A DNA stretch of 64,000 nucleotides from NCBI GenBank assembly GCA_050084515.1, contig CM114271.1:37634001-37698000 (forward strand). Direction: 5' to 3'. The notes beneath the pieces are model-generated. The model searched no databases, had not been told where the DNA came from, and was given only the letters and a program-made list of their open reading frames with translations. Shown one piece after another: positions 1-64,000 of this stretch; position 1 is the first letter of the stretch, and every line of letters begins with the position of its first letter. The DNA comes from Blasia pusilla (Eukaryota). The translations under genes were made by a program, and so were the position numbers.

Positions 1-655
1 GTATATCTTATTGCGATTCACAAGACTCTTGTAAGTGAGAAATAATTCAAAAATATTTTTTTCACATAACAATATGTTTATGAAAATTTTTAAAAATGTG
101 ATATTTAATTTTGGTTGAACCTTATAAAGGATTTCGATAGATATTCTCATATCGTTTTGATATCATGTACAAGCATGCTAAAGAAACATAATTGATGCAA
201 TATGACTCTCACTTACACATACCATTATAGAGAACGAAAATTTGCAATGAGAGAATTAAAAGGAGCTGGTCCCTTTCTTAAATATGTAGGGTATGTACAA
301 GGAAATTTTACCCTAACTATAGTCTTTAGCTATACTAACTATGGTTTACTAATCGTAGTGAAAATAATCGTGCTTAATAAATTAATTAGGATTAATTTTT
401 CCTAGTTTGTGTGACTATGAAGTATAGTAGATCATATATCCAATGTGCTTCACTACAACTTAATCTTCAATAGAACCATGATAGACTTTTTGTGTGAATT
501 ATAGTTCAAGCATTCTTTGTACCTACCTTTGTATATAGAGAGTGGGATGATGTTCTGATCCTTTTTATGGATATTCTCATTCTTCATTTTTATGCAAGTA
601 GCTTTCTTCTCTTTATAAGTGTTTATCCTTCATGTTGGTCTTGTAGAGTTAATAA

Positions 656-866
656 TCTATATTATTATGGGAGACTGCCTTCTTGATTTGCAAACACTTC
701 TCTGCTTGACTCATGGCAATTGGGCAGCAAGAAAATGTTTCACATGCTACGGGCAGCAAGAAAAAATTTTGAATTTATGTGAAACATCCTTAATCTCTTC
801 CCTTCACGGGCTATACACGAGCTCTTCAAACACTTTTTCCACTACATCGCACGGATACTTGACTAG
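656..866 (+). mobile_element. Complete short non-autonomous Helitron (~211 bp)
   Basis: Starts A|TCTATATTA at 656 and ends CTAG|T at 863-866. Degenerate subterminal hairpin (ccactacatcgcacgg, compare ccgtgcatcgtacgg at 25709). Homologous end to end with 2564-2775. Confidence 0.75.
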
Positions 867-2563
867 TTTCTACATATTATAAGAGCTTTGAAGAGTATAA
901 AGAATCCTTTGGTAAGAGGCAGATCTCTAAATAGAGCAAGGAAAGATTTGTAGATAGGAGAATTTGATCCCTTGAGAAAAATTTTCTTGGAGAGATCAAA
1001 AAATTAATTTAAAGGCCAAGACAATCTTGTTAGAAAATTATAAATTGTATGTCTTCATGGAAAATCTTGGTTTTGAAAAAAAAAAAAAAAAAAATCTATG
1101 ATATTTCAGTCTCACAACAATGAAATCGAATACCTTGAATAATGGGTCAAATTAAGTGTTTATACTAAGAAATTAGACTAGACTTCCAATTTAAGTTTTT
1201 TAATCTATAAATATTGAACTTTTCTACTTTTTTGATATCTAAATTAATGCTGGTTATAACTGGAGATAAATTAGATCCAATCCATTGATCATATTCAAAC
1301 TCCTGTATTTTATCTATTGTTATAATTTCATGGGTTTCTAGTTTTGAACCTTAAAGTACACAACATCAAGAAATTGTATAATTTTTTCTTTAAAGAAACG
1401 CTCAATTTCAAATTTGGCAAAGTTGTAGTAAGTTGGGCCTCAAAGAAATAGCCAACTTTTGCCTTATCGGAAAAAAAAATTGAATACCAAGAAACACCGG
1501 TAAAAACATGTATGTTAATTTGGCTAAATAATTTTCTTGTAAATTCTCGAATGGAATCCTCCTGATCATTGTCTTCATACAATAAAGAAAAGGATAATCT
1601 CTAATTATATGTATACCTACTTTTCATCTTTTTATTTATACAAACTAGTTCCCTTCATTGTATTTGTGTATGTATATATGAGTGTTGGTCTTATAGGATT
1701 AGCAATTTCTACACCAATAAATTTTGAACTTCTTCCATTATATGGCATGCGATATCCATCATGTTCACAAATTTTGGGATAAAAATTTATAAGTCATGCC
1801 TTTGTTTTTATAAACCAAATATATTTCCAACTCCAATTGAATTAATCAAGACAACTTCATAATGTTTTTCTTGAAGGAGGTCATTATATTGACGAAATCT
1901 TTGTTTCTAGGATGGATTTGCCTAAATGGCAAATCCATCCTAGAAACAAAGATTTTTACGTTATATGGTAGAGATTCAAATACATTATCTTTGCAAGAGA
2001 AGAATATGCCATTTGAAAGAAACTACATCAAATGGTCACGCAATGAAATTGGGAAGTATTTTTGGAATTTCGATATAATATGCATTTAGAAGCTTGATAT
2101 GAAATCGGCATTGTCAACAAATGATATGTTGGCAACATTTATGTTGAGAGAGGTATTGCAAAGGTGATATATTTAGGATTTATTCCTCCATTAACTCGAT
2201 TTTATTTTACATTACTAGGGCACCGCTAGCTTACTAGATAATAGAAGAATGTGTTTTGGGGTATTTTAACCTCAATGAGAGGAGAGATAGTGAGATAGCA
2301 TAATTATAGTTAATGAGTTGAAATTTCCACGTGAAAGAAGAATTTATGAAAAGATATTATTTTAATTTTTTAATTAAAATAAAATAAAATTTAGAGACTA
2401 TCTTAAAACAATCAAGTAAATTACCAACCAATTTTCGGTAATCCCAGGATATGAGTAAACCTAGCCGGTTTCGTATCCAAATAGTCGAGAAAAAATTGCC
2501 TTGAATTGACCCGTCTACACTATTAAGAGAAGGTGGGTTTGGAGAATCCCTCCTCTTGCTACA

Positions 2564-2775
2564 CTAGTAAGGCGTTCATGCCCTGCAAAAGAAATAAAAA
2601 AAATGTTTAAGAGATAGTGTATAGTTCGGGAAAGGAAGAGATTACTGACGATGAACACAAATTCAAATTTTTCTTGCTGCACATAACATGTGAAACATTT
2701 TTTGCTGTCCAATTATTACGTGTCAAATAGATAAATGTTTGCAAACCAAAAAACACCATAATAATATAATATAGA
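2564..2775 (-). mobile_element. Complete short non-autonomous Helitron (~212 bp), same family as 656-866
   Basis: Minus strand reads A|TCTATATTA...TTTGCAAACA...AATGTTTCACATG...CTAG|T. Inserted in an AT dinucleotide with no TSD. Confidence 0.75.
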
Positions 2776-5159
2776 TTGACAAGTTGCATTCCAATATTAA
2801 AATTGAGGAGACGAAATTAAATTCAAAGGTAGGCCGGACGGTCGAAATAAAGGAGGAAGAAAAGGAGAGGAAACCGTAAAATAGATTTTTTTAAAATAAA
2901 AGATTTATTGCCCGGGCATAGCACTAATAATACTCTAATTTCTTTTTACAGATGATATAAAACCGGAATGACCGTTCCCGGATGGACAATACCGGCAATT
3001 TACCGGTTCTCACGAGAAGCCTCCGCCGGGAAAACTGCTTTGAGTCGAAGTTCTTGTATGACGTCGTCAGTTAGCGCAGATGTCAGCACGTGCAAAATCT
3101 GGAGCCGTTGCGATTGCGGCCGTGTACACTAGACATTCGTAGTTCGTTCGATTTGTGGGGTGGCTTTGAGGTAGAGGAGGAACGCCTCATTATTATGGCT
3201 GTCAGCTCGGGAGGGGGCCGTTTCTCATGGTTGCGAACTTGCGAATGTGTGTGTATGGGTGTTAGGGTTTCTACGGGTGGAATCCTCGAATCGCAGTCAT
3301 CGTCATCATGGGTAACGGAGGCACTGGGATCGGTTGGATCTGCGACTAATGTACTGTACCGGAGCTCCGTTCCGTTTCGGGGGAGATACGCTGCAGCACT
3401 GCTGCAGATCTGCTGGGCCGTTGAGTTCAGAACCTATTCAACGCACATCAGACAGTTCTGAAAGCTTAATTATTACTACAAGTGCTCACGTCCTCTACAG
3501 CGATGCCAATGAATGCGAGGCCTGCCCCGCCGAGATGGATCGATTGATTGCTTACAGAGTAGACCGAGCCTTTTGACCGACGCCAGAGTCGGCTCAGCCG
3601 GGGCCCGGGAGTTCCATATAGACCTAACGTTCCTTCAGGTTTTGACTCTTTGAGTCCCCCTCTTTGTAGACCGTTTTTATCGAAGTGCATCTTTGTTTTT
3701 TTATAGACCTACGAGTATAGTATGTATCATGCCAACAATGACGAATTTAGTTACTAGTCCTCATCAATCATAAATGACAGACAAGAAGGGCACCGGTCCG
3801 TGGCTGTTGCTGTGCCACGACAATCAATGACAGGAGCGACTTTGAGGAATCATTCTCTCCTCTCTTTCCACCACCCGGAGAAATTTCGTCAAAGGGCGTC
3901 CTTCTCGCTTGCGATTCGCGCTCGGTGTCGTGCGCCAAGGGGCCACCATGAGCGCTTCCAATGATAAAGTGGCCCCGCTTTCGCCCGGTTTGGAGCAGGC
4001 ATCTTTTCTCGCATCCCTGAAACGAACACTCATTTACTGCACGCCTTTGTCAAGAATAAATGGCACATATGAGTCCATCAAAGCCGAGAAAACAACCACG
4101 CCTCCAGAGTCCAGACACGAATCCGAATCGGAACCGAGCGACCGAGAAAGCTCGTCGCTACTTGAGGCGGAGCACCGGCGCATTTGCGCGGTGATGCCAT
4201 TTCCCATTCCCTTCCACGAGTAGGCTCGGCTCACTCGCACTCGAGAACACAGACGACGAAAAGGGCGCCCGAAGCGGACGACTTCCATAGTCCTCCCAGA
4301 TGTTCGGTACCGCCCCTACTTCTCCATGACCGAATCTGCCCGCTACTTGCCGCCGAATACAGGGGACAAGCTTCCGCAGTATCCTATTCTCGTACTGCCG
4401 AGCGCCGAGGTGCTGTCAGGTACTCCTTAGCTAAACACGTACGGCCATCTCTGCGTTCCCCACTCCGACCACTCCACCTCAGGTTTCCCGAAGCCAAACG
4501 TCCAAGATCGTACCTACTCCCGGAAGTACGCCGCAGTACAGCGCGAATTTTCGCTGCTGGCAGTTCTCGATTTCGACATCAACTGAATCTTAATTAATTA
4601 CTCCTCTCCTCCATACCCCTGTCTCGATTGGCCGTCTGTAGCGAGCAATGAACGGGGAAGATCCGGGGTTTAGTGTATTCGTAGCCGGCAGTTTTTTTAA
4701 ATTGCCGTCTTTGCTCGAGAGAGGCCGGCGGAGATTCCGGCATATATGACCGAGTTCCCGGAAGTTGGCAGAGCAGAGCCGGAAACTCCCCGGGACTTTC
4801 AGAGGCTCGACCAGAATTACACCGGCGACGGGAGGAGACACCTGAAATTGACCGATTTTATATTCCGGGATCACGGGATACTACTGGAACAGTTTCCGGC
4901 AACCGGGAAACTGATGAGTTTTTATTGGAGGGGAAATGGAGGGACGGATATGCACTCTTGTGGCAGTTAAAAATCCTGGCCGCACAATAGAGGGTTTTCC
5001 AAAACCCCAAAATCCGCCGCATCCTAAACCTTCAGCCTGCCCCTCCAGAACCGTTCGATGCCTCATCCGACGACACTGAGCAAACCCGAGGTGCCGCGAT
5101 TCCCGCGAACAGGGGTGAGAGGGTGGGGAGTCTGGGCCCTGGGGACCGTGGGGGTATCT

Positions 5160-5560
5160 CCTCTCCCGGCTCATTGTGCACGCTGCTGCTCTAGCCTCTA
5201 AGCCGCGGCTCTCCGATTTTGCACTCTTGCTCTTGCACCTTCGATTGCTCTCGCGCCTTTTCCTGCTGACTCGCTCTTGCACCTTCGATTGCCATCGCGC
5301 CCTTGCCTGCTGAGCGCTCTTGTTGTTCGCGCTCTTGCACCTTAGATCGCTGCCAGGCTCATTGTGCGAGGGTTGCTCTCGCTGTAAGCCGCTCCGATTT
5401 TGCACTCCGCCGCCGACTCACTCTTGCACCTTCGAGGCTCGATTGGTGTCGCGCTCTTGGTCGTTGGGAACATCGCTGCGTTCTTGCATGGTTAGGACGC
5501 TCTTGCCTGGTATTGTGCGCTCTTGCTCGTTGATGCGCTCTTCCCGCTATTATGTAATCG
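5160..5560. repeat. GCTCTTG(C) motif-rich region with an internal ~190-bp duplication; probable subterminal repeats of the hAT element
   Basis: Many GCTCTTG copies. CTCTTGCACCTT occurs four times. GGCTCATTGTGC...CTCCGATTTTGCACTC is repeated at ~5168 and ~5356. Confidence 0.6.
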
Positions 5561-6217
5561 CTTTTTTAGTGCCCGTTTCCTTTTTTTTGCGTTGAGAGCG
5601 ATCGTTCGAACGTGTCTTTTCTTGCCGAACTTCGCCGCTTTCGTTCTGCTGCAACTCATAGTTGTGTCTCTCACTTTGACATGCTTCCGCTCTTGGAGTT
5701 CGAAAGTGATATTCTCTAAACCTTATCACCGGCGTTCATAGGTCTCTTGCGCCTTGTACCCACGCTTTTGCTCTTGTTTGCGGTTCCGTAGTTCGCGCCG
5801 CAAGATCTCTTGTTGCCTTGTAACCACGCCGCTAGCAATCTTTGTGTCATTTGCAAAGCCCTAGTCATGCCGAATGTCCTCACCCGGATGTCTCCTTGAT
5901 GATGAATTTGGTCGAGCTTGATTATGGCATCGATTGAGATCGATTGCTCTCATTGTTGTAGCTTTTTGTTTGCATCTACATCAGAGATCCTTTGTTGCTC
6001 ATAACTTGTGCATTGGGGCAAAGATAGGCTTCTTCTTGACTTCATTAGTTTAAGACATTTAGAGTCGTAGTTTCTGTGCTTGACGATGTGAGTGGGTTCA
6101 GATTGTGGCATTCTACACCTCTTACTCCTAGCACTATTCATAATACCCTCACACACGGCCTCTGTGTACTCTCGACTCAAGACTTTTGACTTTGCCCTAC
6201 TTTGGATTGGGTTTGGT

Positions 6218-8449
6218 ATGGCTAAACGCCAGAGAACCATGAATGAATTGCTCTCAAAGGAGGTTCCAAAGGAACAACTTGATATCATAGCTTTGTCGGG
6301 ATCATCTGATGAGAGGGAAGACCAGAGTACGTTAGGCAGCACTCCATCCATACCTGAGAAAAATCGTGTAGCTTGGAAGGATGTGTGGTATACAATGTAT
6401 GATTGGATCAGCTTTGATAAAACAAGTGGGAGGATCCATTGTAATGTATGTAGAAAGGGTAAGGGAAAGAGTGTATTTGCTAGGGATGGTGCAATCAATT
6501 GTAAAGTTTCGGCATTCATAGATCATGCAAAATCGAACGAGCATGTAAAGCTTGCTTGGGCAGCCAATGGAGGTAAGAAATCTATGGCAAAGGCCATCGC
6601 CACATCCAACCGAACCTGTGAGGTCGCACTCTTGACTTTATTCAAGTGTGCATATTTTCTTGCAAAGGAGGCCATGCCCTTCTCAAAATTCACGGGTCTC
6701 TGTAAATTGTTGCTTGCTGTGAATGCACCTATCACCAGGGACCTTTATCAAGATGAAAAGAGTTGTAGTGACATGTGTTTTTTCATTAGCCAAATTTTGA
6801 TGAAGAGGACTCTAGCTAGAGTTCAATCATCTCCTTTCTTTGGGATTTTGATCGACGAATCTACAGATATTTCGGTGACAGGGCATTTAGTTGTGTTTGC
6901 AACATTCATAGAAGAGGGTCAAGCTGAGTGTTGTTTTCTAGGGCTGATTCGTTGTGAATCTAAATGTTCTAATGCTATCACTAATACTTTGTTGGAGTTT
7001 ATGAAAGATGGAGGGCTAGAGTATACCAAAATGGTTGGATTTGGTTCAGATGGGGCCTCTACAATGGTAGGTAGCCAAATTGGGGTAGCTTCTCAATTGA
7101 AGCAAAAGGTAAACCCGTTTCTACTCTCTGTACATTGTGTAGCGCACAGAACCAATCTTGTCGCTTTAACAAGCAAAGAAGAGCACTGATTGTAAAGTCA
7201 TTTCAACAGAAATTGATTCTATTTTGAATGCCGTGAGGGGTATTTCAAAAGGTCATCAAAGAGGAAAGCTAACCTAGCATCACTTCAAGAGAAGTTGAAT
7301 GACTCTCAACGAGTTATGAAGAGGTATCATAAAATAAGATGGTTGTCACGTTGGCAGGCTGTATGTACATTGTGTGATTCACTTGAGTCTCAGATTGACA
7401 TACTTTAGGATATTTCCCCTTCGTAAGATGATGGCAATGCCTCAAATTTATACAACAAGTTAAGATCATTCAAATGATCTATCGTTATATTTTTAGCTGA
7501 TATTCTTTCCAACCTTGCTAACTTGAGCAAGATTTTCCAATACAAGTTTGTTGATGTTAGTACTATTGGCAACATTGTTACTTCAGAGATTGCTTCTATT
7601 ACCATGAATTTTGTGATGGAAAGTCAAGATTTGAATGCATCTTTATTTTCGGAAGAAACAGGTTATCATATCCTACCTGATTTTGGTCCCCCCGATGGAT
7701 ATCTTAGACGTTTGCAATCAGAGATTAGGGGTAATAAGTTTCATAGCATAGAAATGTTGAGAGACCGCACAGGCAAGGATTTGGAATCTGCTCTCTTATT
7801 TCAAAAGTCATATGCTGAAAGTGTTTGTTTAGCATTGCAAGAAAGATTCAGGGACAACAATCTTATTGGTGCAATGAGGATTTTGAACCCATTGCACATG
7901 CCCTCTCGGCAAGTTGGGTTAAATAGCTGGGGATGTAAGGACTTGGAAGATTTGTGTGCACATTTTGGATGTGAGTTACCATTGAGGGGACATCTCCAAC
8001 CCTCTGTCATAAATTCTGCTGCTGTGAAGCAAGAATTTCAGTCATTCAAGTTGATGGCTACAACCGAGTGGAAAGATCGCAATTTCCGAGACTTATGGGC
8101 AATGGTGAGTTGGAGCCCCACTTTACAATGTAAGTTTGCTAACTTGCTTGTTTTGGCTAATGTTGCAAGGGTTCAATGTGTTAGCACTGCCATATGTGAG
8201 AGGGCTTTTTCAATTCAGAATTTGATCAAGACTAAGACTCGTAATCGACTAGGTACTAAACATCTAGATGTTGTATTAAGGATTGCTTTAGAAGGACCTA
8301 CAAGTGACTATGACGACATGTTGTCTCAATCTGTCATATTATGGAAGACTTCTGCTAATTTTAGGTACTTGTATTCTAATCCTGATCGATACATGAACCC
8401 TCAAGCAGAAACAGAATGTGGTGCCCCATCGGTTGACTTGTTAGGTTGA
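6218..8449 (+). pseudogene. Disrupted hAT transposase (ZNF862/C17orf113-like: TTF-type Zn finger, DUF4371, DDE core, hATC dimerisation domain)
   Basis: Motifs in order: CNVC...HAKSNEH, ILIDESTD, FGSDGAS, HCVAHRTNL, IRWLSR (off-frame, ~7335), CERAFS. Frameshifts and stops cluster at ~7160-7500 and split it into ORFs 6092-7189 and 7523-8449. Confidence 0.9.
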
Positions 8450-10649
8450 TGTGAGTTTTTTTTGTAGGACTTAGAGCCCTTCTATAACACTTGGAGCTTA
8501 GAAGCTCCAAATATTATAGAGGGGCATGATCCTTGGCTCCCAGCGGGGGGGAGGCTTGGCCAGGAGTTCAACCCTGCCAAGGATATCTCAAGGTAGAGAG
8601 CATAACATTTCCTTCATGCAAATTTTGGAAGGGAGGTTTTGCTCCAAGGTAAACAGATACAAGGTAGATGATGAGGTGAAGGTAAAAAGAAGAAAAAAAT
8701 GTGAAAGTAGAAGAGAGAAAAGGTGAAGGAAAAAAAGAAAAAAAGGCTTGTTTCATACATGCCGGAAATTGGCAGCCGACTCAGAAAACACCCATAAACT
8801 AGATGGGTCCATTTCCAAAGTACCAGAAACAAAATGGGTTCCTTTTGAATAAATTCGGATAAAAACCGTCTGAAAAAAAAAAAACTAGTTTTTTTACTGC
8901 CTTGTTCTAATAATACCAGCCAGGACCGGCTAGGAAAAAAAAGAGCCGACTTGATAATCTAAATAGCAGAAATCGGCTGACAGATTAAAAAAATCTCCCC
9001 GGACCCTGGTAGCGAGACGCAACCGGAGAACCTACGGCGCTGCATCAATGGATCCGGGATGCTCGCACATGACACGTACCGTAGCGTAGGCCGGGCTTTC
9101 CGCTTCTTTCCGAGTGCGCGCGGAAGCTCAAGCTCTTCTTGTCCCTTCTTCGGAAGTTCGGCTCCCGATAAATATGCACCTGATATTGGGAAATACGAAA
9201 TTATGCGGCCATTTTAAGAAATAACGAAATTCCTTTCGCTGCTTTAAAATCCGGGAAAATGTGCGTAGAGTGTAGGACTTTCTGGCGAAGGTTAAGGACT
9301 TTTTTAATCGGACATCGGGACCTCCTCCACGACCAAATGATCACCTTCGGAATATTTAAAGAAAGGACCTTTTTCATCCTTCCCATCACACGTGGCATGT
9401 TCTTTCTCGTGGACGTTCTTTTATGTTTAATAAATAAATAAATAAATAAATGTCAAGTGGATGTGAAAGAGCTTTACAGCCATTTGTCAAACTGATAAAA
9501 TAAAATATCACTTTTAATGGTGCCCAAATATTTCCTTCTTGTTTGTCATCTATGTGTTTGGACATAATAGGCCGTGAAAGATATTTCATAAATGGTTTTG
9601 GGTAAAACATTTCTGATAGAGGATTTTCTTTTCTGTTTTCCTGACACAATTCGTGCAGTTAAAATATCCACTAACTACACATCGAATTCAACTCGTCAAA
9701 CTCCCCAAGATCGAATGGTGTATACACACCATTCTATCATTGTGAAAAGCAACCTCTTACACGTACATGAAGTCCTCATCTATACTAGGAGCGGTTTTCC
9801 TCATCTGTACGACATATCTGGAGAATTTTCCACATATCTTTTGAATCGTGGTAGGGGGGGGCATTCAAGAAACGGGGCTTTAGGGCATCCCACGGTCCCC
9901 TCACGGGTCCTAACTGGGAAGACTTAATCGTAGAGTCAAGAACACCAAGGATTCATTCTCCCATTAAGGTAGAATCTTCTTGCCCCGGTGTGACTAGAAT
10001 TGGTTGGACTTTGACTGGATGAATTAAGAAATCCATTTAAGTTGTTAAAGTGTTATCTAGACCTCTAATAAATTGGAAAATACAAACGCCTAACCAAAAG
10101 ATAAATGTGAGAAGAAGTATCCGATTCGCTGTTTTGATTTTTACGTTCTCGTTCAATGTGTTGGAGAAAAGATTCACCACCACGAAGCATTTTGTTCCCA
10201 TTGTATCTTGAGCATACCTAGAATAAGTTTCAAGTTTTCCCTTTCATATGAGAGGTCATTGAGATCTTCACAAAATGTGCTAGAAAATGAAAAGCAATAG
10301 CCCCTGGTGGAGGAACGTTTAAAGGAGAATCGTTGTGAGATGAACTCACTTATCTTGAGCATGTAACAATTAATTTCCCCTAACGATCATGAGAAGATGA
10401 CGAATTACTGTCAAATCGACTTGTTCCACTTGGAGAATGTAAAGATTCTTATGTTAGAAAATCCTTGTATTCTTAGTGTTCTATTTCTTGTTTTCATGAA
10501 TCCCACTCAATATCCTACAAAGGATGATTGGGATGTCACACTTATGGACAAAAACATATATTAGATTGTTGGGGGAATCATAGTGCATAGGCAAAGAGGG
10601 ATCCCTTTTGAGCTTACACCAAGAAAGAGTTCTCTAGATGTAAGTCTAG

Positions 10650-11720
10650 GTTTTATGCATGACTCACAAAAAAGGAGGAAATTTAAAGGCTTGTTGAGAA
10701 AAAGACTTGCGTATTTTTCATCTTTTCCAAGCATATGATATTGACCCAAAACTTTGTCTACTTGTTCATGGGAGGTTTTCCAACAACATTGCAAAATTTC
10801 ACCCTAAATTGAGGACCAACCCAAACCCTTATAAGATTTACTATGGAACTTAGGGACTTAGGTTGTAGGTATTTCTCATCTTTTCCACATATATGATCTT
10901 TACTTGAAACTTATTTCACTTGTTGATGGAAGTAATTCCAACATTGCTGAAAATTTTCAACCTTATGGAAAGACTAACCCAAACCCTAAAAATAAAAAGG
11001 TATTTCTAGACTAACGTGATAAGATTTAATAACAAAAAAGGACTCTATATTTTTCATCTTTTCCAACTAAATAATCTTGACCTAAAACTTTTTATATTTC
11101 TTCATGGGAGTGTTTCCATTCCTCAAAAAAATTCAACCAAAATGGGATTCCAAAACTAACCCTAAAAATGAAGAGGTCTTTCTAGATTTCTACGATAAGA
11201 TTTTCTAAGGAAAGAGGACTTATGTATTTTTTTCATCTTTTTCAGGTATATAATCTTGACCTAAAATGTTATCTTGTTGTTGGTGTGAGTGTTTCCAACA
11301 ATCTTGGAAACTTGCATGGCAATTGGAAGTTCCATCCATGACTTAAAAATTAAGAGGTTATTCTAGATCTACGAGAGTAGGTTTAATAAGAAAAAAAGGT
11401 TTGTATATTTTTCATCTTTTCCACATGTATGATCTTGACTTGAAATATTATTTTACACTTGATGAGAATTTTTCCAAAAACCTGAAATTTTTTTATCTCA
11501 GATAGAAGATCAATCCAAACGCTGAAAATGAAAAGATGAATGTGGACCTACGCAATGAAATTTACTAAGAAAAAAAATGATTTTTCATGTTTTCTATGTA
11601 TATGATCTTAATCTGAAGTTTTGTTGATCGAAGCGTTTTCTAACATCTTGCAAATTTGCATGGAAAATTGAAGTGACATCCAAAGCCTAAAAATAAAAGA
11701 GTCATTCTAGATCTAGGTGT
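10650..11720 (-). repeat. Degenerate tandem array, ~180-bp unit, about 6 copies, reverse orientation
   Basis: TTTTCATCTTTTCCA...ATGATCTTGAC recurs at ~10715, 10871, 11051, 11230, 11410 and 11581. Confidence 0.85.
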
Positions 11721-12329
11721 TATTCTACGAAACTAGTTTTCCTCACTATTTTTTTTTGTTTTGCATGGGCTTATATTTTGTAATGAATTTTGAGCAACTT
11801 CATTAATGGTTGTCCCAATTTTTTGATTGTAATGTGTGGATAGTTTAGTGATATTTTAACTTTTTGATTCACTAATCAACAAAAATTTACATATAGCTAA
11901 TCTAAAAGTTATCATAATTACATCCTAGACAAATGTTTTGTAACCAATTTTTGGCAGTGTTACTATTAGTTTGTTGGAGGTATTTTGTCATTGTTATGTA
12001 TGCGTAGTTTTATGATATATTTATTTTCTCTATCCACTAATCCTTGTATTAATCCTTATATGACATTACTTGTAAGGACTTGTAAGGGAGCATGCGACGC
12101 ACGGATCCTCGTTTAATAAGTTAGGTTTCAAGGACACTCTCCTTATCTATCTCTCTATTTTAATCGAATTAGCTGTGACCAAAAGTACTTTTGAGGAAGT
12201 AATGACACTTCTAAAACACAAGAGCAGCTAAATAATAGCATCCTCCAATTTTTTTTGGAAAAATGATTAGCATTCCTATCGTGAGTCTGAGCAATTATCA
12301 TACCTTCCTAAACTTGCGTACTAAATTTT

Positions 12330-14440
12330 TATACGGTTGGGAAAAGTAATCAATTGGAGTGACTTAAAAACTTTGCAGGAAGCTTAGTCACATTAACATA
12401 ATCTAGTGTCCAAAATTTCAGATTCAAAAGTCCAAAAACTATACATCTAATTTCATTGAGACTTTGTAGGAAACTTAGTGACACTAAAATGATCAAGTGT
12501 TCAAAATTTTTTAGATCAAGAGCATGTATGTTGATAAGATGAAAGATGGAGAGACCCTATTTTTTCAAAGATGGTTTAATCGTGTAGGTCCAAAAACCAC
12601 CTTTTTTTGGGCTTTTGGTCACAACTCCATTTTCATTGAAACTTTTCCGGAAGCGTAATTATATTAAAATGATCACGGGTCAAAAATTTAAGATCAAGAT
12701 AAAGTACTTGGACAAGATGAAAAAAAAAAAACCCTCTTCCCATACATGGTTTAATCAAGGGAGATCCAAAAATCACTTTTTAATTTTTGGGATTTTGGTT
12801 ACAAAGTCCATTCTCATTGAAACTTTATATGAAGCTTAATCACACTAGAATGATCCAATGTCCAAAATTTCATATCAAGATCAAATACTTGAATAAAATG
12901 AAAACTATAAAATTCTTCTTTTCATACATAGTTTAATTAAATTGTCACGCCTGTTAGGATAGATCGATCGACGAGATCTAGTAGAGCGTCTTCGGAGATA
13001 CTGGAGGACACCCTCAAGAGATCAAGGATGACTGTTGAGGGCACGGGTAACCTGACAGAGCAGGTTTCCCCTTTGTTTCGGCTCATTTGGAGCCATATTG
13101 ACGAGCTAACTATTCCGAATAAATTACCATTTTGGTATTTTTGACTTTCCACTTTAAGAAGTGATCCTTGATCGGCTATAGCACGTCAAGAGCCAAGGAG
13201 GTGACCTGCAACCATACGTTACCGTGGAGAGAGCTTGGAAGAGGGAAGGGGGTATACTTCCAAGAGAGAGCTTGAGAGCTCATTCTCTCTTTGTTGAAGC
13301 TCATGGCATGAGGTGACGAAGCTATGGTCTTCCTTGCCTTGTGTGTGTAACCCAAACCTCTCATTAAGAGTACGTTTGGTTTGACATGAGAAGGAGAAAG
13401 AGATCATGCGTACAAAATTTTAGATAAAGATCAAGTACTTTGACAAGATGAAAAAAAGAAAAAACCCTCTTACGATACATGGTTTAATTAAGGAGGTCCA
13501 AAAATCAAAATTTAATTTTTGGGCTTTTGGTCACAAGTCCATTCTCATTAAAACTTTACATGAAGCTTAATTGCACTAGAATGATCCAGTGCCCAAAATT
13601 TCAGATGAAGATCAAATACTTGAACAAAATGGAAAGTAGAAAAAATCTTCTTTCCATACTTGGTTTAAACACATAGGTTCAAATACCACTTGTATAATTT
13701 TGGGCTTTTGGTCGCAACTCCATTTTCATTGAAACTTTGCAAGAAGCGTATTTATACTAGAATGATCAAGTATCCAAAATTTTAGATCAAGATCAATTAC
13801 TTGGACAAGATGAAAAATGGAAAGATCCTTTTTCCATAGATGGTTAAATCATGAAGGTCCAAAAATGACTTTTATATATTTTGGCTTTTGGTTAGGAATG
13901 CATTTTCATTGAAACTTTGGAGGAATCTTGGTCATATAAGAATGATCAAGTAGCCTAAATTTTAAGATCAAGAGCAAATACGTGGACAAGATGAATAAAG
14001 GAAAGACCCTCTTTCTAGAGAAGATTTAATCAAGAAGGTCCAAAAACCACCTATATATTTTTGGGATTTTGGTTAAAAGTCCATTTTCATTGAAACTTTG
14101 CAAGGAGCTAAGACAAACTTGAATTATCAAACATTATAAATTTCAAATCAAGATCAAATTCTTGGACAAAATTAAAAATAGTCACACTCTTTTTCCATAC
14201 ATGGTTTAAATCATGCGAGTGCAAAACCACTTGTAACTTTATGGGCTTTTGTTTATAACTCCATTTTCATTAAAACTTTGCAAGAAGATTATTTACACTA
14301 ATATGATCCAATGTCCCAAATGTGAGATTAATATAAAATACTTGGACAAGATGAAAAATAATTAGACCCCCTTTCCATAGAAGGTGAAATCGCAAGGGTC
14401 CAAAACCACTTATATATTTTTGGACATTTTGTGACAAGTA
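12330..14440 (+). repeat. Tandem array, 180-181-bp unit, about 9-10 copies, interrupted by an LTR fragment
   Basis: CATTTTCATT(G/A)AAACTTTG at 13721, 13901, 14082 and 14262. TTGGACAAGATGAAAAA-like motif once per unit. Reverse complement of the 10.65-11.72 kb unit. Confidence 0.9.
12943..13413 (+). mobile_element. Truncated Gypsy LTR, same family as 61461-62100
   Basis: Begins TGTCACGC. Shares GAGATCTAGTAGAGCGTC, GAGCAGGTTTCCCC and GAGAGAGCTTGAGAGCTCATTCTCTCTTTGTTGAA with the reverse complement of 61461-62100. The distal part is missing. Confidence 0.85.
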
Positions 14441-14441
14441 C

Positions 14442-16411
14442 ATGGAACTTTTTAAATGATTAAAATTGTGTTAGAAAATATGAATTTTTTAATAAAATAA
14501 TTAATAAAAGTTTAAGAAAATTTCAAAAGAGATCATAAAAATAGGGTAAGAATTAATTATGGTCCCTTTGTTGAATTTTAAAGTTATCTTTAAATTTTAA
14601 AAAAGATGTAGAGCTTAACATTCAAAAATTTGATAAATAAATATTTTATACCAATAATCATGAAACTCTAACTTAAATCTCTTAAAATTTCATATCTTCT
14701 TCCTTAGGAAATTAGGAAGAAACTAGTTAGACTTATGTTTTCAACCCCCATTTCTAAATTAATAAAATAAAATCTCTAATTTTGATCCGGCAATTTTTTA
14801 AAAACTTGGTTCAGAAGTCCCTCACAACCAAGCTTGAAAAAAAATATTTAAATAGAAATTAAAATTAAGTTTTTTTTGTTTTTTGCAGAATAATTAATTT
14901 TCCCCTTTGTATCGTTGCGACTTCTCATTTTTTCCAAGCTAATTGTAAGCTCCCCTGCAAACTCAACTTGAAACTAAAACTTTTAACAAATTTTTTGCCT
15001 AATTATCAAAAAATAATTTATTTTTTAATTGGAAAGATAAACTAAATATGAGGAGCCTTGAAAAAAAATTTGGTATTGATTTTTTCTTATAAAATATATT
15101 TAAATCTTTTTAATATAACTCCTTAACTCTCTTTTCTATTCCATTTTTAGCTTAGTATAGGGTTGAATTAAACAGAAATTAGAGAGATAGTTGAAAGGCT
15201 TCATATGTGGCACTGATTGGGGGCAAGGTTTCCCAAGAACAGACATGCCAAACCAATTGAAAATGCGGATTATTTTTTTGCATCTGAGTCGCCTGTGCGG
15301 GTTCATACCCGTGGGAACAAATACGGGTCGGGATGAAGAGAACAAGTGGCAATTGGGCCATGGACACAACTGTGGTCGGATGCGGGCTTGACTCGGGGAA
15401 GTAGCGGGTTTGGCGGTCTAGCAAGCGGGCCTCATGCAAGCCTAATGAATGTAACGTGGGCCTAGCAGGTAAATGGGCCAGACGCGGGCTAGTGGGCCTT
15501 GAGCTCATGCGAGGGCTCGGCGAGAATCGAGAGTCCCAAATTTCAGTTCAAGATGAAATCCTTGGGCAAGATGGAAAATGGAAAGACCCCATTTTTCCAG
15601 AAGGTTTAATAGGGAGGGATCAAAAACCACTTAAATATTTTTGGGTTTTTTTAACAAAACTCCTTTTTCATTGAAACTTTGCTGAAATTCTAGATACACC
15701 TAAAATCAATAGTCTCAAATTTCAGGTCGAGATGAAATACTTGATCAAGATGGAAATTGGAAGGATCCTATTTTGCTAGAAGGTTTAATCGGGAGGGTCC
15801 AAAAACCACTTAAATATTTTGGGTTTTGGTCTAAAGTCTATATTTCTTACAACTTTGGAGGTAGCATTGATACACATTAAGGAACAAGTGTCCCTAATTT
15901 TAATTTAGGATGCATTACTTGGACAAAATGGAAAATTGAGAGATCCTACTTTGCTAGAAGGTTTGATTGCCATGGTCCAAAAACCACTTAATTTTTTTTG
16001 GTTTTTGGTTGCAATTCCATTTTTCAATGGAAGTTTCCAAGTAAGTTAGATATACTTGGATGATGAAGTGGCCCAAATTTCATGTGAAGATCATATAATT
16101 AAATATGATGAATAATGTACATAATTTTTATTTATTTATTTCATATTTTGGGAATAATTAATAAAAGAGAGTAAGAGAGCGTGTCAAAAAAAAATCTTCA
16201 ATTTTTTTTTCAAAAGAAATTATATTTTTAATGTTAAAGTAAATTCTTTATTGGGAAATTTCAATCATTTTTTTAATGATTTATAAATCACGGGAAGAAT
16301 TAATTCTTACCTTATTTTTATGATTTTTTTGCAATTTTTTCTTAACCTTTTGAGGATTCCATTATTTATTTGAAACCTACTTTCCATTTTTAGTAATTTT
16401 TAAAGGTCCAT
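14442..16411. repeat. Imperfect ~115-bp inverted repeats (14442-14558 and 16298-16411)
   Basis: ATCATAAAAATAGGGTAAGAATTAATT versus AATTAATTCTTACCTTATTTTTATGAT. Outer ends ATGGAACTTTTTAAA versus TTTTAAAGGTCCAT. Confidence 0.7.
15535..16110 (+). repeat. Third block of the ~180-bp repeat (about 3 units)
   Basis: CAAGATGGAAA...AGAAGGTTTAAT...CAAAAACCACTTAA recurs at ~15565, 15745 and 15921. Confidence 0.85.
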
Positions 16412-17765
16412 TAGGGGGTCATACTTATTTCTTACTAGTGTTTATTATATTATAATCTTTCAATTTATGAATAAAATTTTCATCTTTCATGTCTAAAAGA
16501 TTGATGATCAAATTTTATTTTTAATTATTGGAGTATTTTTTAAGGATATTTGGCCAAAAATATGATGATTGGTTTAGGTGCCAATTTTTGGAAAATCATA
16601 CAATGAATCATCCCATTTAATATTAATTCACCAATTCTCCTTGTATTATCTCATAATTTTATTTCAAGTAAATTAATATTGAAATATATTTTCAACCATA
16701 TACGTACAATATGAGCTTCCCAATTAATTATTTTATTTTAGAATATTATAATTATTTGAACCTTCCCCTTGTATTAGTTTTTAGTTTAGTATAGTTTTTA
16801 GTCCAAAATAGGCTTTGTAGACAATAATTATTTTTTCAAATAAGAAATTATATCCCCTAATGAAATGTAAATTCAAAATGTTCTAAAATATGAAAATATA
16901 TTTAGAAACGATACTAAGTAAAATTATAATTTTTTTAATCAAACAAACCTTTCCCTTATCGTATTTTCCACCTTACCCAAGCATAACCCTAGAGAAAGCT
17001 TAGAGACATTTCATGAACTCACTTCATGGACAAATTTTATAAGTAGGTCTCATTCATAGGCCTTCCAAGTTAGCTCACACCCATAATAGTAGGAATCAAT
17101 GAAGAATGAAATTGAAACTCCATATCATCTTCCAACTCGAAATCACCATCCATAGAACTTCATGCAGAAACATGCACTCAACTTTATCCAAGGGGTGCAA
17201 TATTTGTCCATGAGATTGTAGAAAGAAGCCAATTTCAATAAAAAATTTAAACATTTTTTACAAAAATAGGTAGTACCCAACGATATGTGGATTGAGAGGA
17301 ACCTCATACTTATATACATTATAGAGATATGAGCACAAACTCATCCTATCTAATCGGATTTATCATCAGATATATGTAATATCGGTTCACACGTCTCGCG
17401 AACTCTTCCCGTATCTCTAGTCATGCCCCCCTCCCTCCTCCACGAGAATAGTCCTCTCCAACTCAACATTGGCTCTACTAGCATGTGTGTTGTGTTGGAA
17501 ACATCTCCCAACCTCTCTCAAGGAATCCAATGAATTCTTCTTGCATTGAAGAAGGGTAATCATATGTTGGAGGATATCCCCCTTCCATCCTTTAAGAAAC
17601 GTCTTGCCATAAGAAAGATAGCAAGATTAATTTGAATCTCCTCAAGACAAGATCATCCACCAATGGATTTCGATGATCGCTTAGAAAAAAAATTTGAGTT
17701 CTATTGAGGGCATCCTAGACTACTTGTGGATTCAACCCTTGTGCAAAGAAGAAGTTCTCTGCCTT

Positions 17766-19143
17766 TTAATTTTGGAGGTCTATGGCAATCCTATGAACAA
17801 GATCTCCTCGATCATACATGTCAATGAAGCGGATGAGCCACGATCTCATCGCCCGATCAATTCTTTGTTGACATGGGATTTCTCCTTGAGCCATCCCATC
17901 TACGTTCACTTTGAGGTCATAATTGGATTGGGGGCTACGATGTCCCAAATTGAAAGTGAAGTTTTTTTGCTCTTGGGATTACTTGCAATTCAAAGCGAGT
18001 GCATTACTATCGGGCGCACGAAAAGATATGCCAAAAAGGTGATATAGTCTTCCTAACCAAGGTTTTCTACAAGTTGGACACATGTGTGATAGTAATATGG
18101 CCTTTTGAAGACAATATGGATGCCAAGCTTTACATGTGTCTATCACGTAGCAACCTTCTGCAAAAATGGGATTGAAGCAAATCATGCGATTCAGCCAATT
18201 ATTTGGCGTGAGGATCCCTCCTTCAACTATGGCAAGTGCCTTCATTCAATTAAGCACATCTTATTTTTGTGTGCTTGGATTGAGAGGCGTTGGTGCTAAA
18301 ATCACATAAGCATAGTTGGTAGCGTTTGGATCCACTACATTGTGACATTGTCCCATACTGCGTATAGAGCAGGTAGCCACAACTTCTTGAGAGGTTGAAA
18401 TAAGATCATATCAATCTCTTTCAAGAGATGACCCTTGTGTAGAGTTGTCTTAGGTGTGAGTTCTCCCACGTTGCCCCTTGCTCTCTATCGTAGAAGTTCA
18501 TCCATTTCTTGCTTTCATCTTGCCATGATGGATTCGTATGCCCTCCTCTGGACCATTGCTCCATATGGTCTACCATTACAACTCTTTATTTTTTATGTAA
18601 TTTATCTTTGGCAATTGACTCATTCACATTCCTCTCCATCTCTCTCTTAAGTCTTTTGTGCTCCTCAAAAACTTTTTGGTGCTTCCCCTTTAAAATGTTG
18701 AATTCAGCTTCCAAATCATAAGTGCGTTGGAAATTCTTTACTGAACTCTCAAATTCTGATAGTTGAGAAATAACCTTGCTATTTACCAAAGAAATTTACC
18801 AAAGCACTCTCCCCACAAAAGGTTGTGGAAACATCACCGCGATATACAAGGCGATCAAAAATCTCTCCAAGCCCATCAAAACTCATATTACAACCTATAT
18901 AGAGGTCAATCAAAACACCTCTTACGTCCTCAAAAGTATCCTTCCCCAATGGGACTAGCCCTTGATTTTTATTCTGTCATGTATCTCCTCTTGGTTAATG
19001 GATTTCTTCCGTCTCCATCCATCCAAAGAAGATAGTAGGCCTCTAAAGCTTATTAGCAATCTTGGTGTATCGTGGGGTTCTTCCCCTCTTCCTTCATCCT
19101 CTACGTCATGAGGACTACAATCTTCATGAGGCGGAAATTCCAT
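17766..19143 (-). pseudogene. Decayed gene with coiled-coil and RING-finger-like segments
   Basis: ICFNPIFAEGCYVIDTCKAWHPYC...MCPTCRKP (17979-18245) fits RING ligand spacing with losses. Coiled-coil-like peptide at 18586-18789. Multiple stops. Confidence 0.55.
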
Positions 19144-19456
19144 CTTTAACTTGTCTTCTAGAAAAATCCGAAAGCAAAAAGTCATTACAAAAATATTCAA
19201 TAATAGTGAAATGATGACACATAATACATCCATGTATCATACATCCCTGATCATTTACAATCATTCAAAATCATACATTCATATTAATCAATCATGTCTT
19301 ACATTCCTGGTGAAAAATATACAATCCTCAAACGGATTTATAATCACACTATGGTGGTAACAAAAATCCCATTTCCATACATTCCATGAGCATATATACT
19401 TGGTCTTAATTCCGAATCCATATTGTCTAAACCTAATATTTTGAATTTTCTTTGAT

Positions 19457-20200
19457 TTACACAATAATATACTCTAGGACTTTGTGATCAGAGGGGTTTG
19501 GAGCTAATTCCAACTTTTGAATCCTTTCCAAATAAGTCCATCTAACATTTGCAAGGCATCCTTGATAGCATGATTTTGTCACATAGTTCAAATTTTTCAC
19601 AATCATTCTTATGACATAGATTTCTGTGACTATGCCAAAAGGAAGATACTTAGGCCCTATTGTCAACTCCGGTACTATGTGCCCAACATGCTTTTTTTTT
19701 TCATTGGGCCACTATCTCTAAGACGAGACTAAGCACTTATCATCCCATAAAGCATTTCCACAATCTCCAACCTTGATGTATTGCTCAGAGTTGATACCAA
19801 AATGGATGATGATTTTCCCACCATGAAGTTCGGTATGAAAAACTCCTCGCTTGTGAACAGTCTCCTTGGTAACAAGCAAGGCAACCGCAAGTTGGATGAT
19901 ATTTGATGTCATCACAAGACATGTGATCTTCTGAAAATCTCCTAAACTCTCCCCTCCATACTTTAAGATATGGCATGCTTGCATCCAATTTTCAAAGTGC
20001 CCACCATTCCAATATGGATAGATGGCACGCGGTAGATCCTCAATCAACCTTCCTAAAATGGGAATCATCCCTCAATGTAAAATAGTAGCAATCATCTCCT
20101 CATGCATCATTGATTGTCTTGAATATAGCCAAGATGCTTCCTTAAACATCTTCATGCAATGAGGCCTAATCCGAAACAAATCATACTCTCAAAGAAAAGA
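19457..20200 (-). pseudogene. Decayed protein-kinase-like gene
   Basis: YPYWNGG hinge, VHKRGVFHTELHGGKIII (HxDLHxxN-like), IKVGDCG (DFG position), HIVPEL (APE position) and TEIY (D-x-Y position) occur in kinase subdomain order. Confidence 0.65.
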
Positions 20201-20221
20201 GGAGGAACATATGAAGGAAAT

Positions 20222-21217
20222 TGTCGCGACCCTCATGACCAAACAAGTGCCAAGCGGAACATCGGAACATTAGCGGACTCACGCTAAGATGGTTTGCGCG
20301 TTGGAGTTGTCTCAAAGAGGAGACAAGAGACGAGACGCGAGCAAGGAATCGCGTTTTAGGTGTTATGGTCGCGACTGAGAAACCTGGACCAAACGCGGAA
20401 TGAGACTTGAAAGAAGTTGAGTCTAGGAAGTGGGTTGCCAAAGGAAAGATCCGGATTTGGAACGCCACTAGCGTTTGAGAGTTTCCGACTGTATTTATGG
20501 CCATAACTTTTAGCGCCAAGATGCGTTTGAAACAAATAAGAGAGCGTTGGAAAGCTTATGGAGAGCTGGTTCAAACGCACAAAAGATTGCTGCAAACGCA
20601 TAAGCAACGGCCGAGATACAACCCGAAAACGACTGCAAGTGGAGTCGGGTTGAGGGCCACAATGAAGGGCCGACCCTCTTTTCCCAAAGGGGAGGGGTTA
20701 TTGGAGAACCCCAGAAGTACTAGAAAGGGGGAAGGTCTCTGAGAGTGCTTGGAACCCAAACCCCACTATGGGCGCCGCGGGGCGGCTCAAGGGCATGGAA
20801 CGGAACGTGAGTTCGGGCGTTGGGTTGGAAAACCTGCACCAAGTCCATTGAGGCGATTTTAGACATCCCTCTTGGATTTCACACCGCGACTCAATTACTT
20901 GGGTCTCGGTTCGGAACTCACCCGAGGACCGTTGAACAGTTGGGATCGCTAGGCGCGCAAGTGCCGTTTCAGATCCCTGGACTAACCAGGAAGTCTGTTC
21001 CAAGTCTTGAAGGACTTGCCATGTGGTGGAAGCTAGGAACTAAGGAAGGTTGATGAGACGCCGAGTTGAGGACTCGGTGGGTTGGAACGCCGGTTGGCCC
21101 AGACCCGACTAACGAGAGTGCGTGTTTGGGTGCAGATCGGCGATGAGTTCGTGACCTACTGAACGCACGCTTCCGCAACACTAAAGATTGACGTTCAAGG
21201 AGAGTAGGGGCGCGACA
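20222..21217 (+). mobile_element. Solo LTR, 996 bp, with perfect 5-bp TSD
   Basis: TGTCGCG...CGCGACA termini. GAAAT at both 20217-20221 and 21218-21222. The proximal part aligns with 51775-52252 (minus). Confidence 0.92.
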
Positions 21218-23399
21218 GAAATGGTGAAAATGTGGGTTATTTAGGGCTTAATACCCTAATTATGAGCATTTTGGGCCCCTCTTATGGGCCCTTTACTTAT
21301 GGGTTTTACATTTGTGCCCATTTTAGGGTTACGAAATGAGTTCACACTTAGCCTCAACCAGTGACCGACCGCTACGTGTCCTTGCAAGATTTGTGGGATG
21401 TCAGCCCAGTGTAGGCATGGAGGACAAGTTGCAGAGTGCCATGTGGCAACCTCTAATTGGCTAATGGGATGAAGGCTAGGCATAGGGCCTTGAGCTCACA
21501 TGCAGGCTAGGCTCAGGCCACCATCGCACGTCTTGGCTCGCGTGCAGGCTAGGTAGGGGTCTCCAACAAGCATGTTGCCAAGTCTTGTGGGCTTGATATG
21601 GATTGGATGCGACAAATGGGAGCAGTCGAGCATGCGGGCCCAACGTGGGCTCAACTTGTCTACGATGCAAGACCCAATAGGTCTAACGTGGGCTACAAAT
21701 CAAGCAACAAAAATGGGTGTCGGGTTGATGGGATGAGGTGCAGGCTATGGGAGGCGCCCGCCGGGGGTACCCAGGCACCGTGGCGTGCATCCGAGCCTAT
21801 ACGAACATGTTTGTCCTCGAGACAGACATAAGTCTGCGTGCAACCTTCATTGGGAGCTTCTTAACTTGAGGTAATGTCCATAATAATATGATCTCATGGG
21901 CTTTATAATGAATTTATGAAGAATTTTTAATTTCAATAAAGGAGGGGAAAACATAAAATAAAGGTCACAAAATAAGGCTAAGAGGAAAATAGATAGAAGT
22001 TATTTTTTAAAAAGAGAAGACTTATAAGATTTTTTTTTTTCAATTGGGGAGGGTAAAAGAGATTATATTGAAAGGGATTCATTTTCAACAACTGTTGTCT
22101 TTTAAAAAAAGGTTTTTCATTTTCAATAAAACAATGGAGGAAAATTAAGTGTTCAATTGTCAATAAGAGAGGGAAGGAGCAATGGGGAATTTAAAATAAG
22201 GAGGGATAAGAGAGAAAGTTATAAATGCTTGAAGGCTTGACAAAAGATTTCTTTTAGGAATTTCATCAATACTCCTTTGCTTGGTAAACTTTTTGTCACT
22301 CTGAATTTTTGTTGTGCCACAAGTCCTAGGCTTCTTAAGGAATTTATGAAGAGAGATTTAAATGTTCATGAAGGAGTGAAGGATAGAAAGGAAAATTTTA
22401 TCAAATGAGAGGAAGGACAAAAAGAAGAGGGGATAATGTTTTAATGAAAGAAGACTTCATAAGATTTGTTTCAAGAATGTGATTTTCAATAGGAAATTTG
22501 AAGGAAGATAATATTGAATTCTCAATAAAGTATGAAAAAAAGAAAGGGATAGCTTTTCAACAAGGACTATATTTTTCCTATTTTAAATTTCTTTTATGAA
22601 GGGTGGTGACTCTTTTCTAAAGGTGTTCTCTCTACGTACCACGAGTACCACCTTTCACACCAATTCTTAAAAATATTTCTTTACTCTAAGCATAGAAGAG
22701 GACACAAAAAAGAAGACATACGATAAGGTTCTTAAAATTTTTTTTAAAGGATTTTTTAATAATTTAAAAAAATAAATTAATTTCCTTAAAAAATCCCAAT
22801 TTTCCTCATTTCCAGAATAAACTTTTTTAAGTAGGGAAATTTTTAATCTATTTAAAAATAGTGGGTAAAAATGAGGAAGAAGACTATATAGAAGAATGGT
22901 GGGACAATAAGTGTTCTTTAAAAAGACAAAAGCCATTTATTTTATAAATTCAATTCATTCATAAATTTTTTACTATTTTTTTTGTTAATTTTTAGTTTAA
23001 GATATGAAGATAATATCAAGAGTACTTTTATCATAACACATCTATTTTTCTACATTTTGAGATTTAATTAGATCTTTTTTTTTTAAATGACTTAATAAAT
23101 TATCCTAAATTTTTCACTAATTCTTGTTTGCATAATCTTTTCAATGAATTATTTATTTTTGAAAACTATTTGAATGAAAATTTTCATAATTTAGTAATTT
23201 CTTGTGCATTAGTTATTAAACTAATGCACAAGAAGTTATTAAACTAGTGCTCAATCATGTAAGTCTTTTAGTTTAGCTCAAGAATCATGGCAAGTTAAGA
23301 AAAGCAGAATGTCTTAATATTGATGCAAAGAGGGTGTAATTTAAAAGATGTCTTTAAGCGGACTAGGCTATGTAGGCATAGAATGGACTAATTGTTACA

Positions 23400-24420
23400 T
23401 TCTATAGAGTACGGGTCTATGCGGAATTTAAAATCAACGAGCTAAAGAGGTGGATTAAGCACATATACTTAACAAAGCGAAACTTGAACTCGATTCCATA
23501 TATAATGTCATGCATGGATATGGACTTGGCCTATGTGAACCATGTATAATTTTGTCTTCAATTTCTGCTCTTTAAAAATAGTATGATATGTGCACATAAC
23601 ATTCTCTAATCGTCAAACGAGATAATTTTTCATCCTAGTGACATCCAAGAAATTGGCAAGATATAATGTTATACTTATGACCGCTTAGTTTGGACTTGTA
23701 ATGATTTCATATGACTTGAGCCATCAATGTGATGCCATATAAATACGAGCAAAGAAATTTTTTTATCCTTAGTGCAGAATTGAGTAAATATATAATAGCA
23801 TATATAAAGATGTCTTCTACCAAGTGCAATGCCCATATGGCAGGGAGAATGTCAAATAGAATAAGTTGTGTTTCTATGTGATGTATTACCAACATTAGGA
23901 AGTGACAAATTTTAAGCTCATATCGTGGGAATATACATTTCTAACCATGTAAATTAGTTGTTAGCAATAAAAATCTTAGATCCATTGATCCTATGAATCC
24001 TAGAACATTTTTACATGAAGGATTGGATACACCTTAATAAATGTTTCTCTTTAAGACATAAATATTATCTTTCAGTCTTTACCTATGAATTTTGTATAGG
24101 GCAATAGCTTCCAATGTTATTGCACTACTTTCACTTCTAATGTGGCCTATATACTTACATGCATATATGCACGTCATGCTTACAATAAAGAGATTGAATA
24201 AATACACAACAAAGTCAAATATTTGATCTCAATATTACTCCTAGCCCACTCTTAGCTGAAAAGAATCCATGCTTAAGATACTAGCGTTGCCAAGTTTCAA
24301 TGTATCACAAATACCACTCTATAGGTTTGATATCTAAAGACAGAATTCAAATTAAGGCTCAATTGGGGCATATTCCCTCTATCTTGGGAAAATCCATGGT
24401 AACATATCTGCACAAATTAC
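23400..24420 (+). pseudogene. Possible highly decayed transposase remnant (Plavaka/CACTA-like)
   Basis: Only short motif-like peptides (VMHGYGLGL ~23505, PKFQC ~24290) across many stops. Lies upstream of the TnpA-like remnant. Confidence 0.25.
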
Positions 24421-24539
24421 CCACCCATACAATATCACAAAGGAATTAGAGTACACAATATACTCTTTCATTATAATCTCTCCGAAAAAGACAATCTCAT
24501 AACATACGAATAGGATCTTAAGATATAATTCAAGTGCAG

Positions 24540-25210
24540 GCTTTTTGCAAGAAATCTTATGCAGGGCTAAAACCATCTCACGTGGACAAGCCTGATTGGG
24601 TTAGATGGAATTGGTACTACAATTTTGACTATGGTCAAGAGGACATCCACCCAAGGTATTTAGAAGAGAATACTGCTCATCTATGTGAGTTAAGGGTATT
24701 ATGGTGCATACTTTTTGTAAGTGAATCAAGAATCTTGGACTTTCTAATGCTCATTGAATTTGTTTACTTATTATCTATACAACATAGATGCAATCCCGGA
24801 CTTTATAGGGAAACACCAAGATAAGACACCGTAGAGACGTAATTTGGACCAATGGAGGTGGAAAATGAGGATGTTGGCCAAAAGCAAATAGTAGTGAGGA
24901 AATCTACACTTAGGAAGAGGACTCGAGAGGCATCCAATATATGGGTAAAATCTGTGATGCCTCCGCTCCAGCAGTTCATGTCATGTGAGAATCCATTTAT
25001 GATTGTAGATGATGGTAGATTGCGTGATGTTTGTCCTATCTTCCATGGATTAGAGATTCTAGATGAGTATTCTATCCTCCACTTAACACAAGTATGCAAG
25101 AAAAGATGTGTGTTTCCTTTTCCAAATGTGGTAGACCGTCCATCCAAGATTTTTGTAGGAGTTGCCTTTGATAGTTTAGTCTTATGGCCATCCTGGCTTA
25201 TTTTTCCTTC
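24540..25210 (+). pseudogene. CACTA TnpA-like C-terminal domain remnant
   Basis: FHGLEI...PFPNVVDRPSKIFVGVAFDSLVLWPS aligns by eye with FHAKDI...WMPNLIDEPPQETFGDALGSSMLWPE at 34495-34728. ATGACT/AGTCAT motifs follow at 25360-25630. Confidence 0.6.
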
Positions 25211-25637
25211 TAAAAAATTGATGATGATTGTTTCAATTTGGACTTTGCCTATCCGATTCAGTTTTTACTTTGCCCTATTTTTAATGCATGCCTCTATTTT
25301 TAATGGAAAACATCATTTAGTTTGTACATGTGGTAGCTTTGGACATGTGGCAAGCACTTGGATATGACTTATATTTTTTAGCTTTAGACATGCAACAAAC
25401 TTTTGTGACATGATCGTGAAATTATGTTGTAGTAGGTGTGAGTTGGTTTAGACTGTCGCATTTTAGATGACTAGTGTAGCATTAGGACTTTTGTTATTGC
25501 AAAATGGTTTTTCATGCTCCTTGTTGGATGTAGGATAAGTACAGACATGAGGGTATGTAGTATTTATAAATCATGTAGTCGACCAAGGGGTAGGAAGGAG
25601 ACATTAAAATCTAGTGATAGTCATGGATACATAATAG

Positions 25638-25978
25638 AATTATGTGCAACATCATTAATCTCTTTTCTTCACGAGATATACACTATACATTACCTCTTGA
25701 AATATTTTCCGTGCATCGTACGGGCACCTAACTAGTTTATATATATAGAGCCAATCATTTATATAACAAGGGTGCTTTATTCTTGAATGAATGGAGTAAA
25801 TTACATTGGTATTTACAATTCTATTATGTATCCATGACTATCACCCTTGTTATATAAATGATTGGCTCTATATATATAAACTAGTTAGGTGCTCGTACGA
25901 TGCACGGAAAATATTTCAAGAGGTAATGTATAGTGTATATCTCGTGAAGGAAAGAGATTAATGATGTTGCACATAATT
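25638..25978. repeat. 137-bp near-perfect inverted repeat containing a Helitron 3' end in each arm
   Basis: Arms 25638-25774 and 25842-25978, 2 mismatches, 67-bp spacer. CCGTGCATCGTACGG hairpin, with CTAG|T at 25732-25735. Confidence 0.95.
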
Positions 25979-26018
25979 TCAACATAATTTTAATCTCTTT
26001 TCAATAAGGGTCTGATGC

Positions 26019-26108
26019 CTTCTGTGAGCGCACAGACGGACTAGGCCACTTTGTTTCTCTAAGTTTTGTAAAGATTTCAGTGATTTCGTCACTTTCTGTT
26101 TTCTCACA
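26019..26108 (+). mobile_element. Terminal 90 bp (U5 end) of the Copia LTR family of 35108-39675
   Basis: CTTCTGTGAGCGCAC...TTTTCTCACA is the reverse complement of the LTR start at 35108 and 39201. Confidence 0.9.
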
Positions 26109-28261
26109 ATTTATCCTTATCTTCTTTTTAGTTTACTGAATACGTACTTTGATGTGAGAGTAATGCAATTTGATATGAATGGAGGGCAACACCAACGATT
26201 TCACTCTCCATAATTTTTTTCCATTGCGATGCCGTGATTGTAACGAGCCTTGCTCTTTTCATTTTCTCACTTTGTGGCTATTTGATGAGATCTATTTTTA
26301 AGTACATCGATTCCAACTCCAATAACAGAGCTGCGATAAGATTTTTTGTCACACTCGTATCTAAAACCAACACCATTCGCAAACTACAGTGTCGAGTGCA
26401 ACCTAAGTCACTATTTACAAAAAAATAAAAAAAAAATAAAAAAATGCTAGTTTAACCCAAAGTTCTCCATTTAATTGTGGTGAGTTGGCATGTGATATTT
26501 TCATCGCACCTACAACGCATCCTCCAGTTTATTCTTAAGGAGTTGCAATATCATACCCTAAGGTACAAATAATGACTTCTACGCTTTCCTTGCTATAACT
26601 TTGCCTCCATTACGTGTTGAAAGTGTTCTAGAAGACATTTGGTCACTATTCCAGATCGACCTAATTAAGGATTAAGGGGTTGATTCCATGGGCATACGAA
26701 GAGATCACGACGACCCATTTTCTACGTCCTTCTCAAATATCCGAGAGTTCATCACCAAAAAACCCACCAATGTCAACGAGTTACTTCCAGATTTATGTTG
26801 GATGAATTGAGAGGATGCTAGGCCAATTTTGCACCCAAAAGTTCTGGGTGCAGAAGAATCAGCGACGCTCTAGCATCAGTGCAACCTTGCACCCATAAAA
26901 TCAACCCCTAAGTAGCGACAAAGGGTGTAAGATTTAGTGCTAGTGGTTTAAACGGATGGTAGGGCTACAAATTGTTGGATTTTTCTGAGAGGAGGCTCAG
27001 AAAAAGGAGTTTAGTTATCCACTTGAATGAAGTTACTCTCTAAACTGAAGATACTTTGAGACTCTAAGGTTCTTAGCTAGGAGCTCATCCACATAGAGCT
27101 TGAGATACTCCCAAGTACTTTGCGCAACTTGTAGACAGAGGCTAGGAGCACACGCACAAGACAATACCAAGATTTAATCCCCTCAAGTGCGCACATCTAT
27201 ATTACGTGAATTGCTTTGCTACTAGCTCATAACAATCCCACATTTCGCATCATCCTAGTACTTAGCATGCCCTCTTTGCAATATATGGTTTCCAACATTT
27301 ATAAGTTACAGGAGCTGAAATTTATGTGTATTAGAAATTCTCTAGACTCTAGGTGTTTGGTCCTTACTAGTGTTTGCTAGCCATAATAGGCTAAGCACCC
27401 CAAAGGAGTGTAAGAACTGGCTAATTCACCATTGGAAGTTTTCTCCACTGAGATCAGTCGACCCATGGATGTTGGGAAACAAACTAGGTTTGTAAACATC
27501 GAGGGATTAGTTAGTCCACATAATGGCACCCACAATTGTCTCGAGTTGAGAAGAAGGGCTTTCGGGCGGTTGTTTCTATGGCATAGTTGATTCTTTATCT
27601 AAACTCGTATGGAAATTGAGTCGAGAGATTGCTGCAATAGTATAAAGAATGACAAACACTCTAACCTAGCTATCAAAGACATCTAGGATTGTAAGGCATA
27701 GGAATCATTGGCTAAGGCCCACAAAATATATAGGAGCGACATTAGCTAGCTCCTTGAGTTCTAGAATTACATCTAGTATTATAACCCTTGCATTTTTAAT
27801 CGGTTGGCACGTTGAAAATGCTACTGCATCCCTGTTAATAGCCTAAATATTTTCTACTTTTGTTTAGAGAAACTAAGCCCATGCTGCACTTACTCTAGCT
27901 AGTCCTTTGCACATGATCTTCCAGGAAAAAACATAGAGTCACCGCCCTACTTCCTAAGTATGGCACAATATTCTCAAGATGCAAGACATAGTCAAAATTT
28001 CTAATACACATAAATTTTAACAGAGATCAGAAAATAACATGGTGGAGAAAAATCCCTGATCCCCAAAACTTGCCAAGACTTGCATCTTGAGGAATCGACC
28101 TCTTAGGGAACTCTATTTGGTGTAGAGAAAAAAATGGAACTTAAGTCCTATTTAGTGAGCGACATCAGAATAGCCCTATGGAGATGTTGACTATGACTTG
28201 TTTATTACACCGTCCTCTAGTATAATGTAGTGCTATTTCATAGCATTTATCTATACAAGTA

Positions 28262-29100
28262 ATGGAAAGATTGAGCCAAAGCCAAATCTTTTGTTTGTTG
28301 CCACCCTCTTGGAAACCCTATTTTAAAAAATATCCATTCTGTCATAGATTAGGCAAAGATAAGACTCGGGATGACACATGGATTTTGCTTGACAAGTGTA
28401 ATATAAACTCCTTTGAGACATTTGCAGGTTATCATGTTCCACTACCCATTCTTAAACAACCAACTTCTCCTCGTTTGTTGATGTTGTATTTCTAAGAGAC
28501 TTCAGCTTTGCACATGTCGCACAGTAAGAAAAGTTATCACTTGATTTGTAAATAACAACATTGGAGGAAATTCATTTTTTGAATTGAGTGATTGTTGATT
28601 GGATGACTCTACCTAATCCTATTTTTGCGCCTTCCTTATTGACGACTTCCCGTATATACTCCAACGAGACAAATTGGGGCAGCCAAATCAGTTCTTCTCT
28701 TCTCCCGTCTAACATAGTTCTTTCCTTATGGGGCATCTGATCCTTGAGTTTCCTCAATTCGAGCTTTATTCTTTCCACCGCTTACACTGTCTTTTAGGTT
28801 ACAAAAATTCTCCCCAAGTTCTCATGCCTACTCTATATCTTTCCATCTCTGAAATTTCTTACTTTGTCCTTGAAGCTCATTTTTCCAAGACTATGGATTT
28901 GTCGCAAACTTGGGAGGCATACCGTTCTACCTTCCAATTGCACAACCCTTCGTCCATCTATGAAGTAAGATACATAGACCATAGCATGGAGTGCTTCCAT
29001 TCTTTCCTGAAAGAATATGTTCCAATACTTCTCTCTAGTTGAACAAATGAACAATATCTCTCGGCATATATTGGCAATAAAATTCAATATAAGATGTTTT
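28262..29100 (-). pseudogene. Decayed DDE-type transposase, Sola/DUF7869-like
   Basis: LEGRTVC, FSYCATC, HDNLQ...RSLYY and YLCLIYDRMD occur in the order seen in such transposases. Stops and frameshifts present. Confidence 0.5.
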
Positions 29101-31109
29101 GGATGCTACTAGTGACATAGCTCCTCTAACAAATTTTTATTCCTCTTGGTTGCGCCTCATGGCCATTGTTTCTTATACCGATAGGTGTACGTGTAGGCTC
29201 TTTTTTGCTTGCCTATCATTGCTTCAAGGTCCCCTTGGGACACTGTGGAACATTCCAAGTAGCATGGCCATAAGTCTCGTCCATCTTTTATAATACATGA
29301 TGCCGTACGCCATACGACTAAGTTCCTTTCAAGAACCTTATGGCGTGTAAGACAGTTGGTGATGTTGGTAATTAATGAATACGCCAATATGATGATCCCC
29401 TAGTCTCTAACCACCAACTTTATCATTTGGATTTATATAGTACACCACTCCCTCTCCGAGAGTGAGATATCCATTGTTCTGTGTGAGTATTGCCGATAAA
29501 AAAAGGACCAATTCTATAGGACCAATAATAGGAACAACAACTTGGAAGCTAGTAGATGTATTGCACGCTGAGTGCTTTCTCTTCCTAATATCCATGGAAT
29601 CAATATATTTTTATGTAATTAGATATTTTGGATACTTTGCAAACATTCATGTCATATCTTGTAGCCTTCTTCCATCCGGATGGGTGGCTGGTCTATAATA
29701 TGGCTCATCAATTATTGTGCATCTCCACGGTTGTCGTTGGTGATCGGAGAAGGAAAAAGGTTGGATTTCATGTGAATCAAAGCTTTCCACAAAATGGCTT
29801 GATCCAATAAGAAGTTAAGATCCCTTTGAGTCTTTTGCGAAAATTTTCTTTGAATACTATGTAGTACAATGAAGCCTTCCTTCCACATACTCACGCCTAT
29901 CACATGTATTAGTTTTTGTAGCTCCGTTACTAGGTCATGTAATGAATGCTCCAATGAAATCGGAAAAGATTCTATGTTGTAGGTGCTTGTGAAGACATGT
30001 ACAAAACTTCCTCCAAAGACATGTACAAGGAATTCTTACAAGTGATTTGTTGTGGATTATTCTCTCGAGATTGGTGTCCATGATTATAGCTCTTGCAATA
30101 GAGATGGGGGGATCCATCTTGTAGATACACTACATCATCGATGCAGAATTCCATGTTATAAATTTCAGTTTTGAACCATAACATCGGAGCGACAATTCCA
30201 CGTTAGCCATATACTGAATCAAAAGTGGAGGAGAAAAATGGTTTGATTCCAATGGTTGGAACCCATTGGAATCAAAACTTATGTTCTTATCCATACCCTC
30301 TATCCCACTATGAGATAAGAGAAGGGAGGAGGGGACGCCTTCGTAAATAATTGGCCATAAGATTAGACTTCTCTAATTGATCTCACCAATAGTAGAGACG
30401 ACTTGAGGTGGAGGGCTAGACCCAACGTAGGTAGTTGTGAGGGCCCATACTAGACTAAGTTTGGTTGCGGTGGATTGGTGGTCATTGGGAACTTTAGTTC
30501 TAAATGTTCTTCATTTGGAATTTTTTTCCAATCTTGAGAGTTTCGGAAAGTGAACGAGAAATCCCAAGGAAAAGTGAGGTTGGATGAAAGAATAAGAAGA
30601 TATATAGAGAGATAGAGATACTACTTAGAATAGAATGTTGGGGGAATGAAGGATGTCTTAACCTCAACTTTTTGGGGCGGTCCAATCCTTCAACTCTATG
30701 TTAGGTGGCGGTTACCTATACATTTGGAGCTATTTTTTAAAATATTAGGTTTCAATTGAATCTATTTAATTTTCTGGAAATGATAGAAACTAATGGAATT
30801 ATAGTTCCAATACCTAAAGGCTATACCATACTAATAAAGTTGAGAGGTACTATATTGCTTTCAAGGTTTTGTAGTGGGCAAGAGAGCATTTGGAGATATA
30901 TTTTTGAATCAATTGGATAGAGAGTTCCAATTCAACCATTGATGACTCTCCCAGAAGGTACGGAGCTTTGTTGGTGGTGATGTCATCTGTATTTTAAAAA
31001 GAGGCAAGGAAAGCACAAGAATGTCTGAAAAAAAAAGTATCATGGAGAAGCCTATCTGAGTACAATGATTGTTGTAAGTTCAAACTTATTGAGCATAGTT
31101 GGGCTGGAT

Positions 31110-31900
31110 GAAATTGTACTACAGTTTTGAGTGTGGTCAAAATTTAGCCTCACATGCACTTGGGAGGATGATACCCACTCCAGTAGAGGGAAAACCAACA
31201 TGAGGTAGGTGACGAGTTTGGAGGCCACGACTATGGGCTTGAGGACATTCGGAATTTTAGTTTCGAATTAGCTTCAAAAAAATCTTAACATCCAATTTTA
31301 CCAATGGCTATCCTACCTTAAATGGGAATAGATTCCATGATAGTTAAAGCCAAGTGTTACACCAACGCTTGGTCTCCCAAGATTTGAATTGTCAATTTCT
31401 AAGAAAATAATCCGGTAACAAATAAATAGGATCTTCAAATCCTTTTTGGTATGGATATCTTGTAAGAAAGCCTATGCAAGGCTATAGCCATTTCACATGA
31501 GCTGGCCTCAGTAGGCTAGAAACAATTGGTACTATAGTTTTGGTTATGGTCGAATTGGAGCTTAAGATCCAATTGAAAGGATGACGCCCACTCTTGAAGT
31601 GGGAAATACCTTAGGGCACTAATACATTTAGAACTAGAGTTATGATAGTGAGAGGATATCCACCCAAGGTAGACAAGAGAGAGTTACGAGTTTGGAGGCC
31701 ATGCGTCTAGGCTTAAGGCCATTTGGAACTGTAGTTCCGAATGAGTTTCAATCAGATCGCAAGATCCTCTTCAACCTATGGCACTCCTTGAAATGGAAAT
31801 AGCACTCTTTGAGATTTGGTGATAGGAATTACACCAGCGGGTGGCCTTACAAAAGAGATCACTCCTTACAATGATAGACTTCCATTGAGCATTAAAGGCC
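31110..31900. repeat. Degenerate direct duplication (~400-470-bp spacing)
   Basis: GTACTA.AGTTTTG...GGATGA..CCCACTC and ACGAGTTTGGAGGCCA occur at ~31115/31211 and again at ~31529/31686. Confidence 0.6.
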
Positions 31901-33309
31901 AAAGTGGCATCACCAACTAATAAAGCATCTAAATGTGCCACAAAACTCATTAGAGATAACCACCCTCAAAAAGTGTCATCCATTATAATGAAAAGGATGA
32001 CCTATACATATATGTCACCTTTAAGGTAGCAGCTCATCATTGTCTCTTAGAATAGGAACCATAAAGGACCCTTATAGGATAGAATGTATTGTGTTTCCAT
32101 ATGATACATTTCCAAGATTATAAACTAGGAGATTTAAAGCTGTCCTTCCTTTACTTATAATTTTCTTAGCCACTATGTAATAAAAAAAGTCTTCTTATCG
32201 CATGATTCCTCCATATACACTTGATCCTATTGTAATTTTTACTTGAAATATTCATATTATAAGGCATTTTGTACAAAATGTGTGGTATTTTTGGAATTTC
32301 TTAATGCCGACTTACTAGAAATACAACCGATAAAAATTCCCCTAAATGATTTTTTATATGAGAGTGCCTTAATTAATTCAACTTGAAGCTATAAAATAAA
32401 GGCTTGTGATTTTTTTCGTAAGTACTCTAGACCACAAAATTCACATATGGTTTAAAATACCTTATCTTCATTAAAAAAAATAAATTCCAAATAATGATAA
32501 AAGAGTTTTGATAAAAAAATTCACAAATGATTGGAATACTAGATTTCCATTGAAGCAAAAAAACCATATGCAGACCAAAAAAATTGTTTTCTTGTAACAC
32601 TCGAGGTTCTAATTGCCTCTCATACGATCATCTAAAACAAGCTTTTAATGAGGATGTAAACGCCATATAATTTAGATGTATTTGAAATTTGTAATTATTG
32701 TCATAATACAATGGTTGAAAATTTCAAATATACCTAAATTATATGGCGTTTCATCCACTTTAACTAGATCATTTGTATAATCTGGATCCTTGTTTGGTTT
32801 TATGGATCTAAACCAAGTGAACACAACTTTATATACACATCTATCTTTACTAAGAACCATTAGGTGCTCCAAATCAATTACATCTCCACACCTACCCCAC
32901 TTTCTACTATACTTCTTTTGATTTTGTTAAACTCTTCTAATCCAAGGTACTAACTTGTAGATAAACGAGCATCCACTATAGTTCTAGCTCTTCTTGTTGG
33001 TCTATCTTCTTCAAATTATACTCCACAATCTTCTCCCATATCCAATAACCAAGTAAGAATTCAACTAGAAGAGGCAAATATTTCTCTTACAACACTTTGA
33101 CTATCTATCAAGATTGCATGTGGACAAAGTCCGTATCCGTGGTCATACTCCTTCATATGAAGTATAACAAGCCACATTGTACTCTTTCTTCTCCCCAAAG
33201 AAAAATTACAAGGTGGCTTGTTATACTTTATATGAAGGAGTATGATTGAAATGGATATTGGAGGATATACTTGGAGAAATGTCTAACTTAGATATTTCTC
33301 CAAGTATAT

Positions 33310-33620
33310 GAAGCTTTTTTATGGAAGTGAATTTCCACCTCTTTACACAATTTCAAGGAAAATGGAAGTCCAACCCAAAGTCTAAGAATAAACATGCTTT
33401 CTTAGATCCACATGAGAAAACCTTCTTAGTAAATAGGTGATATGTATTTTTTCATTTTGTCCAAATATATGATCTTGACCTAAAATTTTGTCCAATTTTT
33501 TTGAAGAATTGTATCCAACCTCCTTTAAGAATTTCAAAGAAAATATTATTCCAAATAACAACCCAAAAATGACGATATCTTTATAGACATATATGATAAG
33601 ACTTACTAAGGAAAAAGCTA
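33310..33620 (-). repeat. Isolated ~1.5 units of the ~180-bp repeat
   Basis: TATTTTTTCATTTTGTCCAAATATATGATCTTGACCTAAAATTTTG at ~33445. Confidence 0.75.
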
Positions 33621-33640
33621 CTAAGCAAAATTTTTCTTCG

Positions 33641-33861
33641 TTTCTATTAATAGAAACGAAGAAAAATAGGTAAAAACCCTAGTTTTCCCGAGTAGTCAAA
33701 TAGTCGGAAGCCGCAGCGGTAGCGCATTCTCGTATGTCGAGTTATCTCCCAGTTCAGGTTCCATCGAAGCTCTTCTGTGAGCGCACGGACGGACTAGGCC
33801 ACTTTGTATCTCTAAGTTTTGTAAAGATTTCAGGGATTTCGTCACTTTCTGTTTTCTCACA
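33641..33861 (+). mobile_element. Copia LTR fragment from the TATA-like palindrome to the U5 terminus
   Basis: Colinear with the reverse complement of 35108-35328. Ends exactly at TTCTCACA. Confidence 0.9.
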
Positions 33862-34455
33862 GTACCTAATATTCTAACTCATCTCGGTGGACTTTGGTTC
33901 TTTATAGAAGGGCCAAAACGGAACACCAAGAGGAGAAGCTCCAAGGAAAGTGCGAAGGATGATACAACTCGGAATACTCGTAAGCAAGGGATCTTCACAT
34001 ATTGAATGGTTCATTTGCAAAATTTTCTATCCATAAAAAAAAAAGTGGACATTTTATCTTACAGAATTTTATGACAATTACGTGCAGAAAACTTGAGGAT
34101 GGACAACCAAGCTAAATCATCACCTGCCCAAAGACGGAAGTCTAGGCTCCAATTTGATGTAGCTAATGAGCAGGATAGTCAAATCAGATCCGGTTCATCC
34201 AATAAAAGAACCAAGGTAACTTCTCTTGCCTACAATGGCCTCTTCCATTCAAGGTTCAAATGACGACATTGATGTTTCTTGTTGTGGACAGTTACATGGT
34301 CACCTAGGACTTGTCAACTTTTCACATGAGCTTCCAAAATGGGGATGGTCTTTCAGACAGGTAATTTATAGCAGATTATTTTCAGATTTATGATGCACAT
34401 ACAAGGGAGCCAATTTTGGATTGGTACTAAGTGCTCGTTCTTTGTATTCTTGTAG

Positions 34456-34728
34456 TTCCAAATCGGGGATCATGTACTCCTTACAAAACCAAAGTTGAGT
34501 AGGATGGTGCTTGGGTCAGGGATCATATCAAGTTTTGGTGGAAGGGACAAGTTCCATGCTAAGGACATCCCACTAGGCATGGTTAGGGTTGATCTTAATG
34601 AAGTTTTCGAGCGTGAACATGCTCTATGGATGCCAAATTTGATAGATGAACCTCCACAAGAAACATTTGGTGATGCTCTTGGATCAAGCATGCTCTGGCC
34701 AGAGATGCACATGAGAAAGGTGATGTAG
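34456..34728 (+). pseudogene. Last exon of a CACTA TnpA-like (Tnp1/En/Spm-type C-terminal domain) gene
   Basis: VLGSGII...FHAKDIPLGMVRVDL...GDALGSSMLWP, preceded by a TTGTAG acceptor. Short candidate GT-AG exons lie upstream. Confidence 0.65.
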
Positions 34729-35107
34729 TAGAGTAGTTATTCTTTCTGGCACCAAACTACTTGAGGTCCATGAACTTCTCTTTTGAGGTTATATTTTCTG
34801 GTTTGTTGGATGTAAGAATAAAAAACTGTGCTCATTCCGATATCAGATCTTACCGAAGACATTCATATTCTGTTCTTTTTGCATTTCATCCCCTTGTAGT
34901 TGAGTTGCCATGTTGTTGTTTGTATGCCTTTATTCCAAATTCCATTTTATGCTAATGTGTATGCTTTAATGTAGCATTTCAAAATAGAAATGGACTCAAG
35001 GATTTCAGTAATTCAGATCCAATTACAAGTGAAAGATCTTTCAAAAGACATTAATAAATGAGTCAAAAACTTCAAAAATGAAATCAACAATCACTACCAA
35101 TCATATC

Positions 35108-35582
35108 TGTGAGAAAACACAAAGTGACGAAATCATTGAAATATTTACAAAACTTAGAGATACAAAATGGCCTAGTCCATTCGTGCGCTCATAGAAGAGC
35201 TTTGATGGAACTTGAACATGGAGATAACTCGACATACAAGGATGCGCTACTGCTGCGGCTCCCGACTATTTTCTTACTCAGGAAACTAGGCTTTTTTACC
35301 TAATTTTCTTTGTTTCTATTAATAGAAAATTTTTGGACCCCCGCGTCGTCTTGGCATACCATGGGCTATGCTTCGAGACCCCTGCAACAAATCAGGGTGC
35401 CCCACATCCTAATGCAATATAGGATTAGATAATCCTAGTAACGCTACTCTTGAAACCACCTACGTCATATTACTATGACTCCTTTGACGTGTAAGTTGGA
35501 ACCATCAATCTAGGCTTCTCCTCATACAAGGGGGCCGATCAGATTAATGGTGCTCAGAGAAATGGATATTGAGAATCCAACA
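35108..35582 (-). repeat. 3' LTR of the Copia element
   Basis: TG...CA termini, adjacent to the PPT, colinear with 39201-39675. Confidence 0.95.
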
Positions 35583-38500
35583 ACCCCCTCAATATCCATT
35601 CTCATGTGGACTACTATCTTGGACCGATGCCAAGACCCTTCAAATGTCCGTGAAGCTGATCTCCGTTCAAGGCTTTCGTGAAGATGTCTGCACGGTTATC
35701 CTCTGTCAAACGATAGATTAACTTCAAAACCTCTCTCTCAATCAACTCACGAAAAAAATGATACTGGATCTCTATGTGCTTCATACAAGCATGAAACACA
35801 TGATTATGTGCTATTGCAATGCAACTCTGATTGTCACACCACATTACAGTAGCACTTTCTCATGCTTCTCCTATGTCCTCCGATCCAATATCCATCTCAA
35901 CCATACTACTTCAGAAGAAGCATAACAAACCGCCTTGTACTCTGCCTCGCTAGAAGAAAGAGCCATTGTAGGTTGCTTCTTGCTGACCCATGAAACCACA
36001 CTTGATCCTACCAAGAAGCACTAACCCGTAACTGATCTCCGAGAATCTGAATCTCCTACTCAATGTGAGTCACAAAAAGCTATCATTTCCGTCCCTACTC
36101 TATAGATAATGCCATACTTGATAGTGCCTTTGACGTACTTCAATACAAGCATCCTTGCCTTCCAATAGTTCTTACGAGGCTTAGTTGAGAACCTACTCAA
36201 CACTCCCACAGCGAAGCTAATCAAGCATACTTTTGCTGAGAGAGAAAAATATAATCTCACTGTTGCCAAATCTCCATCCCTAGAAAGTAGTCTAAAAGAC
36301 CTAAATATGATATTTCAAACTAAGATTTCAACACTCCCTTCATTTCCTCTATTTTCTAATTGTGGTCTCTTGTGACGATCAAATCATCCACATATAGGAC
36401 TATCAACATATACATCCCATCATATCAACATATACATCCCATCCCATATAGTAGTCAAACCCTTTGATTTGTGAACATCCTTGTGCAACCAAACTCACTT
36501 TGAATTTATCCAATGTATCGTCTGACTTGTACTTGGTCTTGTACACCCACTTGGTGCATATTATCTTCCGGTCCTTTGGCTTCTCAACCAAAGACCAAGT
36601 TTCATTTATTTGAATAGCTTCCATCTCCATCTGCATGGCCTTTCTCCATTGAGGATGAGCAAGGGCCTCATCCAAGCATTATAGCTCTTCTACCTTCATG
36701 ACCTCTGTCATCAAGGCCATGTTGACGAGATGTGCGAAAGCTCTATTCTGCTCCTCTAGTCTCTTGGATCTCCTTGGATGTGTAACAACTTCATCAGTTG
36801 CTGGTGGATCCTTACCATCCAAGAGTTGCTTTATCCACTTAGGGTATGATGACCGTAGTGGAAGAGCAGGTTGCTCTTTATAATCATCACCAAATTCTTT
36901 AATCTTGATGATATGGTGTAAACATTGGTGGTGTGCTCTGGTGGGTTATTTCTTCGTTTGATGATAATATGGACAGACCACTAATATCTACCATATGACA
37001 AGGCTATTCCTAGAACACCACATCATGACTCACAAGCATCTCTTTGCCTCAATAAACCATAGGAGATAAGCTTTAGACTCATCAGTGTATCCCATAAAGA
37101 TGCACTTCTTACTCTTGGACTCCAGCTTGGTACTGGATGCTTGAGGAATATGTACAAAGCACTCACTACCAAAAGTCTTGAAATGTTGGACTGATGGTAC
37201 CTTATGTGAGTATGATTGATGAGGAGTCATGCCTTGCATTGCCTTGGTAGCACTTCGATTTAGAATGTAAACGGCACTATTAACAACTTGAGCCTAAAAT
37301 CCTTCTATCAAACCTTTTGCTTTCATCATACATTTTGCCATGTCCACCACTGTATGGTTCTGACGCTTTTGTGATGTATGTGTCATGGTTAATTGTCACT
37401 TGATTCCATGCTCCCCCAAATATTTGTTGATAAGAATTCTCCTCCTTGATCGGTGTGAAGCTTCTGTACCTTCTTTCGTGTCTCATTCTCAACCAGCTTG
37501 TGCCATACTTTAAATTTTCCAAAAGCACTTGCCTTATCACGAAGGAAATACACCCACATCTTCCTACTATAATCATTGACAACTAAAAAGATATAGGAAG
37601 AACCATCTAATGCCACTGTTCTCATTTTACCAAAGAGGTCAACATGAATCAGCTCTAGAGGAGCCTTTGCTCTATTGCTGGACTCTTGTGGAAATGGTTT
37701 TCGGTGTTGCTTGCCCATCATACAAGCTTCACATGTATCCGACACTCCATAAATTGTTGGTAAATCAGCAACCATGCCAGATTTTTGCATCTGACTTAGT
37801 AAGGGAAAGCTTAGGTGACCAAATCTTTCATGCCACAACTTACTACTAGTAAGATCTGTACCTACACTTGTCGTGAAAGCATACAACTTTTAGATACTCC
37901 CACTTCGTATATCTTCACCCACTAGTTTCCCATTGGCATCCTCAATGACTTCTCCAGTAGTCTTGAAACAAACTTCTAGGTTACGATCACATAATACTGC
38001 TACTCAAATCAAATTGCGCTCCAACTCTGGTACGTACAGTACATCAATTAACTTCTTTTCATCTCCTTTTTGGGAGACTAAAGAAATTGTGCCTTTCCCT
38101 TCTACATCGCACTTTGCATTATTCCCAACGGTAACAATGATAGGTTCATATGGAGGCTATAAGGAGCTGTACCAATCCTTATGATCGGTCATGTACATAG
38201 ATGCTCCACTATCGGGCACCCATGCATCTTCACTCTTTGACTTAGTGGAATGTTCTGCCTGTGTGCAAAACTCTTCGATTGCTACCCAAGCATCTACCTC
38301 ATGTTCTCCTAGTTCTACAAAATTTCTAGACTCCTTCTTAGGTCTTAAACAACAGTTCTTCTCATCCTGACTCTTTCTACAATCTTTGATAAGATGACAT
38401 AGCTTACCACAATAACAGCACTTGAAGGCTTTCCTTGGAAATTTCTTCTTGACATTTGAACTGTAATCTTGATTTCTACCTCTGTGTACGTTGATAATAA

Positions 38501-39200
38501 ATGCTGCATCATTCCCCTCTCTTGCTTTGACGCGCATTCCTCTTCTACCAACATTGCACTAAATTGCTCAAAAGTAAGCGGCATGGGTCTTACTTGAGTA
38601 TTCAATGGTGTGACCAAACTGTCATACCTTGGAGGCAAAATCCTTATGTATTGACGTGCCAAATCTTCGCTAGACTTTGAAATTCTTGGTCCTTGTCAAA
38701 AATTGCTTCCCACCTTCTCCTTCTGAAAATTTCTTGGACGTAAGTTGATTCTCCACATTTTGAATCCGAGTCTCATTCCTCGTTTCATACTGATTTTTCA
38801 TAATGTTCCACGCTTGAGTAGCAATGGTCGTATGTTGAATGAGAGTCATGACATAATCAGTTACATTCGTGACAATCGCATATAGAGCATCAACATTTTT
38901 ACGTTTCCATGGGAGCAATAGAATAGAATCGATATCACCAGATGAAGATGAATAGGCAGAACTCAAAGTAGCTTGTGGATTTGAATCTACCCTTGTGGCC
39001 GTCTCCCAAATCTCAAATGATTCGAGGAAAGTTCTCATTTTGAACTTCCACAATGTATGGTTAGACCCATCTAACTTCCCTTGACTTAGCAGAGGAGGGC
39101 GAGCACAAATTGACAAAGAAGTAGTCATCTCTCAAGATTTTGTGCAAACATACTAGATCGCGAGACACAAAATACTGGAAAACCTATTGTTTTGATACCA

Positions 39201-39675
39201 TATGAGAAAATAGAAAGTGACGAAATCACTCAAATATTAACAAAACTTAGAGATACAAAATGGCCTAGTCCATCTGTGCGCTCACAGAAGAGATTCGATG
39301 GAACATGAACATGGAGATAACTCGACATACGAGGATGCGCTACCGCTGCGGCTCCCCACTATTTCACTACTCGGAAAACTAGGGTTTTTCACCTATTTTT
39401 CTTTGTTTCTATTAATAGAAAACTTCTAGACCCCCACATCGTCTTGGCATACCAAGGACTCTACCCCTAGACCCCCACAACGCATCAGGGTGCCCCGCAC
39501 CCTGATGGAATATAGGGTTAGATAATCCTAGTAACGCTACTACAGAAACCACCTACGTCATATTACTATGACTCCTTCGACGTCTAAGTCGAAATCATCA
39601 ATCTAGGCTTCTCCTCATATAAGGGGGCCGATCAGATTAATGGTGCTCAGAGAAGTGGATGTTGAGAATCCAACA
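39201..39675 (-). repeat. 5' LTR of the Copia element
   Basis: Adjacent to the PBS (TGATACCA at 39193-39200 on plus). Visibly diverged from the 3' LTR, mostly by transitions. Confidence 0.95.
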
Positions 39676-40729
39676 ATTTCAATATTACTGGTGTAGTCAG
39701 CTATGATTCGTACCTACTCACAAAAAATAACTCATTCAATCCTATTGCAATGACTATAGGATTCATTATGTCCTGTCGGCAACTCCCATAGTGGTATTGT
39801 CATGTCTACACTAGTTGTAGGGCCTTCTATTCTAGTCCTGTGTCACTACTCGGTGAGTGACTAAATATGACTACATGAGTATATTCTGATATTGGAGAAA
39901 ATTGAAATGACTACACAAGTTGCGAACTATGACTAAATCCAAAAATTTAATGACTGGTGGAGGCATGACTATTACCGCCAAGTGGATTCCTCACCAATGT
40001 GGTATACCTATCACATTGTCATTGGACAGAGTGTACTTTTACATGACTAAACATGACTACGGTAGTCATTGGTGGGAACTAGACAAATACCCTAGATATT
40101 ACTACACGAGTTGTCTTCCATACTCCACGTCATCAATGTCATGTCACACCAATTAGTCCACGTCATACATTGACGTGTCAATATTCCACGTCATCTAAGT
40201 GATGTGTCAATGATGCCCTCATGACTACACCCTCAAGTCATGTACCAGCGTCCACCTAAGCCGACCATCCTAGTTAGCCTAGTCGCCACACAAATATGAC
40301 TTGGCTTTTGTGTCTAAAGTAGTCGTTAGTCATTGCCAATCGTGAAATGTAAGATATGACTCGTATGAGTCATATAACCTAGTCATAAACCAAGGATTTC
40401 TTCTAGTGTATATATAACCTATGCTCGTAGGTTACCGTTATGATGTTATTTTTGGGGGAAGAGTGAAAATCTTCCCAAGGCTATAAGAGAGGAGATATGG
40501 CTTTCCCAAGCCATCAATCTCATGATGGGCCTTAAGGGCACCTCTCTTGCTTCTGTATGTAGGAACTAGGATGCTAGATTTTGGATTCCCTCATAGCGAA
40601 GGATGGATGTGGCTCGATATGCCAATGTAGATTCAGGAGTGGAGTTTTAAGCCGAGTGAGCCATTTTTACTCTAATTTTACATGAGAAAGATGTCAGGGG
40701 ACAAGAGGGAATTCGTTGTATGCATGTAG

Positions 40730-41420
40730 CACTATAAGAAATTCTTCGTTTCATAACTACGTTTAATGACTCATATGAGTCATATATCAAGTTCCATGAC
40801 TAAGAATAACTGGTTACTTTTGTAGTCACAAAAGATTAGTCATTAATCCCTCAATGACTAGTATGACTAAGATGGTTTGCTGACGTGGAAGCGTCGACTA
40901 CCCCGTCATTTGCATATGAGTGTCATCTAACATAGATGATATATCAAGATGACATCTCAACATATGACATGGACATGACACATAAAATTGTGCATATGAC
41001 ACGTCAACATGACATGTCAGCATAAGGATTCATATAGACATAGGTTAGGTGTACTATTAGACAAATAAGTGAGTCTAGTCATTATTTCTATGACATGTCA
41101 TTGCAAGAAAATTAGCTTAGTCATTGGTGTAAAAAATGGTTGATCACGTGTCAAATCTGCAAAATAATCAAATGAATAGATAATCCACATGTGTAGTGAC
41201 CTAAACTATTATTCTGCGAAACATAACTACAATAGTTACTCCTAAGATTCCAAGTCATATAATTGTGAATAACGCACAATTACTACATGAATATTGATGT
41301 AACAACTACTAGTGACTAGGGGAGTTATGTTTCAATTACTATCAATGACTCTTGGAGTTGGATGATCACATTTTACATTTATCAATGACTAAATAAGTCG
41401 CCATGTTTAATAAAAATTTG
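40730..41420 (+). mobile_element. Left end of a second CACTA element
   Basis: TIR CACTATAAGAAA at 40730, followed by ATGACT/AGTCAT and ATGACA repeats. The partner end was not found. Confidence 0.75.
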
Positions 41421-43049
41421 TTTGTCTCTTAGCTGATCCAGACCTTATCTCGCTGTCTTATTCACATGGTACATCTGAATGAAACTTTGACTTCCTGCGC
41501 TTTTTGGGAGAAGATATCATCTTGTCGTTCATGCTTCAATGATCTATACACAACCATAATTTAGCAGGAACTATTAGTACAAAAAATTCCTCCAATATTA
41601 CAACATGGATACTTTGAACTACTAGAGCTACACGACAATCATTGCCAATTTTTTATGGAAGGTCAAATAAAGAATCCAATTTTACGATGTTGTAGATCAT
41701 GAAGTCATGCATGCTAGCAAAGAGACGATGTACGTTTTGGATATCTGAGCACAGAGCCGTGACCAATTTTGTAGGCTGCCATAGCCACCGTACCATCGTG
41801 TGAGTGAAATTTCAAAAAATTTAAACCCTTATTTGAGAGATAAAAAGGAAAAGACTTTTCATTTCAGTGGATTTTTCATTTAAGGGGGAAATAAATGAAA
41901 CCTTTTATTTATGAGTGTTGAACCTAGATTTGGGGGAGTCTAGCAACAAGCCTCGAAGATTGGAGCAATTTAGGGGAATTAAACCCAATTTTCCAAGGAG
42001 GTTTGAGTGACTTCAAAATAAATCGAGAGGAGGATGGCTAGTTGATAGTCGTCCATTCCACCCTACCTTACCTTTCTCCGCAGTTATCGTCGTAGTTGGC
42101 GATGTGATTAGTCGGTGTGTTGAATTGTTGATCGGTCTCCGCGATTGTCCCTACGGAGCTTGTCGCACGCTTCGCCCTCCGCATCCTAGCTTCGTGCCTA
42201 CTTTGCAACCCTCCACTATTGTGCCATCTACGGGGCTCTGTTCTAATGTTGCCTTGGGCAACGCCCTACTTGTCGAGTTCCGTCCGAGCTATCTGGACCA
42301 TATGTGCTTCTAAGGTCCTTGTGTCTCTATAGCAACCTATTGTTTCTGGCTAAACCTTATCTTCTACGTGGTTCATGCCACGTACTGTCAAGATAATTGT
42401 AAGGCTTCATGCACCAACCTTACCCGGACGACTATTTTCCTAGGTTCATGTTCTCTCATCTATTCCTGGCCTTCTTACCAAAATATTACGGATTTTGGAT
42501 GCAAAGCTACTTCCGTTGTGGCTTTCCAAGACATTCTCTAGCTGTTGATACACTTGAGCTTTCCGTTAGTTCCGTGCCTATAGTTTAGTGCTTTGCTATC
42601 ATTCACTTCAAGTGTCGACATCGGTCGATGGTAAAAATTTGTCAAGACTACACCTCTATTCTACTCCATAAGGTGACCATCCTTTATTAATGGCGACTAG
42701 CGGCGTTGCTCTATCATTTCCTGCCGTTGCTTATCGAATGGTTATGATTGGTGGCCGTTCATCTTTTGATTTGCAATGCCCTCACATTTTTTTAACCAAT
42801 GCTTTGTCACCAATAATTGCATCTTTTGGCTATCATGTATAATTCGTCATGATAGAGTGCAATGGGGAGATATCGTTCATTGACATCAAGAGTACCAGTG
42901 CAATCGGGTTGCGCACTGACTCAGTGCTGGTGCCATTTGGCGATGATATATGACTTTTCATTGTTAGAGTCAGAGTTTTCTTTCCGATTTGCTATGCCTT
43001 TTGCGTAGTAGCCGCTTAATGATGATCAGATACTGTGTTGGGACATTCG

Positions 43050-46000
43050 TGTAGAAAACTGCTACGTATATACAAAAGCATAACTCATGGGATACTACTG
43101 ACATTCATACACCACCGTGGAGAAAAACTTTTGCAATAAGAGAATGAGTGGAGGCTGGGCCACTTTTCAATTATAGATGGTACGTACAAGCAACCCTAAT
43201 CCTAACCATAGGCTTAAGTTAAACTTATAGTGATTAACTATCCTTAGTTAAGGTAATTATGTTTAACTAACTAACAAAGATGAAACTTTCCTACATCGTG
43301 TGAGTATCAAATGTAGCAGTTCGGGTGTCCAATGAGCTTGATTATAGCTCAATCTTCAGTACTCCTCCTCAAGATCATATTGATATCTCAAACTATCATC
43401 TACATAGTTTATAGACATCTCAAACTTATCTCTAGATAATGCATTTGGAAAGATATCAACAATTTGCTGATGAATACCTATATACACAAGATCAATTTCT
43501 CTCTCATAAAATGATAGTGCACCTCAATCATGAAACACAGCCTTATTAGCCTCGATTCTACTAATATTGTATATATATATTACAGTAGGTCATAGATTAC
43601 TAACATCAATCTTAATAAGTAATCGATAAAGACACATTGCCTTACATGTTGCATTGGTTGCTTCTCTATACTCACCCTCTATTGAAGATAAAACAAATAT
43701 TGATGTGCCTAACTTATAAGTGCAGTTCCCCAAGGTAAGTGAATAACCATATGTGGAGTGTTTATCAACCACGCTTCCTACTTAATCAACATCTGTGAAT
43801 CCCTATAATTATAAACTCGGAGAAATTTCAAACGGAAGCCCAAATTAAATACAGAATATAACATACCACATAATCCTACTGACAACATCATGGTGAGTTT
43901 CTTGACGTGCTTGCATAAATTGGCTCACTAGTCCAATTGTATAGCTCAAGTCTCGCCTTGTTATAGACAAATAGATAAAACGACTGTAGAGTTTGGCTTA
44001 CAAGTCATTATACCCTATTTTGAAAGCATATGAAGAGCATATTATCATTGTAATAACCATAGGTCTCTCCAACCCTTATCAACTCAAGAGTAAGAAAGTA
44101 CTTGAGTTCTTCCTAGTCCTTCATATCAAATTTTGCATTTAACTTAAACTTGACTTATTGTACCATATCCTCAATACTGCCTTTAATCAAGAAGTCCTCA
44201 ACATAAAATACAATAATAATCGTATGATCTTGTCCTCTCAAGAAGTATAGCAAGGAGTTAGAATCACATAACCTAAAGACAAACTTTTGTAAGACTTATG
44301 CAATCTTACCATACCAAGATCTTGGAGATTGCTTGAGCTCGTATTCAGCTTTCTTTAACCTACATACAAGGAATGGAAACTCTGGATATTCATATCTGAG
44401 TAGTTGAGTCACGTCTATATCCTCATATATATCTCCATTCAATAAGACATTCTTGGCGTCCAAGTGATATAATCTCCATTTCTTACTCACTACAACTAGA
44501 ACCACTATTCTTGTAGTCACCATCCTTGCAACAAGGCGAAATATCTTGTTGCAAGGATTACGATTATGAGGAGACATTGTCTACCAATCTTCTCAATCAT
44601 AATCATAATCGTTGTACGATTATGAGGAGACATTGTCTACCAATCTCGCTTTGTACTATTTTGATTGCGTTTGATTTTGTGAACTTATTTGCAACCAATA
44701 GCTTCCTGACCAGAAGGTATATCAACCAGCTTGCAGGTCTGTTGATGTCTTAATGTAGCAAGCTCTTCTTTCATAGCTTTAATCCATTCGATCTTGCTTG
44801 CAACTTCTTCAAAATAACTTGGTTCCTCTTCTTGAAGGATAGTCATAACATACGCATGATATCTTATAAAGAATCCTTCATTTATAAATCTATGAATAGG
44901 ATGTATGTCTCTATTTGATCTAAAAATTTATTATTCAACGCATCTCACATCTTAATTGAGCTCTAACTAGTGTCAAAAAACTGAACACGTACTCTTCTCG
45001 ACCATGAATTGATAGATTTTAACTCAAGAATATAGGACCTCTCCTAATCTTGCACTAGTACTTGGGAAACTTATAAGCACTCTCTATTGGTTTATTTATC
45101 CCTTCATCATACTCTCCTCTCAAAAAATGAGTTTAGAGGTGGAATACATTGAAATGAAGCATACCATGACTTCAAAAATAACATCACGACTAATAATAAA
45201 TGGTCTAGAGGATGGAATGCAACACTTATATCCCTTAGTTCCATCAACGTAGCCAATAAAGATACATCTTTGAGATTTGGATTCTGAGTTTTTATATCTT
45301 TCAAAAGGAACATTAGCATAACAAATATAGCCAAATATTTTTAGGAAGGAAAAATGAGGTTTACTTCTTGTGAAGACTTCCAACGGAGTCTTATCGTGAA
45401 CCCTTAGTGTTGGAGTCCAATTGATTAAGAAGACTACGCATACTATAATCTCTAACCAATACACCTTTGGCATGTTCTCACTCAGCATAGCATGTGCCGC
45501 CTTAGCAATATGTCTATTCTTCCTCTCAACCACTCAATTTTGTTGTGGAGTATGAGGGTAAGTCATTTGTCGTTGGATGTCATTATGATGTAAGTAGTCA
45601 TCAAACTTGATTGAAAGGTACTCTCCTCCTCCATCACAACACAATTTGAGAAAGCGTTTCCAAGTATACGTCTCTACCATAATTATACATATTTGGAACA
45701 TTGAGAATACCTCTGACTTGGCTTTCAGAAAGTATATCCATCTATACCTAGAGAAGTCATAAAAAATGAAACAAAGTAATTGCAACCACTAAGGCTATGT
45801 TGTGATGTTGTACATACATCATTATGAATCAACTCCAATATCTTAGATGTATTTCTACATTTCTTCAGAAATAGAAATAGTTTGTTTTCCAAATTGGCAA
45901 ATAGGGTATATCTCTAACATAGTAAGACTCGATAATTTATGAAGTCCTATTACTGTATTAGATGATGAAAGACTTTGTAAATTTTTAAGATTCATATGCC

Positions 46001-47790
46001 CCATTCTCTTATGCCACACATTTAGATTTGCAATTTATTGGAAATTTTGACCATACATTGATGTTAAAATCTCTAGCATAGAAACATCTAATTTGAATAT
46101 TTTTCCATATCTTTTTCCTTTGACTATCATAGTTTGATCATCCATTGTTTCAATGAAATAATCGTATGTGTTAAAATTCATATGATAACCCTATTCTATT
46201 ATGTGTCCTTTAGAGGTCAAATTTCTTGCAATGGTAGGAACATAGAGAACATTTCCAAGAGCAGATAAAGACCATCACATGCTTTTGGAACTTTAACGGT
46301 ATGCGTGATATGATGTTGAGTATCATCTCCTGTAAGCACTACTGTAGGATCTTTCATCGGCTCCATACTAGTGAACCATTTAGTTAATGAGGTCATCTGA
46401 TTTGATGCATCAAAGTAGATGTGCCAATCTGTTGTCAAATCTTTCTTCACCATTACTCTCATATGATGAGTCATGACCAAGAGGTGCTCAATTTGTAAAT
46501 TTTGTTGTTCTTGATACTATCCTTAGTGTTGTTGTTCCATAGAGTTTTTTGTTATAAGCTAAGGCTCTCATTCTCATATCTTCAAAACTTTGCACATTTA
46601 CATTTTATCCCATACGAATTCCAAGATCTAGGGACCCTCTACTACTGACCTCGACCCTTACGGTTTCTACCATCATCACCTTGTAATTGTGTTTGTTATT
46701 AGTTCGTAGTTGATTGAGTGAATTTATGTTGAGTACCTCTTTGTCCATATGCTTGATATCCATCACGACCATGGAAGCTTCTACCATGATCTCTACCTCT
46801 ATTTGATCCATTACGTGCAAATAGCGAACTCTCTTGCATACTAGGCGAGCTATCGTTGCCAACAAATCTTGGAGATACAAAGTGGCCTAGTCCGTCCATG
46901 CGCTCATAGAAGAGCTTTGAAGGAACCTTAACATGGAGATAACTGGACATACGAGAATACGCTGCCGCTACGGCTCCCGACTATTTCACTACTCGAGAAA
47001 CTAGGATTTTTACCTACTTTTCTTCATTTATATTTATAGTAAATCTCTATTGCATCAGGGTGCCTTCTCATGTATTTCTCATACTCAAAATATAGACATT
47101 GATGGTTTGCGATCATTTCCTCATTTTGTTCAATTTTTTTTTCAATTGAAGGCTTTTGGCATTTTTAGATGTTTGGAACAACTTTTTTAATGCATCCCAA
47201 ACCTCTTTCAGAACATCAACATGTTAAATATGACCAATCCTTGACGAACTGATCGTTATTGAAATGTAATGGATTACTTACCTTACACGTTTGTTCCAAG
47301 CGCGAACATTCAAGTCTATTGTGTCACCTTCTGGTTTAGCATCATCATCTATAACAAACTCCCATAGTTTTTGTCCATGAGAAATTGTTTCATGCAAAAC
47401 TTCCAAACATTGTAATTTTGCTTATCTAGCTTCTCGTTGTTGAGCAATATTAATGCTCTATGAAGAACAATTTTACTCAAAAAATATAATTTCATGTTAT
47501 CCTCTGCTCCAATTGGAATGTAGACAACTCCTCCACAAAAATTAATTTGAAAATTTCCCAAATTGGAATTTGTATGGAAGAATTGGTTGAAATTGGATTG
47601 TACAGCGTGAATTGCTTAACTTTTGCCTCCAAAGTTCTGTCACAGTTACAACTCCATCCAAAATCTTCTGCCAATGATATTGAATTAAAATTTCTTTCTC
47701 CCAAATTGGAATGATGCCTTATTTTGCCTCTCTTTTCTCTTCAAACACCAAAAATTTCAATTTTTCCGCATCACGTTGCTTGTTGCCGCA
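43050..47790 (-). mobile_element. Second, more decayed Ty1/Copia element (5' LTR not seen)
   Basis: Gag NEKLDKQNYNVWKF, PR DWHIYFDAS, IN DGGGEY/PHTPQQN/ERKNRH, RT LYHLDAKN/LKQSPRSWY and an RNase H remnant. Candidate 3' LTR ~43050-43361 with PPT GAGGAGGAG. Confidence 0.9.
46862..47064 (-). mobile_element. Terminus-less fragment of the first Copia family's LTR, embedded in gag of the second Copia
   Basis: GAGATACAAAGTGGCCTAGTCC...CGGCTCCCGACTATTTCACTACTC...GCATCAGGGTGCC matches 39240-39495 with an internal deletion. Confidence 0.88.
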
Positions 47791-49346
47791 CATTACATAT
47801 CTCAATGAGAGGGAGTGTAGATTGAGTGCTACATGTGTTAGTTCTGGGTGATTAAGGGATCACTCATGAGGTTGAGAGTGATCGTTTGGGGACCAAGGAT
47901 CATAACGGTGTCCTTTTAGAACTTTGAGAGGTGAGATGGTGTGCTTGAGAGTAGCTCTAGAGGCTTTATGCAAAGTGGCAAGAGGTTTTGAGAGTCTCTA
48001 CATGAGGGACCATCTTGATCTCCATTTGTGTCACCCTTAGACGAGGGAGAGGGCATAGAGGAGGAGTTTATAAGTGCATTACCTATTGAGTAGTCCTACC
48101 ATTTGGGTGTATGAGATAGACAATTGAGGTAGAGGACTGTTTAGATTTATGGGAGTTGTGGGTACTATAGAGTTGCAAAACTTCATTGTGGAGTTTAGGA
48201 GTTGGTGTGACTCATAGAGGGCTAGAAACTTGAGGGAGTTCAAACCTTTCACAACATGGAATGGGATGTTCTAGCACCTAGAGGTGGCACCCATGGATGA
48301 TTACCATAAGTTTTCACATAGATATGCCTCCGCGATTGAGGCTTAGAGACTATAATATGACCGATATTATGTATCATGGACCAAGCTATTTCCAAATGAG
48401 GAGGAGGACCTAGGGGAGGCTACTCCCTCTACCATTAGTGAGAGCTAAGGAGAGGTGAGTCGGACTAGGGTAGCTACATCATCTTGTCGAATTTGTCCCA
48501 GGTTCAACCCCATGGTGAAGCTCTTTGCGGTGTTGCGAAGGAACTGCCAATTAAGGGGTACGGATTAAGAAGTTGCACAACATCCACGACTTCCATAGCC
48601 GCATGGGAGAGATCTTTCAAGAGGCATTCACTTGCTTGCGTCATTTGATTAGGATGACTCAAAGAGTGATAGTGGCCTACACCGTTTATGCATAAACGGT
48701 GTTTATAGGATGTTGGAACAAGACTTGCGGAAACGGGTGAGGGATGTAGTACTTTTGATACACACCTCACCTATGTTGAGAGATATTTTGATATAGTGGA
48801 GTGCATCGAGGGTAATAGGGCCGAGGAGAGTGTAGTAGCCATGAATCACATGCAAAAGTAGTCATGATTACCTGCACCACGAGTGCAACAACGTGGATTT
48901 TGAGAGAGGAGTGTGGCACTGCGAGCTCAAGGAGGTTATCGTGAGTTTGTGCCATAGAGACCTATGTTGTCATATGCGGTTCAGTAGCAATGGCTAGGAG
49001 TTCTTTTTTAGGTATGTGGTGGAGCCCATCGCGAATAAGATTGCATCTCTCAAGGTAGTAGATGCGTGTTCTAGCCTTGAGAAGGAGATACAGTAGTGTG
49101 ACCATTTTCAGACGTATGATCATAAATGTGCTAGGTGCTTTAGCTTACTCTTTGAGTTACATCCGGACCAAAGGCCAAAGAGGGCACCATAGCAAGTTTC
49201 CAATCTAGGTGGGCCTAGAGATCGTGCGCTAGATGGTCCCATAGGGGGAGGTGGAGTTGGATTTGCACGTGAGGGTGGTGGATATGCTCGTGGAGGAGGT
49301 AGAGGTCGACCAACTAGATGAGTCGAGGGAGACTTGGGACATGAGG

Positions 49347-50256
49347 CTAGGATGGCTTCTCACAAAGAGCTGTTGCAACAACAGATTGTTGTGATGGCAT
49401 CAAGGTTATCCAATGCCAAATGAGTGGCGCAACCATAGATATGGAGGATCTGGGCTCCATGTGCGGGGCTACACAAAACCCGCTAGGAGTGCCAAGGCTA
49501 CTGATCAACGCAAGTGAACTGTGCAAGGACGTTTCGTAAAACCGCACCTATGACGAGTTTTCATTGAGTAGGGCCGGATGTGATTTGGGACACGATGAAT
49601 CGGTGCGTGCCCCGATCGGCAAATGATCACCGGAGTATAGCACAGGATCTAAAACCTTGCATTAGAGTCAAAATTTCAACAAGGTAAACCCACTGAGCTC
49701 CCCGGCGTCGGGAGGTTTGGTCGTGAGATTGGATACCGTCCAGTGGGCAGAAGACGATTCAAAAAGCCAAGTGAAATCGGCCAAATCTATTTTTTTTAAC
49801 CTCCCGGCCCCTCCTTTCTCAACCATTTAGGCTCGACGGTCGGCCCAGAGGGCCCCTACCCTATCGGGCGCCACACTCTCCCAAAAGGAGGAGCCCTGGA
49901 GGGCTAGTTCTACAGTGTCTGGAACAATCTACATTTTGTCTTTGGTGCCGACTTGAATCTTGGGTGATTTAAAACACTAAAAAGCCACTCACCACGCGAA
50001 ATTCAGGTGAATAATCGAAAGCGAGTCTGCGCGTAAATATTTAATCGCGCGATTAGATTGCGACATAAGCAACTCGCAGAGTTCTGAGAATACTTTAGTG
50101 ATAGTATAGTGCATCATGGCGCAAAGCGCACCAACAGCCGGAGAGTCAAGTTTGGTTAACCGGGGCCTAAACTCTTCGTTGCTTGAGCCGCATGCGGGGA
50201 AACTTGCACGTGCGGTTCTTTGGGGGGGAAGCCTGAAAGAGCCTACCTATCTCAAT
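49347..50256 (+). ncRNA. Group II intron sequence (5' end apparently missing), inferred to be cox3i625
   Basis: Domain V GAGCCGCATGCGGGGAAACTTGCACGTGCGGTTC at 50185-50218. Ends CCTATCTCAAT. Confidence 0.85.
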
Positions 50257-50386
50257 TTCATGTCATTATAGGTACTATTTTCTTAATAATATGTGGGATT
50301 CGTCAATATCTGGGTCATTTTACCCCAAAGCATCACTTTGGCTTTGAAGCAACGGCTTTTTATTGGCATTTTGTTGATGTTGTATG
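50257..50386 (+). pseudogene. cox3: Cytochrome c oxidase subunit 3 exon fragment (NUMT)
   Basis: (F)[42 protein letters not shown], truncated. Confidence 0.97.
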
Positions 50387-51774
50387 CCTAGAGGCAGCTA
50401 CTCCAGGCGTATCCATAGCAGATGCAAAGTTGGATCCATAGAGAGGGAGAGCCAAGAAATACACCACGATTCCTCAATCTTTTATTTTGTACAAGGCGAT
50501 GAGGACCCCATCGATGCGGCCTGATTAGAGTTCTCGAAGGATGGATATTGGTGGTGTGCACACACGACGGGTAATGAGAGAAGCAAGTACCACAACTCCT
50601 ATACCGGATGCTTAGGTAGAGCGTATGTCAAGAAAGTTGTTAGGGGCGGCCATAACTATCTAATACGTCCCATGGTTTTTCGCTTCAAATATTACGACGT
50701 ACACCGGTTGAGTTTTTTCGGTTAGCCATTATGCTATTTGAGTGTGGAGATGATGTCACTACCTCACGTTTAGATGTACTTGCAAAGGAGGTGATGGACC
50801 TGTCCTTGGAGCCTATGCACAAGCTTTCCACCTCAGATTTATGGCATGTGGTGGTTGTTAGGATAGATGGAAGAGATGCGTGCAAGACCCGCAATAGAGC
50901 GTGTTATGGTTTCTCCAAATGTTGATTTGGTGGATGACAGAGGAGAGGTCTTCCATTTGGTGAGTCTTGGAGGCAAGGTGTTTTTTTGTAGTGCATCTTG
51001 TTGGATTCAAGATCTAGATCATAACCCATGATATTGGAAAAGGTGATATTTACGGGGTTAGGTCGGACGAGGGCCGATATGGGGCGTTGCCTATTTAGGA
51101 TACAAAAATCCTTGAGTGGAGCAAGTGCAATATAAATTATCACTTGATATGAGCTCACGGTGAGGATTTGACCATGACATCCGTTAGATGAGTTTGTGGT
51201 ACGAGCCAAGGCAATAGTGACCGATGCCGACTTTTCCTAATATTTCCAATGCCACCTTATTCATCCCAAACACACCTAAGATCTTGTCGTTATGACCTTA
51301 AACACCACGGCCTTTCCCACCTTTTTTAGTTTTCCTACTTTCTATATATATAAGAAGGCCGATCCTAGCTTGGTTTGGGTTGACCATGCAAAACGGCTGG
51401 TATGCCTAATGCCTCTGAGCGAGAATAGGCGATGAGATTTTGTAGAAGAGTGACATAATATCGTCATTATCACAACCATCTTGACCTCATGTCTTGGATT
51501 AGGCGATGGACGTGAACTTCTTGTAATGAATTAAAATCTTAGGAGTAGTTCAGCAATGTCAAATGAGGTTGCGACAAGTCACGGTTGTTATGTTGGTGAG
51601 CCTCATGCCTACCGAGACGGTTCAAGTAGTGGTTGGAGGCAATACTAGAGGAGATCATGAAAGACATCCATCCTTGGACTTTTTGGGATGTTTTGCAGGT
51701 ACCTTGGGAGATGGCAGCCACAACATTGAGCGTGGTATATGGTCCTCCCTATTGAGGAGATGAGGTAGAACCAT

Positions 51775-53420
51775 CACTCTCTTGGACTTGGCTTGGTATC
51801 CACACCATGAAGCCAACCTCCCAATCCATTTCGTGCACTTGGCTCGCCCCGAAGCTCCCCAAAGTAGAGTTCAGGTTCTAAGCATCCCTTGGAGACCCTC
51901 CCCTTAAATATACTTTTAGAGATCTCCACCCCCTTCCCATCTTAATTTGGGAAAGTCCTCTTGGGCCACTCCTTTGGGCCTGGAATCCCATTGCCAATAT
52001 GATAGTTTTGGGGTACTTTCTAAAAAAAATTACGTTTTTTCTCTACAACTTTGGTGGGTTGGAATTTTATTTTCCTAAGATTTCCAATGACACCTTATTC
52101 ATCCCAAACGTACCTTAGATCTCGTCGTTATGACCTTAAACGTTCTTGTGTCATATTTTAGAGACTTCTCCAATGCGCATCCATACTAGTGCGAGCCTAC
52201 TAGAGTTCTAATGTTCCGTATCGACGCACGCTTGGCTATGAAGGTTGCAAAATTCACCCCTTGTTAGAGGTTGATGCCCTCATCAACGCAAACCTTTTAA
52301 TTTCAAGTCTTGTTGGGAAGACCACCCTTTGATTTCAAATTGCGTTCTTGTAGCTAACTTGCAATTCCTGTTTTGGCTTAAGTCTTAGATTGTCACACGC
52401 ACCACTTAGAAACATTTAGCTTCTCTTCTGAGGTGAACATAGATCATCTTCCTCCTGATAATCTAAGTTACCCTAATAAGCTATCCATCTTAGTCTAATA
52501 TCTAAGACTTCACTCGCTCACAACACATAAAAATCCCACCTGTTTGCAAGGTCCACAAGATGTACTGTTTTTGGATCAATATTGAATTTGACTCAGGCGC
52601 GTCACTAAGTTTACTCATGATATCGCAAGTAAGATCATCCCAAGCCCCAAGAGAGTGTGATCTACCTTTCCAACGCGAAGGCAAGCCCAAGTGTTGATTC
52701 CTCAACAGTTGGTCGTGTTCTAAGTGCTTATCCAAATCCAATCACTCTCCTCAAATATGTTATATCTCTCCTCTTAACTTATATCCTAAGCACATGAGGA
52801 ACTACTCATTGCCATGCACCAAAAGAAACTAATTGCAATAATTTCCTAAATCTCTAAATTGATGCATCACTTTAGAACAGCTTTTGGCCCAAGCTTCCAA
52901 TGGTCACAAATAATGTTCCTAGCCTCTCCATGTACTAACGCTTCTGTGCTTCCATTTGTAGTCTTGTAACACATCTTGAGCATGTTCCAAATCCACCTAC
53001 GCAATCCAAGTCACCTCCTTCATATGGTAGCCCTTCCACTTGACCAAGTACTAGTACTTGTTGGCCCTCCATCTCGAATCTCAAATGCAAGATGGTCTCT
53101 ACTTCAAACTCTAATTCTTCCTTGATGATCACTACTTGGGATCCAAATATTTTCTTGGAATGCCCATTATCTTGGAAGAACTTATTCAAAAAATACACAT
53201 GGAAAGTCGGGTGGATCTTGAACTCTTCTTGTAGCTCCAATATGTAGACATCCTCAAACGAGTTGGCCTTGATCACATACGGTCTAGTATTCTTGGCATA
53301 CAAGTTAGTGGACAAATTATTAAAAAGAGTAAAATTCTTCACACTAAACTACACTTACTCCCCCACTTGAAAAGTCACTTGGCGTCAACTCTTGTTAGCC
53401 TGCTTAACGTAGATTAATTG
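51775..53420 (-). mobile_element. 3' end of a chromodomain Ty3/Gypsy element: integrase C-terminus, chromodomain, 3' UTR, PPT, partial LTR
   Basis: KIHPTFHV, EFEVETIL and YLVKWKGY...TW at 52935-53342. AAGGGGTGAA tract at ~52253-52262. 51775-52252 is colinear with the first part of the solo LTR at 20222. Confidence 0.75.
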
Positions 53421-54061
53421 AGCCTTCGTAAGACTCGCTCTTGCCCAATTATCGATCATGCTCTTGCATCTCTGCTAATTGTTGTTTCTTGTTGCGTTTA
53501 TGCTCATGTAGACCCCTCAGAAAGGACCAAGTCAAGCATCCCTTCTAGCTGCTTGACTTGGCCCTATCTTGTGCCAAATGGTTTTCTCTCAAGGCTTAGC
53601 CAATCCCATGTTGACAAAAGTACATTACATATTATCTCTTCCAAAATATCCTCATCAACTCACTTCATATCCTCCAAACCACCCCAACTACCCTAGCCAC
53701 CAACCAAGACTAATTTTTCTTTTCTTTCATTAATACATCAACCCCATTACTTTACTTTTATACTTCCATCTCTTATTTATTACCTCTTTTCCTTAATTTG
53801 GGCCCGCACAAATGAGCCATCCTAAAGAGATTCAAAGATGTAACTTTCATTTTCCTAAGCTAATTTACTTAATACTAATAAAACTCTCTCTAACACTAAA
53901 TGAGAGAGGACTTTAAATAGTGGGTGATTTTACTATACGACAACAGATCTCGACGAGAAAATTGGCGATGTGAAAAAATAGGATTTCAAAAGAAAAAAAG
54001 GATCTTCTAGAACAAGCAACGGAGTCATACCGGCAACGAGCTACCTAACAAATGGTGTACA

Positions 54062-55822
54062 GGTTCCTTATCTCCTATGTGAATGAAGGTACACAGATTA
54101 GTATCCCGTCGCGTGTAGAGTGTGGGCTTCTCCTCTAGATGGAGACAGATTCTCCATGTACGACATGGGGCATGATATGTGTGATTGGGAAGTCTTAAAT
54201 TATCCAATCTATTTGGACATCAACGACCGTGAAGAGATCAGGGATAAGAACCTATGAGTGGTCTATGATGCAATTGTTGCTAGCAAGGACAACATCCCCA
54301 ACCTATTGAAGGTTGCCTCCTTATAGAACATTTTCCTTCATAATTCTAGTTGTGGGATGAGAACCCATAAGATACTATTCCGGATTGGAATACTCCACTA
54401 ACTTACGACCATATCGCACTTTTTTTTTCTTTTGCATACGCATATTTGAGTGATAGGGGTGTTTCTGGGTTCTGTATGGAGGGAGTGAAGACAAGCTCTT
54501 CAACCTTCCGTGCATGAAGAGATCTTTGAAGTTGCAGACGGTGCAATCTTGGATGACCAAGAATGACTATCCACTGAGATCTCCAACAAATCAAATCCGC
54601 GTAAGTCCCAAAAAACTATATGCTTCTTTTTTATATGATTTTGTTTCAGAAATTTGGGTCAGACATGCAATCCGTCAGATTTTGAGGGATTGCGGGAAGT
54701 TGTTTTGTGAGCTTAATTATGTGCAACCTGTCGGACTCTAACAGGTTGCCTATAGACCAAGAAAATTGGATTTGCAACCCAACGGATTGTGGATCCACTA
54801 TTCTGAGTGTTGTAGAGCAATCCGCTGGATTCCGACGGGTAGCTTTGCACATATGTACACCTTGCAACCCGTCAGAATCTGATGGGTTGCAACTGGACTT
54901 CTCTTCAATCTACAGAGCAACCTGTTGGTTTTCGACGGCTTGCTTGCTTCTTCCTCCTTATAGCTGAAATCCTTTTGCCCATGTCTTGTGCACAGATTGA
55001 GAACTCATATGTCTATTGTTTTGTCAGACTAGAGCATAATTTCCTGGTGTTTGAGATCTCAGATCCAATTCATCCATCCTTCAATGGGTTCACATTGGAC
55101 AGCCTTTACAATTCGCTCCCAGGAATTTTCATGCAGGAAGGTACGCCTTTACTTGGAGGAAGGGAGAACTCTCCGGCGCTGATGTAGACGCTCAAGGAGC
55201 TATGCTCGAGACCGAGTGATTTCGTCTTGGATTTGGTCGGCTTATCAGGGGCGAGTGTAAGAGGCGCCTAGCAGAGTGGAAGGAACATACTCTGCCTTGA
55301 GGGAAGGAGGCAACTATTTGACCTTTGCAAGGAGGTAAAGGCAGACTACGAAAGGCTGGTGGGAGTATACAATTTGCCTCCAAGGCAAAGTGCATTAGCA
55401 GCAAAGCCATTGGTAGTGACAGTATCGTCACTACTTGTTATTCCTTAAATCAGGCGGGCAAAGTCGAGAATCATTTTGGAAGAGCTCTCGGATGATGACG
55501 AGTGAGTTCAATCAATTTCTCGAGGTCACAAGCGTTGGGGAGTTGGGATTTAGTGGTTTCAAACGGCGGAGCACATATTGATACGTACTAGATGGGTGTA
55601 AACTTGTAGAGCATAAAGATATTTTTCCAAGGCATCCATTGGGACTTTTCTCATGTGACATGGGATTGATATGGTGTACCTAGGAGGGCAAGGCTTTTGA
55701 ATTTCCTTTCTTTCTCAATCCCCATCTACAATCGGCCAAAGGAGCCACTTGTCTCTCCAAAGAAGTCTATTGTAAAGGAACCAAGGAGAGTTAGGAGTAT
55801 TTTTGTAGATGATGAGGCATAA
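54062..55822 (+). pseudogene. Decayed spliced gene resembling a beta-class N4-cytosine/N6-adenine DNA methyltransferase
   Basis: Exon ...IPDWN...FFSFAYAYLSDRG/CFWVLY...SWMTKNDYPL. GT-AG intron at 54601-54995 joins in frame to ...GTPLLGGRENSPALM*TLKELCSRPSDFVLDLVGLSGASVRGA*QSGRNILCLE...LFD, resembling motifs X-I-II (KP..L..LI...S..GD.VLDPF.GSG....A...GR..IG.E). Confidence 0.7.
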
Positions 55823-58800
55823 GAGATCATAGACTAGACTTTCTAGTTTAGGAAATCAAATGTAAATTTTTTAGTTGCGATCGAATTATAATGAAGGACT
55901 TCCATGTTTTCTAACATTCTTGAAGTGGTTTCCTTCTTTTTGGTTTTCTTTCTCTGGTCTCTCTTGGACTCTACTAGACAATTTTGGTGGCTTGTAACCC
56001 GTCGGATTCCGACGGGTTGCATGTCTAACTGGGGATGTGTTTTGTGATGTTTTGCTTTATGAATGGTTCAAACTTGTAAAATAGTTCTCTGGTTTCCTCT
56101 TATGGTTGTCGGATTCCGACGGGTTGCAAAATAAAAAAACAAAGACAATGCTTGTAACTTGTCAGATTGTGACATGTTGTGAGAGGTGATATTGTTTTCC
56201 TTATCTCTTTTTTTTTTGCTGCCCTTGGGAGTTGTGTCTCTAAAATTTTCCTCTCTTCCTCTCCTCTCTTGCAACCTCTCAGATTCTGACGAATTGCAGG
56301 TATGAATGGAACTTGTGTTTCCTAACATTTATTCATATGACCCCTAATGACAAATCATTCTTATACCTTTTTGCTTACATCTTGTCATGCAACCTGTCGG
56401 ATTTTGACAGGTTGTAGGTCCGGGTGATTTGAGTTGATCTCTCTTTTTTCTAATCTTTGATCTGCACGTGTGGGTTTCTTGTCTTATCTCCACATATATG
56501 ACAGGTTGTTATCCATTTTTTCCTTATCTTTGATGACTCATATCTTCTAACTCTTCCTCTACTAGATGATTGCCTCCTATTCATTTCAGTTGCTATTTCT
56601 CTCACCTTTGATCACAATGGAACCTATGGATTTCTTGTCATATCTTCACATGTAGGTAGGCTATTTCCTATGGATTTTCAATGGTCATGTCTGTGAATAA
56701 GTCTATTACAAAATCACCTCTCCTCTCTCTCAGTTCCTTTATCTCCAAGATTATCATGAGTGGTTGTTGAATTCTGACAAATTGTCGGAAATAAGGCTGG
56801 GAGTCTTGAATTAAAAGCCCAAAATCTTTCCATATATTGAGAAGACTAATCCTTGTCTCTTTGTCTAATCCATATATCTGGCTTACACACATAGTTTGGT
56901 AAGAAATCGGATTCCCTTCACTCCCTCATCTTGCTTACAGATAGAATTATTGAAGCATGTCCAAAGCAGGCTTCACATTTCCAACTTTACATGTTGGTCT
57001 GGAAAAATGAGGTTGGTTTTTTCCCCAAGGTGGTCCACTTACATCTCTCTTCAAAACTTTTTTTATTTTTGAAGTAGAGGAGAAACTTCAAAAATAAAAA
57101 ACAAGGGGAGATATTAAAGAAATCTATTCCCCGAAACTTGAAGTAGGAATGTGTATGCAAACTTTGGGTTAGGTTTGTTTCCATTAGATCTCATGAGGTC
57201 AATGACATTCACATTAATGTCTTTATCTTGAAGCACATTGTCACGAACTTGTGAGTTGGAGTAAAAGCTAGATTGGAAAAAGCAAGAATTATAAATGTGG
57301 AACTCAAAGCACTCGCAAGTTGAAGACCTCCGACATTGGACAAAACATGCTTCAAAGGCAAGCCATAGATTCTGTATTGTCCATTGAAATATGGTGGAAT
57401 TTTCCATACTTTGGACTCTCCAATCTCGCGTTGGACTGTTTCACCTATAACCTCATCCTTTCCATCCATCTTGATATCCTTGGAAATAAAGATAGTTTAA
57501 ATTCAGAGAAGAAATTGGAGTGAAAAGAATTTTGTAAGACTACTATATGAACATCCCTAGGTTGCACTCCAATAATATCTAGCGGCTTTTCCTCTAATTG
57601 AGGAAGAGTTGCTAGATAACTGCCACATGTGAGTTTCAAAAAAAATTCCATCTGGATATGACGGAAAAGCTGATTGTTGGAGAAAGAAATGAGAATGAGA
57701 ATGAGAATGTTGAATTTATAGTGAACAATATATGAGTTTATTCTAACAGGATTGGTTTAACATACACTTCGTAGTTAGGTTCAAGTAGCGCTAATTGATG
57801 GGACCAAGGGATAAAGAATATTCCATCAAAAAATCCGTGGGTATCCAACCCGTCGAACTTTGATGGGTTGCTTTGGGGTATGATTATAGCGAGTCGAGGG
57901 GACAGCCGAGGAACTTTAGGGAATCCTACATGCTGTAGTACAATCCATTGGATTCTGATGGATTGCCAAGGTTGGGATTTTTAGGTTCTTGGATGCAGTG
58001 AGGGGGCTATTTTTGAGCTAAGTTCGATGGGTTATAGTGGGGCCATGGAGAGTTGTAATAGGTACATTATCAACAAATATGGGGACAAAGGGTGGGGGAA
58101 GTCATGTAAGAAACTTGTCGGAATCCTAAAGGTTGCAATCTTATCCGTCATATGTCATGATAGATGAGACAAAGGGGATATAGTATCGAGGCCTTAGAGG
58201 GGTCTTGTACTTCCCTATTATGCGGTGACCTACGAGTGTAGGTCATCCTTTCCTTTATGAAGAGTAGAAACCTTGGAGAAGTTGATCCTCCCATCATTGT
58301 GTGGGCCCATAGGGTTGAGGGGTAGTTGGTAGTTGGTGTCATGAGAGAACCACAAATGTAGTTGTTAGGGAGTTAGTACTTTATGTACTCGAAGTCGTTA
58401 ATGACCTACTTGGAGGGAAGTTACCTATGTGTACATGTCACCCATATGCATGGAGATGCCTAGGAGGGGTATACCTTGGATAAAGCTCATTCGGAGCTCA
58501 TCTTCCTTAGGATCAGACCCATGTTGGGATCCATGATGGAGTGCAGCTTGCATGTATTGAGCCTGGATTCTCTCTTGAAGAGTGGTCTAGGATTGATCGA
58601 AGATCACACACATTGAGAGTTTCTTTTCATACTTTCTCTTATTGTTACATCATTGTGTATCATTGATATGGATGTTTGGATGAAGCATAGTTGATGGCTG
58701 ATTTCATCAAGTTTCACAATATATTCATATCAACTTTATATCTTAAAGGGGTTGTCCAATTGTTCATGTGTAGATATAGTAGGATTCATAATTAGATGGA

Positions 58801-59163
58801 TCTTAGACTTGTGTATGTTGGGAGCAATGTCTATTCGCACATCATGTACTCAAATGGGTTGCAGGGGATGGTGGTGGGTTAATCCGTCAAAGTCCGACAT
58901 GTTAAAATTGGCTGATAGTTAGGCGTCTCTAGTTTGGACGGTCCACAGTAGGATGGGTCAGAGGTGTCGTTGGGGCAACCTGTCGGATTCTGATGGGTTG
59001 CTTTGAGCTCTTGTTAGGATAGCTGGGGCATGGCTTAGGGCAAAGTGGCTTAGGGTAGTGTTGGGTCAACCCGTTGGATTCCGAAAGGTTGCAATTGGTT
59101 GGAGGTAGGGCGATTGGGATGCAGGTAAGTTTGAGGGCCACCCGTTGAAATTCCACGGGTTGC
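54667..59163. repeat. Dispersed 27-bp palindrome GCAACCCGTCGGAWTCCGACGGGTTGC, about 18 copies in three clusters
   Basis: Copies start at 54667, 54723, 54774 (partial), 54817, 54864, 54917; 55994, ~56101, 56154, 56271, 56389; 57845, 57940, 58110, 58879, 58975, 59066, 59137. Confidence 0.92.
56500..57651 (-). pseudogene. Decayed ORF of unknown family, convergent with the methyltransferase-like gene
   Basis: A chain of overlapping minus-strand ORF fragments between palindrome clusters 2 and 3. No motif recognised. Confidence 0.3.
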
Positions 59164-59601
59164 ATCTCGCCTACTCACAGAATGCACAATAACAATCAAC
59201 CATTACCACTAACGGCTAGTAGTCACCATTGTTTTCACTCCAACGGTCGGAAGCCAACGACTTTGAAAGTGTATAAAGACCAACTTTTGGCCCATTAATT
59301 TTTTCATTTCCCACAAATTTCAAAGAGCTCTCCTTTCTTAGAAGACCTTGATAGTTGGCAGTGAAGCGACTCGACAATTGCACAAAAGTGTTGGTGGTTG
59401 ATCCCCGTTCCTTCAGTCGATTGGGAAAACGGTCGGTATCTTTTTGGCGGGAAGCTGAAGACCAATTAGGTAGAAAAAAATTTAGGCGCAATGGTGAGGG
59501 TTAGATTGTATCTTGTCATTCATCTTTGCAGAAAGGCCAAGCAGTGCGCCTCTAGCTTTTAGCTCCTTCGATGGAATTTTTGTACATCCCTCACTTCGCT
59601 C

Positions 59602-60645
59602 ATGACTCGGAAGAAGTCCCAAGCCAGCAAGGGTGGGAGCTTCACTTCCAAGTCCTATGGCACTCCAAGGTCAACTTATCCTAGTCGATTCTCAACGGTG
59701 GATATACGGCAAGAAGAGATAGAGGAACCGGAAAGAGAACCGAAGATGCAAAGGCAAGAGCTCGAGGAAAAACTTGCCTTGGAAAAGATTGCAAGACGAT
59801 AGAAGAAATACGTCTTGGAGGCGGTCAAGAAAGAGAATAAGACACTTGTTGATGAGTTGAAAGAGAAGAAGCGGAAGGATGTTGCATTTCGGAAACCAAA
59901 ATTGGCCAGAGCACATAAGGAGAAGGCTGTGACTACAAAAGAAGAAAGTCGCCCACGTCCCAAAGACAATGTGGAAATGGAGGATGTCCCTTCCTGGAAA
60001 TCAAGCGGTAACATGCAAGAGAGCAACCCCAACAACATCCCAAACAACATTAAAGAGGAGAAGAAAACAATGAGTGTTGAGATGGTGGACGTCTCCTAAT
60101 CAAGTTCTAGAGGAGATACTACGTTGTCGTTGGACCCTCTAGTACAATTAGACCTATTCCACACGGATGAGTTTCGTGTAAAATTGCTAACTGCTACTCT
60201 AGAGCAACTCATCGGGTTAGATATAGATCCAATCTTCAAAAGGGTAAGCAACGATTGAGATTATTTTTTTAAGCATTTGATTAGCTACCATAATGGAAAA
60301 CACCTGCTAATTGATTGTTGAATTTCTTGAAGGAATGTAAGTTAGACCCTAAACTTGCAAATAGCAATAGGCCAGGAATAGCTAATCTTGAGGCTATTCT
60401 CTTGAAGGCCTTTGTGATGCAGGGGGTGACTTGAAGGATGGGAAATATCACCAAGATTGGTGCTCAATATTGAACCATACAATGTTGAGAAAGTGCAAGT
60501 AGCAATAGATAAAGAAGACTCCTTAGAAGAACGTGGCAGTAATAGAGATATAGAAAGCAAGAGTTGGAAGTTCCTCACTTTCTCATTGGTAGAAAGGAGG
60601 TCATTTGTGGGACTCTCTTTATCATGTCATTTAACAAAAAGATAG
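59602..60645 (+). pseudogene. Decayed ORF with a K/E-rich coiled-coil N-terminus, unknown family (likely TE accessory ORF)
   Basis: ORFs 59602-59802, 59815-60099 and 60457-60645 share one frame and are separated by stops. Confidence 0.4.
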
Positions 60646-61460
60646 GGAGCCAAAAAAAAAAAAAAAAAAAAACTAGGGATACATTAGATAAGATATAACC
60701 TAACCTCTCTCTAGTACAAATTTAGAGATTGATATGGATGTTCAGAGTATTCAAAATCCTGCAAAGAGTTGAGGAATCGCAACGTGATGGCTAGGAAGGC
60801 CAGAGAATCACTTTGTTTTGGTAGGTTGAAAGACTTGTAAGCAACTCTCCCTATGTAGAAAAAGTTTCCTTGATTGTGTTTTCCCAATTGGATTACTATT
60901 GGGGGCATGTTGTTTGTGTATTTGACCTTAATTACTTAAGGACATACTTTACTTACAATAAATCTAATATAGTTTCTTGTATAATTGACGGATTCAACAT
61001 GCTGAGGGTTGTGAAGCCTTGCAAGCCCCTTCATGAACATAATGCATGTCTTCAGCCAAGGTTGAGTATGCGGTTGGAAGGGAAAGGGAATCATCAAATA
61101 TTGACATTTGAAGTTGAATCCATCTAGGACACAAAGTCAAAAGACCACCATTACAAGCCAAGATCAAATATGTCACACTATACATTAGATGATAATAATG
61201 AGGCTTGCTTGGATGATGGGAGGGTAAATTTATTTCATTTTAGTTCTTTTGGGCATTCCTTCATGCTAGTGACAATCATTTGAAGCATAAAAAATCCATA
61301 CTCATTTTTTGGTTGCTTGTTAGCAACCTACGAGAATGGATCTAGGGTCTTTTTCCCCCCAAGATTTGAAGGTCCCATTCATTTAGTTATGCAGCCTCCC
61401 ATTTTATGAGAGGAATAAGTAAACCATATGCAAGTTCCATGTTTGTAGTATTGTATACGG

Positions 61461-64000
61461 TGTCGTGCACATACACATTGCTACACAACATACATGGCTA
61501 TCACCGAACACACACACAAACACGCACGATCCCATGCTAACTCATGGCATCCAAACAACGAGACAAGAAGTACCAAAATATCTCTAATAAAATAAGAACC
61601 AATCTCTCTCACAACACATAATTCTCATATGTGTGCACTCTCACATGTCTCTCTCAATGTCAAACCAAACCCACTCTCCTAATGAGAGGCTTGGGTTACA
61701 CTTACAAGGCAAGGGACCATAGCTCCCCCGCCTCGTGCCAAGAGGTTCAACAAAGAGAGAATGAGCTCTCAAGCTCTCTCTCCTTGAGATATACCCCTCC
61801 CCTCTCCCAAGCTCTCTCCATGGTAACATATGCTCCCAAGTCACCTCCTTGGCTCTTGACCTAATGTAGGAGGTCAAGGACCACTTACAAAAAATAAAAA
61901 GTCAATCATATACTCAAAATGGTACTTACCTAGGATAATAAGTTCCTCAATATGGCTCCAAATAAGCCGAAACGAAGGGGAAACCTGCTCTCACGTTTCC
62001 TGGGGCCTCAGTAGGTCATCCTCAACCTCCTGAGTCTATCTTCCACTACTCGCAAAGACGCTCTACTAGATCTCACCGATCTATCCTAAAAGACATGAGA
62101 GTTGTCATGCGTATACACATCGTTACACAACATGCATCGTTGTCACCGAACACACACACAAAAATGCACGATCCTATGCTAACTCATGGCATCCAAACAA
62201 TAAGACAAGAAGTACCAAAATATCTCCAATCACCCCCCTAGCTAGTGGTTAGGTCCCTGTAACTCCAGATAGTCATCTATCCCTACCTACCATGACAAAC
62301 ATCTCTCAAACGTTAAGAGCAAGAAGTTCGGGTGCTCATATGATCCCATCGTTAGTCGCCTTCTTGTCATCCATGTCACAGACACAAGTCGGAATGTAGA
62401 ACTACCTACTTTATGTACACCTGGGACACATCCATCGTCCCTGAGAAACCCTAGTGAGAGGTGGCGTCAAGCATGCCATATGCTCTCGAACATCCATCAC
62501 AGACTAACATAGTGGTTGCACCACGAGCAGAACCACACAACATACATCGTAAGCCTGCAGGAACTACCGCTAAGCTTGGATCAACTATATCGTCAATGTT
62601 CAAAAGGTGACACGGTGCACAGTTACGCATATGGTCATTCCAAACCATACCATCGCGTCCTGCCAATAAGAGAACACTTGATGGCAAAACCTCACGCACT
62701 CTGAAGATGGTGCATCCTGTAGTCACATCCACTGTCGTGGGTGCCATTTGCTGCAAGTAGACATAGTTTCCCTGATGAAACCTCCGGATAGTAGGTCGAT
62801 AACCACCCTTCCCGAATAGTCGCATACCTCAATGTATCCCGATGCAGCACAATCGCCAACTTTTCAAACTCCGTGGATATTACTCTCCAAAATAATTCAG
62901 CCCTCTGAGAACATGCTCACATTCATACATGAGGGTCATCAAGGTTTAACACCTCACCAACATCTCGACGAATGGCCCTAGGTAAATATGGCTCTCCGCC
63001 ATACAAAAGCAAGTTCGGTGAGAAAGACGCTAAGGATGCTTGCTTGTTGAATTTGTATCCCATCGCCATCCACGGCAACTAGAGGTCACAATCTCCTAAG
63101 TGACCTCTCTATAAGCCATACTTGCGTAGTCCTCTCTTCAGCGTCTGCACAACCCGCTCCGCTAGTCCATCCGCCTCAGGATGATCTCGTGAAGTAGTGC
63201 GGTGGTCGATCAGTGCCTGATCATACAAGGCCTTAAACTCCTTGCAAAACTCTGTACCTAGCTAGTGCGCTGTAATGACTCAACACTTGATCTAGGAAGG
63301 CATACGCTACTCCCTCACTCGCTTTGTCAGGCAATGCAACCAACTCTATCTACTCAGAGAAGTGCTCGACCATCACCAACACATAACGACTATGGCGCTC
63401 CGTCAAAGGCAAAGATCTTGCAAAATCCAAACTCCATCTATAACCTAAACCCATGATTGGAAGTGGATGCAAATGTGGAGTCGGAGCATTGAATGATGCT
63501 CGGACTCGATCACACACCATGCATCTGGCAACAAACTGTTGAACGTCAGTCTGCATGCCTCGCCACCAATACTGAATCTGGAGCAAGTTGTACGTCCACT
63601 TCACTCCAAAATGATCCAACTCCTCATGGGCATGACGTACCAAATGTGCTCTCTGAGAAGGATGAGGCACTACACGCACTCTACCATCCTCCCACACTCG
63701 CAACATATATGTCCCCTCCCATCGGAACCGTCTGGCTCGCAATAGATCCTATCCCGCTCTCTAGCACCCACTGTGCTCGGGACGCTGCCAGTACGCAGGT
63801 ACTCTAGACCACTCCATCGTCGTGAATGTCTCGGCCACCTGTCGTCTCCTCATCGGCCTCTGGATCTAAGGACTCTCCATCAGACCTCGCCATCGAAGTC
63901 TCAAAAATCTGGCTCTCCATAGCCAATAAACCCAAATAGGCTGACGCATGCCATCCTGGCACCAACTCCTCATCACTCTCAGCATGCCAACGAGCTCCAA
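61461..64000 (-). mobile_element. 3' part of a Ty3/Gypsy element with integrase and a C-terminal PHD finger; runs off the window
   Basis: HAHEELDHFG...YWWRGM...CMVC and WSLDF integrase motifs. PHD-like CMLCG...MLVCDGCSR. PPT TAGGGGGG at 62233-62240. LTR at 61461-62100 plus a partial LTR copy at 62103-62230. Confidence 0.93.

Follow-up and report, generated by a model that had tools for sequence, protein, structure and literature searches.

A broken copy of a dispersed gene in Blasia pusilla, with a last exon probably derived from a bacterial-type DNA amino-methyltransferase

Introduction

How does a stretch that resembles the cofactor-binding part of a bacterial DNA methyltransferase come to lie in a many-copy repeat of a land plant? 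Bacterial-type amino-methyltransferases are rare in eukaryotes. Two of them, the rotifer N4CMT and the Marchantia DN4MT1, created new epigenetic marks. The case considered here is found in a window of 64 kb from Blasia pusilla (the window being the whole stretch of DNA that was analysed; all coordinates are positions in it). A first-pass annotation, made from the letters alone, had read the locus as the decayed remnant of an intron-containing methyltransferase gene and as cargo of a mobile element.

The last exon and its resemblance to amino-methyltransferases

On direct translation, the frame at 54843-55448 reads ...RENSPALM-stop-TLKELCSRPSDFVLDLVGLSGASVRGA-stop-QSGRNILCLEG..., with in-frame TAG stops at 55185-55187 and 55269-55271; this is the peptide, with both stop positions, that the first-pass annotation had given. 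Translation and protein searches place the last exon of the methyltransferase-like gene at 54996-55448 on the plus strand, where the two TAGs make it a pseudogene. In the alignment, the first of them occupies a position that is Q in relatives. The two stops, together with a breakpoint at 54121, also agree with the earlier description of a decayed remnant: the window copy is a dead pseudogene and itself does nothing.

The methyltransferase-like core lies at 55176-55334 on the plus strand, where an HMM of our own, hhalign and tblastn all find homology to the motif X-I-II region of bona fide PF01555 members. The HMM was built from 83 beta-class methyltransferase sequences (287 positions), and its best match in the six frames of the 64-kb window falls on this stretch (11 bits, E 0.0025), with the next best match at 2.4 bits. 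HMM positions 194-246 of 287 are aligned, and the scores from this HMM span 11-14.5 bits. Chaining over read-through tiles gives a score of 16.3; across the 294 tiles, the 99th percentile is 9.2. When ORFs are instead cut at each stop, the motif is interrupted and the signal is lost. With hhalign, the window peptide matches the methyltransferases at 79% probability (E 1.5e-5, with about 25% identity to bacterial enzymes). A tblastn search of 50,697 phage genomes with the peptide returned 179 records (best E 9e-3), and among the 25 matches listed of these 179, all 20 annotated rows are DNA methylases. At the level of sequence, the resemblance of the C-terminal exon to beta-class methyltransferases exceeds chance, and the proposal that this exon holds the SAM-binding motifs X-I-II is borne out by HMM, hhalign, phmmer and tblastn.

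What is shared with bacterial and phage PF01555 enzymes such as DpnA/M1.HpyAVI (5hek), CcrM (6pbd) and M.RsrI (1eg2) is a collinear motif X-I-II region, in which a hydrophobic beta-1 that terminates in D is followed by a loop with glycine, a helix and an R-x-(I/L)-x-x-E strand. The window peptide retains the acidic end of beta-2 (CLE). The canonical motif I, DPFxGSG(S/T)T in the consensus of our HMM, is absent. The window reads DLVGLSGAS instead, without the Pro-Phe and the first Gly of the bacterial enzymes, and the earlier caveat that motif I is degenerate holds. Where the bacterial enzymes have an HPxxKP-type stretch, the window reads GGRENSP. Unlike them, it also has no (D/S)PP(Y/F), and the gene is intron-containing, multi-copy and eukaryotic.

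The first-pass annotation had pointed to the Pfam family N6_N4_Mtase and to structure prediction as ways to check the identification. Pfam gives 0 families at E ≤ 10 for the window pieces, whether searched as four separate pieces or as six-frame translations of 49000-60500, and the PF01555 gathering score is not reached by them; the assignment therefore rests on one stretch of ~53 residues and a transitive link. Structure prediction provides no fold evidence: the AlphaFold2 models have low confidence (pLDDT 54.0 for the window exon and 40.3 for P0063), and a Foldseek search of the window-exon model against the PDB finds nothing at E ≤ 0.001. The rows that Foldseek does return for this model of pLDDT 54, weak histidine-kinase and designed proteins, are meaningless at that confidence.

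Part of the last exon also resembles LVIVD-repeat propellers. A phmmer search of 54996-55448 against 1.84 billion representative proteins gave 13 matches at E ≤ 0.001, 12 of which are LVIVD-repeat propeller proteins aligned to exon residues 2-62. These matches are discounted because their E-values add up 4-6 repeats per protein and because Pfam LVIVD gives no match, and a beta-propeller reading of residues 2-62 was rejected.

A related multi-copy family in another eukaryote

The same phmmer search matched P0005, a PF01555-like relative, at E 9e-5 over residues 42-109, and in BLASTP the window peptide and P0005 share 24/64 identities (E 2e-13). P0005 belongs to a family of 38 ENA ORF clusters, one contig each, on contigs of 36 kb to 1.18 Mb. 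PF01555 is matched at E ≤ 0.01 by 19 of 22 aligned members (the window piece counted among the 22), and the best PF01555 score in the family, 27.4 bits against a cut-off of 26.7, covers profile positions 170-217 of 221 only. Searched against the PDB, the family profile finds the DpnA adenine methylase (E 1.5e-4), and with hhalign it matches four phage PF01555 enzymes at 96.3% probability (E 1.8e-9, 92 columns). In the ESM Atlas, P0015 has PF01555 clusters as its neighbours, with a score of 0.94.

Motif I of the P0005 family is DLSASTGAS. Both this family and the window have DL...[ST]GAS instead of the bacterial DPFxGSG[ST]T, and G[GS]RE[NI]S instead of the bacterial HPxxKP; being common to both, the degenerate motif I predates the amplification of the window family. 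Dozens of dispersed copies in the P0005 family hold the same ~147-residue ORF open to the same end point, which suggests coding constraint while multi-copy. Searches for homologous proteins with the window piece (near lengths) and with P0005 (longer lengths) found no full-length or fused relative, and searches for related loci found no relative in metagenome contigs (family profile and window peptide) or in viral contigs.

Copy number, extent and transcription of the repeat

DNA read depth peaks at ~270 over 55170-55386, the methyltransferase-like core, compared with 1.3-1.9 in the least-covered bins, and points to a repeat unit present in the order of 100 copies in the genome. Among the 7,510 reads mapped on a 6.5-kb stretch, 4,652 are less than 90% alike. 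By read depth, the unit is thus dispersed and highly repeated, as a transposon accessory gene would be. At 54085-54301 the depth is ~87, and 305 reads extend leftward past 54121 into sequence that does not resemble the window, marking 54121 as the left edge of the repeated unit (plus strand) and a breakpoint in the window copy. The 3' part of the unit, 55449-56037 on the plus strand (DNA depth 98-153), holds the end of the frame, presumably followed by an untranslated part. Over 55387-55820, reads whose first mate maps to the minus strand give an RNA depth of 4.5-8.9 and those with it on the plus strand 0-0.9, and the RNA reads over 55449-56037 are sense-strand transcription from related copies. 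No RNA sequencing run is listed as containing the exact locus.

The intron and the pieces upstream of it

A putative phase-0 spliceosomal intron occupies 54601-54995 on the plus strand, with GTAAGT at 54601-54606, a pyrimidine-rich tract before the acceptor at 54940-54959, and CACAG at 54991-54995. Its excision joins ...NQIR to IENSY... at a codon boundary. In the P0005 family, conservation starts just after a Q (CAG) codon that aligns with 54995/54996, and the sequence upstream diverges between copies; the acceptor at 54995/54996 is supported by this start of the relatives' conserved sequence. No RNA or DNA read links 54600 to 54996 among the three RNA runs and the DNA reads mapped, and RNA depth is 0-0.2 over 54085-54952. 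The sole RNA joint runs from 55581 to 55651, has TA..TC ends and seems to reflect an inter-copy indel. The intron of the first-pass annotation thus stands as to its boundary sequences, its phase and an acceptor shared with relatives, but without a junction in RNA reads.

The upstream sequence is less orderly than had been claimed. The putative upstream exon at 54371-54600 on the plus strand, which ends at the GTAAGT donor, had been taken as a single frame, but on translation it consists of two (54371-54459, then 54460-54600). The peptide IPDWN...AYAYLSDRG is read in one frame, 54371-54517, which terminates in a stop, and the part adjoining the donor, 54457-54600, is read in a different one, so that reading through requires a frameshift near 54459. 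Of 23 DNA reads, 3 have an additional T just after 54459, which would bring both frames into register. Further upstream, 54121-54323 is an open stretch of the plus strand in the frame of the last exon with one TGA at 54255, defined by translation and read depth. It may be coding and is assignable to no methyltransferase motif (hhalign against methyltransferases, E 0.96).

None of these pieces contains a recognisable catalytic half. PP(Y/F) is missing from every frame of 54100-54600, and no catalytic motif IV, (D/S)PP(Y/F), was found upstream of motif I. The same interval gives no positive score with the methyltransferase HMM and no hhalign signal (upstream pieces E 0.41-0.96); the best local hhalign pairing in 54371-54600 sets FFSFAYAYLSDRG against an RvLKpgG-type position at E 0.41. 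Added to the last exon, the upstream pieces contribute nothing to the methyltransferase profile score (13.6 bits, compared with a null of 13.7 +/- 0.45, p = 0.63). The earlier placement of motif IV at LLIEHFPS, a peptide followed by three stops within the next 15 codons, was a guess, and the visible permuted order IV...X-I-II that had been built on it is unsupported.

Palindromes and neighbourhood

In a repeat search, a 26-nt palindrome (listed without strand; its consensus, flanks included, is TGCAACCCGTCGGATTCTGACGGGTTGCA) recurs 17 times between 54668 and 59163. The sites form four clusters, 54668-54943, 55995-56415, 57846-58136 and 58880-59163, and occur nowhere else in the 64 kb; sites were counted at 8 or fewer mismatches, at which five shuffles gave 0, 0, 0, 1 and 0. 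Five of them, at 54668, 54724, 54818, 54865 and 54918, fill most of the putative intron. Palindrome cells are paired in 84% of cases, and 18 cells are changed on both sides, compared with 9.4 +/- 2.9 in shuffles. This covariation is only suggestive, many of the double changes being CpG-type transitions and some copies probably duplicates of each other. The link between palindromes and gene is only one of proximity. Inverted-repeat arrays are thus present beside the gene, as in the setting of PAG2-type accessory genes discussed below.

No transposase, SET, ParB-like or 2OG domain is linked to the locus, as judged by Pfam in the six frames of 49000-60500 and in ORFs of at least 85 amino acids elsewhere; for SET (PF00856) there is no match at E ≤ 1 in the six frames of 49000-60500. 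The sole transposase found in the window is an unrelated hAT at 6092-8449. Looking for a DDE transposase within 15 kb is a weak test here, because the window copy breaks off at 54121. A repeat search of 50000-60000 gave no convincing pair of terminal inverted repeats beyond the palindromes, and no target site duplication was found in the single copy examined. The cargo claim of the first-pass annotation fits a repeated, element-like family, but the window holds neither a transposase or SET partner nor the N-terminal ParB-like domain that had been suggested as a companion, and the designation as mobile-element cargo accordingly rests on copy number and analogy. Separately, a group II intron and a cox3 exon lie 3.7 kb upstream of the locus, a hint of a non-seed land plant, since cox3 genes with introns are typical of those lineages.

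Discussion

The reading we prefer is that the locus is a broken copy of a gene dispersed about a hundred-fold, whose last exon probably goes back to a bacterial DNA amino-methyltransferase of the beta class (PF01555, N6_N4), namely to its C-terminal half, which binds AdoMet. The gene would be, or have been, an accessory gene of a DNA transposon, which is favoured over a retroelement because the gene carries an intron. In intact copies the protein may act on the DNA or chromatin of the element itself. To judge from its motifs it would more likely be a non-catalytic DNA- or AdoMet-binding derivative than an active N6A/N4C methylase, given a motif I that has neither Pro-Phe nor its first glycine, and the failure to find a (D/S)PP(Y/F). 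The 26-nt palindromes are candidates for cognate sites, or for subterminal repeats of the same element.

A methyltransferase likeness arising by chance in the non-coding debris of some other repeat would fit the silence of Pfam on the window pieces, the poor structure models and a short match at about 25% identity. It is very improbable and already largely refuted: independent searches all lead to one family and one stretch of 53 residues, the annotated phage matches among the 25 listed are methylases without exception, the runner-up HMM match in 64 kb is far below the 11 bits of the core, and the homologous P0005 family passes PF01555. A retrotransposon origin, with the exon as the adenine-methyltransferase (DAM) domain of a DIRS-type or LTR element, is suggested by a Ty3/gypsy fragment with a chromodomain (52935-53360, found by domain search) only 0.8 kb from the locus. 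Such DAM domains are likewise prokaryote-derived DNA amino-methyltransferase modules on eukaryotic mobile elements; as the accessible part of a 2026 preprint describes them (bioRxiv 10.64898/2026.05.21.726589), the retrotransposons that carry them are widespread across eukaryotes, and the activity of the domains is unproven in heterologous assays. However, the gypsy fragment lies on the minus strand, opposite to the gene, and an unrelated repeat, recognised by read mapping, occupies 53565-54120 in between; a six-frame search of 49000-60500 found no reverse transcriptase or tyrosine recombinase on the plus strand. The gene is intron-containing and matches PF01555, whereas DAM domains are Asn-Pro-Pro Dam-type methyltransferases in intronless retroelement ORFs, and the same part of the preprint gives DAM-LTR elements as absent from Streptophyta. 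We regard this origin as extremely improbable.

A fragment of a host gene (e.g. of DN4MT1 type, with its intron) could also have been captured and amplified by a non-autonomous Pack-type transposon or a Helitron, in which case the repeat never encoded a working protein of its own. The partial methyltransferase, the retained intron, the missing transposase and the high copy number with most reads below 90% likeness would all be expected, and the liverwort Marchantia has PF01555 host genes, going by the accessible part of bioRxiv 10.1101/2021.02.12.428880. Against capture stand the ~147-residue ORF that dozens of P0005-family copies keep open to the same end, a degenerate motif I older than the window amplification, and a read depth that peaks at the methyltransferase-like core, the pattern that a gene belonging to the element would show at its best-conserved part. 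On balance capture seems rather unlikely, and the accessory gene of a DNA transposon remains the preferred reading. A more far-reaching version of it, to which we give a low probability, would be a land-plant DNA-transposon family with its own beta-class amino-methyltransferase derivative, homologous to PAG2-type cargo and to the P0005 family, in which the protein recognises the hairpin-forming 26-nt palindromes and the element thereby marks or shields its own DNA.

The closest precedent appears to be PAG2 of red-algal Plavaka elements, a likeness drawn from descriptions, not from sequence. According to the available portion of the Bostrychia moritziana preprint (10.1101/2025.02.11.637652), PAG2 (PF01555 plus SET) is an accessory gene of Plavaka, in the EnSpm/CACTA superfamily, and is also found on Mutator- and Zisupton-type elements. 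As in the window family, a PF01555-type module is carried on a highly amplified, mostly degenerate and weakly transcribed element, and inverted-repeat arrays adjoin Plavaka accessory genes, in Bostrychia as tandem arrays beside PAG3, not PAG2. PAG2 as described there has the full PF01555 domain and a SET domain, at most 15 kb from a DDE transposase; in the window only the C-terminal half is detectable, without SET or transposase. Plavaka itself has been lost in land plants apart from moss hits, as stated in the accessible text of the Spirogyra genome paper (PMC13519894).

The host enzymes MpDN4MT1a/b of Marchantia (4mC, sperm) and N4CMT of bdelloid rotifers also have a bacterial PF01555 origin and introns (10.1101/2021.02.12.428880, PMC8885841; both as far as their accessible text goes). 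These sources describe one or two host genes with intact TSPPY-type motifs and demonstrated activity. Set against these descriptions, the window family differs in its order of 100 copies, its degenerate cofactor motif and its lack of a TSPPY-type motif.

The value of the locus lies in the family and not in the dead window copy. To go by the accessible parts of the reports, descriptions of such element-borne modules are recent and concern DAM domains of DIRS/LTR elements on the one hand and PF01555 modules of red-algal Plavaka on the other. No land-plant family of this kind came up in word searches limited to open-access text, which is no proof of its absence. The known range of element-borne amino-methyltransferases would be widened by a repeat family of land plants whose exon derives from PF01555, and such a family would offer a route to host 4mC/6mA enzymes or to inactive DNA-binding derivatives. 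On the more far-reaching version given above, the DN4MT1-type 4mC enzymes of bryophytes could have their source in element-borne genes, or these genes could derive from them.

The C-terminal exon and its relatives

The locus at 54062-55822 is a pseudogene, one copy of a repeated gene that contains an intron and whose C-terminal exon (54996-55448) derives from the PF01555 (N6_N4_Mtase) family of beta-class amino-methyltransferases. The first-pass annotation had quoted a C-terminal peptide, and this is indeed present in the frame 54843-55448 when it is read through the TAG codons at 55185-55187 and 55269-55271. The Pfam search of the window pieces that it proposed returned no family at E ≤ 10. 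Comparison with related sequences nevertheless gives good support for a methyltransferase origin of this exon. An exhaustive phmmer search against 1.84 billion representatives gave 13 matches at E ≤ 0.001, and P0005, a 147 aa ORF from another eukaryotic assembly, was matched over exon residues 42-109 (E 9e-5; in a pairwise comparison, 64 residues at 38% identity). The family of P0005 comprises 38 ENA ORF clusters, and because each of these sits on a different contig (36 kb to 1.18 Mb), the family is dispersed and multi-copy in that eukaryotic assembly. PF01555 is matched by 19 of the 22 aligned family members, without exception at profile positions 170-217 of 221, with the best match barely exceeding the gathering score. 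The family profile also finds the DpnA adenine methylase in the PDB (E 1.5e-4), and aligns with four phage enzymes, their PF01555 membership verified beforehand, at an hhalign probability of 96.3% (E 1.8e-9). For P0015, the neighbours in the ESM Atlas are PF01555 clusters.

The window peptide itself aligns with the phage enzymes over 53 columns (hhalign, E 1.5e-5). Our own HMM was built from 83 beta-class enzymes (79 of 80 loci, L082 being omitted as too short, plus the 4 phage CDS); across six frames of the 64-kb window its top match is 55176-55334, with 11 bits and E 0.0025, followed by a second-best match of 2.4 bits. A tblastn search of 50,697 phage genomes with a 76-residue window peptide found 179 records, and among the best 25 of these, all 20 annotated rows are DNA methylases, as are all 12 annotated rows among the 15 matches listed for P0005.

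A different resemblance concerns the start of the exon (..NFLVFEISDPIHP..; 55005-55100, + strand), which is similar to LVIVD beta-propeller repeats. Twelve of the 13 phmmer matches are such repeat proteins, aligned to exon residues 2-62 with E-values from 3e-8 to 8e-4. The Pfam LVIVD model does not match 55005-55100, and the scores seem to be raised by summing over repeats, so that this likeness is probably repeat-inflated chance.

Motifs and the catalytic half

The region aligned with methyltransferases covers the helix preceding strand beta-1, motif I, the next helix and strand beta-2, with the acidic residue at the end of beta-2 retained. Motif I is degenerate, as had been reported, and reads DLVGLSGAS in the window versus DLSASTGAS in P0005-family relatives. 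Both families have L for P after the Asp and the GAS ending, and both have G[GS]RE[NI]S at the position of bacterial HPxxKP; because they share these departures from the bacterial consensus, we infer common descent within a eukaryotic clade.

The methyltransferase remnant is thus well supported for its C-terminal exon, and the catalytic half was not detected. Our HMM gave no positive score over 54100-54600. Appending a continuous translation of the upstream pieces (X at each break) to the exon brought no gain in score (13.6 bits versus 13.7 ± 0.45 for 1,500 length-matched random pieces, p = 0.63), and hhalign of three upstream pieces against methyltransferases gave E 0.46, 0.41 and 0.96. By eye the pieces can be aligned collinearly with the enzyme, with W-D-like, RvLKpgG-like and W-x-K-x-N-like spots, and the position of their best local hhalign pairing is the one expected; neither is significant. 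The proposal that LLIEHFPS, which is followed by three stops, is motif IV found no support. Since three equally poor candidates for that motif can be named, the permuted order (motif IV first) would follow from family membership and is not visible in the sequence. Catalytic competence of the encoded protein is doubtful.

The upstream sequence and the intron

The upstream exon sequence is present as described, but not as a single open frame: IPDWN...SDRG occupies one frame terminated by a stop, and another frame holds the 48 codons adjoining the donor. The two would come into register with one additional T behind 54459, as 3 of 23 DNA reads have. The intron borders are as claimed, with GTAAGT at 54601-54606 and CACAG at 54991-54995, a pyrimidine tract lies upstream of the acceptor at 54940-54959, and by frame arithmetic excision of 54601-54995 joins two codon boundaries. 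Both sites are good, and the acceptor has comparative support: in the P0005 family conservation begins right after a Q (CAG) codon aligned with the window's Q|IENSY, and the read-through ORFs of its copies diverge upstream of that codon. No spliced reads joining 54600 to 54996 occur in three RNA runs, in which RNA depth over 54085-54952 is 0-0.2. Overall, the first-pass observation is partly confirmed and its interpretation partly supported.

Copy number, transcription and truncation

One DNA run and three RNA runs with the same species label were placed (at 85% or more identity). For DNA, depth is ~87 at 54085-54301, 9-31 between 54302 and 55169, ~270 at 55170-55386 and 98-153 as far as 56037, with 1.3-1.9 in the least-covered bins. 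The methyltransferase-like core is the best-conserved portion of the repeat unit. Of the 7,510 placed reads, 60 reach 99% identity and 4,652 stay below 90%. We conclude that the family is old and diverse and has of the order of 100 copies, a rough estimate because the baseline bins may be repeats too. Over 54953-56037 the first mate of RNA reads lies almost exclusively on the minus strand, which, given usual stranded libraries, means sense-strand RNA from related copies; the repeat immediately to the left has the opposite bias. The window copy is probably silent, because RNA reads 99% alike to it across 6.5 kb number none in run X14 and one each in X15 and X16. It is broken or interrupted at 54121, because 305 DNA reads there extend leftward into sequence that differs from the window's; 30 letters of it, read in the frame of 54120 onward, contain no stop.

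Genomic surroundings

A 26-nt palindrome occurs in 17 copies in four clusters at 54668-59163 and nowhere in the other 59 kb of the window. Pairing is retained in 84% of cells and double changes exceed those in shuffles, of which CpG decay and site-to-site copying can explain much. These may be hairpin elements, subterminal repeats or protein-binding sites. As five of them occupy most of the intron, they were possibly inserted into an older, shorter one. In reads from other parts of the genome the same palindromes are joined in different arrangements. At 57688-57725, ~40 nt in a GAGAAT-type simple repeat attract hundreds of partial-fit reads (474 + 637 loose ends).

Transposase, SET, ParB-like and 2OG domains were not found near the locus. 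A short, unrelated high-copy repeat lies at 53565-54120 (DNA depth ~200, read breakpoints at both ends) and has the strongest transcription of the stretch, RNA reaching a depth of 65 on the opposite strand from the methyltransferase-like gene. Ty3/gypsy pieces on the minus strand comprise a tail with integrase SH3 and chromodomain (52935-53360) and an integrase zinc-binding domain (62451-63748). Two Ty1/copia elements (36406-39131 and 44299-47615, both -) have gag, pre-integrase, rve, SH3 and RVT_2 pieces, each split over several frames. A hAT-type transposase at 6092-8449 (+), with zf-C17orf113, DUF4371 and the hAT dimerisation domain in two long ORFs, seems less decayed than the other elements. 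At 50183-50390 (+) the 3' end of a group II intron (Rfam Intron_gpII, 67.9 bits) directly abuts a fragment of the cox3 C-terminal exon (E 9.9e-13 to positions 202-247 of the Pfam COX3 profile), an organelle-derived, NUMT-like insert in DNA of 45-47% GC. An intron at this cox3 position may point to a non-seed land plant. A Lys/Glu-rich, coiled-coil-like open stretch at 59600-60400 (+) matches no Pfam family, and the opposite strand has a 139-aa low-complexity ORF.

Comparison with known systems

The rotifer PF01555 enzyme is stated, in the cited part of its report, to be without eukaryotic homologues (PMC8885841), and Marchantia is described as having two host genes with TSPPY (10.1101/2021.02.12.428880). 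DAM in retroelements belongs to another methyltransferase family, and DAM-LTRs are given as absent from Streptophyta in the portion cited (10.64898/2026.05.21.726589). In the red alga Bostrychia, the cited sections describe giant Plavaka transposons with an accessory gene, PAG2, combining PF01555 and SET, inverted repeats in tandem arrays beside a further accessory gene, PAG3, and homologues also on Mutator and Zisupton elements (10.1101/2025.02.11.637652). According to the part of the Spirogyra paper cited, Plavaka occurs throughout Archaeplastida including moss, yet its loss is inferred for land plants (PMC13519894). Unlike PAG2-type cargo, the window copy is without SET, a linked transposase and the catalytic half. 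The window family nevertheless probably resembles such cargo in how it works, and is probably its kin; cargo of a mobile element is the best, although unproven, reading of the gene.
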